From Clostridia bacterium (GTDB lineage: Bacteria; Bacillota; Clostridia; Oscillospirales; SIG627): a DNA stretch of 33,098 nucleotides. The stretch spans positions 1 to 33,098 of the forward strand of contig JAGDAA010000160.1 of NCBI GenBank assembly GCA_017959745.1, written 5' to 3'. Under the pieces are notes generated by a model. It was not told where the DNA came from. It searched no databases and saw only the letters and a program-made list of their open reading frames with translations. Positions 1 to 33,098 of the stretch are shown here, one piece after another. The position numbers were made by a program, and so were the translations under genes. Numbering within the stretch: the first letter of the stretch is position 1; each line of letters begins with the position of its first letter.

Positions 1-495
1 GCGGACGCGGCGCGTTTTACGGGATTGAGCGAAAAGCTGATGGACCGTTCTCCCTTCGAGTTGTCCGGAGGACAGAAGCGACGGGTCGCCATCGCCGGCA
101 TCATCGCCATGGATCCGGAGATCCTGGTGCTGGATGAACCCGCCGCCGGGCTGGATCCCGCCGGAAAAAAGGAGATCCTGGATCGCCTGAAAGCCTATCA
201 GCGGGAAAGGGAAAAGACCCTGATCCTCATTTCTCACAGTATGGAGGATATGGCCTCCTACGCGGATGAGATCGTTGTTATGAAAGACGGTTCCGTCTTC
301 TGCCACGATACGGTGGACGGTATTTTCAGCGATCCCGCCCGTGTGGAGGAAGCCGGATTGGAGCTGCCTCAGATCACGCGCCTTATGATGCGCCTCTCCG
401 CCCGGGGTGTTCCGGTCGATCCGGGCGTTCATACTGTTGATGCCGCCGTTGCCTGTGTGTCGTCTCTGCTCCGGGGAGGTGACAAAACGTGCTGA
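1..495 (+). CDS. ecfA2: Energy-coupling factor transporter ATPase (EcfA2), 5'-truncated by the window edge
   Basis: Frame is open from base 1. ABC signature LSGGQKRRVAIAG, Walker B ILVLDEP and H-loop ISHSM; lies directly upstream of ecfT. Confidence 0.92.
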   Translation, partial: ADAARFTGLSEKLMDRSPFELSGGQKRRVAIAGIIAMDPEILVLDEPAAGLDPAGKKEILDRLKAYQREREKTLILISHSMEDMASYADEIVVMKDGSVFCHDTVDGIFSDPARVEEAGLELPQITRLMMRLSARGVPVDPGVHTVDAAVACVSSLLRGGDKTC

Positions 496-1316
496 AGGAT
501 ATCACCTTAGGACAGTATTTCCCCGGGCAGTCCCCGCTGCACCGGCTGGATCCCCGGATGAAATTGATCCTGATGATCGCTTTTGTGGTGCTGATCTTTT
601 TCGCCCGGACTCTTCCGTCTTTCGTGTATCTTGTGATCCTTGTGGCGGCGCTGACCGCTGTGTCCGGCATCCGGGTAAAGGCGCTTATGAAAGGTTTGAA
701 ACCCGTTGTTTTCATCTCCGTCTTTACGGCGGTGATCAATTTGTTCTGGACCGTCGGGGAAACGCCCCTGGTCTCCTTTTGGGTCATTACCATTTATCCT
801 GAGGGGATCTGGCGGGCGGCGTATCTGATCGTCCGCATCATGGCGCTTGTCGCCGGGACAAGCCTGCTGCTTACCTATACCACCACCCCTATGGAATTGA
901 CGGACGCGCTGGAGTCCCTGTTGTCGCCCTTGAAGAAGATTCACGTTCCGGTACACGAATTCGCTATGATGATGTCCTTGGCTCTACGCTTTGTGCCGAC
1001 GCTTATTGAGGAGACTGAGAAGATCATCAACGCGCAGAAAGCGCGGGGCACGGATTTTGAAAGCGGAAGCCTGCTGCGGCGCGCCAAAGCGCTGATCCCC
1101 ATTTTGATCCCGCTCTTTGTTTCTTCCTTCAACCGGGCGTCGGAATTGGCGACCGCCATGGAGTGCCGGTGCTACACCGGCGGGGAAGGCAGGACGAGAC
1201 TGAAACAACTGCGGCTCACCGGCTTTGATTGGGCTTGCGCCGCTCTGCTTCTCCTGTCCTTCGCCGGGATCATTCTTACCAACTATGTGCCCTTTCCCTG
1301 GGGAGGTGTTCTGTGA
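489..1316 (+). CDS. ecfT: Energy-coupling factor transporter transmembrane component T
   Basis: N-terminal ITLGQYFPGQSPLHRLDPR, several TM helices, and AQKARG and AMECRCY motifs; GTG start after GGAGGT. Confidence 0.95.
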   Translation: MLKDITLGQYFPGQSPLHRLDPRMKLILMIAFVVLIFFARTLPSFVYLVILVAALTAVSGIRVKALMKGLKPVVFISVFTAVINLFWTVGETPLVSFWVITIYPEGIWRAAYLIVRIMALVAGTSLLLTYTTTPMELTDALESLLSPLKKIHVPVHEFAMMMSLALRFVPTLIEETEKIINAQKARGTDFESGSLLRRAKALIPILIPLFVSSFNRASELATAMECRCYTGGEGRTRLKQLRLTGFDWACAALLLLSFAGIILTNYVPFPWGGVL

Positions 1317-2056
1317 ACCGGTATTTGCTCCAGTTGGCGTATTTGGGGACCAACTACCACGGCTGGCAGATCCAGGACAACGCCGTCACTGTGCAGGAAA
1401 AGGTGGAGGCCGCGTTGGCGGAGCTGTTTTCTGAGAAGATCACCACCCACAGCTGCAGCCGCACTGACGCCGGCGTACACGCCGCTTCATTTTACTGCCA
1501 TTTTGACGCGTCGTACCCCTTCCCGGTGGATCGCTTGCCTTACGCGCTGACCACGCATCTGCCGCCGGATATTCGGCCCCTGTCGGCGCGGATCGTCCCT
1601 CCGACTTTTCACGCAAGGTACTCCTGTCGGGGCAAAGAATATCGGTATCTGATCGATAACAGTGTGCTGGGAGATCCGTTTTTGATCGACCGCGCCTGGC
1701 ACTATCCCTTTCTTTTGGACGAAAAGGAGATGGACCGGACGGCGAAGGTCTTTCTGGGGCAACACGATTTCGCGGCGTTTCGCGCACAGGGCTCGAGCGT
1801 GAAAAACACTATTCGCACCATGACGCGATCGGATGTGGCGCGGGATGGTTCCCGTGTGATCTTCACGGTCGCCGGAGACGGCTTTTTGTACAATATGGTC
1901 CGCATTATGCTGGGCACACTGATCGCTCATCAGCGCCATAAACTGGATCGGGAACCGGAGGAGATCTTTGCCACGGGTGATCGTACACTGGCGGGTTTTA
2001 CCGCGCCGCCCCAGGGCTTGTACCTGGAAAAAGTTTTTTACGACGATCCGGAGTGA
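1313..2056 (+). CDS. truA: tRNA pseudouridine(38-40) synthase
   Basis: YLGTNYHGWQ, SRTDAGVHA (catalytic Asp), GFLYNMVR and TAPPQGLYL. GTG at 1313 overlaps the ecfT stop and follows GGAGGT. Classic ecfA-ecfT-truA order. Confidence 0.96.
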   Translation: MNRYLLQLAYLGTNYHGWQIQDNAVTVQEKVEAALAELFSEKITTHSCSRTDAGVHAASFYCHFDASYPFPVDRLPYALTTHLPPDIRPLSARIVPPTFHARYSCRGKEYRYLIDNSVLGDPFLIDRAWHYPFLLDEKEMDRTAKVFLGQHDFAAFRAQGSSVKNTIRTMTRSDVARDGSRVIFTVAGDGFLYNMVRIMLGTLIAHQRHKLDREPEEIFATGDRTLAGFTAPPQGLYLEKVFYDDPE

Positions 2057-2074
2057 TCGGGAAAGGAGGAACGT

Positions 2075-3226
2075 ATGGCTGATAAAGCTGAGGCAAAGTC
2101 CGGCAAACTGATCAAAAAATACCGGCTCTATAAGTTTGTCACTCTGGGCGTTCTCGTGTTGTTCCTCCTGGGCGGATTGGTCCTGTTTCAAAAGGATATC
2201 ACACTGGAAAACCTCCGGTATCTCGTCAAGTATGTGGGCTTCTATTCCGGCACTCCGGAAGGCGGCTCCACCATCCTGTATGACGCGGACACGGAGAATG
2301 TTTACGGCTCCTTTCGCGGGGATCTGGCGGTGGTCAACCACGGCGGTATGTCCCTGTATGACAGAATGGGTACTGCCGTTCTGACGGATTCCTTCAATAT
2401 GACCAACCCCGTAATGGAATCCGGCGATAAATTTTTGATAGTTTACGATCTGGGCGGCCATAATCTGAGAGTGTATAACTCATTCTCTCTGCTTCACGAG
2501 GAGAACTTCGAATACACCATTCAGTCTGTTTCCGTGAACGCAGCCGGCTATTACAGCGTGGCGACCGCGCAGCGATCTTACCACGCCGCTGTGGTAGTAT
2601 ACAACGACGATTTCAAAGAGGTGTTTCGCTGGCTGTCCGCGGAGAAATTTGTCACCGACTGTGTTTTGACGGATACGGAGGCGATGTATCTCACCACCAT
2701 TCGCGTGGAAGGCGGGGACCTTGTGGGCGAGGTTTTGGAGTTGAAGGTGGGCAGGGACGAGGTGGTGTCCTCCTATGAACTGACAGATGAAATGCCCATA
2801 GATATTGCCTGGACGCGAAAGGGTGTGTTGTATCTGACGGATACCTCCCTTCGTTTCGTCAGCGGGGGAGAGGCTTTGAAAAGCAATGTGTTTCCCACGC
2901 GATCCCTGGATAAAGCCGTTATGGGAGACTCCCTTTGCGTAGTGGCACAGAACGAGCTTTCCGTCGGCGTTTCCATGAAGCTCCGCCTGTTTGACCGGGA
3001 GGGAAACGAAACGGCTTCACGGGATTTTTCCGCGCAGATTCAGGATCTGGAGGTATACGACGAGGAGGCGATCCTGTTGACCTATAACCACCTGTACCGA
3101 CTGACTTCGGACGGGAACTGGACGGACTATCAGATCTCCGGCGATTACTCCGCCATCGCGATCCTCGGGCAAAACACGGTTGCGCTGTGTTCGGATTCCA
3201 GGGCTGAGATTATGGCGCTATCTTGA
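2075..3226 (+). CDS. Membrane-anchored beta-rich extracellular protein, DUF5711-like
   Basis: Single N-terminal TM helix followed by beta-strand-rich, propeller-like repeats; AGGAGG RBS. Family assignment is from recall only. Confidence 0.65.
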   Translation: MADKAEAKSGKLIKKYRLYKFVTLGVLVLFLLGGLVLFQKDITLENLRYLVKYVGFYSGTPEGGSTILYDADTENVYGSFRGDLAVVNHGGMSLYDRMGTAVLTDSFNMTNPVMESGDKFLIVYDLGGHNLRVYNSFSLLHEENFEYTIQSVSVNAAGYYSVATAQRSYHAAVVVYNDDFKEVFRWLSAEKFVTDCVLTDTEAMYLTTIRVEGGDLVGEVLELKVGRDEVVSSYELTDEMPIDIAWTRKGVLYLTDTSLRFVSGGEALKSNVFPTRSLDKAVMGDSLCVVAQNELSVGVSMKLRLFDREGNETASRDFSAQIQDLEVYDEEAILLTYNHLYRLTSDGNWTDYQISGDYSAIAILGQNTVALCSDSRAEIMALS

Positions 3227-3241
3227 TTTTGGAGAGAAAGA

Positions 3242-3943
3242 ATGACTTACGTCTTGTTTGATACCATTGCCGCCCTGTTGATCATCGGATTTGCCGTATG
3301 GGGTATGAGACGGGGCTTTATCAAAACTTTTTTCGGTTTATTCGGGTTTCTGATCGCCATCGCCGTCGCTCTGTTATTCGCCGCGCCTTTGGCGGCGCTT
3401 CTGAAAGAGCATCTGGTTGAACCGGCGCTTTCCTCCTTCTTCCTGAAGGAGCTTTCAAATGAAACGATGCAAAGCAGCGCCGAGATCGATTTTTCAGCTT
3501 TGCCAGACAGTGCAGTGGCACTTTTCTCTCGCTTCGGGATATCCCCGGAGGCTTTGGCAGAGCAGGTGATAAACGCCGGGCGGACCGCGGGACGGGACCT
3601 GGCGCAATCCATTGCCGCCTTTGCCGTGTCTCGGGCGGCGACGACCCTTTCTCACGCCATCGCCTTCATTTCGCTGTTCGGCTTATCCTCCCTCCTCCTT
3701 GCGATCTTGGCCCGGGTTCTGGACCTTGTGGCAAAGATCCCCGGCCTTCACCTGACAAACAGGGTTTTCGGTTTGATAGCGGGGATTGGAGAGGGGGTTG
3801 CCCTTGCTTTCGTGTTCGCGCGGGTGTTGGCGTTGTTAGAGCCCGTTATGCGGGCATCCGATTGGATTTGGATCTCCGGTTTTTCCGTGGATCAGACCTA
3901 TTTGATCCGGTTTCTCGCGTCCTGGGCGCCAGGAATGAATTGA
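3242..3943 (+). CDS. CvpA family membrane protein
   Basis: DxIxxxxxxxFAVWGMRRGFIK start and NRVFGLIAG motif typical of colicin V production family proteins. Confidence 0.85.
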   Translation: MTYVLFDTIAALLIIGFAVWGMRRGFIKTFFGLFGFLIAIAVALLFAAPLAALLKEHLVEPALSSFFLKELSNETMQSSAEIDFSALPDSAVALFSRFGISPEALAEQVINAGRTAGRDLAQSIAAFAVSRAATTLSHAIAFISLFGLSSLLLAILARVLDLVAKIPGLHLTNRVFGLIAGIGEGVALAFVFARVLALLEPVMRASDWIWISGFSVDQTYLIRFLASWAPGMN

Positions 3944-3967
3944 TATTACCTGAAAGAGGTTTCTGAT

Positions 3968-4585
3968 ATGGCAACATTTGAGAAGAAAAACATCCCCAAT
4001 ATCATCTCCGTATTCCGCATCGTTCTGGTCCCGCTGTATGTGTTGTTGTTCTTCGGGGTCATTCCGTGGGGAGAGCCTTTGATATCCTCCGGTATCGTCT
4101 TTATTGTGGCGGGGATCAGTGACCTGGCTGACGGATACCTGGCGAGGCGAAACAACTGGATCACAGACGTGGGAAAACTGTTGGATCCGTTAGCGGATAA
4201 ACTGCTGGAGCTTGCCGTCACGCTTTGTATCGCGATCCGCTTTGGAAACGCGTTCATCCTTCTCGCCGCCATCACGGTGATTAAAGAGGGCGTTATGATC
4301 GTGGGCGCCTTCATCATCCTGCGCCACGGAAAGTTTGCTGTATCAAGTGTATGGTACGGGAAGGCGGCGACATTTGCCTGGTTCCTGACTGTTCTTATTA
4401 TGAGTTTCATTCCTTCCGCCGTGGCGTGGGGGCAGTATCTCTGCATCGCGTTGATCGGATTTATGGCGTTTGCGTTCATTATGTACGTGATCCACTTCAA
4501 GGACGTTATAGCTAAAACCTGGAAAGAGCTCCATAAGGATAAGGGAGCAAAGGCCTCTATGACAGAGGCGGAGGAAACCAAATGA
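3968..4585 (+). CDS. pgsA: CDP-alcohol phosphatidyltransferase (PgsA-like)
   Basis: NIPNIISVFR and the DLADGYLARR-x7-GKLLDPLADK signature. Confidence 0.85.
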   Translation: MATFEKKNIPNIISVFRIVLVPLYVLLFFGVIPWGEPLISSGIVFIVAGISDLADGYLARRNNWITDVGKLLDPLADKLLELAVTLCIAIRFGNAFILLAAITVIKEGVMIVGAFIILRHGKFAVSSVWYGKAATFAWFLTVLIMSFIPSAVAWGQYLCIALIGFMAFAFIMYVIHFKDVIAKTWKELHKDKGAKASMTEAEETK

Positions 4586-6855
4586 AAATGTGTTCGCGCT
4601 GCAAAAAAAGACCCGCTGTTATTTATATCAATAAGATCCAGGGGGAGAAGGTCTCCTCCGAGGGCCTTTGTATGCACTGCGCCCGGGAATTGAAGATCAA
4701 GCCCTTCAGCGATTACATGGATCAGATGGGAATCAAGGACGACGATATCGACGTGCTGGAAGAACAGATGGGCCATATGATGGAAGGTGTAGAGCCGGGC
4801 GAGGGCGGGATGCCCACCTTTGATCTGAAAAACCTGTTTGGCGGGAATATTGAACCCACCGAGGAGGAGAACTCCGAAAAGGAAGACGCTCCGGAGGATG
4901 GGAAGGACGGAAAAGACAAAAAGAAAAAGAAAAAGCACGGTAAGATGCTGGATACCTATTGTCTGGATCTGACCGGCCGCGCCGCGGAAGGAAAGCTGGA
5001 CCGGGTCATCGGCAGGGAGGCGGAGCTGGATCGGGTGATTCAAATCCTGTGTCGACGGCAAAAGAACAACCCCTGTCTGATCGGGGAGCCGGGCGTGGGA
5101 AAGACCGCGATCGCGGAAGCATTGGCTTCCCGTATCGCGGAAAAGAAAGTACCGTACCGCCTGCTGAATAAGGAGGTATTTCTGCTGGATCTCACAGGCC
5201 TGGTCGCCGGCACTCATTTCCGCGGTCAGTTTGAGGGGCGCGTGAAAAGCCTGGTGGAGGAGATCAAAAAGCTGGGGAATGTGATCCTGGTGATCGATGA
5301 GGTCCACACCATCGTAGGCGCCGGGGATTCAGAGGGTGGAATGAGCTGCGCCAATATCCTAAAGCCCGCCCTGTCCCGGGGCGAGATCCAGATCATCGGC
5401 GCCACGACGCTGGCGGAATACCGGAAGTATATCGAGAAGGATCAGGCGCTGGAACGCCGCTTCCAGCCCGTTATGGTGGAGGAGCCCAGCGTCGCTAAAA
5501 CGGTGGAGATTCTGAAGGGCGTAAAAAAGTACTATGAAACCTATCACGGCCTGCGCGTCCCGGACAGCGTACTGCGGACAACCGTCCTTCTTTCCGAACG
5601 GTATATTACCGACCGTTTTCTCCCGGATAAAGCCATCGATATTCTGGACGAGGCTTGCGCCAAGAAGAACATCGACAGCGAGGTCATCAACCGCCTGGAT
5701 GCCTTGAAGGACGAGATCGATCAGGAGAAAAAGGAGCGGGAGGCGCTGGAGGGAAAGGCGGACCCGGACGACGCTACCTACGCCCGCATCGCGGAACTGA
5801 AGGTCAGTGAAATGCGGAAAGAGGAGGAGTATTCGGAGCTTTCTCGCCGACGCGACGGGATCGAGATCACGCTGGAGGACGTAGCGCGGGTGATCGAGTC
5901 CTGGACGGGTATTCCCGCCTCCAGTATCTCTGAAAATGAATTTGAGAAGATCGCCGGCCTGGAAGACGAATTGAAGCGCCGCATCATCGGGCAGGACAAG
6001 GCGGTCAGCGCCGTCTGCCGCGCCATCAAACGCCACAGAGCCGGGATCTATATGAAGAAAAAGCCCGCCAGTTTTATCTTCGCGGGTCCCACCGGCGTGG
6101 GAAAAACGGAGCTTGTCAAACAGTTGGCGCTGCAGCTTTTTGATACGCCGGAGTCCTTGATCCGGCTGGATATGTCCGAGTTTATGGAGAAGCATTCTGT
6201 TTCCAGGATCATCGGATCGCCCCCCGGTTACGTGGGGTATGATGACGCGGGTCAGCTCACGGAGAAGATCCGGCGCAAGCCTTACTCGGTTGTGCTTTTC
6301 GACGAGATCGAAAAGGCACATCCTGATGTTCTGAACATTCTGCTTCAGATCCTGGACGAGGGACGCATCACCGACGCCCACGGCAAGGAAGTCAACTTTG
6401 AGAATACCGTCATCATTATGACTACCAATGCGGGCGCCAACGCCGGCAGTGTGGTCTCCGGATTCGGCGACAGCAGTGTGGTGACGGAAGAGAAGCGCAC
6501 CATGAAGGGGCTGGAGAGCTTTTTGCGGCCCGAATTCATCAATCGCGTGGACGAGATCGTGACATTTTCCCACCTGACCCGGGAGGACTTCAAGGCCATC
6601 GCCCTTCTTCGCCTGGACGACCTGAAGAAGAGTATGGAAGAGAAGGGGACGGAGCTTCGTTTTGACGATGCCGTTCCCGTATTCGTCGCGGAAAAATCTT
6701 ACAGTGAAAAATACGGCGCGCGGAATATGACGCGTTTCCTCCAAACCGAGGCGGAGGACCGCATCGCTCAATGCGTGATCGATCATTATTTGGAGAAACC
6801 GGATGCGATCCGATTGTCGGTCAAGCTTGACCATTTGGAAGCCGCTCCGGAGTAA
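4582..6855 (+). CDS. Class I Clp/Hsp100 ATPase with N-terminal CxxC...CxxC zinc finger (ClpE/ClpC-like)
   Basis: Two AAA+ modules (GEPGVGKT/IDEVH and GPTGVGKT/FDEIEKAH), pore loop GYVGY, middle coiled coil, and N-terminal CSRC...CMHC. ATGA overlap with pgsA. Confidence 0.93.
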   Translation: MKMCSRCKKRPAVIYINKIQGEKVSSEGLCMHCARELKIKPFSDYMDQMGIKDDDIDVLEEQMGHMMEGVEPGEGGMPTFDLKNLFGGNIEPTEEENSEKEDAPEDGKDGKDKKKKKKHGKMLDTYCLDLTGRAAEGKLDRVIGREAELDRVIQILCRRQKNNPCLIGEPGVGKTAIAEALASRIAEKKVPYRLLNKEVFLLDLTGLVAGTHFRGQFEGRVKSLVEEIKKLGNVILVIDEVHTIVGAGDSEGGMSCANILKPALSRGEIQIIGATTLAEYRKYIEKDQALERRFQPVMVEEPSVAKTVEILKGVKKYYETYHGLRVPDSVLRTTVLLSERYITDRFLPDKAIDILDEACAKKNIDSEVINRLDALKDEIDQEKKEREALEGKADPDDATYARIAELKVSEMRKEEEYSELSRRRDGIEITLEDVARVIESWTGIPASSISENEFEKIAGLEDELKRRIIGQDKAVSAVCRAIKRHRAGIYMKKKPASFIFAGPTGVGKTELVKQLALQLFDTPESLIRLDMSEFMEKHSVSRIIGSPPGYVGYDDAGQLTEKIRRKPYSVVLFDEIEKAHPDVLNILLQILDEGRITDAHGKEVNFENTVIIMTTNAGANAGSVVSGFGDSSVVTEEKRTMKGLESFLRPEFINRVDEIVTFSHLTREDFKAIALLRLDDLKKSMEEKGTELRFDDAVPVFVAEKSYSEKYGARNMTRFLQTEAEDRIAQCVIDHYLEKPDAIRLSVKLDHLEAAPE

Positions 6856-6859
6856 AGGC

Positions 6860-9838
6860 ATGAATCTGCTTGAAATCAGTCTGGACAAGTTAATCAGCAT
6901 CCTGGGTACGGATACCGCGCTGGGACTGACCGGGGAACAGGTTTTGCGTAACCGACGTGAATTCGGCGAGAACGTGGCGCGCGAGAACCCGCGCACCGTT
7001 TCCTCCCTTGTCAGAAAGATCTTCGGCGACGTGATGATGATTATTTTCCTCTTCACGGGGCTATTTGATTATTTCAACAGTCATAACGTCGTTTCCCTGA
7101 TCTGCATCCTGTTTGCGGCGGTGCTTTACGCCGCGCTTGTATTCGGCTCCTTCCTGTACGTTCGCCGGGTGGACGCGGCGGTGGAAAAGTTTTCCAAAAA
7201 CAGGGTCCACGTGCGCCGGAACGGTAGGATCATTAGCGTAAAAAACCGGGATCTGGTCCCCGGGGATATCCTGATTTTGGAGAGAGGGGACGTGTTGCCC
7301 TGCGATGGGATCATCCTTTCTGCCAAAACCCTTCTCGTGCTGGAAGCAAAATCCGCCGGCGCGCGCGCTCCCGCGATCAAGCGTAGCCACACGGAGGTCA
7401 GTGACCTGGAGGATTCCGAATATTTTGACTGCGTCCTGTTCGCTGGAAGCGTTGTCTTGCAGGGTGCGGCGCACGTCTTCGTTTGCAACACCGGGGCGGA
7501 TTTATTTGACGCCGAAAACCCCACCGTTTCCCGGCAGATCGGGACCGTTCCCCGGGTCTATCGTTTGGCGATGTCCCTGAAGAAGGAGATCCTCCTGATC
7601 TGGGTGCTCGCCTGCTTTGTGATCTTTGCTTGGGGCGTTTTCCGGGGGCAGGACGTATTTCGCATCTTTTATTACAGCGCCGCTATGGTGATTGCCGCTT
7701 TTCCTTCCTCCATTGAGTATTACTGCGATCTTGCCGTAGCTTACATGAAGAGCCGCTTGTTCCGGGCGGGGGCGATTCTGCGAAATCCCGGTGCCGTCGA
7801 TCGCTTGTGCGATGCCGACCGTATCTTTATCCACTCCGCCGATTACCTGTATTACGCGAAACCCCTCGCGTCTATTTACTACGTTGGGGACCGGGAATAC
7901 GATTTCCGGCAGGATCACATACCCGCTAAACCGATGCTGGAGGATCTGCTCCTGGCGTCCATGTCGCCGACGTACTGGAACGATCCCCGTCACGCTCAGG
8001 AGCGAAAAAACGAGAGAGTCATTCAGGGCGCCGCCGCGCGGTGCGGTCTTCAAAAACGCCGCCTGGACCACGACTATCTCTTTGTCAACCATTCGGACCC
8101 GGATGAACAGCATGCCTATTCCTGCTCCCTTGTCCTGCGGGATGGCGCTTATCGCCTCGTGGTAAGAGGGGATCCGAAAGCCGTATTATCGCTGTGTGCA
8201 TTTTACCGGAGCGGTCCGGAGGATCTTGCTTTGACGGACGGGGTCTCTATGCTGATCCGCTCCACCTTCCGTAGGATCGCGGGCAACTGCGAACACATCG
8301 TCGCTGTCGCAGAGCTAAATCTTCCTTCCCCGCCGGAAGGGGATTTGCGCCGGGTTTGCCGTAAAATGTCCTATATGGGTGTTTTCGGTTTGTCTACGCC
8401 GGTTAGCGCGTCCGCCGCGGAAGAAGTGAACAGTTGCGAGAAAGCAGGTATTAACACCTACCTTCTGACGGATGATTACCCCGAGACGGTGGAAGCCCTT
8501 GCCAAGAGTGTTTCCATCATCAAGGAGAAGGATGATCAGCACGCTCTCCGATACGACAGTTACCGCCGGATGGATCGGGGCGTTTTTGTGGCGGATCTGG
8601 AACGGTACAAAGCGTTTTCCCAGTTTCCTCCGGAGGAAAAGCAGATCATCCTGCGCTATCACAAGAATAACGGTCATAAAACGCTGTCCCTGACGGACGG
8701 TATGCGGGATATTCTGCCTCAGATGGAATCGGATATTTCCTTCGCGGACGCGGCGGAATCCAGTCCGGCTGTCCGTATGAACGCGGATGTTTTGATGCGG
8801 GATAAGAAATACAATTTAGTGCCTTTGAGCATTCATTGGTCGCGCCTTCTGTATCATAACCTTGTTCACATTATGCAGTTTATCCTGATTTTGCAGGTAT
8901 CGCTGTTTTTCTCCGTTTTTTTGTGTCTGACGCTGACCGGGGAGACCGTATATCCGCTTTTTCCCATGATCTTCGCGGGCCTCGGCGCGGCTTTGCCCTG
9001 TACCTTCAATATCTATCACCGGAAACCCGGCGCGGTCCTGCCACGCCGTCTGGGAGTTTTGAAGGACAGGATCTATTCCTTGCAGGTCCTGATCCTCATA
9101 CCGGCCATCGCCGGGCTCGTGGGGGCGATCGGGATGACTCTTTCCCGGCAGATCACCCTGTTTTCTTCCGGCAGCGCGGACGCGGCGTGCGGAGCGGGGA
9201 TCCTGACAATGGCGTTTTCCGCCTGGTTCGCCTCCCTTTCTATAAAGACGGAGGGACCTTTGTTCCGCAATCTGCGGGAGATCGGTCGTACGGGACTTAT
9301 CACGTTCCTGATCACCCTTTTTGTTTCCGTTGTTACCGTTTTTACGCCCTTCGCGAAGCTGTATAATCCCTCCTATGAAGAAAAGGGCGCGGGGCTGACC
9401 TTCGCGACCGGCGCGCTCTCGCTTCTTCTTTCTCTGCTACCTATGCTGGTCATAGAGTTGATGAAGTATTTGAGAAGGGAAGAGGTACCGAGCGGACAAA
9501 GGAAGCTTTCCCGGAGCCGGATCATAGCAGTGTTCGGAAAGCTTGTCAAAAAGCGCATCCCCCGTCCGGATAAAGCCAAAGGCGTTCCGGAGGAAGCGCC
9601 CGCACCATTGGAAATCTCTAAAAAGGAAGCGTCGGAGCAGGCGGGAGAGGAACAGGCCGAGGAAGAAAAAGCGGAGGATCAGGCGCCAGAGGACGAAAAT
9701 GAAGAAGACACGGTCCTGAAGGACTTGAAAGAGATCCTGGAAAAGATTGAGCAGGAGAAAACAGAACAGACAAAGGCTGAATTTGACGAAGAAGAGCAAA
9801 CCGACGAGGAACAGTCGGAAGAAAATGAAAGGAAGTAA
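6860..9838 (+). CDS. P-type ATPase homologue (P2-like architecture) with degenerate catalytic motifs; probable pseudo-enzyme
   Basis: GLT..Q...R..FGEN, DLVPGDILIL and LFAGS are recognisable. DKTGT, TGES, PEGL, KGA, TGD and GDGxND are all replaced. Acidic C-terminal tail. Start taken at ATG 6860. Confidence 0.85.
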   Translation: MNLLEISLDKLISILGTDTALGLTGEQVLRNRREFGENVARENPRTVSSLVRKIFGDVMMIIFLFTGLFDYFNSHNVVSLICILFAAVLYAALVFGSFLYVRRVDAAVEKFSKNRVHVRRNGRIISVKNRDLVPGDILILERGDVLPCDGIILSAKTLLVLEAKSAGARAPAIKRSHTEVSDLEDSEYFDCVLFAGSVVLQGAAHVFVCNTGADLFDAENPTVSRQIGTVPRVYRLAMSLKKEILLIWVLACFVIFAWGVFRGQDVFRIFYYSAAMVIAAFPSSIEYYCDLAVAYMKSRLFRAGAILRNPGAVDRLCDADRIFIHSADYLYYAKPLASIYYVGDREYDFRQDHIPAKPMLEDLLLASMSPTYWNDPRHAQERKNERVIQGAAARCGLQKRRLDHDYLFVNHSDPDEQHAYSCSLVLRDGAYRLVVRGDPKAVLSLCAFYRSGPEDLALTDGVSMLIRSTFRRIAGNCEHIVAVAELNLPSPPEGDLRRVCRKMSYMGVFGLSTPVSASAAEEVNSCEKAGINTYLLTDDYPETVEALAKSVSIIKEKDDQHALRYDSYRRMDRGVFVADLERYKAFSQFPPEEKQIILRYHKNNGHKTLSLTDGMRDILPQMESDISFADAAESSPAVRMNADVLMRDKKYNLVPLSIHWSRLLYHNLVHIMQFILILQVSLFFSVFLCLTLTGETVYPLFPMIFAGLGAALPCTFNIYHRKPGAVLPRRLGVLKDRIYSLQVLILIPAIAGLVGAIGMTLSRQITLFSSGSADAACGAGILTMAFSAWFASLSIKTEGPLFRNLREIGRTGLITFLITLFVSVVTVFTPFAKLYNPSYEEKGAGLTFATGALSLLLSLLPMLVIELMKYLRREEVPSGQRKLSRSRIIAVFGKLVKKRIPRPDKAKGVPEEAPAPLEISKKEASEQAGEEQAEEEKAEDQAPEDENEEDTVLKDLKEILEKIEQEKTEQTKAEFDEEEQTDEEQSEENERK

Positions 9839-9843
9839 AGAAA

Positions 9844-10047
9844 ATGATCGTAACGAAAGAGAGCATTATCGGCGAGGTTCTGGACGCCGATGTTGAGACC
9901 GCCCCCTACTTTTTTGAAATCGGGATGCACTGTCTCGGATGCCCCGCGTCCCGGGGCGAATCCATTGAGGCGGCTTGTGCCGTACACGGTACAGACCCGG
10001 ACCTGCTGGTTGAAAAACTCAATGCCCACTTTGCCGCCAAGGCATAA
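9844..10047 (+). CDS. DUF1858 domain small protein
   Basis: GMHCLGCPASRGESIEAACAVHG motif; 67 aa. Confidence 0.88.
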   Translation: MIVTKESIIGEVLDADVETAPYFFEIGMHCLGCPASRGESIEAACAVHGTDPDLLVEKLNAHFAAKA

Positions 10048-10735
10048 AAAAACGCGTTTGCCGGCGCGGCTCGCCGCCATCGCGGAACGGTTGCCTGAGG
10101 AGGGCGTGTTTTGCGACGTTGGCTCCGACCACGGCTTACTGCCCTTGTTTCTCCTGCAGCAACGCAAAGCCCTGCGCGCCGTGGTGACAGATATCAAACC
10201 GCTCCCTCTCGCCCGGGCGAAAGAAGCACTGGCGGCAGGCGGTGTCGCGGATCGCGCCGAATGCGTTTTGGCGGACGGGATCGCTTCCCTGGGTGGACGG
10301 GGAATTGATTTCTATGCTATCGCCGGTATGAGCGGGGAGACCATCGCTCAGATCCTCCGGGAGGGAAAAACGACCCTGCACGCGGGACAGCGCTTTTATT
10401 TGCAACCTATGAGCCACGAGGATATCCTTCGTACTCATTTGAGCGTCGAAGGGTTCCGCATCACGGAGGAAACGGTCATCCGGGAAAACGGCAAACTGTT
10501 TTTACTGATTTGCGCGACCTTTACCGGGATGCCCGGGGAAGCGCCGGATCCTATCACCGCCGCTTTGGGAATGTATCTGGATCAACATCCCGGCGTGTGG
10601 GGCAGGGCATACTTTGAAATAAAAAGGGACCGGCTTGTCCGTACGGCGGAAAAGCGCCGGGCGGCGGGGTTGGATGCCTTTGATCAGGAATCGGTACTGG
10701 CGCGCATCCGTGAGATTTTGAAGGAGGAACCATGA
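10022..10735 (+). CDS. trmK: tRNA (adenine(22)-N1)-methyltransferase
   Basis: RLAAIA, DVGSDHGLLP, IAGMSG, LQPM and ETVIRENGK motifs; precedes nif3. Start is uncertain (ATG 10022 or TTG 10058). Confidence 0.88.
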   Translation: MPTLPPRHKKTRLPARLAAIAERLPEEGVFCDVGSDHGLLPLFLLQQRKALRAVVTDIKPLPLARAKEALAAGGVADRAECVLADGIASLGGRGIDFYAIAGMSGETIAQILREGKTTLHAGQRFYLQPMSHEDILRTHLSVEGFRITEETVIRENGKLFLLICATFTGMPGEAPDPITAALGMYLDQHPGVWGRAYFEIKRDRLVRTAEKRRAAGLDAFDQESVLARIREILKEEP

Positions 10736-11508
10736 AGATATCGGAGATCGAAGCCTTTCTGAATGAGAGATTCCCCCGCTCCCTTGCCTGTGAATGGGAT
10801 AATGACGGGCTGCTTGTCTGCCCGGACCGGGAAAGGGAAGTGCGCCTTGTGATCACCTGCCTTGACGTAACCCTGTCCGTGATCCACAAGGCCATCGAAT
10901 CCGGCGCGGAGCTGATCCTCAGCCACCATCCGCTTTTGTTTCACCCGCTAAACAGGATCAGCGAGGATGATCTCGCGGGTCAGAAGATCCTGCTATTAAT
11001 TCGCCACGGGATTTCCGTGCTTTCCCTACATACGCGCTTTGACGGCGCGCCCGGGGGCTTGAATGAGCATTTCGCCAAGAGCCTTGGGGTCTGTGTAGAG
11101 GAACATGTTGCGCTGTTGCCCGAGGAGCCCCACATTGGGGATCTGGGCGTCTTGTCGGAACGGATGATGCCGGAGGATCTTGCCCGTCACGCCGCCGCCG
11201 TGTTGGACGCTCCGGTGAGGCTGTATTCCGCCGGCGGGTCTGTGGAACGTGTCGCGGTTTCTTGCGGCAGCGGAAAAGATCTGGTGGAACCCGCCCTGGA
11301 AGCAGGCGCGGACGCCTTTATTAGCGGCGATATTCCTTATCACGCGGCACAGAGCGCTGTAGAGCGGGGTATGACCGTCATCGATTGCGGGCATCACGCG
11401 TCGGAGAATGCCGCCCCCGATGTTTTTCGGCGGATTCTGCAGCGGGAGTTTCCCGAACTGGGCGTGCTCGCCCTGCATGAACCTCTCGGCGGGGAAATAA
11501 TCGGTTGA
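10732..11508 (+). CDS. Nif3-like dinuclear metal center protein
   Basis: WDNDGLLV, CLDVT, SHHPLLF, LHTRFD and DCGHHASE motifs; ATGA-coupled to trmK. Confidence 0.93.
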   Translation: MKISEIEAFLNERFPRSLACEWDNDGLLVCPDREREVRLVITCLDVTLSVIHKAIESGAELILSHHPLLFHPLNRISEDDLAGQKILLLIRHGISVLSLHTRFDGAPGGLNEHFAKSLGVCVEEHVALLPEEPHIGDLGVLSERMMPEDLARHAAAVLDAPVRLYSAGGSVERVAVSCGSGKDLVEPALEAGADAFISGDIPYHAAQSAVERGMTVIDCGHHASENAAPDVFRRILQREFPELGVLALHEPLGGEIIG

Positions 11509-11569
11509 GTTTTCTTTCATTTCTTTTTTGTTTTACGCAAAAACCGCTCCTTTTTTGTCAGTTTTTATC

Positions 11570-11598
11570 TTGATTATGGAGATAATCAGTGATATAAT
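11570..11598 (+). promoter_or_regulatory. sigmaA promoter of the oppA-like gene, overlapped by an 18-bp dyad
   Basis: TTGATT-17 nt-TATAAT with TGn extension; TGATTAT-ggag-ATAATCA at 11571-11588. Confidence 0.75.
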
Positions 11599-11645
11599 AC
11601 ACTTTAGTATCAACCCGCATACCCTTGCGGTCAAGGAGGTTAGGC

Positions 11646-13373
11646 ATGAAAAAATCCATCGCGATCCTGCTTCTCATCACGATGCTTTTGCCCCTGTTCG
11701 CATCCTGTCAAACGGATCCGGATGACAAGGGCGCCATTATTCCCGTTTATTTTGCGGAGTCGTTTGAGAATCTTGATCCCACCGCAGCGATCTACGATAA
11801 GGATTTCTATCAGATTTCCGGCCTTGTGTTTGAAGGACTTACGTCCGTTGAGAACGGCAAGATCCGGAACAATCTGATCCAAAGCTGGGAAAAGAAATAC
11901 AATGAGGACAGAAATGAGTATTTCCTGACCATCAAGCTGGATAACACCCGGTGGAACGACGGTCGCGCCTTTACCGCCGATCAGGTGGTCTACGCCTGGA
12001 AGCGCATTCTGTCTCCGGAAGTGGATTGTCCCGGCGCCGCGCTTCTATTTGACGTCAAGAACGCCCGTGCCATCAAGGCAGGCGAAAAGACCATTGATGA
12101 ACTGGGCGCCGCCGCTGTGAGCATTCGTACCCTGGAGGTCCAGCTTGAATCCCCCATCGATCCGGAGCTTTTCCTGGAAGCGATCTCCAGTCCCGATCTT
12201 GTCCCTATGCGTGACGACGTTGTAGTGGGAAAGGAAGCGACCTGGGCGACCAACGTGGACGACATTGCCACCAACGGTAAATTCATCTTGAAGCAGATGG
12301 ACCCCAAAGGCTCCTTCAACTACGAATTCTCCAAATTCTACAAGCTGAACAGCGAGATGAAAAACGGGTACAACGAATTCGTCAAGCCCTTCCGTTTGAT
12401 CTCCGATTTCGGCAAGACCTCCGCGGACGCTCTAGCGGCGTTTGACAACGGGGAGATCTATTATTTCGGCGCTGTCACCCCCGAGATCTACGAAGAGCGG
12501 AGCAAGGATATCAAGTCCTTTGATACGATTTCTTCCTATACCTATTATTTCAACTGCAAGAATAAGATCCTGTCCGATCCCAAGGTCCGCCAGGCGCTCT
12601 CCGAAGCGTTGGATCGCGGGCAGATCGCGCAGCTCGTTGGTATGGGGTCCAAGGCCTGTGAGGGCTTCGTCCCCGAGAAGGCGACCGGATCCTCCCTGGG
12701 AAGCAGTTTCCGGAAGGAAGCCGGCGCTGTGTATTCCGCCGCCGGGGACGCCGACAAGGCGAAGTCGCTTTTGAAGGAAGCCGGCGTTTCCTCCGGCAGT
12801 ATTCGACTGACCTATCGGGAGGACCGCTCCTATGAAGAGGCTGTGGCGAAATACGCCAAGTCCGTTTGGGATGCCCTGGGCTTTTCCGTGAGTCTGGATG
12901 CCGTCAGCGCATCGTCCATTTCCGAAGCGATTTCTTCCGGAAAATATGACGTGATCGGGCTGGACTACACCGGGCTTTCCACCAACCCCTACGCCTTCCT
13001 GGCTCCCTTCGCGCCCGGCTATTGCGGCGCGGTGGTCAGCGTGGATCCCGAGGACGAACTGGAGTCGCTTCATCCCACTGGATATGAATCCAAGGCTTAC
13101 GAGTCCCTGTTGGATGAAGTCCTCGCCGCGACGGAACGCAAGGCGCGCAACGAAAAGCTCATCGAGCTGGAGAAGCTTTTTGCTACGGAATGCCCCGCCG
13201 CCGCTTTGGTGACCTATAAAAACAATTATCTCGCATCCTCCGAATTGTCCGGGCTTTCCGGCAGTATCTACGGCTATACCGAGTTTACCAACGCGACGCT
13301 CAAGGATTATAAGACCAAGAACGAAGCGTACCTGGAAATGGAAAAAGCCGCCGAGGAAGCGGAAGAGAAGTAA
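11646..13373 (+). CDS. Peptide ABC transporter substrate-binding lipoprotein (OppA/family 5)
   Basis: Lipobox LFASC, LDP, LVFEGLT, WNDG..FTADQVVYAWKR and DPKVRQALSEALDR; AGGAGG RBS before ATG 11646. Confidence 0.9.
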   Translation: MKKSIAILLLITMLLPLFASCQTDPDDKGAIIPVYFAESFENLDPTAAIYDKDFYQISGLVFEGLTSVENGKIRNNLIQSWEKKYNEDRNEYFLTIKLDNTRWNDGRAFTADQVVYAWKRILSPEVDCPGAALLFDVKNARAIKAGEKTIDELGAAAVSIRTLEVQLESPIDPELFLEAISSPDLVPMRDDVVVGKEATWATNVDDIATNGKFILKQMDPKGSFNYEFSKFYKLNSEMKNGYNEFVKPFRLISDFGKTSADALAAFDNGEIYYFGAVTPEIYEERSKDIKSFDTISSYTYYFNCKNKILSDPKVRQALSEALDRGQIAQLVGMGSKACEGFVPEKATGSSLGSSFRKEAGAVYSAAGDADKAKSLLKEAGVSSGSIRLTYREDRSYEEAVAKYAKSVWDALGFSVSLDAVSASSISEAISSGKYDVIGLDYTGLSTNPYAFLAPFAPGYCGAVVSVDPEDELESLHPTGYESKAYESLLDEVLAATERKARNEKLIELEKLFATECPAAALVTYKNNYLASSELSGLSGSIYGYTEFTNATLKDYKTKNEAYLEMEKAAEEAEEK

Positions 13374-13383
13374 AGTCACTATC

Positions 13384-13431
13384 GCTCCACGCAGTTATTG
13401 CTTTTTCGGGTAAAACTGCGTGGAGCTTTTT
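13384..13431 (+). terminator. Intrinsic terminator after the oppA-like gene
   Basis: 13-bp stem GCTCCACGCAGTT/AACTGCGTGGAGC followed by a T run. Confidence 0.8.
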
Positions 13432-13478
13432 AATCAACCTGATTTTGGATATTCGCGCGAATTGAGAGAGGAAACCGT

Positions 13479-13892
13479 ATGGGATGGGTTCTTGGAATTC
13501 TGGCTGTTATATGCTTGGTTCTTGCTATCTATCTATTGCTTTTGATCCGTCTGGAAAGCGCGGCTGTGAGCCGTTTGCCTTTGCTGAAAAATGATCCCGC
13601 CGGATTTACCGCCTATTGGGAGAATAAATACAAGAAGATGCGCCTTCGTCAAAGAAAGAACGTTGCCTTGTTTTTAGTTGCCGTTGGTTTATATCGGCAG
13701 GGCTTGTATTCCGAAGCAATGGAGCGGCTGAGATTTGTCCGCAAAAACGATCCCGCACTGGATCAGGACGCCGTCAACGCCCTTTGGCACATACTGTTGA
13801 TGAAGCTGGACAGAGGGGATGAATCCATTGCGTTTTATCAGGAACACGCCGCCTCTATTGAACGGGGAAAGGATTCCCCCTGGATGAAATAA
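13479..13892 (+). CDS. Hypothetical membrane-anchored protein with a TPR-like helix pair
   Basis: N-terminal TM helix; AVGLYRQGLYSEAMERL resembles a TPR; GAGG RBS; followed by a terminator. Confidence 0.6.
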   Translation: MGWVLGILAVICLVLAIYLLLLIRLESAAVSRLPLLKNDPAGFTAYWENKYKKMRLRQRKNVALFLVAVGLYRQGLYSEAMERLRFVRKNDPALDQDAVNALWHILLMKLDRGDESIAFYQEHAASIERGKDSPWMK

Positions 13893-13900
13893 CGCTACCA

Positions 13901-13936
13901 AAAAAAAGAACACCGCCGCGGCGGTGTTCTTTTTTT
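13901..13936. terminator. Bidirectional intrinsic terminator between convergent genes
   Basis: A7-GAACACCGCCG|CGGCGGTGTTC-T7, a perfect palindrome. Confidence 0.85.
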
Positions 13937-13948
13937 GATGTCGCTTTA

Positions 13949-15082
13949 TTACTGCTTCTTATAGGTGCTTTCCTTGCCTTTGATGGTGAGGGCCTCGGCG
14001 CCCAGGTAAGAGGCGACGTCCATTCCCAGGTACTGCGCCATATCACGCATTTCCGCAACGGTATTGACGTTCACCTGGATGCCGTTCTTCATACGGTCTG
14101 CCATGGCGAAGACTTCCTTTTCCCCGTGAGTGTAGATCCGGGGCTGACCCTCCGCCTTGGGAGAGTTGCGGATATCGTCCAGATAAGAGGACAGATGCGC
14201 CTTGATGGCTTCCGGATCGCCGAATGCCTTGGGATCGATGACCATAAAGCCGTGGCAAATGCCGCTGTGCCCGTTGGAACCGGTCTTATCGGAAGTGAGG
14301 CCGCCGGAGAGAATGGCGGAGAAGATCTCGGAGACCATACCCCAGCCGTAGCCCTTGTGGCTTCCGCTGGCTTCTTCAATACCGCCCAGGGGCAGAATGC
14401 CGCCGCCTTCATGCGCCTGAATATCGCTGAGAACACGCGCCGCGTCGGTTTCGCCCGCGCCGGTGGAATTGATCGCCCAGCCTTCGTGGAGGGGCTTGTC
14501 CAGCTTGTTGTAGACTTCCAGCTTGCCCCGGGTTACCACGGTGGTGGCGGCGTCGAAGAAGAAGGGGTAGGGCTCAGCCGGGCAGGCGATGGCGATGGGG
14601 TTGGTGCCCAGCATTGCCACACGCCCGAAGGTGGGGACCATAATGGGATTGGTATTGGTGGTGGAAAGACCGATCAGGCCCTGATCGCACGCCATTTTGG
14701 CGTAGTAACCGGCGATGCCGAAGTGGTTGGAATTTTTCACGGTCACGATCGCCATACCGGTCTTCTTCGCCTTTTCAATGGCTTTTTCCATCGCGCGGTG
14801 GGAGACCACCTGACCCATACCGGCCTTCGCGTCGATCACGGCGGAAACGGGCGTTTCAAACAGCACTTCCGGTTTAGCGTCCACCTTGATCCTGCCCTTT
14901 GCGATGTTCATATGATAGACCACGATCCGCTGCATGCCGTGGCTTTCGATGCCGTAGAGATCCGCCATCAGCAAAACATCGGAAATGATCCCGGCTTCCT
15001 CTTTGTTGAAGCCGAATTTCTCAAAGGCGTCGTCGCAGAATTTCTTTAACTGCTCATAGGAATAAGTTAAGTAATTGTCCAT
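13949..15082 (-). CDS. Ldh_2 family NAD(P)-dependent oxidoreductase (malate/L-lactate/ureidoglycolate dehydrogenase-like)
   Basis: ADLYGIESHG, NSNHFGIAGYY, GTNPIAIA and GSHKGYG motifs. Confidence 0.9.
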   Translation of the reverse strand: MDNYLTYSYEQLKKFCDDAFEKFGFNKEEAGIISDVLLMADLYGIESHGMQRIVVYHMNIAKGRIKVDAKPEVLFETPVSAVIDAKAGMGQVVSHRAMEKAIEKAKKTGMAIVTVKNSNHFGIAGYYAKMACDQGLIGLSTTNTNPIMVPTFGRVAMLGTNPIAIACPAEPYPFFFDAATTVVTRGKLEVYNKLDKPLHEGWAINSTGAGETDAARVLSDIQAHEGGGILPLGGIEEASGSHKGYGWGMVSEIFSAILSGGLTSDKTGSNGHSGICHGFMVIDPKAFGDPEAIKAHLSSYLDDIRNSPKAEGQPRIYTHGEKEVFAMADRMKNGIQVNVNTVAEMRDMAQYLGMDVASYLGAEALTIKGKESTYKKQ

Positions 15083-15120
15083 ATTTTGCTTCCTTTCTTT
15101 TTAAGTTTTCTTCAAGTTTT

Positions 15121-15149
15121 AGTATACTCTTCCGAGAAAGACTTGTCAA
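15121..15149 (-). promoter_or_regulatory. sigmaA promoter of the Ldh_2 gene
   Basis: Minus strand TTGACA-17 nt-TATACT. Confidence 0.8.
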
Positions 15150-15219
15150 TTTTTTTGCAGAGTTTTTTGAAGGAAAGGATTATTTAATTGAAATTTAGAT
15201 AAGATGGTTCACTTTGACG

Positions 15220-15257
15220 AAGAAAAAAGGATCTTCGTAAGAAGATCCTTTTTTCTT
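15220..15257 (-). terminator. Intrinsic terminator after the ferredoxin gene
   Basis: Perfect 17-bp inverted repeat with a 4-nt loop and A/T runs on both arms. Confidence 0.85.
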
Positions 15258-15269
15258 ATGTTAGCCTGA

Positions 15270-15440
15270 TTATTCGGGCTGAGGAGCGTCTACGGGGCAG
15301 ACGCCGGCGCAAGCGCCGCATTCGATGCAAAGTTCGGGATCGATCTTCGCCTTGCCGTCCGCTTCGCTGATGGCGCTGACGGGGCATTCACCCACGCAAG
15401 CGAGACAACCGACACATTCGTCTGTGATCTTGTATGCCAT
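15270..15440 (-). CDS. Clostridial-type 2[4Fe-4S] ferredoxin (56 aa)
   Basis: MAYKITDEC start, two CxxCxxCxxxCP motifs, GGAGGT RBS. Confidence 0.95.
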   Translation of the reverse strand: MAYKITDECVGCLACVGECPVSAISEADGKAKIDPELCIECGACAGVCPVDAPQPE

Positions 15441-15467
15441 GATTTTACCTCCCAAATGATTTCCTAC

Positions 15468-15496
15468 ATTTTACCACGAAATTGAAAAAGTGCAAG
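15468..15496 (-). promoter_or_regulatory. Probable promoter of the ferredoxin gene
   Basis: Minus strand (C)TTGCA with 16-17 nt spacing to TGg-TAAAAT. Confidence 0.55.
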
Positions 15497-15504
15497 ACTT
15501 TTTT

Positions 15505-16542
15505 TCAATTTTGCTTCTCTTCTGAAACGGGCGCGTCGGTCGTAACGTTGGGATTCTCCTCGTTTTTCGTTTCAACACGCTGTTCGTTCTTCCGTTCCCC
15601 TTTGTTCTTTTTCTTTTTATCGGGATTAGGGGGTGGTGGCTGCTTTTTGACTTTGGGAATGACGGTGAGATCCGTCGCTTGGTATTCCCGGATTGTATCC
15701 GGCTCCTCTTCCAGGCGGACCCGGCATTTACCGCAAAGCACGTTGGCGTCGGTCACATTTCCTTTGCCGTCCGGGGTCATAACGCAGTTCCCGGGACGGG
15801 GACATGTCTTCCCGCATTCCACGTACGCGTCGTTTTCATAGCGCAGACAGCACATCAGCCGCCCGCAGGTCCCGCTGATCTTCGCGGAGTTCAGGGAAAG
15901 GTTCTGCTCCTTTGCCATCTTGATGGAGACCTGCTGAAAATCGTTGAGAAAATCGGCGCAGCACAGGGGCCTGCCGCAGATGCCCAGTCCCCCCAACTGT
16001 TTCGCCTCATCCCGCACACCGATCTGCCGCAGCTCGATCCGGGTCTTAAAGATCCCCGCCATATCCTTGACGAATTCACGGAAATCCACTCTGCCGTCCG
16101 CGGTGAAGAAAAAGGTGATTTTTGAATTGTCAAAGGAGCATTCCACGTTGGAAAGCGCCATTTCAAGACCGTGCTCTTCCACCTTCTCCATCCAGGTTTT
16201 CCGCGCGCGCAATTCCAGCGCCTGATTGTCATCCTTGCGCTTTTTGTCCCGCTCGTTGGCGGGGCGAAGAACCTTGCGAAGGGGAAGTACTACGTCCTTG
16301 GCGGAAACGGTCTTATTTCCCCCTGTCACGTACCCGTATTCCGAGGAGGAGGCGGTTTCCACTACCACTTCGTCTCCGGCGGTGAAGGTCCTGCCGGCGG
16401 GCTGGAAGTAATAGCTCTTGCCGCCCTTACGAAAGGAAACGCTCACAACCTCATACTGGGTGGGCGCGCCGTTGGAAACGACAGTTTCTTCCATCGGTTT
16501 TTCTTCCTGTATCTGTTCTTTCTTTTCTTCTGTTTGATCCAT
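15505..16542 (-). CDS. ricT: PSP1 domain protein RicT/YaaT
   Basis: FTADGRVDFRE, RIELRQIGVRDEAK, CGRPLCC and SGTCGRLMCCLRYE. Start ATG 16542 after GAGG. Confidence 0.92.
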   Translation of the reverse strand: MDQTEEKKEQIQEEKPMEETVVSNGAPTQYEVVSVSFRKGGKSYYFQPAGRTFTAGDEVVVETASSSEYGYVTGGNKTVSAKDVVLPLRKVLRPANERDKKRKDDNQALELRARKTWMEKVEEHGLEMALSNVECSFDNSKITFFFTADGRVDFREFVKDMAGIFKTRIELRQIGVRDEAKQLGGLGICGRPLCCADFLNDFQQVSIKMAKEQNLSLNSAKISGTCGRLMCCLRYENDAYVECGKTCPRPGNCVMTPDGKGNVTDANVLCGKCRVRLEEEPDTIREYQATDLTVIPKVKKQPPPPNPDKKKKNKGERKNEQRVETKNEENPNVTTDAPVSEEKQN

Positions 16543-16546
16543 TGGC

Positions 16547-17848
16547 TCAATAGTCCTCGTATTCTGTGGCTTTGGGGACAATGACCTTGATATCCGCGCC
16601 TACTGCTTTCAGCTTGGAGATCAGATCCTCGTACCCGCGGAAAATGTGATGGATCTCATCGATCTCGGTGACGCCCCGTGCTGCTAAACCGGCGATGACC
16701 ATTGCAATGCCCGCTCTGAGGTCGACCGCCCGGACCCGCGCGCCGCGCAGGGAGGGCGTTCCTTCCACTTCGGCGGTCTTGCCGTTCACCGTGATGCGGG
16801 CGCCCATACGCTTCAGTTCCTCCACGTACCTAAAGCGGGATTCCCAAACGCTCTCCGTCAGGTGAGAAGTTCCACGCGCCAGAGACAAAAGCACGCACAT
16901 CTGCGGGTTCATATCCGTGGGGAAGCCGGGGTAGGGAAGGGTCTTTACGTTGACATGATTCAAAAAAGGAGCCCTGCGGGAAACCGTGACGGAATCGCCG
17001 TCCTCCTCGATGGAAACGCCCATTTCCTCCAGCTTCGCGGTGATGGATTCCACGTGCTTGGGGATCATATTGGTGACGGTCAACTGACCGCCCGTGGCGG
17101 CGGCGAGAATCATATATGTTCCCGCCTCGATCATATCGGGGATAATGGTATAGGTCACACCGTGAAGCTTTTTTACGCCGCGGATTTTGATGGTGTCCGT
17201 ACCGGCGCCGCGAATATCGGCGCCGCAGGCGTTTAGAAAGTTCGCGGTGTCCACAATATGAGGCTCGTGAGCGGCGTTTTCAATTTCGGTATAGCCCTCC
17301 GCTCGAACGGCGGCGAGCATAACGTTGATGGTGCCGCCCACGGTCACAACGTCCATATAGACGCTGGATCCGCGCAGGATCCCGTTTTGCGCGGCGGCTT
17401 CAATATAACCGCCCTCCACCTTCACGTCACAGCCCAGGGCCTCGAACCCCTTGATATGCTGGTCAATGGGACGGATGCCGAAATCGCATCCGCCGGGCAA
17501 ACCCACATACGCCCTGCCGAAACGGCCAAGCTCCGCGCCGATGAGGTAATAGGAGGCGCGCATTTTGTTCACAAGCTCATAGGGGGCGATGCCGGGGTTG
17601 ACCACAGATGAATCAATCTCAACCGTATTGGGACCTAACTGGCGTACTTTGACACCGACAGAAGACAGAATATCCAGCGAAACCTTCACATCGCTGATAT
17701 TGGGCAGGTTTTCTATGATACATTTATCCTCTGTCAGAATGGTGGAAAATATGATAGCAACAGCGGCGTTTTTCATACCGGAAACGGGGATTGCCCCCTT
17801 CAGCGGCTTGCCACCGGAGATGATTATTTTACCGCGATCCAGATCCAT
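16547..17848 (-). CDS. murA: UDP-N-acetylglucosamine 1-carboxyvinyltransferase
   Basis: SGMKNAA, MRASYYLIG, LPGGCDFGIRPIDQH (active-site Cys), PGFPTD and DLRAG. Confidence 0.96.
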   Translation of the reverse strand: MDLDRGKIIISGGKPLKGAIPVSGMKNAAVAIIFSTILTEDKCIIENLPNISDVKVSLDILSSVGVKVRQLGPNTVEIDSSVVNPGIAPYELVNKMRASYYLIGAELGRFGRAYVGLPGGCDFGIRPIDQHIKGFEALGCDVKVEGGYIEAAAQNGILRGSSVYMDVVTVGGTINVMLAAVRAEGYTEIENAAHEPHIVDTANFLNACGADIRGAGTDTIKIRGVKKLHGVTYTIIPDMIEAGTYMILAAATGGQLTVTNMIPKHVESITAKLEEMGVSIEEDGDSVTVSRRAPFLNHVNVKTLPYPGFPTDMNPQMCVLLSLARGTSHLTESVWESRFRYVEELKRMGARITVNGKTAEVEGTPSLRGARVRAVDLRAGIAMVIAGLAARGVTEIDEIHHIFRGYEDLISKLKAVGADIKVIVPKATEYEDY

Positions 17849-17927
17849 GTTCGATCAACCAGTCCTTTCCCGTGTGCTGTAAAAACAGGTCACGTTTCAG
17901 TATATGGAGGGAACCCAAATGGGTGTA

Positions 17928-18929
17928 TTATTCGTTTTTTGTCAAGCCCTGCATCCCCCGGTGATAGCGGGAAAGACCGGTGAAGACATTGGCGTTGTCC
18001 GCGTTCGCCAGAAGCTCTTCCGTCAAATCGAAAAGTTCTACGCCCCGGCGAAGGTGTATCACCGTCGCTAAATCGGAAAAAAGCTCTTCATCCGGGAAAA
18101 TCAGGGGCGCGGCGCCGGGATCGTTCTTTCTGCGGAGCAGATCACGCAGACAGGTCCTGGCCATCGTGAGAAAATCGATATATTCCTGCCGATTCATTGC
18201 GCCCGGCGGCGCGACAGCGCAGAGCTTGATAAAGCCGCCCCCCGACAAAATGGTGTCGAAGTAGGAAAGCACCGTGGCGCGGGTGGAAAAGAAACGATCG
18301 GAATGAAGAAGCTTTCTCGCCATCCCAAGAGAACCCCGGGATAAGGCAGCTGCGACGGGGATCCGTTCGGCGTACTTTGCGCGATTGCCCGCTTCTTTTT
18401 GAAGCGCCCCGCAAATAATATCGCTTGAAAGCGCCTCGGTTTTCAGGATCACGCTTCGGCTGCGCACGGTGGGCAGAAGAGCGGAAAGATCCGTCGCCAT
18501 CAGGAAAAACACGGAGCGGGGACGGACCTCCTCTATGCTTTTCAGAAGAGCGTTTTGTCCCTGAGTGTTCAAAGCGGAGGCATCGATGAGATACGCGCGC
18601 CAGTCACCTTCCACCGGCGCGAGATACGTGACTTTCAGAAACTGTCTCACGTCCTCCACCGGGATCCACTTCTTGTCCTTTTCCGGATTCAATTCCCGCA
18701 CGTCAACATGGGTGCCGGAAAGGATATTTCTGCAATTCCGGCAGGTCAGGCAGGGCGATCCGTCCGGGTGACGGGACACACAGCAAAACGCGGCCGCGGC
18801 AAGGCGGGCGATACTGCGCTTTCCGCTGCCTTCGGCGCCCGCTATGATATAACAGCCGGCGGGCTTTTCCGATTTCGCCGCACCGTATAAGAGCGCCAGG
18901 GTCTCCCGATTGCCAATGATCTCTTCCAC
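17928..18929 (-). CDS. holB: DNA polymerase III subunit delta'
   Basis: GAEGSGK, zinc module C..C..C..C, QNALLKSIEE and LLPTVRSR; lies between darA and ricT as in Bacillota. Confidence 0.85.
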   Translation of the reverse strand: MEEIIGNRETLALLYGAAKSEKPAGCYIIAGAEGSGKRSIARLAAAAFCCVSRHPDGSPCLTCRNCRNILSGTHVDVRELNPEKDKKWIPVEDVRQFLKVTYLAPVEGDWRAYLIDASALNTQGQNALLKSIEEVRPRSVFFLMATDLSALLPTVRSRSVILKTEALSSDIICGALQKEAGNRAKYAERIPVAAALSRGSLGMARKLLHSDRFFSTRATVLSYFDTILSGGGFIKLCAVAPPGAMNRQEYIDFLTMARTCLRDLLRRKNDPGAAPLIFPDEELFSDLATVIHLRRGVELFDLTEELLANADNANVFTGLSRYHRGMQGLTKNE

Positions 18930-18933
18930 GGGA

Positions 18934-19257
18934 TTACACTTTCATAAACCGCTCAACATCCACAACAAAGATGGTGGCGCCGCCTACGTGAACCTTTATC
19001 GGATAGGAACCGATACCGGGGCTGAATTGAGAGTAGTCGATGGGCGTAAGCTGGGTACGCCGGCGGGAATGATCCCGGATCACGCCGATCACATCCTCCA
19101 CTTTGTCATCCTCCACTCCGGAAATAAAAGTGGTGTTGCCTTTCTGCAAAAAGCCGCCTGTGGACGCAAGCTTTGTCACGGGGATCTGCTCTTTGCGTAG
19201 GGCGGACATCACGTCCTGTGAATCGTCGTTGTTGACGATGGCAAAGATCATTTTCAT
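18934..19257 (-). CDS. darA: Cyclic-di-AMP receptor, PII-like (DarA/PstA/YaaQ)
   Basis: MKMIFAIV, TKLASTGGFLQKGNTT and VGGATIFVVDVE. Confidence 0.93.
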   Translation of the reverse strand: MKMIFAIVNNDDSQDVMSALRKEQIPVTKLASTGGFLQKGNTTFISGVEDDKVEDVIGVIRDHSRRRTQLTPIDYSQFSPGIGSYPIKVHVGGATIFVVDVERFMKV

Positions 19258-19312
19258 TCCGGTCCCTCCCCTTGAATCGTGCGTTCCACACTATTCCTAT
19301 TATCCAAGTTTC

Positions 19313-19341
19313 AGTATAGCACAGATCTCGGGTTTTGTCAA
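19313..19341 (-). promoter_or_regulatory. sigmaA promoter of the darA-holB-murA-ricT unit
   Basis: Minus strand TTGACA-17 nt-TATACT with TGn extension. Confidence 0.82.
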
Positions 19342-19353
19342 AAGGATATTGGG

Positions 19354-19387
19354 AAAAATGAAAAGCGGCGTTTCACGCCGCTTTTCA
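19354..19387 (-). terminator. Intrinsic terminator after the ABC transporter gene
   Basis: 13-bp stem TGAAAAGCGGCGT/ACGCCGCTTTTCA with a T run on the minus strand. Confidence 0.75.
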
Positions 19388-19403
19388 GGATGAATGGGAG
19401 GAT

Positions 19404-22370
19404 TTATTCACTGCGCAGCGCCACAACGGGATCCCGCCGCGCGGCGACTCCTGAGGGGATCAATCCCGCCAGATATGTCAGTGCCATGCTGATAACCACC
19501 AGGATGACAGCCCCGATCGCCGGCAGGGCGGCGCCGATGGTGGAAATGCCGGAAAGGGAGCGGATAATGGCATTGATGGGGATGATGAGGATCAGTGTGA
19601 ACCCGATGCCGATGAGACCGGCGACAAATCCCTCGATCAGGGTTTCCGCATTGAAGACCCGGGCGATATCCCGCCGGGAGGCGCCGATGGAACGGAGAAT
19701 ACCGATTTCTTTGGTGCGTTCCAATACGGAAATGTAGGTGATGATTCCGATCATAATGGAGGAGACCACCAGGGAGATAGCGACAAAGGCGACCAAAACG
19801 TAGGAAATGGCGTTGATGATGGTAGAAATGGAGGACATCAGAAGCGCGACGTAATCGGTATAGGTGATCTGGTCCGCTTCGGATTTGCCCTCGTTGTAGG
19901 CGGCGATGCAGTCGGAAATAGCGTCCTTATCGTTGAAGGTGTTGGCGTAGATATAAATGGCATCCGGCTTTTCCTGATCCAGGTATCCGATCCGTTTTAG
20001 AACATCTTTTTGATTGGATTCGGAGAATAGAGCCGGCATATAGTTATCATAGAGCGTTACCAGCTGGCTGGCGCTGAAAGTGCTCTGCGCCAGCGCCGCG
20101 TCAAACGCCGCCGCCAACTGGGCTTCGCTGTAGGCGCTGAAGCGGCGCGTGGCTTCCCGGGTATACTGCTGACGGATCTGCTCCGCCAATCCGTCCGTTA
20201 CCGCCTTGCGCAGATCCTCATCGGACATTTCCGCAACGTAGGAGAGAATATATCCGGTATCCGTTCCTTCTTTTTCGCTGGCGGTGATGTACCCGACGAC
20301 GAGTTGTTCCAAACCCGCCCGATCCAGACCGCCGATGGTCTGGTCAATCGCGGCGGCGACGTATTCGTCGCTCGCCTGGGTCATCAGGGAGAGATACATG
20401 GCACTCTTCTGGGACGGGTCGGCGTCTTTCGCCCAATCGGTGATCAATCCGGGCTTATCCTCTTCGCCGGGGACGGGGTCGTTTTCGGTGCGGAAGGGAA
20501 GCCCTAACACAACGTCCGTCTCGGGATGATCAAACTGCGCCTGTACCATTTCCTGCTTTTTCGTTTCCGTGAGGATATATTCGGTCAGAGCGGCCGTATA
20601 GCCCATAGTCCCGTTCAGCATCCCGGCGGTGGCGTCCTCTTTCTGACGGATGACGCCGGATATGGTCAGCGTGATGCCGCGGTCGCTGTTAAAGAGATAG
20701 TTCAGCCCGTTTTCCGTTTCCGTCAGCAGCGTATAGCCCTGTTCCAGGTTCTTTTGATACAGTTCCGGGGTCAGGAACAGGCGAAAGCTGCGAGAGAGTA
20801 CATCCTCATAGGAAAAGGCGCGGTACTGAATATCAATCTGCTCCCCCTGGCTGGTGGTTTTCAGTTGATCCGCCAGCTCGCTCATGGTCTTGAATCCCAG
20901 CGCGCCCAGCATCATATCGCTGACTTCATTGTTCTTATCAACGATCAGGACCACCTGATCGTAGCGCTCCGGCCATTTACCAGCCAGCAGGTCATACTGT
21001 CCGGGGATCAGGCTGTTGATCAAGGCGCCGTCCTCCCCGGGGAGCATTTCCTCCCAGAGCCTCAGGCGTGAAAAGTTCGCGCCTTCGTCTCTGGCGCCGA
21101 ACGCCTCAGAAGGGATCCCCGCTTCCCGGAAAACGTCCTTCATCATCGTATTCACGTCGCTGCGTCTGCGAAGACCATCGCCATCCTCCGTGTAGATGTT
21201 CAGATCCACGTTGTAGCTATAGTGAACGTCGGAAATATGGGATCCGATCCCCTCAGTATCTTTTTCCAGATAGTCGCGAAACGCCTTTGTGTCGTTGGTG
21301 TTGACGCCGGCACTGTTCAGGGAGTTGACCAGCTCGCCCATAACACTGGAGGAATAGACCGCGTCCAGTTCGTGTGCTTCGCCGGCCTCCCCCCGGCGAA
21401 TGCCCATCAGGGTTGTCAGTACGCCGCTGAGGTCTATGCTCTCCGCCTGAATGATAATGGGATAGCTGGAAAGTGTGTCTTCCTGGACCTGCTCAATATA
21501 CTGATTGATGCCGTTTGAGAGCGACAGGATCAGGGCGATCCCGATGATGCCGATGGATCCGGCGAAGGCGGTGAGAAGGGTGCGCCCCTTCTTTGTCATC
21601 AGATTATGAAGGGAGAGACTCAGCGCCGTGAAGAAGGACATGGAGGGCCTTTTTACCTTCACGTCCGCGCTTTTCTCCTTTTCGTCCCGGTCGTCATAGG
21701 GCATGGAATCATCCACCACTTTTCCGTCCAGGAGCTTTATGATGCGTGTGGAATACGTTTCCGCCAGGGCGGGGTTGTGGGTAACCATGATGACCAGTCT
21801 GTCTTGCGCCACTTCTTTCAGCAGATCCATAATCTGTACGCTGGTGACGGAATCCAGCGCGCCGGTGGGCTCGTCCGCCAGCAGGATCTCCGGATCGTTC
21901 ACCAGGGCTCTGGCAATGGCGACCCTTTGCATCTGACCGCCGGACAGCTGGTTCGGACGCTTTTTCATTTGATCCTTCAAGCCAACCCGCTCCAACGCCT
22001 TCCGGGCTCTATTCCTACGCTCCGATTTGGAAACGCCGGAGAGAGTGAGCGCCAGCTCCACGTTGGCGAGCACACTTTGGTGGGGGATAAGGTTATAGTT
22101 CTGAAACACAAATCCAACGGAATGGTTGCGGTAAGCGTCCCAGTCAATGGGGGAAAACTGCTTTGTGCTTTTCCCGTTGATGACAAGATCCCCCTCCGTG
22201 TAGCGATCCAGCCCGCCGATGAGGTTGAGCAGCGTGGTTTTTCCGCACCCGGAAGGCCCCAATACGGAAACAAATTCATTCTTTCTGAAAGACAAATCAA
22301 TCCCGCGCAAAGCGGAGACCCGATCGTCTCCGGAAAGGTAATCTTTGGTAATGCCACACAGTTTCAGCAT
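19404..22370 (-). CDS. Fused ABC transporter ATP-binding protein/permease (MacB/FtsX-like)
   Basis: GPSGCGKT, LSGGQMQR and LADEPTG; one TM helix, a large extracellular domain, then C-terminal SVLERTKEIGILRSIGA permease. Confidence 0.92.
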   Translation of the reverse strand: MLKLCGITKDYLSGDDRVSALRGIDLSFRKNEFVSVLGPSGCGKTTLLNLIGGLDRYTEGDLVINGKSTKQFSPIDWDAYRNHSVGFVFQNYNLIPHQSVLANVELALTLSGVSKSERRNRARKALERVGLKDQMKKRPNQLSGGQMQRVAIARALVNDPEILLADEPTGALDSVTSVQIMDLLKEVAQDRLVIMVTHNPALAETYSTRIIKLLDGKVVDDSMPYDDRDEKEKSADVKVKRPSMSFFTALSLSLHNLMTKKGRTLLTAFAGSIGIIGIALILSLSNGINQYIEQVQEDTLSSYPIIIQAESIDLSGVLTTLMGIRRGEAGEAHELDAVYSSSVMGELVNSLNSAGVNTNDTKAFRDYLEKDTEGIGSHISDVHYSYNVDLNIYTEDGDGLRRRSDVNTMMKDVFREAGIPSEAFGARDEGANFSRLRLWEEMLPGEDGALINSLIPGQYDLLAGKWPERYDQVVLIVDKNNEVSDMMLGALGFKTMSELADQLKTTSQGEQIDIQYRAFSYEDVLSRSFRLFLTPELYQKNLEQGYTLLTETENGLNYLFNSDRGITLTISGVIRQKEDATAGMLNGTMGYTAALTEYILTETKKQEMVQAQFDHPETDVVLGLPFRTENDPVPGEEDKPGLITDWAKDADPSQKSAMYLSLMTQASDEYVAAAIDQTIGGLDRAGLEQLVVGYITASEKEGTDTGYILSYVAEMSDEDLRKAVTDGLAEQIRQQYTREATRRFSAYSEAQLAAAFDAALAQSTFSASQLVTLYDNYMPALFSESNQKDVLKRIGYLDQEKPDAIYIYANTFNDKDAISDCIAAYNEGKSEADQITYTDYVALLMSSISTIINAISYVLVAFVAISLVVSSIMIGIITYISVLERTKEIGILRSIGASRRDIARVFNAETLIEGFVAGLIGIGFTLILIIPINAIIRSLSGISTIGAALPAIGAVILVVISMALTYLAGLIPSGVAARRDPVVALRSE

Positions 22371-22418
22371 CTTGAGCTCCTTATGTGTTCAATCAGTTTA
22401 CAAGTTCGTTCTTTGGGC

Positions 22419-22447
22419 ATTATACCATTCTGTGGAAAGCCTGTAAA
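22419..22447 (-). promoter_or_regulatory. sigmaA promoter of the ABC transporter gene
   Basis: Minus strand TTTACA-17 nt-TATAAT with TGn extension. Confidence 0.7.
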
Positions 22448-22495
22448 GAACATTTCGTGTCTTTTTCTATTCAATAATTATGAATAAAGCGGGAA

Positions 22496-22524
22496 TTGAC
22501 AAATCCCTGCCTTTTCTGTATAGT
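22496..22524 (+). promoter_or_regulatory. sigmaA promoter of the yhbY unit
   Basis: TTGACA-17 nt-TATAGT. Confidence 0.78.
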
Positions 22525-22552
22525 ATAAAAAGCGATGATAGGAGGCATACTG

Positions 22553-22849
22553 ATGCTGACAGGAAAACAAAGGGCGTATCTGCGCTCTCTTGCCAACGGG
22601 ATCCAGGCGAAATACCAGGTCGGAAAAGCGGGCATTGATGACGAGGCGTTTTTGACCCAACTGGATCTGGCTTTGGAAAAGAATGAATTGATCAAGATCA
22701 CGGTGCTTGAAACCGCGCCGGAATCTCCACGCGCCACTTCCGACGCGTTGTGCGAAAAACTGGGGGCGGACGGCGTTCAAGCTATCGGTAAAAAAATCGT
22801 TTTGTATCGGAAGAGCAAAGAAGAACCCGTGATCGAGTTGCCCCGGTGA
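22553..22849 (+). CDS. yhbY: YhbY (CRM domain) RNA-binding protein
   Basis: MLTGKQRAYLRSLA, QVGKAG, ELIKITVL and VQAIGKKIVLYR; AGGAGG RBS. Confidence 0.93.
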   Translation: MLTGKQRAYLRSLANGIQAKYQVGKAGIDDEAFLTQLDLALEKNELIKITVLETAPESPRATSDALCEKLGADGVQAIGKKIVLYRKSKEEPVIELPR

Positions 22850-22858
22850 GGTGAAACA

Positions 22859-23590
22859 ATGGTTGGTGAGACTTACATATACAGTTACGGTTTTTGGGAT
22901 ATTTTTCAGTACTTCGGATATTTTTTCGTGCTGATCGCCGCCCTCGCGAGTCTGATCGTGAGCGCAAACGTAAAGCTTACATTCAGAAAATGGTCAAAGT
23001 ATCCCACGCGTCCCGGTCTGACTGGCGCGGAATCCGCCCGCCTTGTTCTGCAGGCAAACGGCGTTTCGGGCGTTCGTATCGCTCCGTGCTCCGGGGAACT
23101 GACGGATCACTTTGATCCCCGGGACAATACCGTATACTTATCTGAAACGGTTTTTGACAAGGCGACCGCCGCCGCGGTTGGCGTCGCCGCTCACGAGGCG
23201 GGTCACGCTGTCCAGCACGCCCAGGCGTATGGACCGATCAAGCTTCGTCAGGCGATCATTCCTGCGACCAATATCGGCTCCCGTCTTTCCACGCCCCTGA
23301 TCATAGCTGGGCTTGTGTTTCCCGCGGTTTATCCCCTCGCCCTGATCGGTGTATTCCTGTTTGGGCTTTGTGTTGTGTTTCAGCTGGTGACCCTTCCCGT
23401 GGAGTTTAACGCGTCCCGGCGCGCCGTACAGTGCCTTTCTTCCAACGGCATTCTCGCGGGCGATGAATTGAAGGGCGCGAAAAAGACTCTGACCGCCGCC
23501 GCGTTGACCTATGTGGCTGCCTTGTCGGTTGCTCTGCTGCAATTCTTGAGACTCTTGGCGATCGTCAGCGGAGGGAGGCGAAGAAGATGA
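22859..23590 (+). CDS. YugP-like membrane zinc metallopeptidase
   Basis: LTDHFDP, AAHEAGHAVQH (HExxH), TLPVEFNASRRA and AAALTYVAA. Confidence 0.9.
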   Translation: MVGETYIYSYGFWDIFQYFGYFFVLIAALASLIVSANVKLTFRKWSKYPTRPGLTGAESARLVLQANGVSGVRIAPCSGELTDHFDPRDNTVYLSETVFDKATAAAVGVAAHEAGHAVQHAQAYGPIKLRQAIIPATNIGSRLSTPLIIAGLVFPAVYPLALIGVFLFGLCVVFQLVTLPVEFNASRRAVQCLSSNGILAGDELKGAKKTLTAAALTYVAALSVALLQFLRLLAIVSGGRRRR

Positions 23591-24003
23591 ATGTGTTTCG
23601 CAATATCAGGGAACGTATGAACCGCTTTATGGTCGGTCGCTACGGGACCGACGCGTTAAACAGGGGACTGCTCATTCTTTGGGTCGTCTTTCTGATCATC
23701 GCTTTTATCACGGGGTCTCTGTGGCTTTACATTCCCCAGTTAATCCTTTGTCTGATCATTTTCTGGCGGATGCTCTCCCGCAATATTGTCCGCAGACAGC
23801 GGGAAAACCACGGTTACTACGAATTGATGAAGAAGATCGGTACCTCATGGCGGCGCGCTATGGTGAGACTCCGGGACCGTAAAACGGCGAACTTTTTCCG
23901 CTGCCCACGCTGCCGGGCGGATATCCGGATGCCCAAACAGATCGGGAGCTTTCGGATCCGCTGCCCCAAGTGCGGGGAGGAATTTAACAAAACTTTCCGA
24001 TAA
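23587..24003 (+). CDS. Hypothetical membrane protein with a C-terminal zinc ribbon
   Basis: FMVGRYGTD, two TM helices and CPRC-x16-CPKC; ATGA overlap with the upstream gene. Confidence 0.8.
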   Translation: MNVFRNIRERMNRFMVGRYGTDALNRGLLILWVVFLIIAFITGSLWLYIPQLILCLIIFWRMLSRNIVRRQRENHGYYELMKKIGTSWRRAMVRLRDRKTANFFRCPRCRADIRMPKQIGSFRIRCPKCGEEFNKTFR

Positions 24004-24041
24004 CATCGGAAAAGCCGTTTTGAGAAAAAATGAAAAAAAGC

Positions 24042-24070
24042 TTGACAAAGCGGGGATTATTGTGTAATAT
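24042..24070 (+). promoter_or_regulatory. sigmaA promoter of T-box leader 1
   Basis: TTGACA-17 nt-TAATAT. Confidence 0.78.
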
Positions 24071-24079
24071 ACCCGCATA

Positions 24080-24338
24080 AATGCAAGGATGATATTACGT
24101 TTTCCGGCAATGCTTTCCAAGAGAGCCGCGGCAGGTGTGAAGCGGTAAAGGATCCGGAGGACGGTCTCGTATCGGAGCAGAGCGCCCGAAAGGAAACCGG
24201 TAAGGCGCTACGGGAGATCCCGTTACAGGTCGGGGACTTGCTTGAGTCCCGCAGAGTGGCTGGATTTACAGCAACCCGGGTGGTACCGTGGCAAAAATCG
24301 TTTTGTCATCCCGCGGAGGTTATCTCCGCGGGTTTTTT
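24080..24338 (+). ncRNA. T-box riboswitch, predicted Leu specifier (CUC at 24166-24168)
   Basis: Stem I with AGAGA bulge and GGTGTGAA loop; T-box GGGTGGTACCGTGG at 24278-24291; antiterminator helices CGGG/CCCG and GTGGCAAAA/TTTTGTCAT; overlapping terminator. Confidence 0.92.
24310..24338 (+). terminator. Attenuator terminator of T-box 1
   Basis: CCCGCGGAG-gttat-CTCCGCGGG-TTTTTT; shares its 5' arm with the antiterminator. Confidence 0.88.
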
Positions 24339-24363
24339 GTTTGAAGTGTAGAAAGGAATCGGT

Positions 24364-25752
24364 ATGAAAAAAATCTTCGTCTGCGACTGCACCCTTCCCG
24401 TTCTTACCGGCGAGCGCACCCGCCCGCTTTTGGCGAGAGAAAAGAACGCTCTGGCACAGCGCCTTGACGCGTTGGGCGTGGATATTCTGGAGCTTCCCGC
24501 CGTACGGAACATAAAAGAGGATACCATTATCCATAAGACAATCGCCTCCGGCGTGGGAGGAAGGATACTCGCTGTACCCGCCGGGGACAGTGAGGAAGCT
24601 GTTGATGCCGCCTGGGAGGGTGTTTCCGGCGCGGAAAAGCCCATGTTGACGATCGCGCTCCCGATCTCCACCGTGCAGATGGAGTACCGCTATCACCTGA
24701 AGGAAAACAAGATGGCGGGGAAGGTTAGCGCTCTGGTCGGGTATGCGAAGAAAAAAGGATGTCTTGTGGCGTTTTCCGCCGGCGACGCTTCTCGGGCATC
24801 CGAGCCATTTCTGACGGAGATATCCCGTACCGCTGTCGCCGCCGGCGCCGATTATCTGATCTTCTGCGACGACGCGGGGGATCTTTTGCCTGAGGAACTC
24901 GCCCGCAAGATCCGCTTGGTCAAGGATGCTGTTACGGTGCCCGTTATTGTCTCTCTCTCCGACAGTATCCATTGCGCCTGTGCCAACGCTATAACGGCAT
25001 TGCGCGCCGGCGCGGACGGCGTTCGTTGCGCTGTGACCGGGGCAGACGTGCTTCATACCGGCGCTCTCGCCGCGGCGATTGCCGCGTTGGGCGATACCCT
25101 TTCCATCTCTGTCGGATTGAGGGAAACCGAGGTCCATAATGATATTTCCGAAATGTTAAAGCATGTTTCCTCTTCCCAAAAGCCCGTATCAGGGAGTGAA
25201 TCCGCCGGTGTGATCCTGGACGCTGAAAGCACGCCCGCTCAGATCGGTGAAGCGGTCCGTTCCCTGGGATACGATCTTTCCGCTGACGATTTGGGAAAGG
25301 TCTGCGAATCCGTCGCCCGCATCTGTGAGAAAAAGAGCAGCATCGGGGACGTGGAACTGGAAGCGGTCATCGCTTCTTCCGCTATGCAGGCGCCTTCCAC
25401 CTACCATTTGGTCAGTTATCAGATCACCAGCAGCAACGTTGCCAGGGCAATGGCGAGCATCACGCTCTCCCGCGGGGATGAAACGGTGTGCGGCGTGGCA
25501 ACCGGCGACGGACCCATCGATTGTTGCTTTAAGGCCATTGAACAGTCCATCGGCTACCATTATGAACTGGACGATTTTCAGATCCAGGCGGTGACGGAGG
25601 GTAAGGAGGCTTTGGGCTCCGCGCTGGTCCGTCTGCGCAGTCAGGGAAAACTGTACTCCGGAAACGGTCTCTCCGCCGATATTGTCGGCGCCAGTATCCG
25701 CGCGTATATCAACGCTTTGAACAAGATTGTCTATGAGGAAACAGAAAGATGA
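24364..25752 (+). CDS. LeuA (2-isopropylmalate synthase)-like protein with a degenerate catalytic barrel and intact allosteric domain
   Basis: C-terminal GDGPID...QAVTEGKEALG...G.G.S.DIVGASIRAYINALNK is conserved. DTTLRDGEQ has become DCTLPVLTG and HxHND has become SLSD. Confidence 0.85.
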   Translation: MKKIFVCDCTLPVLTGERTRPLLAREKNALAQRLDALGVDILELPAVRNIKEDTIIHKTIASGVGGRILAVPAGDSEEAVDAAWEGVSGAEKPMLTIALPISTVQMEYRYHLKENKMAGKVSALVGYAKKKGCLVAFSAGDASRASEPFLTEISRTAVAAGADYLIFCDDAGDLLPEELARKIRLVKDAVTVPVIVSLSDSIHCACANAITALRAGADGVRCAVTGADVLHTGALAAAIAALGDTLSISVGLRETEVHNDISEMLKHVSSSQKPVSGSESAGVILDAESTPAQIGEAVRSLGYDLSADDLGKVCESVARICEKKSSIGDVELEAVIASSAMQAPSTYHLVSYQITSSNVARAMASITLSRGDETVCGVATGDGPIDCCFKAIEQSIGYHYELDDFQIQAVTEGKEALGSALVRLRSQGKLYSGNGLSADIVGASIRAYINALNKIVYEETER

Positions 25753-28211
25753 AGCTCGTCTTTTCAACGCATAACGTTAAGCGGGGATTCTTTTTGGATC
25801 TTTGCCGGATGGCTTTTGATTATGGCTTTTCCGGGTTTGAGATTTATGATGCCGTTTCCGAGCGCCGCTACCACGGGGACAGCGTTCTTCGCGCTGAGAT
25901 CGCATCCGATGCCAAGAGGAAGCTCCACAACCGCTCTCTCTCCGTTTCCGCGCTGACGGTCCCGCTTCCTCTGGAGGATGACGGATGTACGCCGCGCCTT
26001 TTGCTCCAGTACGTTGAAATGGCGCAGAGCGCCGGGGTGGAGCAGATCATCGTCCATACCGCCGGTGAAAACGATCTGCCTCTGTTTATGGAAAAACTCG
26101 GGGACGCCGTTAAGCGGGCGGAAGCTCTGGGTGTGGAGATCCTGTTTGAAACCACGGGATACCTGGCTGAAACGGAACACGCCCTGGAGATCGTCAACGG
26201 CTTTTCCTCCGCCGCCATCGGCGTAGCGTGGAACATCCGGGAAACCTTCTTCTCCGCCGGTGAAAGCGCCGAGAACACCATCAAAACGCTGGGCGCCTAC
26301 ATCCGTTACGTTCGCTTTGGCGACCGCAAGGAGGGAAAGGACGTTCTCGTTGGCGAAGGGGAACTCCCCGCGGTCTCCTTTATCAATGCCCTTCGCTCCC
26401 TGAATTTTGAGGGGTATATCGCCTGCGCCTGGAATGAGGAGATTACAGACGCGGATATTGTTTTAACGCATTTTCAAACTTATATGACCGGCTTTGAGAA
26501 AAGCGCTCATACCACCCGGGCTTTGCCCACGAACCGTGCCGGTACGGGGACTTTTCCCTGGAAAAAGTACGATACCATCGACCTGACCTTTCCCCAGGTG
26601 CTGGACGTAATGGCGGAGACTTATCCCGATCAGCTGGCGTTCAAATATACCACGCTGGATTATACCCGCACCTACGCCCAGTTTCGCCGAGATGTTGACC
26701 GGGTGGCGGCGGCTTTCATCGCTATGGGCGTGAAGCCCGGCTATCACGTTGCCATCTGGGCGACAAACGTTCCCGCCTGGTTTTTGACCTTCTGGGCGGC
26801 TACCAAGATCGGCGCCGTTCTGGTGACGGTAAATACCGCCTATAAGATCCACGAGGCGGAATACCTGCTGCGGCAGTCCGATACACACACTCTCATTATG
26901 ATCGAGTCTTCCAAGGATTCCGACTATAAGGGGATCATGGAGGAACTGTGCCCCGAGCTTGCCACGCTGGAAAAGGGAAAGCCCCTGTACGCCAAACGGC
27001 TTCCGTTTCTCCGGAACATTATTACCGTCGACTTTTCTATGAATGGATGCCTCACCTGGGAGGAAATGATGGACACGGCGGAGCGCACGCCCCCCGAGGA
27101 AGTCCGCCGCCGCGCCTCCCGGGTCCGTCCGGACGACGTATGTAATATGCAGTATACCTCCGGCACCACCGGTTTTCCCAAGGGCGTTATGCTGACCCAT
27201 TCCAATATTATCAACAACGGTAAGATCATCGGCGACCGTATGGATATGTCCACCGCGGACCGGATGATGATCCAGGTGCCTATGTTCCATTGCTTCGGCA
27301 TGGTGCTCTCCATGACCAATATGATGACCCACGGCGGCACCATGTGCCCCATGCCCTATTTTTCGCCGAAGTCCTGCCTGTCCTGTATCACAAACGAAAA
27401 GATCACCTGCTTCAACGGCGTACCCACTATGTTCATTGCACTTTTCAATCATGAGGACTTCGCCGTGACCGATTTCTCTCATATGCGTACCGGCATTATG
27501 GCGGGCTCCAACTGTCCGCCGGACCTGATGCGCCGCGCCGCGAGAGAAATGAATATGCGGGAGATCCTTTCCGTGTACGGGCAGACCGAATCTAGTCCGG
27601 GCTGCACCATGGGCGAGGTAAACGAGGATGAGGATCATCGGGTGGAAACCGTCGGCTCGGCTTTTCCGGGTGTTCAGTGCAAAATCATCGACCCCGAGAC
27701 CGGAAAGGATTTACCAGACGGAGAGAACGGCGAGTTCGTGGCAAAGGGCTTCAATATTATGAAAGGCTATTACAAAATGCCGGAAGCCACCAAACAGACC
27801 ATCGATGAAGATGGCTGGCTCCATACCGGCGATATCTGCTGCCGCACGACGGACGGATATTACAAGGTGACCGGACGTTTGAAGGATATGATCATCCGCG
27901 GCGGAGAAAATCTGTATCCCCGGGAGATCGAAGAGTTTTACCTGACCCATCCCAAGGTGAGGGACGTACAGGTCATCGGTGTGCCGGATGAGAAGTACGG
28001 GGAGGAGGCGTGCGCCTGGATAATCCTTCACGACCACGAGGAAAGCGGGGAAGAGGAAATGCGTGAATACGGCAATGCTCATATGGCGCGCCACAAGGTG
28101 CCCCGGTACTTCCTGTTCGTAAAGGATTTTCCCATGAACGCCGCCGGAAAGATTTTAAAGTACAAGATGAAGGAAAGCTCTGTGGAGCTTTTGGGTCTGG
28201 AAAAGAAATAA
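25749..28211 (+). CDS. Fusion of a degenerate xylose-isomerase-like TIM barrel and an AMP-forming acyl-CoA ligase
   Basis: The first ~250 aa resemble the AP-endonuclease-2/sugar epimerase barrel. C-terminal YTSGTTGFPKG, YGQTE, GWLHTGD, GRLKDMIIRGGEN and GKILK motifs are intact. Confidence 0.88.
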   Translation: MKLVFSTHNVKRGFFLDLCRMAFDYGFSGFEIYDAVSERRYHGDSVLRAEIASDAKRKLHNRSLSVSALTVPLPLEDDGCTPRLLLQYVEMAQSAGVEQIIVHTAGENDLPLFMEKLGDAVKRAEALGVEILFETTGYLAETEHALEIVNGFSSAAIGVAWNIRETFFSAGESAENTIKTLGAYIRYVRFGDRKEGKDVLVGEGELPAVSFINALRSLNFEGYIACAWNEEITDADIVLTHFQTYMTGFEKSAHTTRALPTNRAGTGTFPWKKYDTIDLTFPQVLDVMAETYPDQLAFKYTTLDYTRTYAQFRRDVDRVAAAFIAMGVKPGYHVAIWATNVPAWFLTFWAATKIGAVLVTVNTAYKIHEAEYLLRQSDTHTLIMIESSKDSDYKGIMEELCPELATLEKGKPLYAKRLPFLRNIITVDFSMNGCLTWEEMMDTAERTPPEEVRRRASRVRPDDVCNMQYTSGTTGFPKGVMLTHSNIINNGKIIGDRMDMSTADRMMIQVPMFHCFGMVLSMTNMMTHGGTMCPMPYFSPKSCLSCITNEKITCFNGVPTMFIALFNHEDFAVTDFSHMRTGIMAGSNCPPDLMRRAAREMNMREILSVYGQTESSPGCTMGEVNEDEDHRVETVGSAFPGVQCKIIDPETGKDLPDGENGEFVAKGFNIMKGYYKMPEATKQTIDEDGWLHTGDICCRTTDGYYKVTGRLKDMIIRGGENLYPREIEEFYLTHPKVRDVQVIGVPDEKYGEEACAWIILHDHEESGEEEMREYGNAHMARHKVPRYFLFVKDFPMNAAGKILKYKMKESSVELLGLEKK

Positions 28212-28245
28212 GGACTTTTTTCGCCCGAAAAATTACGAAAAGACC

Positions 28246-28274
28246 TTGACAACAGACAAACGCGGTGATACAAT
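28246..28274 (+). promoter_or_regulatory. sigmaA promoter of T-box leader 2
   Basis: TTGACA-17 nt-TACAAT with TGn extension. Confidence 0.82.
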
Positions 28275-28286
28275 CGCCATAGTCCC

Positions 28287-28555
28287 AAAAAGCGATGACG
28301 AAGACGGAGCTGATCGTGAAGCCCCAAGAGAGCCGGGGACGGTGTGATCCCGGCGGTGAAAGATCTCCCTCCCATCCCTTCCGAGCTGAAGGTCCGAACA
28401 CCCTTCGTTAGTAGGCGCCTTCCGTGATTGCTGCGTAAACGCATACGGCTTGTCAGAGCCTGAGTGGCGGTTTTATCCGCAATTTGAGTGGTACCGCGGG
28501 TCTTGAAGAGGTTTCAAGCTCGTCTCAAAGTAGATTCTTTGGGACGAGTTTTTTT
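28287..28555 (+). ncRNA. T-box riboswitch, predicted Ile specifier (AUC at 28374-28376)
   Basis: AGAGA bulge and GGTGTGA loop; stem II GAA/AGTA S-turn; T-box GAGTGGTACCGCGG at 28486-28499; antiterminator helices TTGAG/CTCAA and GCGGG/CTCGT. Confidence 0.92.
28519..28555 (+). terminator. Attenuator terminator of T-box 2
   Basis: CTCGTCTCAAAG-tagatt-CTTTGGGACGAG-T7. Confidence 0.88.
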
Positions 28556-28572
28556 ACGAAAGGAGCCTTTTT

Positions 28573-30837
28573 ATGAACACCGCAAAGCCTATGCAAAACG
28601 AACTGACCGAGGTCGCTTCCCGCATTCGTGCTATTCGTGAGATCCTTGGCTACACGGAAGAAGCTATGGCGGGACTGACCGAAGTCTCCGTGTCGGATTA
28701 CGTCACGTATGAAAGCGGAAAGGTGGATCTGCCCTTTACTTTTATCCACAAATGCGCGCTGGCGTTCCGTATGGAGCTCACCGAGCTTTTGGAAGGGCAC
28801 GACGCGCACCTGTCCTCCTACACGGTCACCCGCAAGGGGCAAGGACATCAGACCGCCAAAGAAGACGGCATTATGATCCAGAATCTTGCGCCCAAGTTCA
28901 AGAGCAAGATCGCGGAGCCCTACTGGGTCCGCTACGAGTATTCCGAGGAACTTCAGAACAAGCCCATTCACCTGACCCGGCACAGCGGGCAGGAGTTTGA
29001 CCTGATTTTGTCCGGCTCCCTTTTGGTGCAGGTCGGAAAACACCAGGAGGTTCTCCGGGAAGGGGACAGCATTTACTACAACAGTTCCACGCCTCACGGT
29101 ATGATCGCGGTTGGCGGGAAGGACTGCGTATTCTGCGCGGTGGTCCTGCCCGGCGAGGACGGAAGCCGGGACGAAATGAGACAGACCGCTACCGCAGCCG
29201 ATACAAGGCTTTTGTGCGAGGAATTCGTCACCACCGGCGTGGACGAATCGGGGCGTCTCCAATCGGTGGAGTTTCACAATACGGAGCGCTTCAATTTCGG
29301 GTATGACGTGGTGGATCGAATCGCCGATCATTATCCCGAAAAGCTCGCAATGATCCATCTGGATAAAAACAAGGTGGAGCGGCGCTTTACCTTCAAGGAT
29401 ATCAAGAAGGAGTCCAACCGCACCGCAAACTACTTCCGCTCTTTGGGCATCAAAAAGGGCGACAAGGTTATGCTGGTTCTGAAGCGCCATTATCAGTTCT
29501 GGTTCGCCATGGTGGCGCTCCACAAGCTGGGCGCCATCGCCATCCCCGCTACCTACCTTCTCAAAGTTCATGATTTTGAGTATCGCTATAACGCAGCCGG
29601 GGTCAACGCCATTGTATGCACCGCCGACGGAGACACCGCTGATCTGGCGGAACAGGCCATGAAGAATTCCCCCACGGTGACCACCAGGGTCCTGGTGGGC
29701 GGTAAAAAGGACGGCTGGCACGATTTCGACGCGGAGTACCCGTTGTTCTCCAGCGTCTTTCCCCGCACGGAAGAAACCCCCGCGGGAGACGAGCCCGCCT
29801 TGATGTTCTTCTCCTCCGGTACCACCGGGAATCCCAAGATGGTGGAGCACAAGCACACCTACAGCCTGGGGCACTTCCTGACGGCGCGCTATTGGCATTG
29901 CTGTGAGCCGGACGGCTTACACTTCACCATTTCCGATACCGGCTGGGGCAAGTCCCTGTGGGGCAAGCTCTACGGACAGTGGATGTGTGAGGGCGCGGTT
30001 TTCGTTTATGACTTCGATCGGTTTGACGCTTCGGATATCCTTCCCATGTTCGCCAAGTATCAGATCACGACCTTCTGCGCGCCGCCCACTATGCTGCGTA
30101 TGATGATCAAGCAGGATATTTCCAAGTACGACTTTTCCTCCGTGAAGCATATGACCACGGCTGGGGAGGCGCTGAATCCCGAGGTTTATCGGCAATTCGA
30201 GAAAGCCACGGGGCTGGAGATTATGGAGGGCTTCGGACAGACGGAGACCACTCTTGTCATCGCTAACTTCGCCGGAACCCCGGTCAAGATCGGCTCTATG
30301 GGTATCGCATCTCCCCAGTACAAATTGGAACTGGTGGATAAGGACGATAAACCCGTGCCGCCCGGAGAGGTGGGTGAGATCGCCATCCGCTTGGATGGGG
30401 GAAGCCCGGTCGGTCTGTTTCGTCAGTACCTGGCGGAAGAAGAAAAGACCGCCGAATGTATGCGCAACGGACTGTATCACACCGGCGATACCGCCTGGAG
30501 AGACGAAGACGGCTACTTCTGGTACGTGGGCCGTGTGGACGACATCATCAAGTCCTCCGGCTACCGCATCGGACCCTTTGAGATCGAGAGTGTCATCATG
30601 GAACTGCCCTACGTTCTGGAGTGCGGCGTTTCCGCCGCCCCCGACGAGATCCGCGGGCAGATCGTCAAGGCGAGCGTCGTTCTGACCAAGGGTACCAAGC
30701 CCACGGAGGAACTGAAAAAGGAAATCCAGAACTACGTCAAGGAGCATACCGCTCCTTACAAATACCCGAGACTTGTGGTGTTCCGGGATGAACTGCCCAA
30801 GACCATCAGCGGTAAGATCCGCCGCAACGAGCTGTAA
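28573..30837 (+). CDS. Fusion of an XRE HTH-cupin regulator module and a medium-chain acyl-CoA synthetase-like ligase
   Basis: N-terminal RIRAIRE...YESGK HTH and cupin HSGQEF...LREGDSIYYNSSTPHGM; then FSSGTTGNPK, SDTGWGK, EGFGQTET, YHTGD, GRVDDIIKSSGYRIGP and PKTISGKIRR. Confidence 0.9.
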   Translation: MNTAKPMQNELTEVASRIRAIREILGYTEEAMAGLTEVSVSDYVTYESGKVDLPFTFIHKCALAFRMELTELLEGHDAHLSSYTVTRKGQGHQTAKEDGIMIQNLAPKFKSKIAEPYWVRYEYSEELQNKPIHLTRHSGQEFDLILSGSLLVQVGKHQEVLREGDSIYYNSSTPHGMIAVGGKDCVFCAVVLPGEDGSRDEMRQTATAADTRLLCEEFVTTGVDESGRLQSVEFHNTERFNFGYDVVDRIADHYPEKLAMIHLDKNKVERRFTFKDIKKESNRTANYFRSLGIKKGDKVMLVLKRHYQFWFAMVALHKLGAIAIPATYLLKVHDFEYRYNAAGVNAIVCTADGDTADLAEQAMKNSPTVTTRVLVGGKKDGWHDFDAEYPLFSSVFPRTEETPAGDEPALMFFSSGTTGNPKMVEHKHTYSLGHFLTARYWHCCEPDGLHFTISDTGWGKSLWGKLYGQWMCEGAVFVYDFDRFDASDILPMFAKYQITTFCAPPTMLRMMIKQDISKYDFSSVKHMTTAGEALNPEVYRQFEKATGLEIMEGFGQTETTLVIANFAGTPVKIGSMGIASPQYKLELVDKDDKPVPPGEVGEIAIRLDGGSPVGLFRQYLAEEEKTAECMRNGLYHTGDTAWRDEDGYFWYVGRVDDIIKSSGYRIGPFEIESVIMELPYVLECGVSAAPDEIRGQIVKASVVLTKGTKPTEELKKEIQNYVKEHTAPYKYPRLVVFRDELPKTISGKIRRNEL

Positions 30838-30884
30838 ACCCGAGCGTTTTCGCTCTCGTAATAATCAATAAAGGAGAATGAAAA

Positions 30885-31958
30885 ATGGCTTACAACATTC
30901 CGATTACAAAAACACAGAATCCCAAGCCCCTGCCTCAGGATGAGACCAAGCTGGGCTTCGGAAGGATCTTCACCGATCATATGTTCGTGTGGGATTGGGA
31001 TAAAGAGAAGGGCTGGCACGATCCCCGTATTGAGCCTTTCGGTCCCATCGTCCTGCACCCTGCCTCCACCGTTCTGCACTACGGCGCGGAGATTTTTGAG
31101 GGTTTGAAGGCATATCGCAGGATTGACGGCACAATCGCCATGTTCCGTCCCCAGGAGAATTTCAAGCGTATGAACCGTTCCGCCGAGCGGATGGGTCTGC
31201 CGGAATTCGACGGCGAGCTGGCGTTGGAAGGTCTCACGAAACTGGTGGATCTGGATTCCGAATGGATCCCTCACGGTGAAGGGACCAGTCTCTATATCCG
31301 CCCCTTTATGATCGGCGACGATGAGCATTTGGGCGTTCACGCCGTATCTCACGCCCGTTTTTACATCATCCTTTCCCCTTCCGGAAGCTACTATGCCGGC
31401 GGCCTGGCACCCGTGAAGATTATGATTGAATCCCACGATGTGCGCGCGGTCCGCGGCGGCACGGGCGAAGCCAAGTGCGGCGGTAACTACGCTGCCAGCA
31501 CCCGCGCCGGCGAGAAGGCCATGGAGAAGGGCTTTGCCCAGGTTTTGTGGCTGGACGGTGTGGAACAGAAGTACATCGAAGAAGTTGGTGCGATGAACAT
31601 TATGTTCAAGATCGCCGGCAAGATCGTCACCCCTGCGCTCACCGGTTCCATTCTGCCCGGTATCACCCGGAAGAGCATCCTGGAGTATCTCCGCGCCCAT
31701 GGCGTGGACGCCGAGGAACGCCGGATCAGCGTGGATGAACTGGCGAAAGCTATGGAAGACGGCACGCTGGAGGAAGCCTGGGGCTGCGGCACCGCGGCGG
31801 TGGTGTCTCCCGTGGGTCTCCTTTCTTACAACGGCAAGGAATATGAGATCGCCGGCGGAAAGATCGGCGAAACGACGCAGATGCTCTACGACGCCATCAC
31901 CGGCATCCAGTGGGGCAAGCGTCCTGATGAATTCGGCTGGATCTACAAGGTGAAATGA
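30885..31958 (+). CDS. ilvE: Branched-chain amino acid aminotransferase
   Basis: LGFGRIFTDHM, LHYGAEIFEGLKAYR, KCGGNYA (PLP Lys), EEVGAMN, ILPGITR and GTAAVVSPVG. Confidence 0.96.
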   Translation: MAYNIPITKTQNPKPLPQDETKLGFGRIFTDHMFVWDWDKEKGWHDPRIEPFGPIVLHPASTVLHYGAEIFEGLKAYRRIDGTIAMFRPQENFKRMNRSAERMGLPEFDGELALEGLTKLVDLDSEWIPHGEGTSLYIRPFMIGDDEHLGVHAVSHARFYIILSPSGSYYAGGLAPVKIMIESHDVRAVRGGTGEAKCGGNYAASTRAGEKAMEKGFAQVLWLDGVEQKYIEEVGAMNIMFKIAGKIVTPALTGSILPGITRKSILEYLRAHGVDAEERRISVDELAKAMEDGTLEEAWGCGTAAVVSPVGLLSYNGKEYEIAGGKIGETTQMLYDAITGIQWGKRPDEFGWIYKVK

Positions 31959-32596
31959 AGCGCGTAACCCTGTTTTGCGGGCATTACGGCAGCGGTAAGA
32001 CCAATATCGCCATCAACTACACCAAGTCATTGATTAAACGCGGCTTGCCTGTGACCATCGCTGACCTGGATGTGGTCAATCCCTACTTTCGAACCAAGGA
32101 CAGCGAGGCGGAATTGATCGAAGCGGGCGCGAAGGTCATCACGATGCCCTTTGCCAACAGCAACGTGGATCTCCCGTCCCTTCCCGCTGAGGCATACGCC
32201 CTCGTACAGGACAAAATCCGCTACGCCGTGATCGACGTGGGCGGTGACGACCGGGGCGCTTTGGCGCTGGGTCGGTACGTTCCGTACATCCTGGAGGAAA
32301 ACAACTACGATATGCTCTGTGTCGTGAACTTTTACCGCCCGCTGACTACCACGCCCGGGGAGGCGCTGGAAGTGTTGCGGGAGGTGGAAGCGGCGGCGGG
32401 ACTCCCTTTCACGGGGATCGTCAACAATTCCAATCTGGGAGCGGAGACCACCAGGGAAGCGATAGAAGCGAGCAAGGATAAAGCGGCTGCTTTGTCGAAA
32501 CTTGCCGGCATTCCGGTGCGTTTTACCTCCGTCCGCGCCGACCTTGCCTGTGGCGACGAATTTCCACTTGATTTGCAAAAGAAAATTTTTGAATAG
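31955..32596 (+). CDS. P-loop NTPase of unknown function (MinD/CooC/CobQ-like fold)
   Basis: GHYGSGKT, ADLDVVNPYFRT and IDVGGD; ATGA-coupled to ilvE. Confidence 0.8.
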   Translation: MKRVTLFCGHYGSGKTNIAINYTKSLIKRGLPVTIADLDVVNPYFRTKDSEAELIEAGAKVITMPFANSNVDLPSLPAEAYALVQDKIRYAVIDVGGDDRGALALGRYVPYILEENNYDMLCVVNFYRPLTTTPGEALEVLREVEAAAGLPFTGIVNNSNLGAETTREAIEASKDKAAALSKLAGIPVRFTSVRADLACGDEFPLDLQKKIFE

Positions 32597-32605
32597 GAGA
32601 ACGGT

Positions 32606-32812
32606 ATGGCAAAAGTTACGTTTCAAACCGACCTGTGCAAGGGCTGCGGTCTGTGTGTGGCAGCCTGCCCCAAGAAGATCCTGGTGATTGCCAAGGATAA
32701 GATCAACAAAAAGGGTCATTCCCCTGCCGAAATGACGGATCAGTCCCAGTGCATCGGATGCGCTTTCTGCGCGACTATGTGCCCGGATTGCGTCATTACG
32801 GTGGAAAAGTGA
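32606..32812 (+). CDS. 2[4Fe-4S] delta subunit of a 2-oxoacid:ferredoxin oxidoreductase
   Basis: CKGCGLCVAACP and CIGCAFCATMCPD; directly upstream of vorB. Confidence 0.92.
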   Translation: MAKVTFQTDLCKGCGLCVAACPKKILVIAKDKINKKGHSPAEMTDQSQCIGCAFCATMCPDCVITVEK

Positions 32813-32821
32813 GGTGAGAGT

Positions 32822-33098
32822 ATGGCGGAAAAAGTATTGATGAAGGGCAACGAGGCCATCGCCGAAGCGGCGATTCGCGCCGGTTGCCGCCACTATTTCG
32901 GCTATCCCATCACGCCCCAGACGGAACTGGCGGCGTATATGGCAAAGCGTATGCCCAAGATCGGCGGCGTCTTCCTCCAGGCGGAGAGCGAGATCGCCGC
33001 GATCAACATGGTCTACGGCGTTTCCGGTACCGGTAAGCGCGTCATGACTTCTTCCTCCTCCCCCGGCGTTTCCTTAAAGCAGGAGGGCATTTCCTACA
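32822..33098 (+). CDS. vorB: 2-oxoisovalerate (3-methyl-2-oxobutanoate):ferredoxin oxidoreductase alpha-type subunit VorB, 3'-truncated; absent from the ORF track
   Basis: My translation reads [35 protein letters not shown]...[14 protein letters not shown]...[17 protein letters not shown]; GAGGTG RBS. Confidence 0.88.

Follow-up and report, generated by a model that had tools for sequence, protein, structure and literature searches.

The gene that follows clp in the window (the whole stretch of clostridial DNA that was analysed, 33,098 nucleotides) is almost certainly a selected pseudo-pump. Its product would descend from a P2A (Ca2+-pump type) ATPase and be structurally complete but catalytically dead. 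A phospho-aspartate defines the P-type ATPases, which are textbook enzymes, and here a bacterial P2-type member without the whole catalytic apparatus is kept as tightly as a working pump across an entire family of uncultured gut Clostridia. Its intactness under selection across that taxonomic family, despite the lost residues, argues for a repurposed pseudo-pump and not for a broken gene.

The reading frame contains no internal stop across its 992 codons (Table 1). The initial annotation had counted about 990 uninterrupted codons and placed the start 4 nt past the Clp gene, both of which hold, but its end coordinate of 9480 is too short. The stop codon of clp (TAA 6853-6855) is separated from the ATG by a 4-nt gap, and GGAG is present at 6849-6852. 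The Clp protein has two AAA+ domains behind a CxxC...CxxC module at its N-terminus; it matches AAA_2 (6.7e-65), AAA_lid_9, and ClpB_D2-small in Pfam, and ClpC (6em9, 4.8e-196) and ClpE (29hb, 2.1e-179) in the PDB. A promoter and terminator scan of positions 1-14000 turned up no informative signal in the gap between clp and the ORF or immediately past the ORF. A scan with what we take to be the consensus of the CtsR heat-shock operator gave no evidence of control by CtsR: the single match, with 3 mismatches, lies at 32050, and 2.18 matches are expected by chance.

Table 1. Features of the pseudo-pump and its neighbours in the window
Feature	Residues	Coordinates	Strand	Basis or remark
pgsA-like CDP-alcohol phosphatidyltransferase		3968..4585	+	4-nt overlap with clp start
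clp, ClpC/ClpE-like class-I Hsp100 unfoldase	757 aa	4582..6855	+	Pfam, PDB, N-terminal alignment
Pseudo-pump ORF	992 codons + TAA	6860-9838	+	ATG 6860 to TAA 9836-9838
Cation_ATPase_N region	aa 6-67	6875..7060	+	Pfam 5.5e-7
Actuator domain and TM3/TM4	aa 112-299	7193..7756	+	Pfam E1-E2_ATPase
SAGAR for TGES (LTGES in LMCA1)	aa 165-169	7352-7366	+	family consensus VTGRR
FPSSI for M4 ion-site motif IPEGL (IPEAL in LMCA1)	aa 281-285	7700-7714	+	family consensus FPDSI
IFIHSADYLY for ICSDKTGTLT (CTDKTGTLT in LMCA1)	aa 322-331	7823-7852	+	alignment
RGDPK for nucleotide-domain motif KGAPE (KGGPD in LMCA1)	aa 436-440	8165-8179	+	alignment
TPVS for DPPR (DPPRE in LMCA1)	aa 513-516	8396-8407	+	alignment
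LTDDY for TGD motif (ITGDH in LMCA1)	aa 536-540	8465-8479	+	LLTDDYPETV conserved in family
P-domain segment RMDRGVFVADLERYK	aa 570-584	8567..8611	+	D572, G574, K584
TDGMRDIL for GDGxNDAP (TGDGVNDA in LMCA1)	aa 612-619	8693-8716	+	alignment
TM5-TM10	aa 661-866	8840..9457	+	alignment, hydropathy, AF2 model
Lineage-specific C-terminal tail	aa 876-992	9485..9835	+	basic helix, then acidic low-complexity stretch
trmK		9890-10735	+	conserved 3' neighbour in window's taxonomic family
NIF3/DUF34		10732-11508	+	conserved 3' neighbour in window's taxonomic family

What kind of protein does this frame encode? HMMER aligns it collinearly with residues 19-811 of LMCA1 from Listeria (E = 6e-29), and Pfam recognises E1-E2_ATPase (1.3e-21; PF00122 at 77.4 bits against a cut-off of 28.1) in addition to Cation_ATPase_N, so that homology is well beyond what chance would give. 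The AlphaFold (AF2) model is a full P2 fold with a pLDDT of 82.6, and Foldseek matches it to P2 pumps with probability 1.0 over about 920-1010 columns. Hydropathy gives nine clear membrane segments and a weaker M4, which is the 10-TM pattern of P2 pumps. The Cation_ATPase_N region, the A domain, the P domain into which an N domain is inserted, and all ten membrane helices are present. The end-to-end P2A alignment and the predicted fold agree with the earlier description of a full-length P-type ATPase homologue that keeps its TM segments. The N-terminus itself, MNLLE (M1, N2, L3, L4, E5), consists of columns that are invariant in the core family. A search of the ESM Atlas returned only P-type ATPase clusters, some of them without the hydrolase family.

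The distance from genuine pumps is nonetheless large, with identities of ~20-24%. The NCBIfam subfamily model TIGR01494 (HAD-IC P-type ATPase) is passed at 94.9 bits against a cut-off of 62.3, whereas the equivalog cut-offs for PMR1-type (TIGR01522, 109.5 vs 798.3 bits) and SERCA-type pumps (TIGR01116, 80.5 vs 703.4 bits) are failed. The Pfam HAD hydrolase model PF00702 fails as well, at 13.8 bits against 26.4, and a precomputed table shows it to be absent from all relatives of 45-67% identity.

The replaced stretches of the window's protein occupy the same MAFFT columns as the motifs of real pumps, and every substitution that the initial annotation had quoted is at its stated place by translation, HMMER, and MAFFT. 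The phospho-Asp position is occupied by His325 (codon CAC, 7832-7834). Is this loss peculiar to the window? LTGES, IPEGL, DKTGT, KGAP, TGD, and GDGxND are kept in none of 24 related copies, while all 19 genuine P2 pumps in the comparison have every one of them; 14 of these pumps come from genomes of the window's genus and five from elsewhere in the order (other genera or families). Close orthologues therefore do not retain DKTGT, the possibility that the earlier annotation had raised against itself. At the phosphorylation position the 24 copies have N in 14, H in four, D in five, and Y in one, and KTGT is present in no copy; no conserved nucleophile is left there. In place of the catalytic motifs the family has conserved motifs of its own, namely VTGRR, FPDSIE, LLTDDYPETV, RMDRGVF..YK, and LPQMESDIS. 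R662, H670, and Q679 in M5 are family-invariant, as is E286 near M4. In the P-domain segment, D572, G574, and K584 are derived residues common to the dead clades of the window's taxonomic family (f1) and of a second one (f8), and real pumps have S, E, and S there.

The ion site has been altered too. The window has S in M4 (D in most relatives), Q..L in M5, and G..AV in M6, where real pumps have E, N..E, and N..TD; we take the ion-binding roles of the M4 PEGL glutamate and of these M5 and M6 residues from work on SERCA. These replacements disfavour the passive cation carrier that had been one of the functions first suggested. Three cysteines, C148, C191, and C209, were considered as a metal site and dropped; in real pumps these are core positions of Ala type. 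Most family members keep a Phe and an Arg aligned with residues of real pumps that presumably form the adenine pocket, as in SERCA, but in the window's sublineage the Phe has become Pro and the Arg has become His. Judged from its sequence alone, the pseudo-pump is probably catalytically inactive: it is predicted to form no aspartyl-phosphate, to carry out no dephosphorylation, and to have no canonical cation site, and without these the pump cycle would not be run.

Retention of the gene is nearly complete. When the order was sampled evenly (301 genomes), all 17 genomes that belong to the window's taxonomic family had it; it is present in 17 of the 20 genomes of the window's genus and in 5/5 other genera of the family. 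Within-genus Nei-Gojobori dS is saturated (pS 0.70-0.79), so reliance was placed on dN comparisons, on the closer pair formed by the window and its nearest relative (G005), and on a maximum-likelihood codon model. For the same eight genomes, the ML omega is 0.080 for the pseudo-pump, 0.059 for the real pump, and 0.074 for Clp; for ten genomes it is 0.089 for the pseudo-pump and 0.072 for Clp. Between the window and G005, the two members of the window's sublineage for which there is DNA, the omega is 0.20, and it lies at 0.07-0.31 in each of nine regions of the protein. The frame is open in all copies examined, and in a neutral simulation 0/2000 genes were still open at 0.1 substitutions per site. 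With motif loss family-wide and dN/dS far from 1, the earlier proposal of a selected pseudo-pump, as opposed to a decaying pseudogene, stands. Homology combined with loss of catalytic residues, and purifying selection combined with cross-species retention, would place the protein among the pseudoenzymes. Dead P2-type relatives are not rare: in a profile search, 38 of 148 compared sequences, which were mostly top-scoring 50%-identity representatives with five added family members, keep at most one of five motifs.

Within the family, evolution is fastest and degeneration greatest in the window's sublineage, which its omega nonetheless indicates to be constrained. Its pseudo-pump evolves at 6.75x the rate of its Clp, compared with a median of 1.63x in the rest of the genus, a 4-fold acceleration; these rates were obtained with a quick tree and then with FastTree and pairwise distances. 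The window's copy deviates at 42/330 conserved family columns, where the median is 8, and keeps 288. The sublineage also has a C-terminal tail, found only in P0001, P0003, P0004, and G005, with 29 E and 15 K among its 117 residues. The tail has a pLDDT of <50 over most of its length, and between the window and G005 it shows an omega of 0.31 and 28% identity.

A clue to function comes from the gene order. Synteny with the Clp gene had been put forward as a check, and clp proves to lie directly upstream of the pseudo-pump in 28/30 genomes of the window's family (f1), where the two genes often overlap by 4 nt. It also does so in 5/5 genomes of f8, whose dead ATPases are only 22-25% identical to that of the window. 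By contrast, 13 further taxonomic families of the order, represented by one locus each, have varied and unrelated genes behind the same clp; among nine ORFs scanned in this position are those of an S9 peptidase, a histidine phosphatase, and a GH94 enzyme. In genus g4 the pseudo-pump and clp are unlinked in 2/2 genomes. Upstream of the g4 pseudo-pump, in place of clp, stand a lipocalin-like ORF and, on the opposite strand, a PpiC-type gene; they offer no lead.

Purifying selection on the A, P, and N domains and on the ten helices suggests that the protein works through its shape. Taken with the near-constant co-orientation of the gene and its abutting or overlapping position behind a ClpC/ClpE-like gene, this makes a non-enzymatic partner of the unfoldase the likeliest role. 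From the gene arrangement we tentatively propose that the pseudo-pump is a membrane-embedded partner of this kind, a reading that is plausible but far from secure. As an anchor, adaptor, or client-presenting platform, it would bring Clp activity to the membrane. The putative scaffold or partner role gains support from the conserved Clp linkage; against it, the adjacency could be inherited gene order without functional meaning. Throughout the order, this Zn-ribbon Clp is also found where there is no pseudo-pump, so Clp does not need it. Only 2/757 Clp columns separate 32 Clp proteins that neighbour a pseudo-pump from 15 that do not, which gives no support for a co-adapted interface. No Clp-ATPase fusion was found, by length, among 120 listed homologues. 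P0190 (1608 aa) and P0250 (1418 aa) were rejected as Clp fusions; both are real pumps with PF00702, and P0190 is a tandem pump.

A bolder version of this partnership, and an improbable one, is that the pair forms a two-part machine for extracting membrane proteins, with the cavity of the dead pump for the client and Clp as the motor. A client helix, or a segment embedded in lipid, would sit in the former ion site, now lined by small and hydrophobic residues, much as P5A-ATPases handle transmembrane helices. Clp docked on the cytoplasmic headpiece would supply an ATP-driven pull and pass the client to ClpP. If this were true, a pump scaffold would have exchanged its ATPase engine for an AAA+ motor supplied from outside.

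Might the protein act on its own, with the clp operon incidental? It is quite possible, although we think it somewhat doubtful, that it is a membrane scaffold that binds or passively conducts a non-cation (for example a lipid or other hydrophobic ligand), or that it senses a ligand or nucleotide. All ten helices and the three cytoplasmic domains are similarly constrained (omega 0.07-0.28 by region, window vs G005), and the invariant polar residues of M5 and E286 near M4 are consistent with this. The change of the ion ligands to small or hydrophobic residues could open a non-ionic cavity; the Phe and Arg kept by most family members would suit a nucleotide sensor, and genus g4 retains the gene without an adjacent clp. 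However, the window's sublineage has lost that Phe and Arg, no ligand can be named, and the clp linkage persists across two taxonomic families despite an otherwise variable region downstream of clp.

An unlikely alternative to partnership with Clp is that the protein is a regulatory or structural subunit that modulates an active P-type ATPase, as a hetero-oligomer with the resident Ca2+ pump. A canonical P2 pump is present in 14 of the 17 genus genomes that have a dead copy, and a published account describes MgtA as a dimeric P-type ATPase. Yet G021, which is 98% complete, has a dead copy and no second P2-type match at E <= 1e-10; its only other PF00122 matches are frames of 837 and 619 aa. 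Profile searches likewise detect no P2 paralogue in G005 (94% complete) or in the window's genome (76.75% complete). Where both genes occur they are unlinked, ~35 kb apart in G010 and 48 kb in G003. The idea that the protein regulates an active paralogue, which the initial annotation had offered, is disfavoured by the result for G021.

It is very improbable that the protein still drives transport with ATP by means of non-canonical catalytic residues. The TIGR01494 cut-off is passed and five divergent relatives have Asp at the phosphorylation position, but the residue at this position varies (N, H, Y, or D), TGES, TGD, GDGxND, and the KGAPE lysine are also lost, the Pfam hydrolase model fails, and the alignment contains no alternative conserved acidic or nucleophilic residue that replaces them. 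Decay of a pseudogene that is still open by chance would fit the high rate of the window's sublineage and its altered family columns, but it is already refuted, unless the orthologues are assembly artefacts, by the omega of 0.20 in the sublineage and 0.08-0.09 in the genus, the open frames in all copies examined, the outcome of the simulation, and the family columns that are retained.

Conservation of a catalytically stripped P2-type member suggests that the pump body can also be put to a use that is not enzymatic, and the conserved coupling to Clp provides a concrete, testable lead to what such a pseudo-pump can do. There is also a practical consequence. A relative, P0033, is named 'cation-transporting P-type ATPase' by a public source, because the TIGR01494 and PF00122 cut-offs are passed. 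Since the family models pass the pseudo-pump and a relative is named as a pump, reconstructions of metabolism and transport in these gut organisms may count a false calcium pump.

How does the pseudo-pump compare with known systems? The P2A Ca2+-ATPases (LMCA1, PDB 6zhf/6zhh; PMR1/SERCA-type) share its collinearity, domain order, ten segments, and fold. They have the catalytic motifs and ion-site residues, whereas the pseudo-pump has all of these replaced. As for the proposed role, adaptors of Hsp100/Clp proteins include MecA or McsB for ClpC and SspB for ClpX. Such adaptors and anchors would offer an analogy for that role only, as non-enzymatic partners that position an AAA+ unfoldase or bring it clients; to our knowledge, the known Clp adaptors are small soluble proteins and none is a ten-helix pump relic.

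A literature search turned up no account of a bacterial protein of this kind, and the parallels that it found are eukaryotic and contested. TMEM94/ERMA of animals is described as having a P-type-like architecture without TGES; one structural study reports that the phosphorylation site proposed for it is free of nucleotide, that it does not bind Mg2+, and that it has no phosphorylation cycle (PMC12134183). Its status is contested, as it has also been argued to be a real Mg2+ ATPase (PMC13322241). TMEM94/ERMA is eukaryotic, much larger, and without a Clp partner, and no sequence kinship to the pseudo-pump closer than the superfamily was found. The P4-ATPase module of alveolate guanylate cyclases (P4GC) is reported to have degenerate DKTGT and DGET in some lineages (PMC13466520). 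It differs in that it is a eukaryotic P4-type module with a cyclase fused to it, and its loss of activity is called unproven in that account. The likeness to the pseudo-pump is that, as described there, a P-type body has been kept as a non-pumping or modified module after loss of the catalytic Asp and Glu in some lineages.

The reading frame of the dead pump, the P2A Ca2+-ATPase homologue considered here, begins 4 nt past the stop codon of the clp gene (TAA, 6853-6855), with GGAG at 6849-6852 just before its ATG. It is open throughout, as the initial annotation had it; the end placed there at 9480 falls short of the real one at 9838. Its product matches the Pfam families E1-E2_ATPase (1.3e-21) and Cation_ATPase_N (5.5e-7) and does not pass the HAD hydrolase model (13.8 bits; cut-off, 26.4). 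P2-type models score best in NCBIfam, though every one lies well under its cut-off (PMR1-type, 109.5 against 798.3 bits); the broad P-type subfamily model TIGR01494 is passed (94.9 against 62.3). Among proteins of solved structure, LMCA1, a Ca2+-ATPase of Listeria, comes closest (residues 19-811 aligned, E = 6e-29), and hydropathy gives a ten-helix pattern, so that the transmembrane segments are kept, as had been noticed. An AlphaFold2 model built on a 48-sequence alignment reaches a mean pLDDT of 82.6 and a pTM of 0.75, with low confidence confined to one loop and the C-terminal ~120 residues. With this model Foldseek returns P2 pumps at probability 1.0 over ~920-1010 columns, including LMCA1 (6zhh, 5e-40); the best TM-score is with hSPCA1 in the CaE1 state (0.55/0.60).

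Features of the window, with coordinates and strand
Feature	Coordinates	Strand	Remarks
clp, class-I Hsp100	4582-6855	+	757 aa; N-terminal CxxC...CxxC module, two AAA+ domains
Dead pump ORF	6860 (ATG) to 9836-9838 (TAA)	+	992 codons, no internal stop
C-terminal tail of dead pump	9485-9835	+	basic helix, then Glu/Lys-rich acidic stretch; window's sublineage only
ABC ATPase-permease ORF	19404-22370	-	988 aa; N-terminal ABC ATPase, C-terminal FtsX-like permease; MacB-like, single chain
AMP-binding (adenylate-forming) fusions	25749-28211, 28573-30837	+	N-terminal xylose-isomerase-like TIM barrel (AP_endonuc_2) or HTH_19 + cupin, one arrangement each; unusual

Is the loss of catalytic motifs peculiar to this copy? 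The seven substitutions described in the initial annotation fall exactly in the motif columns, in the alignment with LMCA1 as well as in MAFFT alignments with real pumps, and the phosphorylated Asp is indeed replaced by His (His325, CAC at 7832-7834). Related genes were extracted from whole genomes and aligned together with the genuine P2 pumps encoded there. Each of the 19 real pumps has LTGES, (I/M)PEGL, CSDKTGTLT, KGAP, TGD, and GDGVNDA; in the 24 dead copies not one of these motifs is intact, and DKTGT is thus missing from close relatives too. The phospho-Asp position is occupied by N in 14 copies, H in four (the window included), Y in one, and D in five, the last being the most divergent relatives, which lack the remainder of the motif. 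The dead family has conserved words of its own (VTGRR, FPDSIE, (N)SSDYLFY, RGNP, STPIS, LLTDDYPETV, RMDRGVFVADIEKYKA, and LPQMESDIS), an invariant N-terminus, MNLLE, and invariant polar positions within the membrane at R662, H670, and Q679. Real pumps carry E in M4, N..E in M5, and N..TD in M6, residues that presumably have the roles ascribed to them in SERCA work; at the same columns the dead family has D or S, Q..L, and G..AV. Judged by these replacements, the dead pump would be unable to run the Post-Albers cycle, since it is without the conserved nucleophile, TGES, the Mg2+/phosphate HAD motifs, the KGAPE lysine, and the cation site.

Searching 5.8 billion proteins produced 499 matches at E <= 1e-5, with 120 of them listed. 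Among the matches listed, 45 share 45-67% identity with the window's dead pump, one shares 34% and two share 29-30%, and a precomputed table assigns the hydrolase family to none of them; the listed matches below 25% identity are ordinary pumps, every one with PF00702.

Within the genus, Nei-Gojobori dS is saturated (pS 0.70-0.79), and for dN the dead copy (0.17-0.25) falls among the values of the adjacent genes and the real pump (Clp 0.14-0.20, PgsA 0.19-0.25, NIF3 0.19-0.37, real pump 0.11-0.31). On the same eight genomes, maximum likelihood (GY+F3X4) estimates omega at 0.080 (dead copy), 0.059 (real pump), and 0.074 (Clp); with ten genomes, the window among them, the dead copy has 0.089 against 0.072 for Clp. 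Between the window and G005, its nearest relative with DNA, omega is 0.20 (dS 1.55, dN 0.31) and stays between 0.07 and 0.31 in each of nine regions, the neighbours giving 0.046 (Clp), 0.107 (PgsA), 0.113 (TrmK), and 0.087 (NIF3). Stops are created by 3.35% of single-base changes in the gene, and in a neutral simulation 0 of 2000 copies were still open at 0.1 substitutions per site. These omega values, far below 1, and the simulation exclude a decaying pseudogene; together with the family-wide motif loss, they bear out the earlier reading of a selected pseudo-pump.

The window's copy belongs with G005, P0003, and P0004 to a sub-branch whose stem is long, 0.66 in a quick IQ-TREE tree and 0.43 in FastTree. 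Here the ratio of dead copy to Clp divergence is 6.75, against a median of 1.63 for 91 other genus pairs, and of the 330 family columns that are highly conserved 42-65 deviate (median 8). Among the deviating positions are a Phe and an Arg that align with residues of the adenine pocket in real pumps; the window has Pro and His there. A tail of ~117 residues, found in no other member, has also been gained. Since 288 of the 330 columns are retained in the window's dead pump, constraint is relaxed or redirected, not lost. Most other genus members have, instead of the long tail, a short conserved C-terminal ..KKDDSAxxRDS peptide, which could be a docking or degradation tag replaced in the window's lineage.

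The window is ordinary chromosome, with housekeeping genes on either side and no tRNA within it. Locally, pgsA, clp, the dead pump, trmK, and NIF3 follow one another in this order, overlapping or nearly abutting; elsewhere, the AMP-binding fusions adjoin a LeuA-like gene and a class IV aminotransferase. The clp product is closest to ClpC (6em9, 4.8e-196) and ClpE (29hb, 2.1e-179), and its Zn-ribbon architecture is one that we take to be ClpE-like. It passes no NCBIfam equivalog cut-off, so this Clp subtype seems to be without a curated name. In the window and at loci L134-L148, a KMGI..D/E-rich helix, which is conserved, and a ..D-L..LF motif come after the CxxC...CxxC module. The Zn-ribbon Clp occurs in nearly all genomes of the order, usually right after pgsA, alongside a second, canonical ClpC-like paralogue of ~810-830 aa.

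Synteny with clp, proposed earlier as a test, is extensive. In the window's family, f1, 28 of 30 genomes (19/20, 8/9, and the window) have clp immediately before the dead pump, often with a 4-nt overlap. Both exceptions belong to genus g4: in G022 clp is ~80 kb away, and in G195 there is none within the 3 kb fetched upstream. In f8, a second family of the order, the dead pump is 22-25% identical to the window's, and clp is upstream in 5/5 genomes. Six loci from a public genome collection have the same gene order and were not added to these counts, as they may overlap with those genomes. In 13 other families, each represented by one locus, variable and unrelated genes follow the Zn-ribbon Clp.

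How widespread are dead copies? Among 41 related genomes, full-length copies are present in 17 of the 20 from the window's genus and in 5/5 other genera of f1; the three genus genomes without one (completeness 85-88%) have a real pump only, in two cases, or nothing. These three, G007, G012, and G019, also show no Zn-ribbon Clp, their Clp matches beginning near residue 95-100 or being absent. A single contig missing from the assembly would account for both, the genes being neighbours; the alternative is joint loss. In 301 genomes sampled evenly across the order, dead copies occur in 17/17 f1 and 5/18 f8 genomes. Six more matches at E <= 1e-70 lie outside these families; the three examined, G038, G068, and G080, are real pumps, and the other three are in G057, G150, and G188. 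The window's own genome has two further P-type ATPase genes; one, outside the window (G000:C27:20166-20687, minus strand; open frame 764 aa), has an in-frame TGA inside its E1-E2_ATPase match, which may mean that the gene is broken or that the assembly is wrong.

When 1.84 billion representatives were searched with a profile, the 150 best matches were followed up; 27 of the 147 newly fetched (P0122-P0268), fragments included, have none of five motifs. In a FastTree analysis of 148 sequences of 780-1100 aa, including P0036 and P0048 from the same 150 and four added family members, 38 keep at most one motif. Of these, 33 fall in a single all-dead clade, for which support is weak (0.31) and long-branch attraction possible; the remainder look independent of it, and catalysis may have been lost several times among P2-type pumps. 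Several 50%-identity representatives of P2 length with 0-1 motifs stand out in the quick tree: P0150, P0209, P0224, P0225, P0254, and P0262 form a subclade inside the main dead clade, and P0236/P0266, P0171, P0198, and P0208 lie outside it. The dead copies of f1 and f8 have only 38 conserved columns in common, 27 of them also found in real pumps. The other 11 are not, and they include D572, G574, and K584, which lie in the P-domain segment RMDRG..YK. This pattern points to a shared ancestry and to a new functional surface at the segment.

What might the dead pump do? Every domain is constrained and the polar membrane residues are invariant, and thus the whole pump body matters, beyond a mere membrane anchor. 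The sole recurrent external clue is the linkage to a Clp unfoldase gene. As this linkage holds in two families, at a place where gene content otherwise turns over, we tentatively favour the dead pump as a non-catalytic membrane partner of the neighbouring Clp. Against this, Clp is present without the pseudo-pump across the whole order, only 2 of 757 Clp columns distinguish Clps with and without a pseudo-pump neighbour, the genes are uncoupled in g4, and no Clp-pump fusion was found among the listed homologues and long matches examined. The main rival, in which the dead pump binds, senses, or passively carries a non-cation ligand independently of Clp, appears somewhat less probable than the Clp partnership. 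Regulation of an active P2 pump, also suggested in the initial annotation, is improbable, since G021, 98% complete, has a dead copy and other P-type frames of only 837 and 619 aa.

The dead pump is a real feature, rightly read as a selected pseudo-pump, and the Clp link is a lead to its function. Its sequence lacks the three defining catalytic features tested, and it would not be a P-type ATPase by function. Among the openly accessible papers searched, none describes a P2-type pseudo-pump from bacteria or one linked to Clp. The cases that come closest are known from eukaryotes: TMEM94, a protein with a disputed status as a pump (PMC12134183; PMC13322241), and the P4-ATPase module of alveolate guanylate cyclases, with degenerate motifs in some lineages (PMC13466520).

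Follow-up and report, generated by a model that had tools for sequence, protein, structure and literature searches.

Leucine and isoleucine T-box leaders appear to gate candidate branched-acid CoA ligases in a clostridial gene cluster

The window, by which we mean the whole stretch of 33,098 nucleotides analysed here (contig JAGDAA010000160.1 of assembly GCA_017959745.1, from a member of the Clostridia in the Oscillospirales lineage SIG627), contains two successive transcription units that each open with a T-box leader; every feature described below lies on the forward (+) strand. The first unit begins at a promoter-like site, TTGACA-17-TAATAT (24042..24070), which was recognized by consensus scan only, with 10 of 12 matches. 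It continues through leader 1 (24077..24316; RF00230, 90.5 bits, E 1.8e-19, model positions 1-219) and an intrinsic terminator with a 10-bp stem and a T run (24310..24338, from the consensus scan and a fold), and then encodes a LeuA-like protein of 462 residues (24364..25752) and an 820-residue protein, here called ligase 1 (25749..28211). The promoter-like site of the second unit, TTGACA-17-TACAAT (28246..28274), matches the consensus scan at 11 of 12 positions and is followed by leader 2 (28286..28530; RF00230, 71.2 bits, E 1.7e-14, again model positions 1-219) and by a terminator with a 12-bp stem, a 6-nt loop and seven T (28519..28555), which is evident in the fold and was unlisted by the consensus scan. 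Behind it lie the genes for ligase 2, of 754 residues (28573..30837), the branched-chain amino acid aminotransferase IlvE (30885..31958), a P-loop protein weakly resembling the CbiA/MinD type (31955..32596), a VorD-like, ferredoxin-like subunit of 68 residues (32606..32812) and a VorB-like alpha subunit of a 2-oxoacid:ferredoxin oxidoreductase (32822..33097), the last of which runs off the window.

The leaders were detected with cmscan under an E-value threshold. The Rfam gathering score for RF00230 is 93 and, because both leaders fall below it, a default scan at gathering scores listed nothing. All six T-box matches of this genome, those before ileS, pheS and thrS included, score below 93 bits, while the orthologous Leu leaders of relatives reach 121-130 bits to the same model. 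That the matches are not accidental is indicated by their cmscan E-values and by the conservation of the specifier triplet across relatives. Alignment to the Rfam model, a check that had been proposed beforehand, bore out the original prediction: both leaders align over their full length, with CUC and AUC in the specifier slot. Together with the folds, this alignment places a K-turn base, a specifier loop and the distal AGAGA/GGUG motifs in stem I of both leaders, and it shows model positions 208-216, which form the antiterminator's 3' strand, reaching into the 5' strand of the terminator.

Judged by sequence and predicted fold, leaders 1 and 2 are class-I transcriptional T-box riboswitches, each with a promoter, a stem I, a UGGU bulge and an intrinsic terminator. 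They share with other members of the class (RF00230, and the ileS, pheS and thrS leaders of this genome) the same stem I motifs, a UGGN bulge, a competing terminator and the canonical specifier slot. They differ from the usual members in their scores below 93 bits and in the specifier loop, whose AGUA/GAA S-turn motifs leader 1 has in degenerate form and leader 2 lacks; in the latter, moreover, the nucleotide after AUC is C and not the usual purine. The cargo differs as well. In place of a transporter, a classical biosynthetic enzyme or an aminoacyl-tRNA synthetase, the T-box here precedes an acyl-CoA ligase with a sensor-like domain as its fusion or its partner. The ilv-leu operon of Bacillus subtilis carries a Leu T-box of the class-I transcriptional type.

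The specifier codons are CUC (Leu) at 24166..24168 in leader 1 and AUC (Ile) at 28374..28376 in leader 2. Exactly as first noted, 6 nt lie between each triplet and a GAGC, namely G-TATC-G before the GAGC at 24175-24178 and C-CTTC-C before that at 28383-28386. The cmscan alignment puts CUC at model positions 91-93, and CUC+G and AUC+C both at 91-94, with a low posterior probability at AUC; the slot is laid out as codon, 1 nt, 4-bp helix, NGA and a 2-bp closing helix. When stem I is folded, GUCUCG is left unpaired in leader 1 and CAUCC in leader 2. As controls, four further leaders of the same genome were read in the same way: those of a TrpB-like gene, pheS and ileS have their cognate codons (UGG, UUC and AUC, respectively) at the same model positions, and the fourth, that of thrS, gives a poor cmscan alignment at the specifier slot.

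Orthologous leaders extend this reading to relatives. In the 30 that precede a LeuA-like/ligase-1 pair, the slot holds CUC 28 times, CUG once and CCC once (at L042), so that 29 of the 30 have a Leu codon. For the ligase-2 family, 90 relatives were picked from the search list, which makes them other than a random sample. AUC leaders number 58 to 61 among these genes, GUA leaders 17 and GUC leaders 3, and at eight of the 90 a T-box is absent. The AUC count comprises 55 leaders read unambiguously by an anchored-pattern script and three in which the script gave a second, spurious candidate; three leaders, L097, L100 and L104, were counted by eye only, from MAFFT alignments. Every readable leader of the ligase-2 orthologues has AUC, and since the flanking bases vary, AUC is the sole invariant triplet of the leader 2 loop. 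Three other readings of that loop, CAU, UCC and CCC, were rejected on account of these variable flanks. The His (CAU) and Ser (UCC) readings also clash with the tRNAs of the genome, as the discriminators there are C73 in tRNA-His and G73 in the tRNA-Ser genes, a mismatch to UGGU; the Pro reading (CCC) is ruled out solely by the conservation argument, tRNA-Pro having A73. The control leaders and the conservation among orthologues strongly support the proposed translation of the two codons, CUC as Leu and AUC as Ile.

The UGGU of the T-box bulge, located from the sequence and the cmscan alignment, occupies 24281..24284 in leader 1 and 28489..28492 in leader 2. Its presence in both bulges had been taken to fit an A discriminator, and the tRNA-Leu(GAG) of this genome does have A73, although A73 is found in 16 of the 32 tRNAs in the assembly, so that the match discriminates weakly. 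The G73 of the genome's tRNA-Trp likewise fits the UGGC of the Trp leader. No tRNA-Ile gene was found in this assembly, which is 77% complete; the discriminator of tRNA-Ile is A, matching the UGGU of leader 2.

Domain matches identify HMGL-like and LeuA_dimer domains in the LeuA-like protein. Its best score against the IPMS models is 240.5 bits, far below the corresponding cut-off of 532 (all of the cut-offs are at least 517), and alignment to the IPMS 6e1j shows that the HxH metal-binding segment is absent, HCHND being reduced to HC and a gap. The LeuA_dimer regulatory domain is retained (102 bits). From its sequence, the protein is probably non-catalytic and carries the allosteric domain of LeuA. 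The LeuA-like gene is followed by a ligase-1 homologue in all 30 loci. Ligase 1 itself is a fusion of a xylose-isomerase-like TIM barrel (AP_endonuc_2) with an AMP-forming acyl-CoA ligase (AMP-binding and AMP-binding_C). It scores 652.2 bits against PRK12583, a fatty-acid CoA ligase family with a cut-off of 832, and thus falls below it; YngI of Bacillus subtilis belongs to this family, but no assignment made here draws on it. The best match in a PDB search reached 250 bits, to a feruloyl-CoA or fatty-acyl-CoA synthetase, and was uninformative, and a search for shorter, unfused and named homologues of ligase 1 returned only fragments with generic names and no functional lead. Because ligase 1 has no characterised close relative, its substrate assignment rests on context.

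Ligase 2 joins an N-terminal HTH (HTH_19) and cupin (Cupin_2) to an acyl-CoA synthetase (AMP-binding and AMP-binding_C) that resembles MacsMa and MbcS. The best solved relative is MacsMa of Methanosarcina acetivorans (PDB 3ETC; 3etc_A, E 2.3e-186 over residues 236-753), in comparison with which ligase 2 has an additional N-terminal HTH-cupin part of about 235 residues and is under the control of an Ile T-box. GWGK/VWGK and FGQTET segments are common to the two proteins. A comparison directed at the pocket, which in this type of synthetase has a Gly for the pocket Trp of Acs and an alternate Trp (Trp259 of MacsMa), showed FGQTET and every Trp of the ARYW/GWGK/LWGK segment to be kept in ligase 2. 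The preferred substrate of MacsMa is 2-methylbutyrate, according to the accessible text of PMC10455477. Among NCBIfam models the best for ligase 2 is MbcS, at 444.4 bits; an equivalog would have to reach the cut-off of 850, so that ligase 2 counts as related to MbcS without being its equivalog. The portion of PMC10026030 available to us gives MbcS of Staphylococcus aureus Km values below 10 uM for 2-methylbutyrate and isobutyrate and above 500 uM for isovalerate, and describes the enzyme as supplying FabH for fatty acid synthesis. Poor use of isovalerate by an enzyme of this kind would explain why the Leu-gated ligase is drawn from another family, and the alpha-branched selectivity of MbcS matches the split observed here, in which the Ile and Val ligases are paralogues and the Leu ligase stands outside their family. 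MbcS nevertheless differs from ligase 2 in its fatty acid synthesis role and in having no HTH-cupin domain, and the same portion of that source reports no T-box for it.

Of the 301 genomes sampled from the order, 211 have a homologue of ligase 2; the LeuA-like gene is present in 73 genomes. In a phylogenetic tree, 19 of 20 Val-gated ligases form a single clade (SH-aLRT 100), which is sister (100) to an Ile clade of 31 rows (99) containing the ligase 2 of the window; the one Val-leader gene outside the Val clade, L090, has a GUC leader and sits on a long branch. The Ile-gated and Val-gated clades are separated by 24 positions. Twenty of these are in the N-terminal HTH-cupin part, as would be expected if that part recognises the cognate amino acid or acid. 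Four conserved ligase positions also distinguish the clades (G459A, L462M, G474A and L561M); they adjoin the GWGK/LWGK and FGQTE segments, and the larger residue is always that of the Val clade.

The genes downstream of ligase 2 point toward amino acid synthesis. IlvE exceeds the cut-offs of both PRK13357 (471.6 bits, cut-off 307) and TIGR01123 (394.3 bits, cut-off 250). The P-loop protein has a weak CbiA match (E 3.6e-4, below the cut-off), and ORFs with the same starting residues occur between ilvE and the vor genes in four relatives. The small ferredoxin-like subunit is of the 2x[4Fe-4S] type. The 92 residues of VorB encoded within the window match PRK07119 with 167.5 bits (E 3.4e-49, against a cut-off of 399), and the closest relative has a VorB orthologue that passes this cut-off with 561 bits; beta and gamma subunits follow it there, both below their equivalog cut-offs. 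Relative to known VOR enzymes, PRK07119 (VorB) matches the alpha subunit of the window as well as that of the closest relative, the ferredoxin-like subunit lies in the window, and the candidate beta and gamma subunits are those of the relative; the carboxylating direction and the substrate range are what we infer. Other relatives have three ligases in the same gene order. In the window, ilvE and the vor genes stand behind the Ile leader only, so that a shortage of leucine alone has no evident way of switching them on. Across five genomes of the genus, searches whose controls were each positive in 14 of 14 cases found IlvC in none, LeuC above cut-off in none, and an IlvD-like gene, below cut-off, in two. 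Since IlvC and LeuC were not found there, the genus must make these amino acids by some other route.

We consider it likely that the Leu and Ile T-boxes gate the branched-acid ligases of a cluster that rebuilds leucine and isoleucine from branched short-chain fatty acids of gut microbial origin. In such a scheme, the anticodon of uncharged tRNA-Leu(GAG) would pair with the CUC of leader 1 and its free ACCA end with UGGU; the tRNA so paired would stabilise the antiterminator and allow RNA polymerase to enter the genes of the LeuA-like protein and ligase 1. Leader 2 would act likewise with AUC and tRNA-Ile(GAU), opening the way to ligase 2, ilvE, the P-loop gene and the vor genes. Ligase 1 would then convert isovalerate to isovaleryl-CoA and ligase 2 would convert 2-methylbutyrate to 2-methylbutyryl-CoA, after which reductive carboxylation of both thioesters by the VOR-type oxidoreductase would give 4-methyl-2-oxopentanoate and 3-methyl-2-oxopentanoate, to be transaminated by IlvE to leucine and isoleucine, respectively. 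The third ligase of relatives, a ligase-2 paralogue behind a Val (GUA/GUC) T-box, would presumably activate isobutyrate.

As regards the ligase substrates, the part of the original prediction that assigned Leu and Ile gating to ligases 1 and 2 stands. The corresponding preferences for isovalerate and 2-methylbutyrate are well supported at the level at which we infer them, and less so for ligase 1. A 2-methylbutyrate substrate for ligase 2 has good support in the likeness to MacsMa and MbcS, in the Val-gated sister clade and in the downstream IlvE and VOR; for ligase 1, it is the context that suggests isovalerate. Ligase 2 may also take isobutyrate, as the original prediction allowed, although relatives, the closest one among them, have a separate Val-gated paralogue. 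The synthesis of Leu, Ile and Val from isovalerate, 2-methylbutyrate and isobutyrate by anaerobes of the rumen and gut has been known since the 1960s, as the accessible text of PMC7356843 relates, and the reductive carboxylation that it describes in rumen bacteria is the same overall chemistry as that proposed here. That work is labelling physiology, in the accessible text of which genes and regulation go unnamed, whereas here a gene cluster is read. Our literature search, with most subscription journals outside it, found no paper that links T-boxes with these ligases or names the genes or their control.

It is conceivable, although in our judgement unlikely, that the codons report regulatory demand and not enzyme specificity, the ligases being broad or overlapping in what they accept, so that ligase 2 might, like MbcS, activate isobutyrate besides 2-methylbutyrate and serve both Ile and Val here. 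The low Km of MbcS for both alpha-branched acids (PMC10026030, available portion) and the adenylation of C3 to C8 acids by MacsMa (PMC10455477, accessible text) are in keeping with such breadth, as are the position of ligase 2 directly 5' of ilvE and the vor genes and the fact that a Val-type paralogue was not found in this assembly. The assembly is, however, only 77% complete, and a GUA-gated paralogue of ligase 2 occurs on a separate contig both in the closest relative (G191) and in another genome of the genus (G159). The separation of the Ile and Val ligases into clades that are unlike at conserved ligase positions argues further for specificity.

That ligase 1 uses another leucine-related acid, or performs some unfamiliar chemistry with its TIM barrel and LeuA-like partner, seems to us improbable. 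The idea draws on the want of a characterised close homologue and on the constancy (30/30 loci) of a LeuA-like gene and a TIM-barrel fusion for which simple acid activation offers no evident use. Against it, the specifier is Leu in 29 of 30 leaders, the pair clusters with VOR and IlvE in relatives, and the Ile and Val paralogues already cover the other two branched acids; furthermore, the LeuA-like protein lacks the HxH segment of isopropylmalate synthase and lies far below the IPMS cut-offs, and LeuC was not found in the five genomes.

We think it very improbable that the ligases supply branched acyl-CoA primers for the synthesis of membrane branched-chain fatty acids, the part played in Staphylococcus aureus by MbcS, which feeds FabH (PMC10026030, available portion) and which ligase 2 resembles; a switch that responds to how far tRNA-Leu, tRNA-Ile and tRNA-Val are charged reports a demand for amino acids, IlvE and the VOR-type enzyme share the transcription unit, and a genus in which neither IlvC nor LeuC was found needs another amino acid route. 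Finally, the suggestion attached to the original prediction, that tRNA-Val reads leader 1 through an overlapping GUC (24164-24166), can be virtually dismissed: G-U does precede CUC in the window and GUCUCG is unpaired in the MFE fold, but GUC is 2 nt out of register in the cmscan alignment, GU precedes the slot in only 5 of 30 orthologues, the other 25 read GAA-CUC, GAA-CUG or GAA-CCC and hence have no GUC, and the relatives' own Val leader has GUA or GUC in the canonical slot.

If leucine and isoleucine are indeed rebuilt in this manner, a broader reading may be offered tentatively, as a possibility to which we attach rather low confidence: the cluster might be the missing gene set behind the need of ruminococci and their gut relatives for branched-chain fatty acids, and each amino acid would be sensed in two layers. 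In the first, the T-box would sense the charging of tRNA-Leu, tRNA-Ile or tRNA-Val and turn on the matching ligase. In the second, a small-molecule sensor, namely the HTH-cupin part of the Ile and Val ligases and, for the Leu ligase, a catalytically dead LeuA with a leucine-binding domain, would restrain the enzyme, or else its own transcription, in response to the finished amino acid. Should the proposed assignment prove true, T-box specifier codons would be built-in substrate labels for three otherwise unannotated 'AMP-binding proteins', and the ligases so labelled could go straight into enzyme assays. Genome-scale modelling of microbial communities in gut and rumen would then stand to benefit, as would work on the action of isoacid supplements in ruminant nutrition.

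Both ligase genes lie behind T-box leaders, and the codons that these leaders present are CUC (Leu) ahead of the LeuA-like gene and ligase 1, and AUC (Ile) ahead of ligase 2. The window corresponds to contig C152, from an assembly of 1.65 Mb with 77% completeness. In an E-value scan, leader 1 (24077-24316) and leader 2 (28286-28530) match RF00230 over its whole length, with 90.5 bits (E 1.8e-19) and 71.2 bits (E 1.7e-14), respectively. The default Rfam scan of the window listed no T-box match; all six T-box matches of the genome, including the leaders of ileS, pheS and thrS, miss the gathering score of 93, and the shortfall of leaders 1 and 2 is thus a property of the lineage. As anticipated by the original prediction, CUC (24166-24168) and AUC (28374-28376) each stand exactly 6 nt ahead of the GAGC that closes stem I (24175-24178 and 28383-28386), and the cmscan alignment places them in the specifier slot, with model positions 91-94 reading CUC plus G in leader 1 and AUC plus C in leader 2. 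This spacing agrees with the canonical geometry, in which the codon is followed by a single base, a 4-bp helix and then the N of the NGA K-turn strand, and the minimum free energy folds of stem I leave GUCUCG unpaired in leader 1 and CAUCC in leader 2. Near-consensus promoters (24042-24070 and 28246-28274) and terminators (24310-24338 and 28519-28555) accompany the two leaders.

In other leaders of this genome, the same model positions hold UGG ahead of a TrpB-like gene, UUC ahead of pheS and AUC ahead of ileS; the alignment of the thrS leader (65.7 bits) is poor at this point. Leader 2, in which no purine follows the codon, is atypical among T-boxes. A missing purine is not unusual in this genome, since C also follows the cognate codon in two of three control leaders (UGG and UUC; ileS has AUC-A). 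The UGGU bulges of both T-box motifs (24281-24284 and 28489-28492) had been taken to match an A discriminator. The bulges are present and the tRNA-Leu(GAG) of the genome indeed carries A, though the match is weakly selective because A73 occurs in 16 of the 32 tRNAs found, and a search of the 77%-complete assembly found no tRNA-Ile gene. The tRNA-Trp discriminator, G73, fits the UGGC of the Trp leader; this leader (contig C113:6276-6518 of the source assembly) precedes a TrpB-like gene of the PRK12391 type, not a standard trp operon.

An overlapping GUC (Val) reading of leader 1, originally kept as an alternative, is rejected because GAA precedes the slot in 25 of 30 orthologous leaders and GU in only five. 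The slot itself reads CUC in 28 of these, CUG in one (L052) and CCC in one (L042), and cmscan backs three of the 30, at 121-130 bits. The CCC of locus L042, in genome G149, sits in an otherwise typical 121.5-bit leader before the LeuA-like gene and may be a true change or an assembly error. Of 301 genomes sampled from the order, 73 hold a match to the LeuA-like protein (E<=1e-40), and at all 30 loci listed the gene has a T-box motif upstream and a ligase-1 homologue downstream. The LeuA-like protein, whose gene opens the Leu operon (24364-25752), retains the allosteric domain of LeuA (102 bits), lies far under every IPMS cut-off and, aligned to a solved IPMS, is without the HxH segment; it may act as a leucine sensor for ligase 1.

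Ligase 2 is more widely matched, in 211 of the 301 genomes (E<=1e-50), and a frequent gene order in relatives is ligase 1, T-box, ligase-2 orthologue, T-box, second paralogue. Leaders were read for 90 full-length genes, picked rather than drawn at random: the 30 top matches, 40 places with identities of 54-62% and 20 second copies. An anchored pattern gave AUC in 55, AUC with a spurious second candidate in three, GUA in 17, GUC in three and no call in 12; these last comprise three variant leaders with AUC by eye (L097, L100 and L104), one cut by a contig end and eight genes without a T-box. The sole invariant triplet in leaders of ligase-2 orthologues is AUC, its neighbouring bases varying. 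In a quick IQ-TREE tree, 19 of the 20 Val-leader genes form one clade (SH-aLRT 100), sister (100) to a 31-row AUC-leader clade (99) that contains ligase 2 of the window. The pattern has exceptions: besides the CCC of L042 and the eight ligase-2 genes without a leader, the twentieth Val-leader gene (L090) lies outside the Val clade on a long branch. Two congeneric genomes, G191 (the closest relative) and G159, have a GUA-gated paralogue on another contig; none was found in the 77%-complete window assembly. In four distant ligase-2 relatives (L100, L102, L104 and L106) the AUC slot lies in a shorter leader whose T-box motif is a variant, GAGUGGUAUAA/GUGGUUAU; these leaders may represent a different T-box subclass.

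Ligase 2 joins HTH_19 and Cupin_2 domains to an AMP-forming ligase. Among solved structures it is closest to 3ETC, MacsMa (E 2.3e-186), whose preferred substrate, according to excerpts of PMC10455477, is 2-methylbutyrate; of the NCBIfam models, MbcS fits it best, with 444 bits where the cut-off is 850. Excerpts of PMC10026030 give MbcS a Km below 10 uM for 2-methylbutyrate and isobutyrate and above 500 uM for isovalerate. As far as these excerpts go, such selectivity fits the split seen here, with paralogues for two alpha-branched acids and another family, that of ligase 1, for beta-branched isovalerate. Ligase 1 carries a xylose-isomerase-like TIM barrel in its N-terminal third (25749-26570; AP_endonuc_2, 61.6 bits); its nearest model is PRK12583 (652 bits; cut-off 832), the PDB search gave no informative relative and no characterised relative was found. 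Between the Ile and Val clades of ligase 2, 24 conserved columns differ. Twenty of them fall in the N-terminal HTH-cupin part (28573-29280), which suggests, from alignment columns, that each clade has a cupin ligand of its own. The four in the ligase domain (G459A, L462M, G474A and L561M, Ile to Val clade) are all larger in the Val clade; they adjoin the GWGK/LWGK and FGQTE segments and, judged by this neighbourhood, would line the acyl pocket.

Downstream of ligase 2 the window encodes IlvE (above cut-off), a P-loop protein and a ferredoxin of the 2x[4Fe-4S] type, and it breaks off early in VorB. The operon of the closest relative goes on to VorB (561 bits, with a cut-off of 399) and to beta and gamma subunits, and other relatives have the same IlvE-to-VOR block 3' of three T-box-gated ligases. 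The P-loop protein (31955-32596; a weak CbiA/MinD-type match, no NCBIfam match) also lies between ilvE and the vor genes in the four relatives examined, and may help to mature the oxidoreductase or otherwise assist it. In the window the IlvE and VOR genes (30885-33097) stand only behind the Ile leader, so that their induction by leucine starvation alone is not obvious; in relatives, three leaders are arrayed in series and these genes come after the third. Upstream of the cluster, with no evident link to it, is a 988-aa MacB-like fusion of ABC ATPase and FtsX-type permease (19404-22370, minus strand).

A literature search, with most subscription journals outside its coverage, turned up no paper that describes branched-acid ligases under T-box control; branched-acid physiology itself has long been known, as excerpts of PMC7356843 relate. 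Because five congeneric genomes with 77-94% completeness (controls 14/14 in every search) yielded no IlvC, no LeuC above cut-off and an IlvD-like gene, under cut-off, in only two, the classical branched-chain pathway seems absent from the genus, as firmly as incomplete genomes allow. We infer a route in which uncharged tRNA-Leu or tRNA-Ile would stabilise the antiterminator of its leader, ligase 1 would form isovaleryl-CoA and ligase 2 2-methylbutyryl-CoA, as the original prediction had assigned their substrates, and a VOR-type enzyme would reductively carboxylate both, the products yielding leucine and isoleucine through transamination by IlvE.

Follow-up and report, generated by a model that had tools for sequence, protein, structure and literature searches.

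A catalytically dead LeuA paralogue, encoded next to an acyl-CoA ligase behind a predicted leucine T-box, as a candidate regulatory subunit in Oscillospirales

Introduction

Rumen and gut anaerobes reportedly need branched short-chain fatty acids, which they carboxylate to branched-chain amino acids, as Allison and Bryant are said to have described since the 1960s. The genes and the control of this branched-acid carboxylation route are poorly defined. Here we describe a locus from a Clostridia bacterium of the order Oscillospirales (GenBank assembly GCA_017959745.1, contig JAGDAA010000160.1) in which a paralogue of 2-isopropylmalate synthase (LeuA) without its catalytic residues, hereafter dead LeuA, adjoins an acyl-CoA ligase. 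The window, that is the whole stretch of DNA analysed, is 33,098 nucleotides long, and all features given below lie on its forward (+) strand. Our literature search turned up no publication that treats this gene set or any dead LeuA paralogue.

Among the closest described systems is LeuA itself, in which the Arg-Asp pair (substrate and metal binding) and the HxH histidines (metal ligands) have roles that we take to be established. Subdomain I, whose HESGIH histidine completes the active site of the partner subunit, contains His379 and Tyr410, and PMC9860122 describes what these two residues do. For the LeuA of M. tuberculosis, PMC11057210 describes the carboxylate of leucine as gripped between two helix N-termini, and in CimA the PF08502 domain binds isoleucine, according to PMC13381585. 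Dead LeuA resembles LeuA (bacterial type, TIGR00973, DRE-TIM metallolyase superfamily) in its barrel fold and in a LeuA_dimer domain with GDGPID, TEGxxALG and S(T)DI motifs. In contrast to LeuA, it lacks the Arg-Asp pair, HxH, the catalytic Glu and subdomain I, and its scores come to 36-45% of the family cut-offs. The protein is shorter by about 50 residues, is confined to genomes in which no true LeuA was found, and is coupled to an acyl-CoA ligase instead of to leuBCD.

A second relevant system is HisZ, which acts on an enzyme of the classical histidine pathway and whose complex and role in histidine feedback are experimentally established. HisZ is a catalytically inactive histidyl-tRNA synthetase paralogue serving as regulatory subunit of the short-form ATP phosphoribosyltransferase HisG (PMC10795190). 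Dead LeuA is likewise a dead paralogue from the metabolism of the same amino acid, its gene adjoins that of its catalytic partner, and it would be an allosteric subunit of a first committed step. Unlike in HisZ, the complex and the feedback are predictions for dead LeuA, which would control the first enzyme of a replacement pathway through another dead domain that this enzyme carries as a fusion.

T-box leaders turn genes on when their cognate tRNA is uncharged, and the ilv-leu operon of B. subtilis is said, from the 1996 work of Marta, Ladner and Grandoni, to stand under a T-box with a CUC specifier. Our locus likewise carries a predicted CUC T-box ahead of a leuA-type gene, but its leader is followed by dead LeuA and an acyl-CoA ligase where B. 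subtilis has ilvBHC-leuABCD. Finally, MbcS of Staphylococcus aureus is, according to PMC10026030, an AMP-forming enzyme that activates exogenous branched short-chain acids for fatty-acid synthesis, taking 2-methylbutyrate and isobutyrate and using isovalerate poorly. MbcS is the best NCBIfam model for the second ligase of the window (28573-30837), whereas the ligase paired with dead LeuA belongs to a different, PRK12583-like branch and carries a dead TIM domain; both window ligases fall under the equivalog cut-offs.

Results

The LeuA-type ORF has lost its catalytic residues and kept its regulatory domain

The dead LeuA gene (24364..25752) encodes 462 aa, divided into a barrel (aa 1-230, 24364-25053), a linker or remnant of subdomain II (aa 231-327, 25054-25344) and a regulatory LeuA_dimer domain (aa 328-462, 25345-25749). 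Pfam HMGL-like (PF00682) matches residues 22-227 (E 1.5e-25) and LeuA_dimer (PF08502) residues 328-455 (E 2.5e-29; profile positions 3-130 of 131). The LeuA equivalog models score well below their cut-offs (NF002086, 240.5 bits against 532; TIGR00973, 214.1 bits against 598.7), and in a genome-wide LeuA profile search the ORF is matched in two pieces of 116.9 and 96.5 bits.

The motifs were placed with two alignments, one by HMMER against the solved LeuA barrels 3ewb, 3eeg and 6e1j and one by MAFFT in which 81 family members were joined by 5 true LeuA of related genomes. Both bear out what an earlier note had read from the sequence alone, namely that DTTLRDGEQ, FSAED, PDTVG and HCHND are replaced, and the 81-member alignment shows the substitutions to be family-wide and not the noise of a single sequence. 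VCDCTLPVLTGERT stands in place of DTTLRDGEQ, and at the Arg-Asp site the ORF reads DCTLPVLTGE and the family consensus DITLKKLSED, with the Arg-Asp pair absent from both. VAFSAGDASR lies opposite FSAED, with Gly at the xED Glu position (Leu in the family consensus); IFCDDAGD lies opposite PDTVG, its Thr gone; and the HCHND site is VSLSDS in the ORF and VQVSDR in the consensus, without the HxH metal ligands. The note had also found GERAGN and HESGIHQDG unrecognisable, and there the MAFFT alignment has a 4-residue deletion at the GERAGN site and a second, of about 33 residues, through which all 81 family members lack the HESGIH segment (subdomain I). All first-shell catalytic residues of LeuA are thus missing, and the protein is predicted to be non-catalytic.

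The barrel fold itself seems to be kept: the predicted structure superposes on 3ewb and 3eeg with an rmsd of 1.7-1.8 A and a target TM-score of 0.91-0.92 (Foldseek). Strand-end residues common to LeuA and dead LeuA are D8, E43, S102-T103, D141-A-T-R144 and D169, and about 38% of barrel positions are at least 90% conserved.

The allosteric domain, which the note had called well conserved, is indeed so, with GDGPID, VTEGKEALG and DIVGASIRAYINALNK all present in the window ORF in addition to the near full-length LeuA_dimer match. GDGPID and S-x-D-I show no variation within the family, and in the predicted structure they sit at the N-termini of two helices. With its conserved LeuA-type motifs, this domain is a probable leucine-binding site. 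The expectation that pipelines would mis-call the gene leuA largely did not hold: among the 120 homologue matches listed, most names are 'hypothetical protein', one is 'alpha-isopropylmalate synthase regulatory domain-containing protein', and '2-isopropylmalate synthase' appears in a single JGI entry.

Dead LeuA has many relatives, is under purifying selection and descends from LeuA of its own order

Relatives of dead LeuA are encoded in 487 stretches of the species-genome collection scanned, and the window DNA was recovered in runs of two different studies (0.92 and 0.94 of sampled words); no RNA runs are listed as matching 24200-28300. All 81 orthologues examined have intact ORFs of 460-463 aa, and a search for fused long forms of 810-2310 aa found none at E <= 1e-20, which is weak evidence. 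Median dN/dS is 0.091 for the barrel (25 independent pairs), 0.079 for the linker (24 of these pairs, dS being saturated in the other) and, for the regulatory domain, 0.028 (25 independent pairs). Purifying selection on dead LeuA is strong, most of all in the regulatory domain. The per-domain dN/dS that the earlier note had proposed as a check thus agrees with its view of a pseudo-enzyme that is kept and not decaying, and the neutral decay with frameshifts that it had named as a refutation was seen in none of the orthologues. In this respect dead LeuA fits the HisZ-like pattern of an enzyme paralogue held by purifying selection although its catalytic residues are gone.

In the tree the family is monophyletic (support 100/100), with a stem as long as 1.84 changes per column, and nested among true LeuA of the same order and apart from CimA-like and type-2 paralogues (support 99/99). 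Its regulatory domain is 35-43% identical to those of true LeuA from related genomes and 22-26% identical to those of CimA-like paralogues. Judged from the tree, dead LeuA descends from the order's own true LeuA.

Carrier genomes lack the de novo leucine route

No bona fide LeuA over the cut-off was found in any of the 50 carrier genomes searched. Among 41 relatives, 23 have the dead form, 8 have true LeuA (7 over the cut-off and one at 594.8 bits) and none has both. Neither ilvC nor a real leuC was found in the five genomes searched for them. The earlier note had supposed that de novo synthesis was replaced by salvage, and the loss of the de novo route stands; the cluster described here is apparently an alternative leucine route from branched-chain acids, so that 'salvage' would mean reductive carboxylation of a fatty acid and not uptake.

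A predicted T-box with a leucine specifier precedes dead LeuA

Upstream of the gene lie a sigma-70-like promoter (TTGACA-17 nt-TAATAT, 24042..24070; 10 of 12 consensus positions, one site against 0.3 expected from shuffles), a T-box leader (24077..24316; RF00230, full model 1-219, 90.5 bits, E 1.6e-20) and an intrinsic terminator (24310..24342; 10-bp stem and T-run) that overlaps the 3' end of the T-box match. The specifier is CUC (Leu) at 24166-24168, and the core GGUGGUACCGUG lies at about 24279-24290. The score is just under the RF00230 gathering score of 93; accordingly the Rfam scan of the window returned no match at the gathering threshold, and this T-box and a second one, described below, were seen with an E-value threshold only.

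The leader is shared by many orthologues. The specifier column reads CTC in 57 of the 57 alignable leaders, mostly as GAA-CUC-A, and the core motif occurs in 62 of 81 upstream regions; it is absent from the other 19, two of which are of insufficient length for a verdict. In two carrier loci without the core motif (L006 and L010), full Rfam scanning gave no T-box at E <= 0.001, and the short upstream stretches of 5 true leuA loci gave none either. TIM::ligase fusions that stand alone, of the kind described in the next section, have leaders with T-boxes of 98-124.5 bits, over the gathering score, with CUC in 4 of the 5 loci that have such a fusion. The leucine-specifier T-box, as read from these leaders, ties the dead LeuA operon to leucine supply.

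Dead LeuA is paired with a TIM::ligase fusion

The stop codon of dead LeuA overlaps the start of the next gene as ATGA. That gene encodes a fusion of an N-terminal xylose-isomerase-like TIM barrel (25749..26498; Pfam AP_endonuc_2, residues 22-230) and an AMP-forming acyl-CoA ligase domain (about aa 280-820, 26586..28211) with intact core motifs. The fusion starts directly 3' of dead LeuA in 79 of 80 loci, the contig of the 80th ending there. As the first gene of a two-gene operon with this fusion, dead LeuA is better read as an enzyme subunit than as a free-standing sensor. The ligase domain (Pfam AMP-binding 3.2e-93, with AMP-binding_C) is 78-84% identical across loci. Its best NCBIfam model is the generic 'fatty acid CoA ligase family' NF009233 (652 bits, below the cut-off of 832), and its matches among PDB sequences are generic fatty-acyl, feruloyl and malonyl-CoA synthetases, which indicate no substrate.

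The metal site of AP_endonuc_2 proteins is Glu/Asp/His/Glu, and these ligand positions agree with the alignment to 3wqo. In the fusion, three of these four positions are lost: WDxHH has become WN(I/V)R, H(I)KD has become VR(L/F)GD and LEW has become (A/C)AW. The first Glu alone persists, in 63 of 64 fusions; Asn stands in for Asp in 64 of 64, Ala for the other Glu in 58 of 64, and Arg for the His of HxKD in all 34 clade members aligned. The TIM profile finds the uncharacterised MJ1311 as its best PDB sequence (3wqo, E 4e-13), followed by sugar epimerases and isomerases, which indicates no function. Stand-alone TIM::ligase fusions occur without dead LeuA in genomes with real LeuA and keep E, WDxHH, HxKD and LEW; loss of the TIM metal ligands was seen only where dead LeuA is present. 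Since such fusions work without dead LeuA, the partner is not essential for ligase function in general.

A complex model of dead LeuA with the TIM domain alone, leaving out the ligase, gave an ipSAE of 0.61 in the median run (0.58-0.63), whereas the best of 3 controls reached 0.01. Of 80 solved complexes, 58 attain the ipSAE mark, as do 2 of 110 mismatched pairs, counts that are only rough here because our own alignments were used. At least 45% of contacts agree between runs, the partner pLDDT is at least 85, and the modelled interface takes in the family-invariant residues L23, R25, E52 and T59. The model supports a predicted binding of the LeuA-like barrel to the TIM domain of its partner. 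A mirror-tree analysis of 64 complete operons gave partial correlations of 0.526 (barrel-TIM given ligase) and 0.531 (barrel-ligase given TIM), so that the TIM domain is not singled out over the ligase as co-evolving partner.

The rest of the cluster encodes a candidate route to branched-chain amino acids

Downstream lies the second T-box leader (28286..28530; RF00230, 71.2 bits, E 1e-13), with a specifier that is probably AUC (Ile) at 28374-28376, where the posterior probability is low; the site reads ATC in 17 of the 18 leaders aligned, the remaining one having GTA. It precedes an MbcS-like fusion of HTH, cupin and short-chain acyl-CoA synthetase (28573..30837; Pfam HTH_19, Cupin_2 and AMP-binding), which scores 444 bits with its MbcS model, below the cut-off of 850. 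Then follow a type II branched-chain amino acid aminotransferase, IlvE (30885..31958; NF009897, 471.6 bits, and TIGR01123, 394 bits, over their cut-offs of 307 and 250), and a 213-aa P-loop protein with a GSGKT motif between ilvE and vor (31955..32596), which has no Pfam or NCBIfam match and was found in 20 of 80 loci. The last two genes encode a 2x[4Fe-4S] ferredoxin-like delta subunit of a 2-oxoacid:ferredoxin oxidoreductase (32606..32812; two CxxCxxCxxxCP motifs) and the N-terminus of VorB (32822..33097; POR_N match 32864-33094), which runs off the contig end. An orthologue of the delta subunit in another locus (L103) matches OGOR_delta and PorD_KorD below their cut-offs, and a complete VorB orthologue (G005) scores 560 bits with NF005507 (cut-off 399), with the beta and gamma subunits encoded after it.

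At least one of IlvE, VOR and the second ligase lies within the flanks of 36 of 80 dead LeuA loci, and IlvE and VOR occur together in 19 of the 80; the gene orders number at least three. None of the three was found in the flanks of the other 44, several of which have full 6-kb flanks.

Discussion

We propose that dead LeuA may be the leucine-binding regulatory subunit of an isovalerate-activating ligase, a reading that would require leucine binding, isovalerate as substrate and the modelled complex, and on which we are evenly divided. Uncharged tRNA-Leu would let transcription through the CUC T-box into the dead LeuA and TIM::ligase genes, and the ligase would turn a leucine-specific carboxylate, most likely isovalerate, into its CoA ester. 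The nearby VorB-type ferredoxin oxidoreductase would convert this ester to 2-oxoisocaproate by reductive carboxylation, which IlvE would transaminate to leucine. Dead LeuA would keep its barrel as a docking surface, seated on the TIM domain of the ligase, and leucine bound to it would throttle or otherwise tune the ligase, the direction and sign of the effect being those we infer. The feedback device of the lost isopropylmalate pathway would in this way be reused on the first step of its replacement.

The strongest competing explanation, which we consider unlikely, is that dead LeuA serves the TIM::ligase as a structural or activating subunit without catalysis of its own, or links it to VOR, and senses no leucine; its regulatory domain would then serve dimerization alone or respond to another effector (isoleucine, valine, 2-oxoisocaproate or an acyl-CoA). 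The complex model and the operon coupling are silent on the effector, the T-box already gives leucine control of transcription, so that a second sensor is not strictly needed, and PF08502 does bind isoleucine in CimA (PMC13381585). Yet it is the regulatory domain that is most constrained (dN/dS 0.028), it is closer to that of true LeuA (35-43% identity) than to the CimA-like ones (22-26%), and it retains the helix-N-terminal motifs common to true LeuA, all of which speak against this alternative.

It is improbable that dead LeuA is still an enzyme whose remodelled barrel has gained an activity that needs no metal, for instance on an acyl-CoA or 2-oxoacid of the pathway. The barrel is conserved beyond obvious docking needs, which leaves room for ligand binding or catalysis; it is under purifying selection (dN/dS 0.091), and the strand-end residues D8, E43, S102-T103, D141-A-T-R144 and D169 shared with LeuA are kept. 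However, the protein retains none of the three metal ligands and neither the substrate arginine nor the catalytic Glu, and the His-bearing subdomain I is deleted. The parallel loss of the metal site in the adjoining TIM domain suggests that the whole module turned non-catalytic.

More improbable still is a catabolic cluster that converts branched-chain amino acids to branched fatty acids, with dead LeuA sensing leucine as a substrate signal. IlvE and VOR are said to be reversible in principle and to occur in amino-acid fermenters, but a T-box turns on with uncharged tRNA, the opposite of what a catabolic operon needs; both ligases are AMP-forming, a kind of enzyme that pushes acid towards acyl-CoA, and the de novo route is missing from carrier genomes. 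That dead LeuA is a decaying pseudogene, an assembly artefact or a misread ordinary leuA has a negligible chance. Nothing but the motif loss speaks for any of these, and they are refuted by 81 of 81 intact ORFs of constant length and by dN/dS well below 1 in every domain; relatives in 487 stretches and the same DNA in runs of two studies also stand against them.

Returning to dead LeuA as a regulatory subunit of the ligase, we tentatively suggest a wider evolutionary account, which we hold to be possible though somewhat doubtful: an Oscillospirales lineage lost the isopropylmalate pathway but retained both controls of its leuA, the tRNA-Leu T-box and the leucine-binding allosteric domain, which moved onto the first enzyme of the replacement, and dead LeuA together with the dead sugar-isomerase-type barrel became a leucine-gated allosteric module on an isovalerate-CoA ligase.

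The locus provides a complete, testable candidate for the branched-acid carboxylation route, in which a T-box(Leu) ligase with a dead LeuA partner and a probable T-box(Ile) MbcS-like ligase would share VOR and IlvE. For annotation, the relatives of dead LeuA in 487 places should be named neither leuA nor 'hypothetical', and counting them as LeuA would falsely predict leucine prototrophy by the isopropylmalate pathway. If the wider account is true, the long-unassigned genes of isovalerate-to-leucine reductive carboxylation in gut and rumen anaerobes would get names. Dead LeuA would then also stand as a clear bacterial example of a pseudoenzyme that has preserved allosteric control from a pathway since lost and put it to work on an unrelated enzyme, which would make it a natural module for leucine sensing, perhaps a portable one.

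Results

The 462-aa ORF read from the window sequence at 24364..25752 (+) encodes the LeuA paralogue that we call dead LeuA, in which Pfam recognises an HMGL-like barrel (residues 22-227, E 1.5e-25) and a LeuA_dimer domain (residues 328-455, E 2.5e-29). Against the NCBIfam LeuA equivalogs it scores 240.5 bits (cut-off 532) and 214.1 bits (cut-off 598.7), both less than half of the cut-off, and judged by membership tests on its sequence the protein is not a LeuA. Alignments to solved LeuA barrels and with five true LeuA of related genomes bore out the claim of an earlier note that the catalytic motifs are lost: DTTLRDGEQ of true LeuA is DCTLPVLTGE in the window, FSAED is FSAGD, PDTVG is CDDAG and HCHND is SLSDS, while a 4-residue deletion falls at GERAGN and another, of about 33 residues, takes out the HESGIH segment, that is, subdomain I. 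The same note was right that the C-terminal allosteric domain keeps its motifs, GDGPID, VTEGKEALG and DIVGASIRAYINALNK all being present. The protein's AlphaFold model (mean pLDDT 78.5) can be superposed, with an rmsd of 1.7-1.8 A, on two LeuA barrels, 3ewb and 3eeg.

Dead LeuA is a family, not an accident of one sequence. The 120 homologues listed by a protein search trace to metagenome bins of Clostridia and Ruminococcaceae, are mostly unnamed or called 'hypothetical protein', and measure 460-476 aa with 51-79% identity to it; a GTDB scan with one genome per species found relatives encoded by 487 stretches. Our locus sample is the best 80 of these 487; all belong to uncultured bacteria from the guts of animals, classed as Clostridia, Oscillospiraceae or Acutalibacteraceae. 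Neutral decay, which the earlier note had proposed looking for, was not seen: all 81 ORFs (80 loci and the window) are intact at 460-463 aa, and median dN/dS is 0.091 in the barrel and 0.028 in the regulatory domain (25 phylogenetically independent pairs each) and 0.079 in the linker (24 pairs, one with saturated dS being dropped). A maximum-likelihood tree, rooted at midpoint only, recovers the family as a single clade (100/100) whose stem is long, at 1.84 changes per column. The clade is nested among the order's own true LeuA, and the CimA-like and type-2 paralogues are separated from it (99/99). In the regulatory domain, the window's protein shares 35-43% identity with true LeuA and 22-26% with the CimA-like paralogues.

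Across 41 genomes (the window's own and others of its genus, family and order), 23 carry dead LeuA and eight true LeuA (seven over the cut-off, one at 594.8 bits); none has both and ten have neither. LeuA over the cut-off was found in none of the 50 carrier genomes searched out of 80, which are related rather than independent samples of unreported completeness; two of the 50 have a CimA-like match of about 257 bits. Neither ilvC nor a real leuC was found in the window's own genome (76.75% complete) or in four genus members of 93-95% completeness, and two of these five have an ilvD-like gene below cut-off. In the same genus, genome G006 has leuB and a type-2 LeuA; neither dead LeuA nor the ligase was found there. 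Another paralogue of the LeuA family, the third, is about 462 aa long, matches LeuA model positions 2-335 only and lies near aconitase-like and isocitrate-dehydrogenase-like genes in G002:C69, G004:C79, G023:C9 and others; the window's genome, which is incomplete, did not yield it. It may be a Re-citrate synthase, an enzyme known from work on Clostridium kluyveri.

The partner of dead LeuA, TIM::ligase, is an 820-aa fusion of an AP_endonuc_2 xylose-isomerase-like TIM barrel with an AMP-forming acyl-CoA ligase, which starts in the dead LeuA stop codon (ATGA) on the same strand and directly follows it in 79 of 80 loci, a contig end cutting off the remaining one. Identity to the window across loci is 78-84% in the ligase part, 52-83% in the TIM part and 50-79% in dead LeuA. 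Read from the translation, the window's ligase motifs (P-loop, YGQTE, TGD, GRxKD and terminal lysine) are intact. Where stand-alone TIM relatives align with LLVETNG, LWDxHH, xHIKD and SLEW, the TIM domains adjoining dead LeuA have ILFET, WN(I/V)R(E/G)T, VR(L/F)GD and (A/C)AW; in complete fusions Asp has become Asn in 64 of 64 domains and Glu has become Ala in 58 of 64. By these alignments the metal site of the dead-LeuA-associated TIM domain is lost, so that, with dead LeuA itself, dead enzymes make up two out of three globular parts in the two-gene unit.

Stand-alone TIM::ligase occurs in five searched genomes without dead LeuA, four of them with true LeuA, and no LeuA-like gene precedes it in any of the five. 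These fusions are 64-68% identical to the window's in the ligase and about 30% in the live TIM domain. G034 has the TIM barrel as a gene of its own, 3' of the ligase, and in two further genomes the ligase is flanked by genes for an MFS transporter and a metallo-beta-lactamase-fold protein. A T-box with CUC (98-124.5 bits) stands at four of the five loci holding a stand-alone fusion, so the ligase was already a gene for leucine starvation when it acquired dead LeuA; TIM::ligase is older than its partner. As a separate observation, three of four metal-ligand positions are gone from the TIM domain (window 25749-26498) wherever dead LeuA precedes it (loci L089-L094 compared); stand-alone fusions in genomes with true LeuA keep them all, a live TIM domain there lying beside a Leu-T-box-controlled ligase.

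Dead LeuA is itself preceded by a promoter-like site (24042-24070, within the 360-nt region before the gene), a T-box leader (24077-24316; RF00230, 90.5 bits against a gathering score of 93, E 1.6e-20, entire model matched) and a terminator (24310-24332). Positions 24166-24168, which align with the specifier of the model, read CUC, a leucine codon. The T-box core motif was found in 62 of 81 upstream regions and was absent from 19, two of them too short to judge; the specifier column is CTC in all 57 leaders long enough to align, mostly as GAA-CUC-A. Two of the loci without the core, L006 and L010, showed no T-box over their whole length. Just 5', 23587-24003 encodes a 138-aa protein, conserved in locus L003, that seems to have membrane helices and ends in a zinc-ribbon (CxxC...CxxC); it has only weak Pfam matches below cut-offs, and no operon link was seen.

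A second T-box (28286-28530; 71.2 bits, below the Rfam gathering score) stands 5' of the genes for the HTH-cupin-ligase, IlvE and VOR. AUC (Ile) is the probable specifier, at low posterior probability; the site reads ATC in 17 of the 18 leaders, the other having GTA, and at locus L062 a homologous leader with GUA (Val) precedes a 44%-identical ligase. The HTH-cupin-acyl-CoA synthetase (28573-30837) matches MbcS best among NCBIfam models (444 bits, cut-off 850) and is followed by IlvE (471.6 bits, cut-off 307), a 213-aa P-loop protein (GSGKT; 31955-32596) without Pfam or NCBIfam match, a ferredoxin-like delta subunit and, at the contig end, the first part of a VorB subunit. The operon of G005, a close relative, runs on with complete VorB (560 bits, cut-off 399) and beta and gamma subunits. 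The HTH-cupin-ligase fusion, in which a ligase unusually bears a DNA-binding domain, is conserved in about 20 loci at 51-76% identity. The P-loop protein, which 20 of the 80 loci keep between ilvE and vorD, may be a VOR maturation or accessory factor. At least one of these pathway genes lies within the flanks of 36 of 80 loci, and IlvE with VOR within those of 19, in at least three gene orders; none was found in the flanks of the other 44, some of which have full flanks.

Discussion

In the LeuA regulatory domain, leucine is described as lying at the dimer interface, its carboxylate between two helix N-termini (PMC11057210), and is reported to act by making the accessory and regulatory domains more rigid (PMC9860122); a PF08502 domain is reported to be able to serve as a detached sensor (PMC13381585). 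Because GDGPID and S-x-D-I, at the two helix N-termini, are invariant across the family, we read dead LeuA as a putative leucine-binding dimer, whose barrels would hold two ligase chains by their TIM domains. Modelled as a complex, dead LeuA and the TIM domain scored 0.61 (0.58-0.63 over three runs), the best of three controls scoring 0.01. Of the solved complexes 58 of 80 reach this mark, as do 2 of 110 mismatched pairs; since the model was built from our own alignments, these counts hold only roughly. The runs share at least 45% of contacts, with partner pLDDT of at least 85; the modelled interface comprises barrel helices 23-28 and 51-63 of dead LeuA, including the family-invariant L23, R25, E52 and T59, and residues 24-25, 200 and 203 with the C-terminal helix of the TIM domain. 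As a prediction, the model supports binding of the dead LeuA barrel to the TIM domain.

Dead LeuA and TIM::ligase would work like HisZ and HisG, HisZ being the textbook dead-paralogue regulator. At one locus (L104, G002:C15, 186-4277) the dead-LeuA operon is directly followed by hisZ-hisG-hisD-hisC. Staphylococcus aureus MbcS is reported to activate 2-methylbutyrate and isobutyrate, isovalerate being a poor substrate (PMC10026030). This range would fit a putative division of labour in which one of the window's ligases works under the probable Ile T-box and the other under the Leu T-box.

Pseudoenzyme regulatory subunits are already known as a kind, and we class dead LeuA as a putative one; in our searches of the open-access literature we found no description of a dead LeuA paralogue or of this gene set. 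The dead LeuA locus is a plausible candidate gene set for a pathway that has long been known and is genetically ill-defined.

Follow-up and report, generated by a model that had tools for sequence, protein, structure and literature searches.

The nearest described counterpart of the arrangement considered here is HisZ, a dead partner derived from histidyl-tRNA synthetase that forms a complex of solved structure with the short form of HisG (ATP phosphoribosyltransferase) and carries its end-product feedback. Leucine-specific T-box leaders are known on leuS and ilv-leu operons in Firmicutes, and barrels of the PF01261 family generally have a metal-ligand set of Glu, Asp, His and Glu at the ends of strands 5-8. 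In rumen bacteria a route to leucine by carboxylation of isovalerate has been described, for which the available part of PMC7356843 cites Allison et al. 1962 and 1966, and MbcS of Staphylococcus aureus activates branched short acids according to the accessible text of PMC10026030 and PMC11167679. For 2-isopropylmalate synthase (LeuA, IPMS), the available portion of PMC9860122 gives 3FIG as the leucine-bound structure and places residues required for the allosteric response of the real enzyme in accessory subdomain I. We describe here a locus that brings these elements together in a 33,098-nucleotide stretch of DNA from a Clostridia bacterium (contig JAGDAA010000160.1), referred to below as the window.

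The first gene of the pair studied here (24364..25752, + strand) encodes P0002, a 462-residue protein that we call pseudo-LeuA, in which a degenerate HMGL-like barrel is followed by an intact LeuA_dimer domain and accessory subdomain I is missing. In an alignment with 3ewb the RD motif reads LT and HxH reads SxS; the Glu of EDATR, GERxGNA and the FxHxSGIHQ segment are gone as well, and with every catalytic residue checked lost the protein appears to be catalytically dead. Its HMGL-like barrel scores 90.5 bits, versus 299 for the true LeuA of a related genome, its match to TIGR00973 (214.1 bits) is far under the cut-off of 598.7, and the Pfam model HCS_D2, on which true LeuA scores 97.6 bits, gave no match in pseudo-LeuA. 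LeuA_dimer (PF08502) scores 102.3 bits (cut-off 24.9), versus 121.7 in the true LeuA of that related genome. What pseudo-LeuA retains of a 2-isopropylmalate synthase is thus the regulatory domain, while the curated score, the RD and HxH motifs and subdomain I are wanting. Of 37 aligned pseudo-LeuAs, 35 have GDGP in the regulatory loop, the exceptions being GNGP (L046) and GDGA (L031), and two true enzymes have GNGP; because of this change the effector could differ. Sequence and profile searches of the PDB with pseudo-LeuA matched catalytic domains only, those of IPMS best. With matches accepted down to E 1e-60, the family comprises at least 7310 clusters, which are labelled either 'hypothetical protein' or '2-isopropylmalate synthase'. 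That pseudo-LeuA might be a decaying pseudogene is ruled out by frames that are open in 78 loci and a dN/dS of about 0.09.

The second gene (25749-28211, + strand) encodes an 820-residue fusion composed of an N-terminal xylose-isomerase-like (beta/alpha)8 barrel with a degenerate metal site (residues 1-250; 25749..26498), a linker, NRxxTGTFxWKKYDxIDxTF, that is conserved in alignments and where the model has low pLDDT at 252-257 (26499..26600), and an acyl-CoA ligase domain of the ANL family (26601..28211). The initial annotation had read the N-terminal ~250 residues as following the sugar epimerase/AP-endonuclease-2 pattern, and this is borne out both by Pfam, which places AP_endonuc_2 (PF01261, xylose isomerase-like TIM barrel) at residues 22-230 (E 1.2e-16, 61.6 bits, cut-off 31.1), and by an AlphaFold model of residues 1-270 (pLDDT 90.2, pTM 0.87) that contains eight strand/helix units. 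Foldseek superimposes the barrel on solved xylose-isomerase-like barrels with TM 0.70-0.75 at 13-18% identity. The accompanying claim that the usual metal ligands have been lost was equally correct. When the ligand positions are placed by alignment to MJ1311 (3wqo) and to relatives with an intact site, WDxHH reads WNIRE (D to N162, H to E165), VHxKD reads VRFGD (H to R189, with D192 retained) and SLEW reads ACAW (E to A227), so that three of the four metal ligands (N162, R189, A227) and the second His (E165) are replaced and E134 is kept. The consensus of the window's subtype at these places is WNVRGT, VRLGD and AAW, and the Glu, Asp, His, Glu set found in fusion relatives without pseudo-LeuA is no longer complete in the window barrel. 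The window barrel is a structural member of PF01261 and not a canonical enzyme.

The ligase part has both Pfam domains of its family, AMP-binding at residues 288-675 (313 bits) and AMP-binding_C at residues 726-801 (56.7 bits). Reading the sequence directly, we take TSGTTGFPKG to be the P-loop and the GK of ...AAGKILK to hold the C-terminal catalytic Lys, which completes the features of an ANL acyl-CoA synthetase. The domain is 78-84% identical over 80 loci and scores 652 bits on NF009233/PRK12583, below the cut-off of 832. Its best matches among solved structures are fatty-acyl, feruloyl and malonyl-CoA synthetases (225-253 bits), and no close characterised relative was found among the solved structures matched; the sources label the fusion simply 'AMP-binding protein'. 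The genomic context, with a leucine T-box, IlvE and VorB, suggests that the substrate is most likely isovalerate.

This context begins with a T-box leader 5' of pseudo-LeuA (24077..24316, + strand; RF00230, 90.5 bits, E 1.5e-19) whose specifier, read from the alignment GGU CUC G UAUC GGAGC, is CUC (Leu). The leader covers model positions 1-219 of 219 and carries the conserved GGUGGUACCG box, so that the full-length match, the specifier loop and the T-box sequence of such leaders are all present. A second leader (28286..28530, + strand; 71.2 bits, E 1.4e-14) has the specifier AUC (Ile), as read against four orthologous leaders. At the gathering threshold Rfam returned nothing over the window, and both T-boxes appeared in E-value mode; leader 1 is 2.5 bits under the gathering score of 93 and was for that reason missed by the gathering-mode scan. 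Among 75 related leaders a regular expression placed CTC at the specifier in 57, CTG in 3 and CCC in 2, counts to be read with the caution that such expressions misjudge the register, for which reason codons were read by eye from the sequences. Infernal found three T-boxes in each of the four related loci tested, with orthologous leaders at 107-135 bits, and these read as Leu, Ile (AUC) and Val (GUA), each 5' of its own ligase; the Ile and Val T-boxes precede sister ligases that adjoin IlvE and VorB. The T-box by itself already supplies leucine control. Downstream of leader 2 in the window, all on the + strand, are an HTH-cupin-acyl-CoA synthetase fusion that resembles MbcS and is a candidate 2-methylbutyrate ligase (28573..30837; NF047394 AcylCoAsynMbcS, 444 bits, cut-off 850), the branched-chain amino acid aminotransferase IlvE (30885..31958; NF009897, 471.6 bits, cut-off 307), a CbiA/ParA-like P-loop protein of conserved position between ilvE and vorB (31955..32596; weak CbiA match, E 3.6e-4), and the 5' part of a gene for a VorB-type 2-oxoacid:ferredoxin oxidoreductase alpha subunit that runs off the window (32822..33097; NF005507, 167.5 bits over the 92 residues present). 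IlvE, the CbiA-like gene and VorB also adjoin the pair in other loci.

The initial annotation had noted an ATGA overlap between the two genes, and it is directly legible at 25749-25752, where, in the junction ...agaaagATGAagctc, the stop TGA of pseudo-LeuA (25750-25752) overlaps the ATG of the fusion (25749-25751), with GAGGAA 8 nt upstream. Across related junctions GAGGAGG lies within the final codons of pseudo-LeuA as an embedded ribosome-binding site; of 80 junctions, 59 show a gap of 1 nt between stop and ATG, and in 77 this gap does not exceed 11 nt. Pseudo-LeuA stands directly upstream of the fusion in all 79 loci having DNA upstream (L006 is cut at the fusion start). In an order-wide sample of 301 genomes, 73 with pseudo-LeuA and 228 without, the fusion lies directly downstream of pseudo-LeuA in 72 of the 73, and in the last (G234) pseudo-LeuA is 510 nt from the contig end. 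Many uncultured gut bacteria thus have the two genes as a fixed pair with coupled translation, the related genomes coming from animal gut and rumen. True LeuA occurs in 0 of the 73 pseudo-LeuA genomes versus 99 of the 228 others, and the genome to which the window belongs, at 77% completeness, yielded no second LeuA homologue.

The loss of the barrel's site residues goes with the presence of pseudo-LeuA and not with the absence of true LeuA. All 26 fusions examined that lack pseudo-LeuA retain E134, D162, H165, H189, D192 and E227, and a single one (L118) of the 29 fusions with pseudo-LeuA outside the window's subtype retains all six. In the order sample 50 genomes have the fusion without pseudo-LeuA; LeuA too is absent in 22 of the 50, and the fusions sequenced from 11 of these 22 have the intact six-residue site in every case. 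These counts rule out that the site was lost because the isopropylmalate pathway was lost. On the barrel tree one change (SH-aLRT 100) explains the presence and absence of pseudo-LeuA, which makes the co-occurrence one evolutionary event and not many. Since intact-barrel fusions exist without pseudo-LeuA, docking cannot account for the origin of the barrel; it predates the dead LeuA, and its first role was a different one. A barrel search of representatives gave mainly fragments, and many of the 'stand-alone' matches are truncated fusions, recognisable by linker sequence of the ligase at their end. Over 108 non-independent pairs pseudo-LeuA has a median dN/dS of 0.094 and the barrel one of 0.088, compared with 0.032 in the ligase, and both dead parts are under purifying selection. 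Their rates covary, with a partial correlation of pseudo-LeuA and barrel given the ligase of 0.68 (matched by 0 of 999 permutations), and one of barrel and ligase given pseudo-LeuA of 0.24.

A co-fold of pseudo-LeuA with the barrel, the check proposed in the initial annotation, gave a median score of 0.43 (runs 0.42-0.50) against 0.00 for the best of three controls, with at least 47% of contacts common to the runs and a partner pLDDT of at least 85. The pair thus passes the mark, though with a pass of the weak class, in which, by the tool's own account, errors outnumber correct calls except where the interaction was already likely. Of 157 solved complexes 116 come up to the mark, as do 2 of 215 mismatched pairs, and scores of 0.60 or less at the mark belong to 18 of the 157 complexes and to both passing mismatches, counts that are only rough here because custom alignments were supplied.

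Our preferred reading, which we put forward tentatively and at somewhat less than even confidence, is that the fusion ligase activates isovalerate for leucine synthesis and that the dead LeuA and the barrel form a non-catalytic module on it, likely a leucine sensor. Uncharged tRNA-Leu would turn on the pseudo-LeuA/fusion bicistron through the leucine-specific T-box, the ligase would convert isovalerate to isovaleryl-CoA in an ATP-consuming step, the VorB-type oxidoreductase would then carboxylate isovaleryl-CoA reductively, and IlvE would finish with transamination to leucine. Because these genomes have no true LeuA, the ligase would be the committed step of the leucine route, where feedback makes sense, and pseudo-LeuA and the dead barrel, bound to the ligase, would sense leucine and restrain this step. 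A fuller version, possible but doubtful in our judgement, is a double pseudoenzyme switch: LeuA would have been kept as a dead leucine sensor after loss of the isopropylmalate route and docked on the ligase barrel, whose site then decayed, moving LeuA-type feedback in trans to an unrelated ATP-using enzyme. The original proposal that the dead barrel docks pseudo-LeuA for leucine feedback is partly supported, by the fixed coupled pair, the barrel decay that tracks pseudo-LeuA, the selection, the rate covariation, the weak co-fold pass, the leucine T-box and the lack of true LeuA in these genomes; in its simple form it is weakened by the intact-barrel fusions that occur without pseudo-LeuA, and by the missing subdomain I and the GDGP loop in place of GNGP.

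Much of this would also fit a ligase that works as proposed, with the dead barrel and pseudo-LeuA kept only as a scaffold for folding, oligomer assembly or stability, sensing no leucine, and leucine control left wholly to the T-box. The T-box gives a complete control loop, subdomain I is deleted and GNGP changed to GDGP, and purifying selection and coupling are as compatible with a structural subunit as with a sensor. We nevertheless consider this rather unlikely because no part of pseudo-LeuA is better conserved than its regulatory domain (nearly all of positions 330-460 are at least 90% conserved) and its LeuA_dimer score of 102 bits is near that of true enzymes (108-122 bits), both beyond the needs of a scaffold, and because fusions without pseudo-LeuA do well alone in 50 genomes.

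It seems improbable that in the window's subtype the former metal site (N162, R164, R189, D192, E134) has become a conserved metal-free pocket for an anion such as a carboxylate substrate, a 2-oxo acid or leucine, or that the pseudo-LeuA barrel has a new activity, in either case serving chemistry or substrate delivery and not feedback. Among 64 window-subtype sequences R164 and D192 never vary, conservation is at least 90% at E134, N162 and R189, two Arg lie near the former metal position, and dN/dS is about 0.09. However, the subtype shows conservation of at least 90% in 129 of 270 columns, so the old metal site does not stand out, and outside it the residues vary (A/Y/N/S/E/P at 165, N/Q/E/S/H at 162, Q/L at 189, V/I at 227), which looks like relaxed constraint and not one new site; pseudo-LeuA, moreover, is without every catalytic residue checked. 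Genes under one T-box need not interact, and a co-fold score of 0.43 is of the weak class, so pseudo-LeuA could be a free leucine-binding protein that acts as a buffer or senses leucine for some other target and only shares its leucine-controlled transcript with the ligase. This we regard as highly improbable given that no case of pseudo-LeuA separated from the fusion was encountered (72 of 73 genomes, the last at a contig end), that the 1-nt junction and embedded ribosome-binding site are conserved, and that barrel decay tracks pseudo-LeuA and the rates covary.

If the preferred reading of a leucine-sensing module on an isovalerate ligase is true, the locus would supply genes and control logic for the route from isovalerate to leucine that labelling studies in the 1960s revealed in rumen and gut anaerobes, and it would join HisZ-HisG as the second clear example of a dead paralogue that brings end-product feedback to an unrelated enzyme. 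With the current labels '2-isopropylmalate synthase' and 'AMP-binding protein', metabolic models may wrongly predict leucine prototrophy by the classical route and may overlook the dependence of these bacteria on branched short-chain acids. The intact-barrel relatives may point to a further enzyme activity that is also leucine-controlled.

Outside subscription journals, our literature search brought up no account of the fusion, of a dead LeuA partner or of branched-acid ligases controlled by a T-box; each part of the locus can be set beside a known system. LeuA/IPMS (TIGR00973; 3ewb, 3rmj) shares with pseudo-LeuA the order of HMGL-like barrel and LeuA_dimer, whereas pseudo-LeuA is without the catalytic motifs and subdomain I and reads GDGP for GNGP. 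PF01261 barrels such as MJ1311 (3wqo), UlaE (3cqj), AsbF (3dx5) and L-ribulose 3-epimerase (8yeb) have the same complete (beta/alpha)8 fold, but the barrel in the window has three of four metal ligands replaced and continues into an acyl-CoA ligase as part of one fusion protein. Leader 1 has the full-length model match and CUC specifier of known Leu T-boxes (RF00230) but scores just below gathering and has no classical leucine biosynthesis enzyme under it. The ligase belongs to the ANL family like those of PRK12583 (NF009233), yet both window ligases fall below the family cut-offs of PRK12583 and MbcS (652 vs 832; 444 vs 850) and have added N-terminal domains (barrel; HTH-cupin), and, compared with MbcS as its available accounts describe it, their acyl-CoA would supply amino-acid synthesis and not fatty-acid synthesis. 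The rumen isovalerate pathway matches in habitat (gut/rumen) and in its expected ligase, oxidoreductase and transaminase, all found in the window, while the published accounts, in their available text, assign no genes and mention no T-boxes, dead LeuA or dead barrel. As in HisZ-HisG, a dead paralogue of an enzyme acting on the pathway's amino acid would partner an unrelated enzyme at a committed ATP-using step and bring it end-product feedback; unlike HisZ, whose complex is solved, the partner proposed here derives from LeuA, and the enzyme that it would regulate has a dead domain of its own in the fused barrel.

The 462-residue LeuA-like gene (24364-25752, + strand) and the 820-residue barrel-ligase fusion gene (25749-28211, +) lie behind a T-box leader (24077-24316, +; RF00230 covariance match, E 1.5e-19) whose specifier, read from the alignment, is CUC (Leu), and the two very probably form a leucine-controlled module with one working enzyme. 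The overlap of stop and start in ATGA described in the initial annotation is borne out by the sequence, where GAGGAA lies 8 nt 5′ of the ATG, and the ribosome-binding site of the fusion is encoded within the final Glu-Glu codons of the upstream gene. Of 80 junctions, that of the window among them, 59 have a stop-to-start gap of 1 nt and 77 a gap no larger than 11 nt. In alignments the upstream protein lacks RD, the Glu of EDATR, HxH, GERxGNA and the whole of accessory subdomain I; its HMGL-like score is 90.5 bits versus 299 in the true LeuA of a related genome, while its regulatory domain scores 102 bits versus 122. Judged by sequence, it is a dead LeuA (pseudo-LeuA). The regulatory loop reads GDGP in 35 of 37 aligned pseudo-LeuAs, the exceptions being loci L046 (GNGP) and L031 (GDGA), and GNGP in both true enzymes, a family-wide Asn-to-Asp change that could alter the effector; the window reads GDGPID at about residues 381-386. 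In two Ructibacterium sp. records (L002 and L036) the leader before pseudo-LeuA reads CCC, not CUC, at the specifier (GAACCCACC). In four other loci (L062, L064, L066, L067) no T-box was found 5′ of pseudo-LeuA, only a TTGACA...TATACT promoter-like stretch, and ilvE, a CbiA-like gene and vorB lie directly 3′ of the fusion.

In the fusion itself, Pfam places a xylose-isomerase-like barrel (AP_endonuc_2, E 1.2e-16) at residues 22-230, followed by a complete AMP-binding domain (313 bits) and its C-terminal domain; neither profile nor sequence comparison gave a close characterised relative of the ligase. Residues 1-270 are modelled confidently by AlphaFold (pLDDT 90.2) as eight strand/helix units, and Foldseek sets the model among solved sugar epimerases, AsbF, IolI and MJ1311 (TM 0.70-0.75). 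In alignments to MJ1311 and to relatives whose site is intact, WDxHH has become WNIRE, VHxKD has become VRFGD and SLEW has become ACAW, leaving E134 and D192 as the only site residues. The original observation, a barrel fold with its usual metal ligands lost, is confirmed in every detail.

The fusion is common, with 1478 clusters at E 0.001 or better, nearly all of about 819 aa, and at least 578 stretches of species-representative genomes. Among the 80 best loci, pseudo-LeuA is directly upstream in all 79 that have upstream DNA. Of 301 genomes sampled evenly across the order, 122 had a barrel match at or above our threshold of 99 bits, nearly always in an open frame of fusion length, about 800 aa or longer (a few were cut or broken), and 73 had pseudo-LeuA. 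The fusion was directly downstream of pseudo-LeuA in 72 of the 73 genomes; in the 73rd, pseudo-LeuA lies 510 nt from the contig end. True LeuA, called by TIGR00973 at E 1e-90 or better, was found in none of these 73 genomes versus 99 of the 228 others, and in the family of the window it occurs solely in genomes whose fusion is without pseudo-LeuA. No second LeuA homologue was found in the window's own genome, which is 77% complete. Most genomes of the window's genus hold another subtype of the pair, with a barrel 26-29% identical and the motifs WQMSAAYF / VQFND / SLVW, and four hold the window's subtype; the presence of two subtypes within one genus suggests that the whole module has been replaced or transferred between lineages.

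Where pseudo-LeuA is missing, the fusion is a lone gene behind a Leu T-box, which Infernal matched in 4 of 5 and then 15 of 20 loci; the specifier, read by eye, is CUC in 19 of 19. All six site residues (E134, D162, H165, H189, D192, E227) are kept in 26 of 26 sequenced fusions of this kind at an overall identity of only 50-60%, a pattern of residues by which their barrel would surely be an enzyme. Outside the window's subtype, only 1 of 29 fusions with pseudo-LeuA keeps all six; D192 survives in 29, H189 in 20, E227 in 16, D162 in 15 and H165 in 3, and the replacements at the lost positions are varied. The consensus of the window's subtype is WN[VI]R[EG]T / VR[LF]GD / AAW. An alternative explanation is that the barrel decayed because LeuA is absent. 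LeuA is absent from 22 of 50 genomes whose fusion is without pseudo-LeuA, and the barrels sequenced from 11 of these 22 are all intact, and we therefore reject this explanation; intact-site fusions (loci L089-L094 and L097-L116) are found in genomes with and without LeuA. Decay of the barrel site goes with pseudo-LeuA, not with the absence of LeuA. On the barrel tree the presence of pseudo-LeuA needs one change (SH-aLRT 100), so that the two became associated only once, and site residues were then lost repeatedly. The barrel predates its decay, and the suggestion that it arose as a dock for pseudo-LeuA is contradicted by the 26 intact-site fusions; rather, it would first have been an enzyme whose site was lost after pseudo-LeuA arrived. 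At locus L089 (G047:C35), a true LeuA of 525 aa and a CimA-like paralogue of 520 aa are encoded directly upstream of an intact-barrel fusion on the same strand, with a Leu T-box between them and the fusion. Pseudo-LeuA may have arisen from an ancestral layout of this type, which 1 of 26 such loci shows.

Median dN/dS was 0.094 for pseudo-LeuA, 0.088 for the barrel and 0.032 for the ligase over 108 non-independent pairs, many with saturated dS; the unsaturated pair L009/L012 gave 0.092, 0.078 and 0.031. Barrel distances track those of pseudo-LeuA (partial r 0.68, reached by 0 of 999 permutations) more closely than those of their own ligase (0.24), in a test weakened by common history and the narrow range of ligase distances. 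Co-folding of pseudo-LeuA with the barrel lent docking weak support, with a median of 0.43 against 0.00 for the best of three controls, at least 47% of contacts in common between runs and partner pLDDT of at least 85. Of 157 solved complexes 116 attain the mark, as do 2 of 215 mismatched pairs; at a score of 0.60 or less it is attained by only 18 of the 157 and by both passing mismatches. These counts are only approximate with custom alignments as used here. We are aware of no solved structure of such a complex, which makes memorisation by the model an unlikely cause of the pass. Binding of pseudo-LeuA to the barrel has about an even chance. The proposed feedback complex thus stands in part: the pair is fixed and decay goes with pseudo-LeuA, but the origin of the barrel as a dock falls away. 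That leucine acts through pseudo-LeuA on the ligase seems rather doubtful, and the subdomain I deletion and the GNGP-to-GDGP change would counsel caution.

Both intergenic regions are T-box leaders. The second (28286-28530, +; E 1.4e-14) carries the specifier AUC (Ile), read against four orthologous leaders; in the window the base 3′ of AUC is C, where a purine is usual. It is followed by an HTH-cupin-acyl-CoA synthetase fusion (28573-30837, +), ilvE (30885-31958, +), a CbiA-like gene (31955-32596, +) and the first part of the gene for a VorB-type 2-oxoacid:ferredoxin oxidoreductase subunit (from 32822 to the window end, +). A third T-box, GUA (Val), occurs in loci with a third ligase gene. 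With Leu, Ile and Val T-boxes, there are therefore three acid-activating enzymes, each induced when a particular branched-chain amino acid runs short, and they adjoin IlvE and VorB. This set fits the route in which reductive carboxylation turns branched short-chain acids into the amino acids (Allison et al. 1962 and 1966, as cited in PMC7356843). We infer isovalerate as the substrate that the ligase of the fusion activates for leucine synthesis, an assignment we somewhat favour. The acyl-CoA synthetases controlled by the Ile and Val T-boxes both have N-terminal HTH and cupin domains (window 28286-30837; L031, L065, L076, L079), an odd fusion of a ligase to a DNA-binding sensor module; with the barrel on the Leu ligase, all three branched-acid ligases bear an extra N-terminal domain. 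The small CbiA/ParA-like P-loop protein, without an NCBIfam match, is conserved, with 48-62% identity, in its place between ilvE and vorB (window; L039, L047, L062-L067, L077, L082-L086) and may help the oxidoreductase to mature or act as its accessory factor. A long ABC_tran-FtsX fusion (19404-22370, − strand, 988 aa; 1076-1088 aa in L091 and L094) is encoded within a few kb of the gene for the barrel-ligase, both in the window and in these two distant relatives, which may be conserved synteny.

Our literature search found no paper on the barrel-ligase fusion or the dead LeuA partner. The closest analogue in logic to the pair of pseudo-LeuA and fusion is HisZ with HisG.
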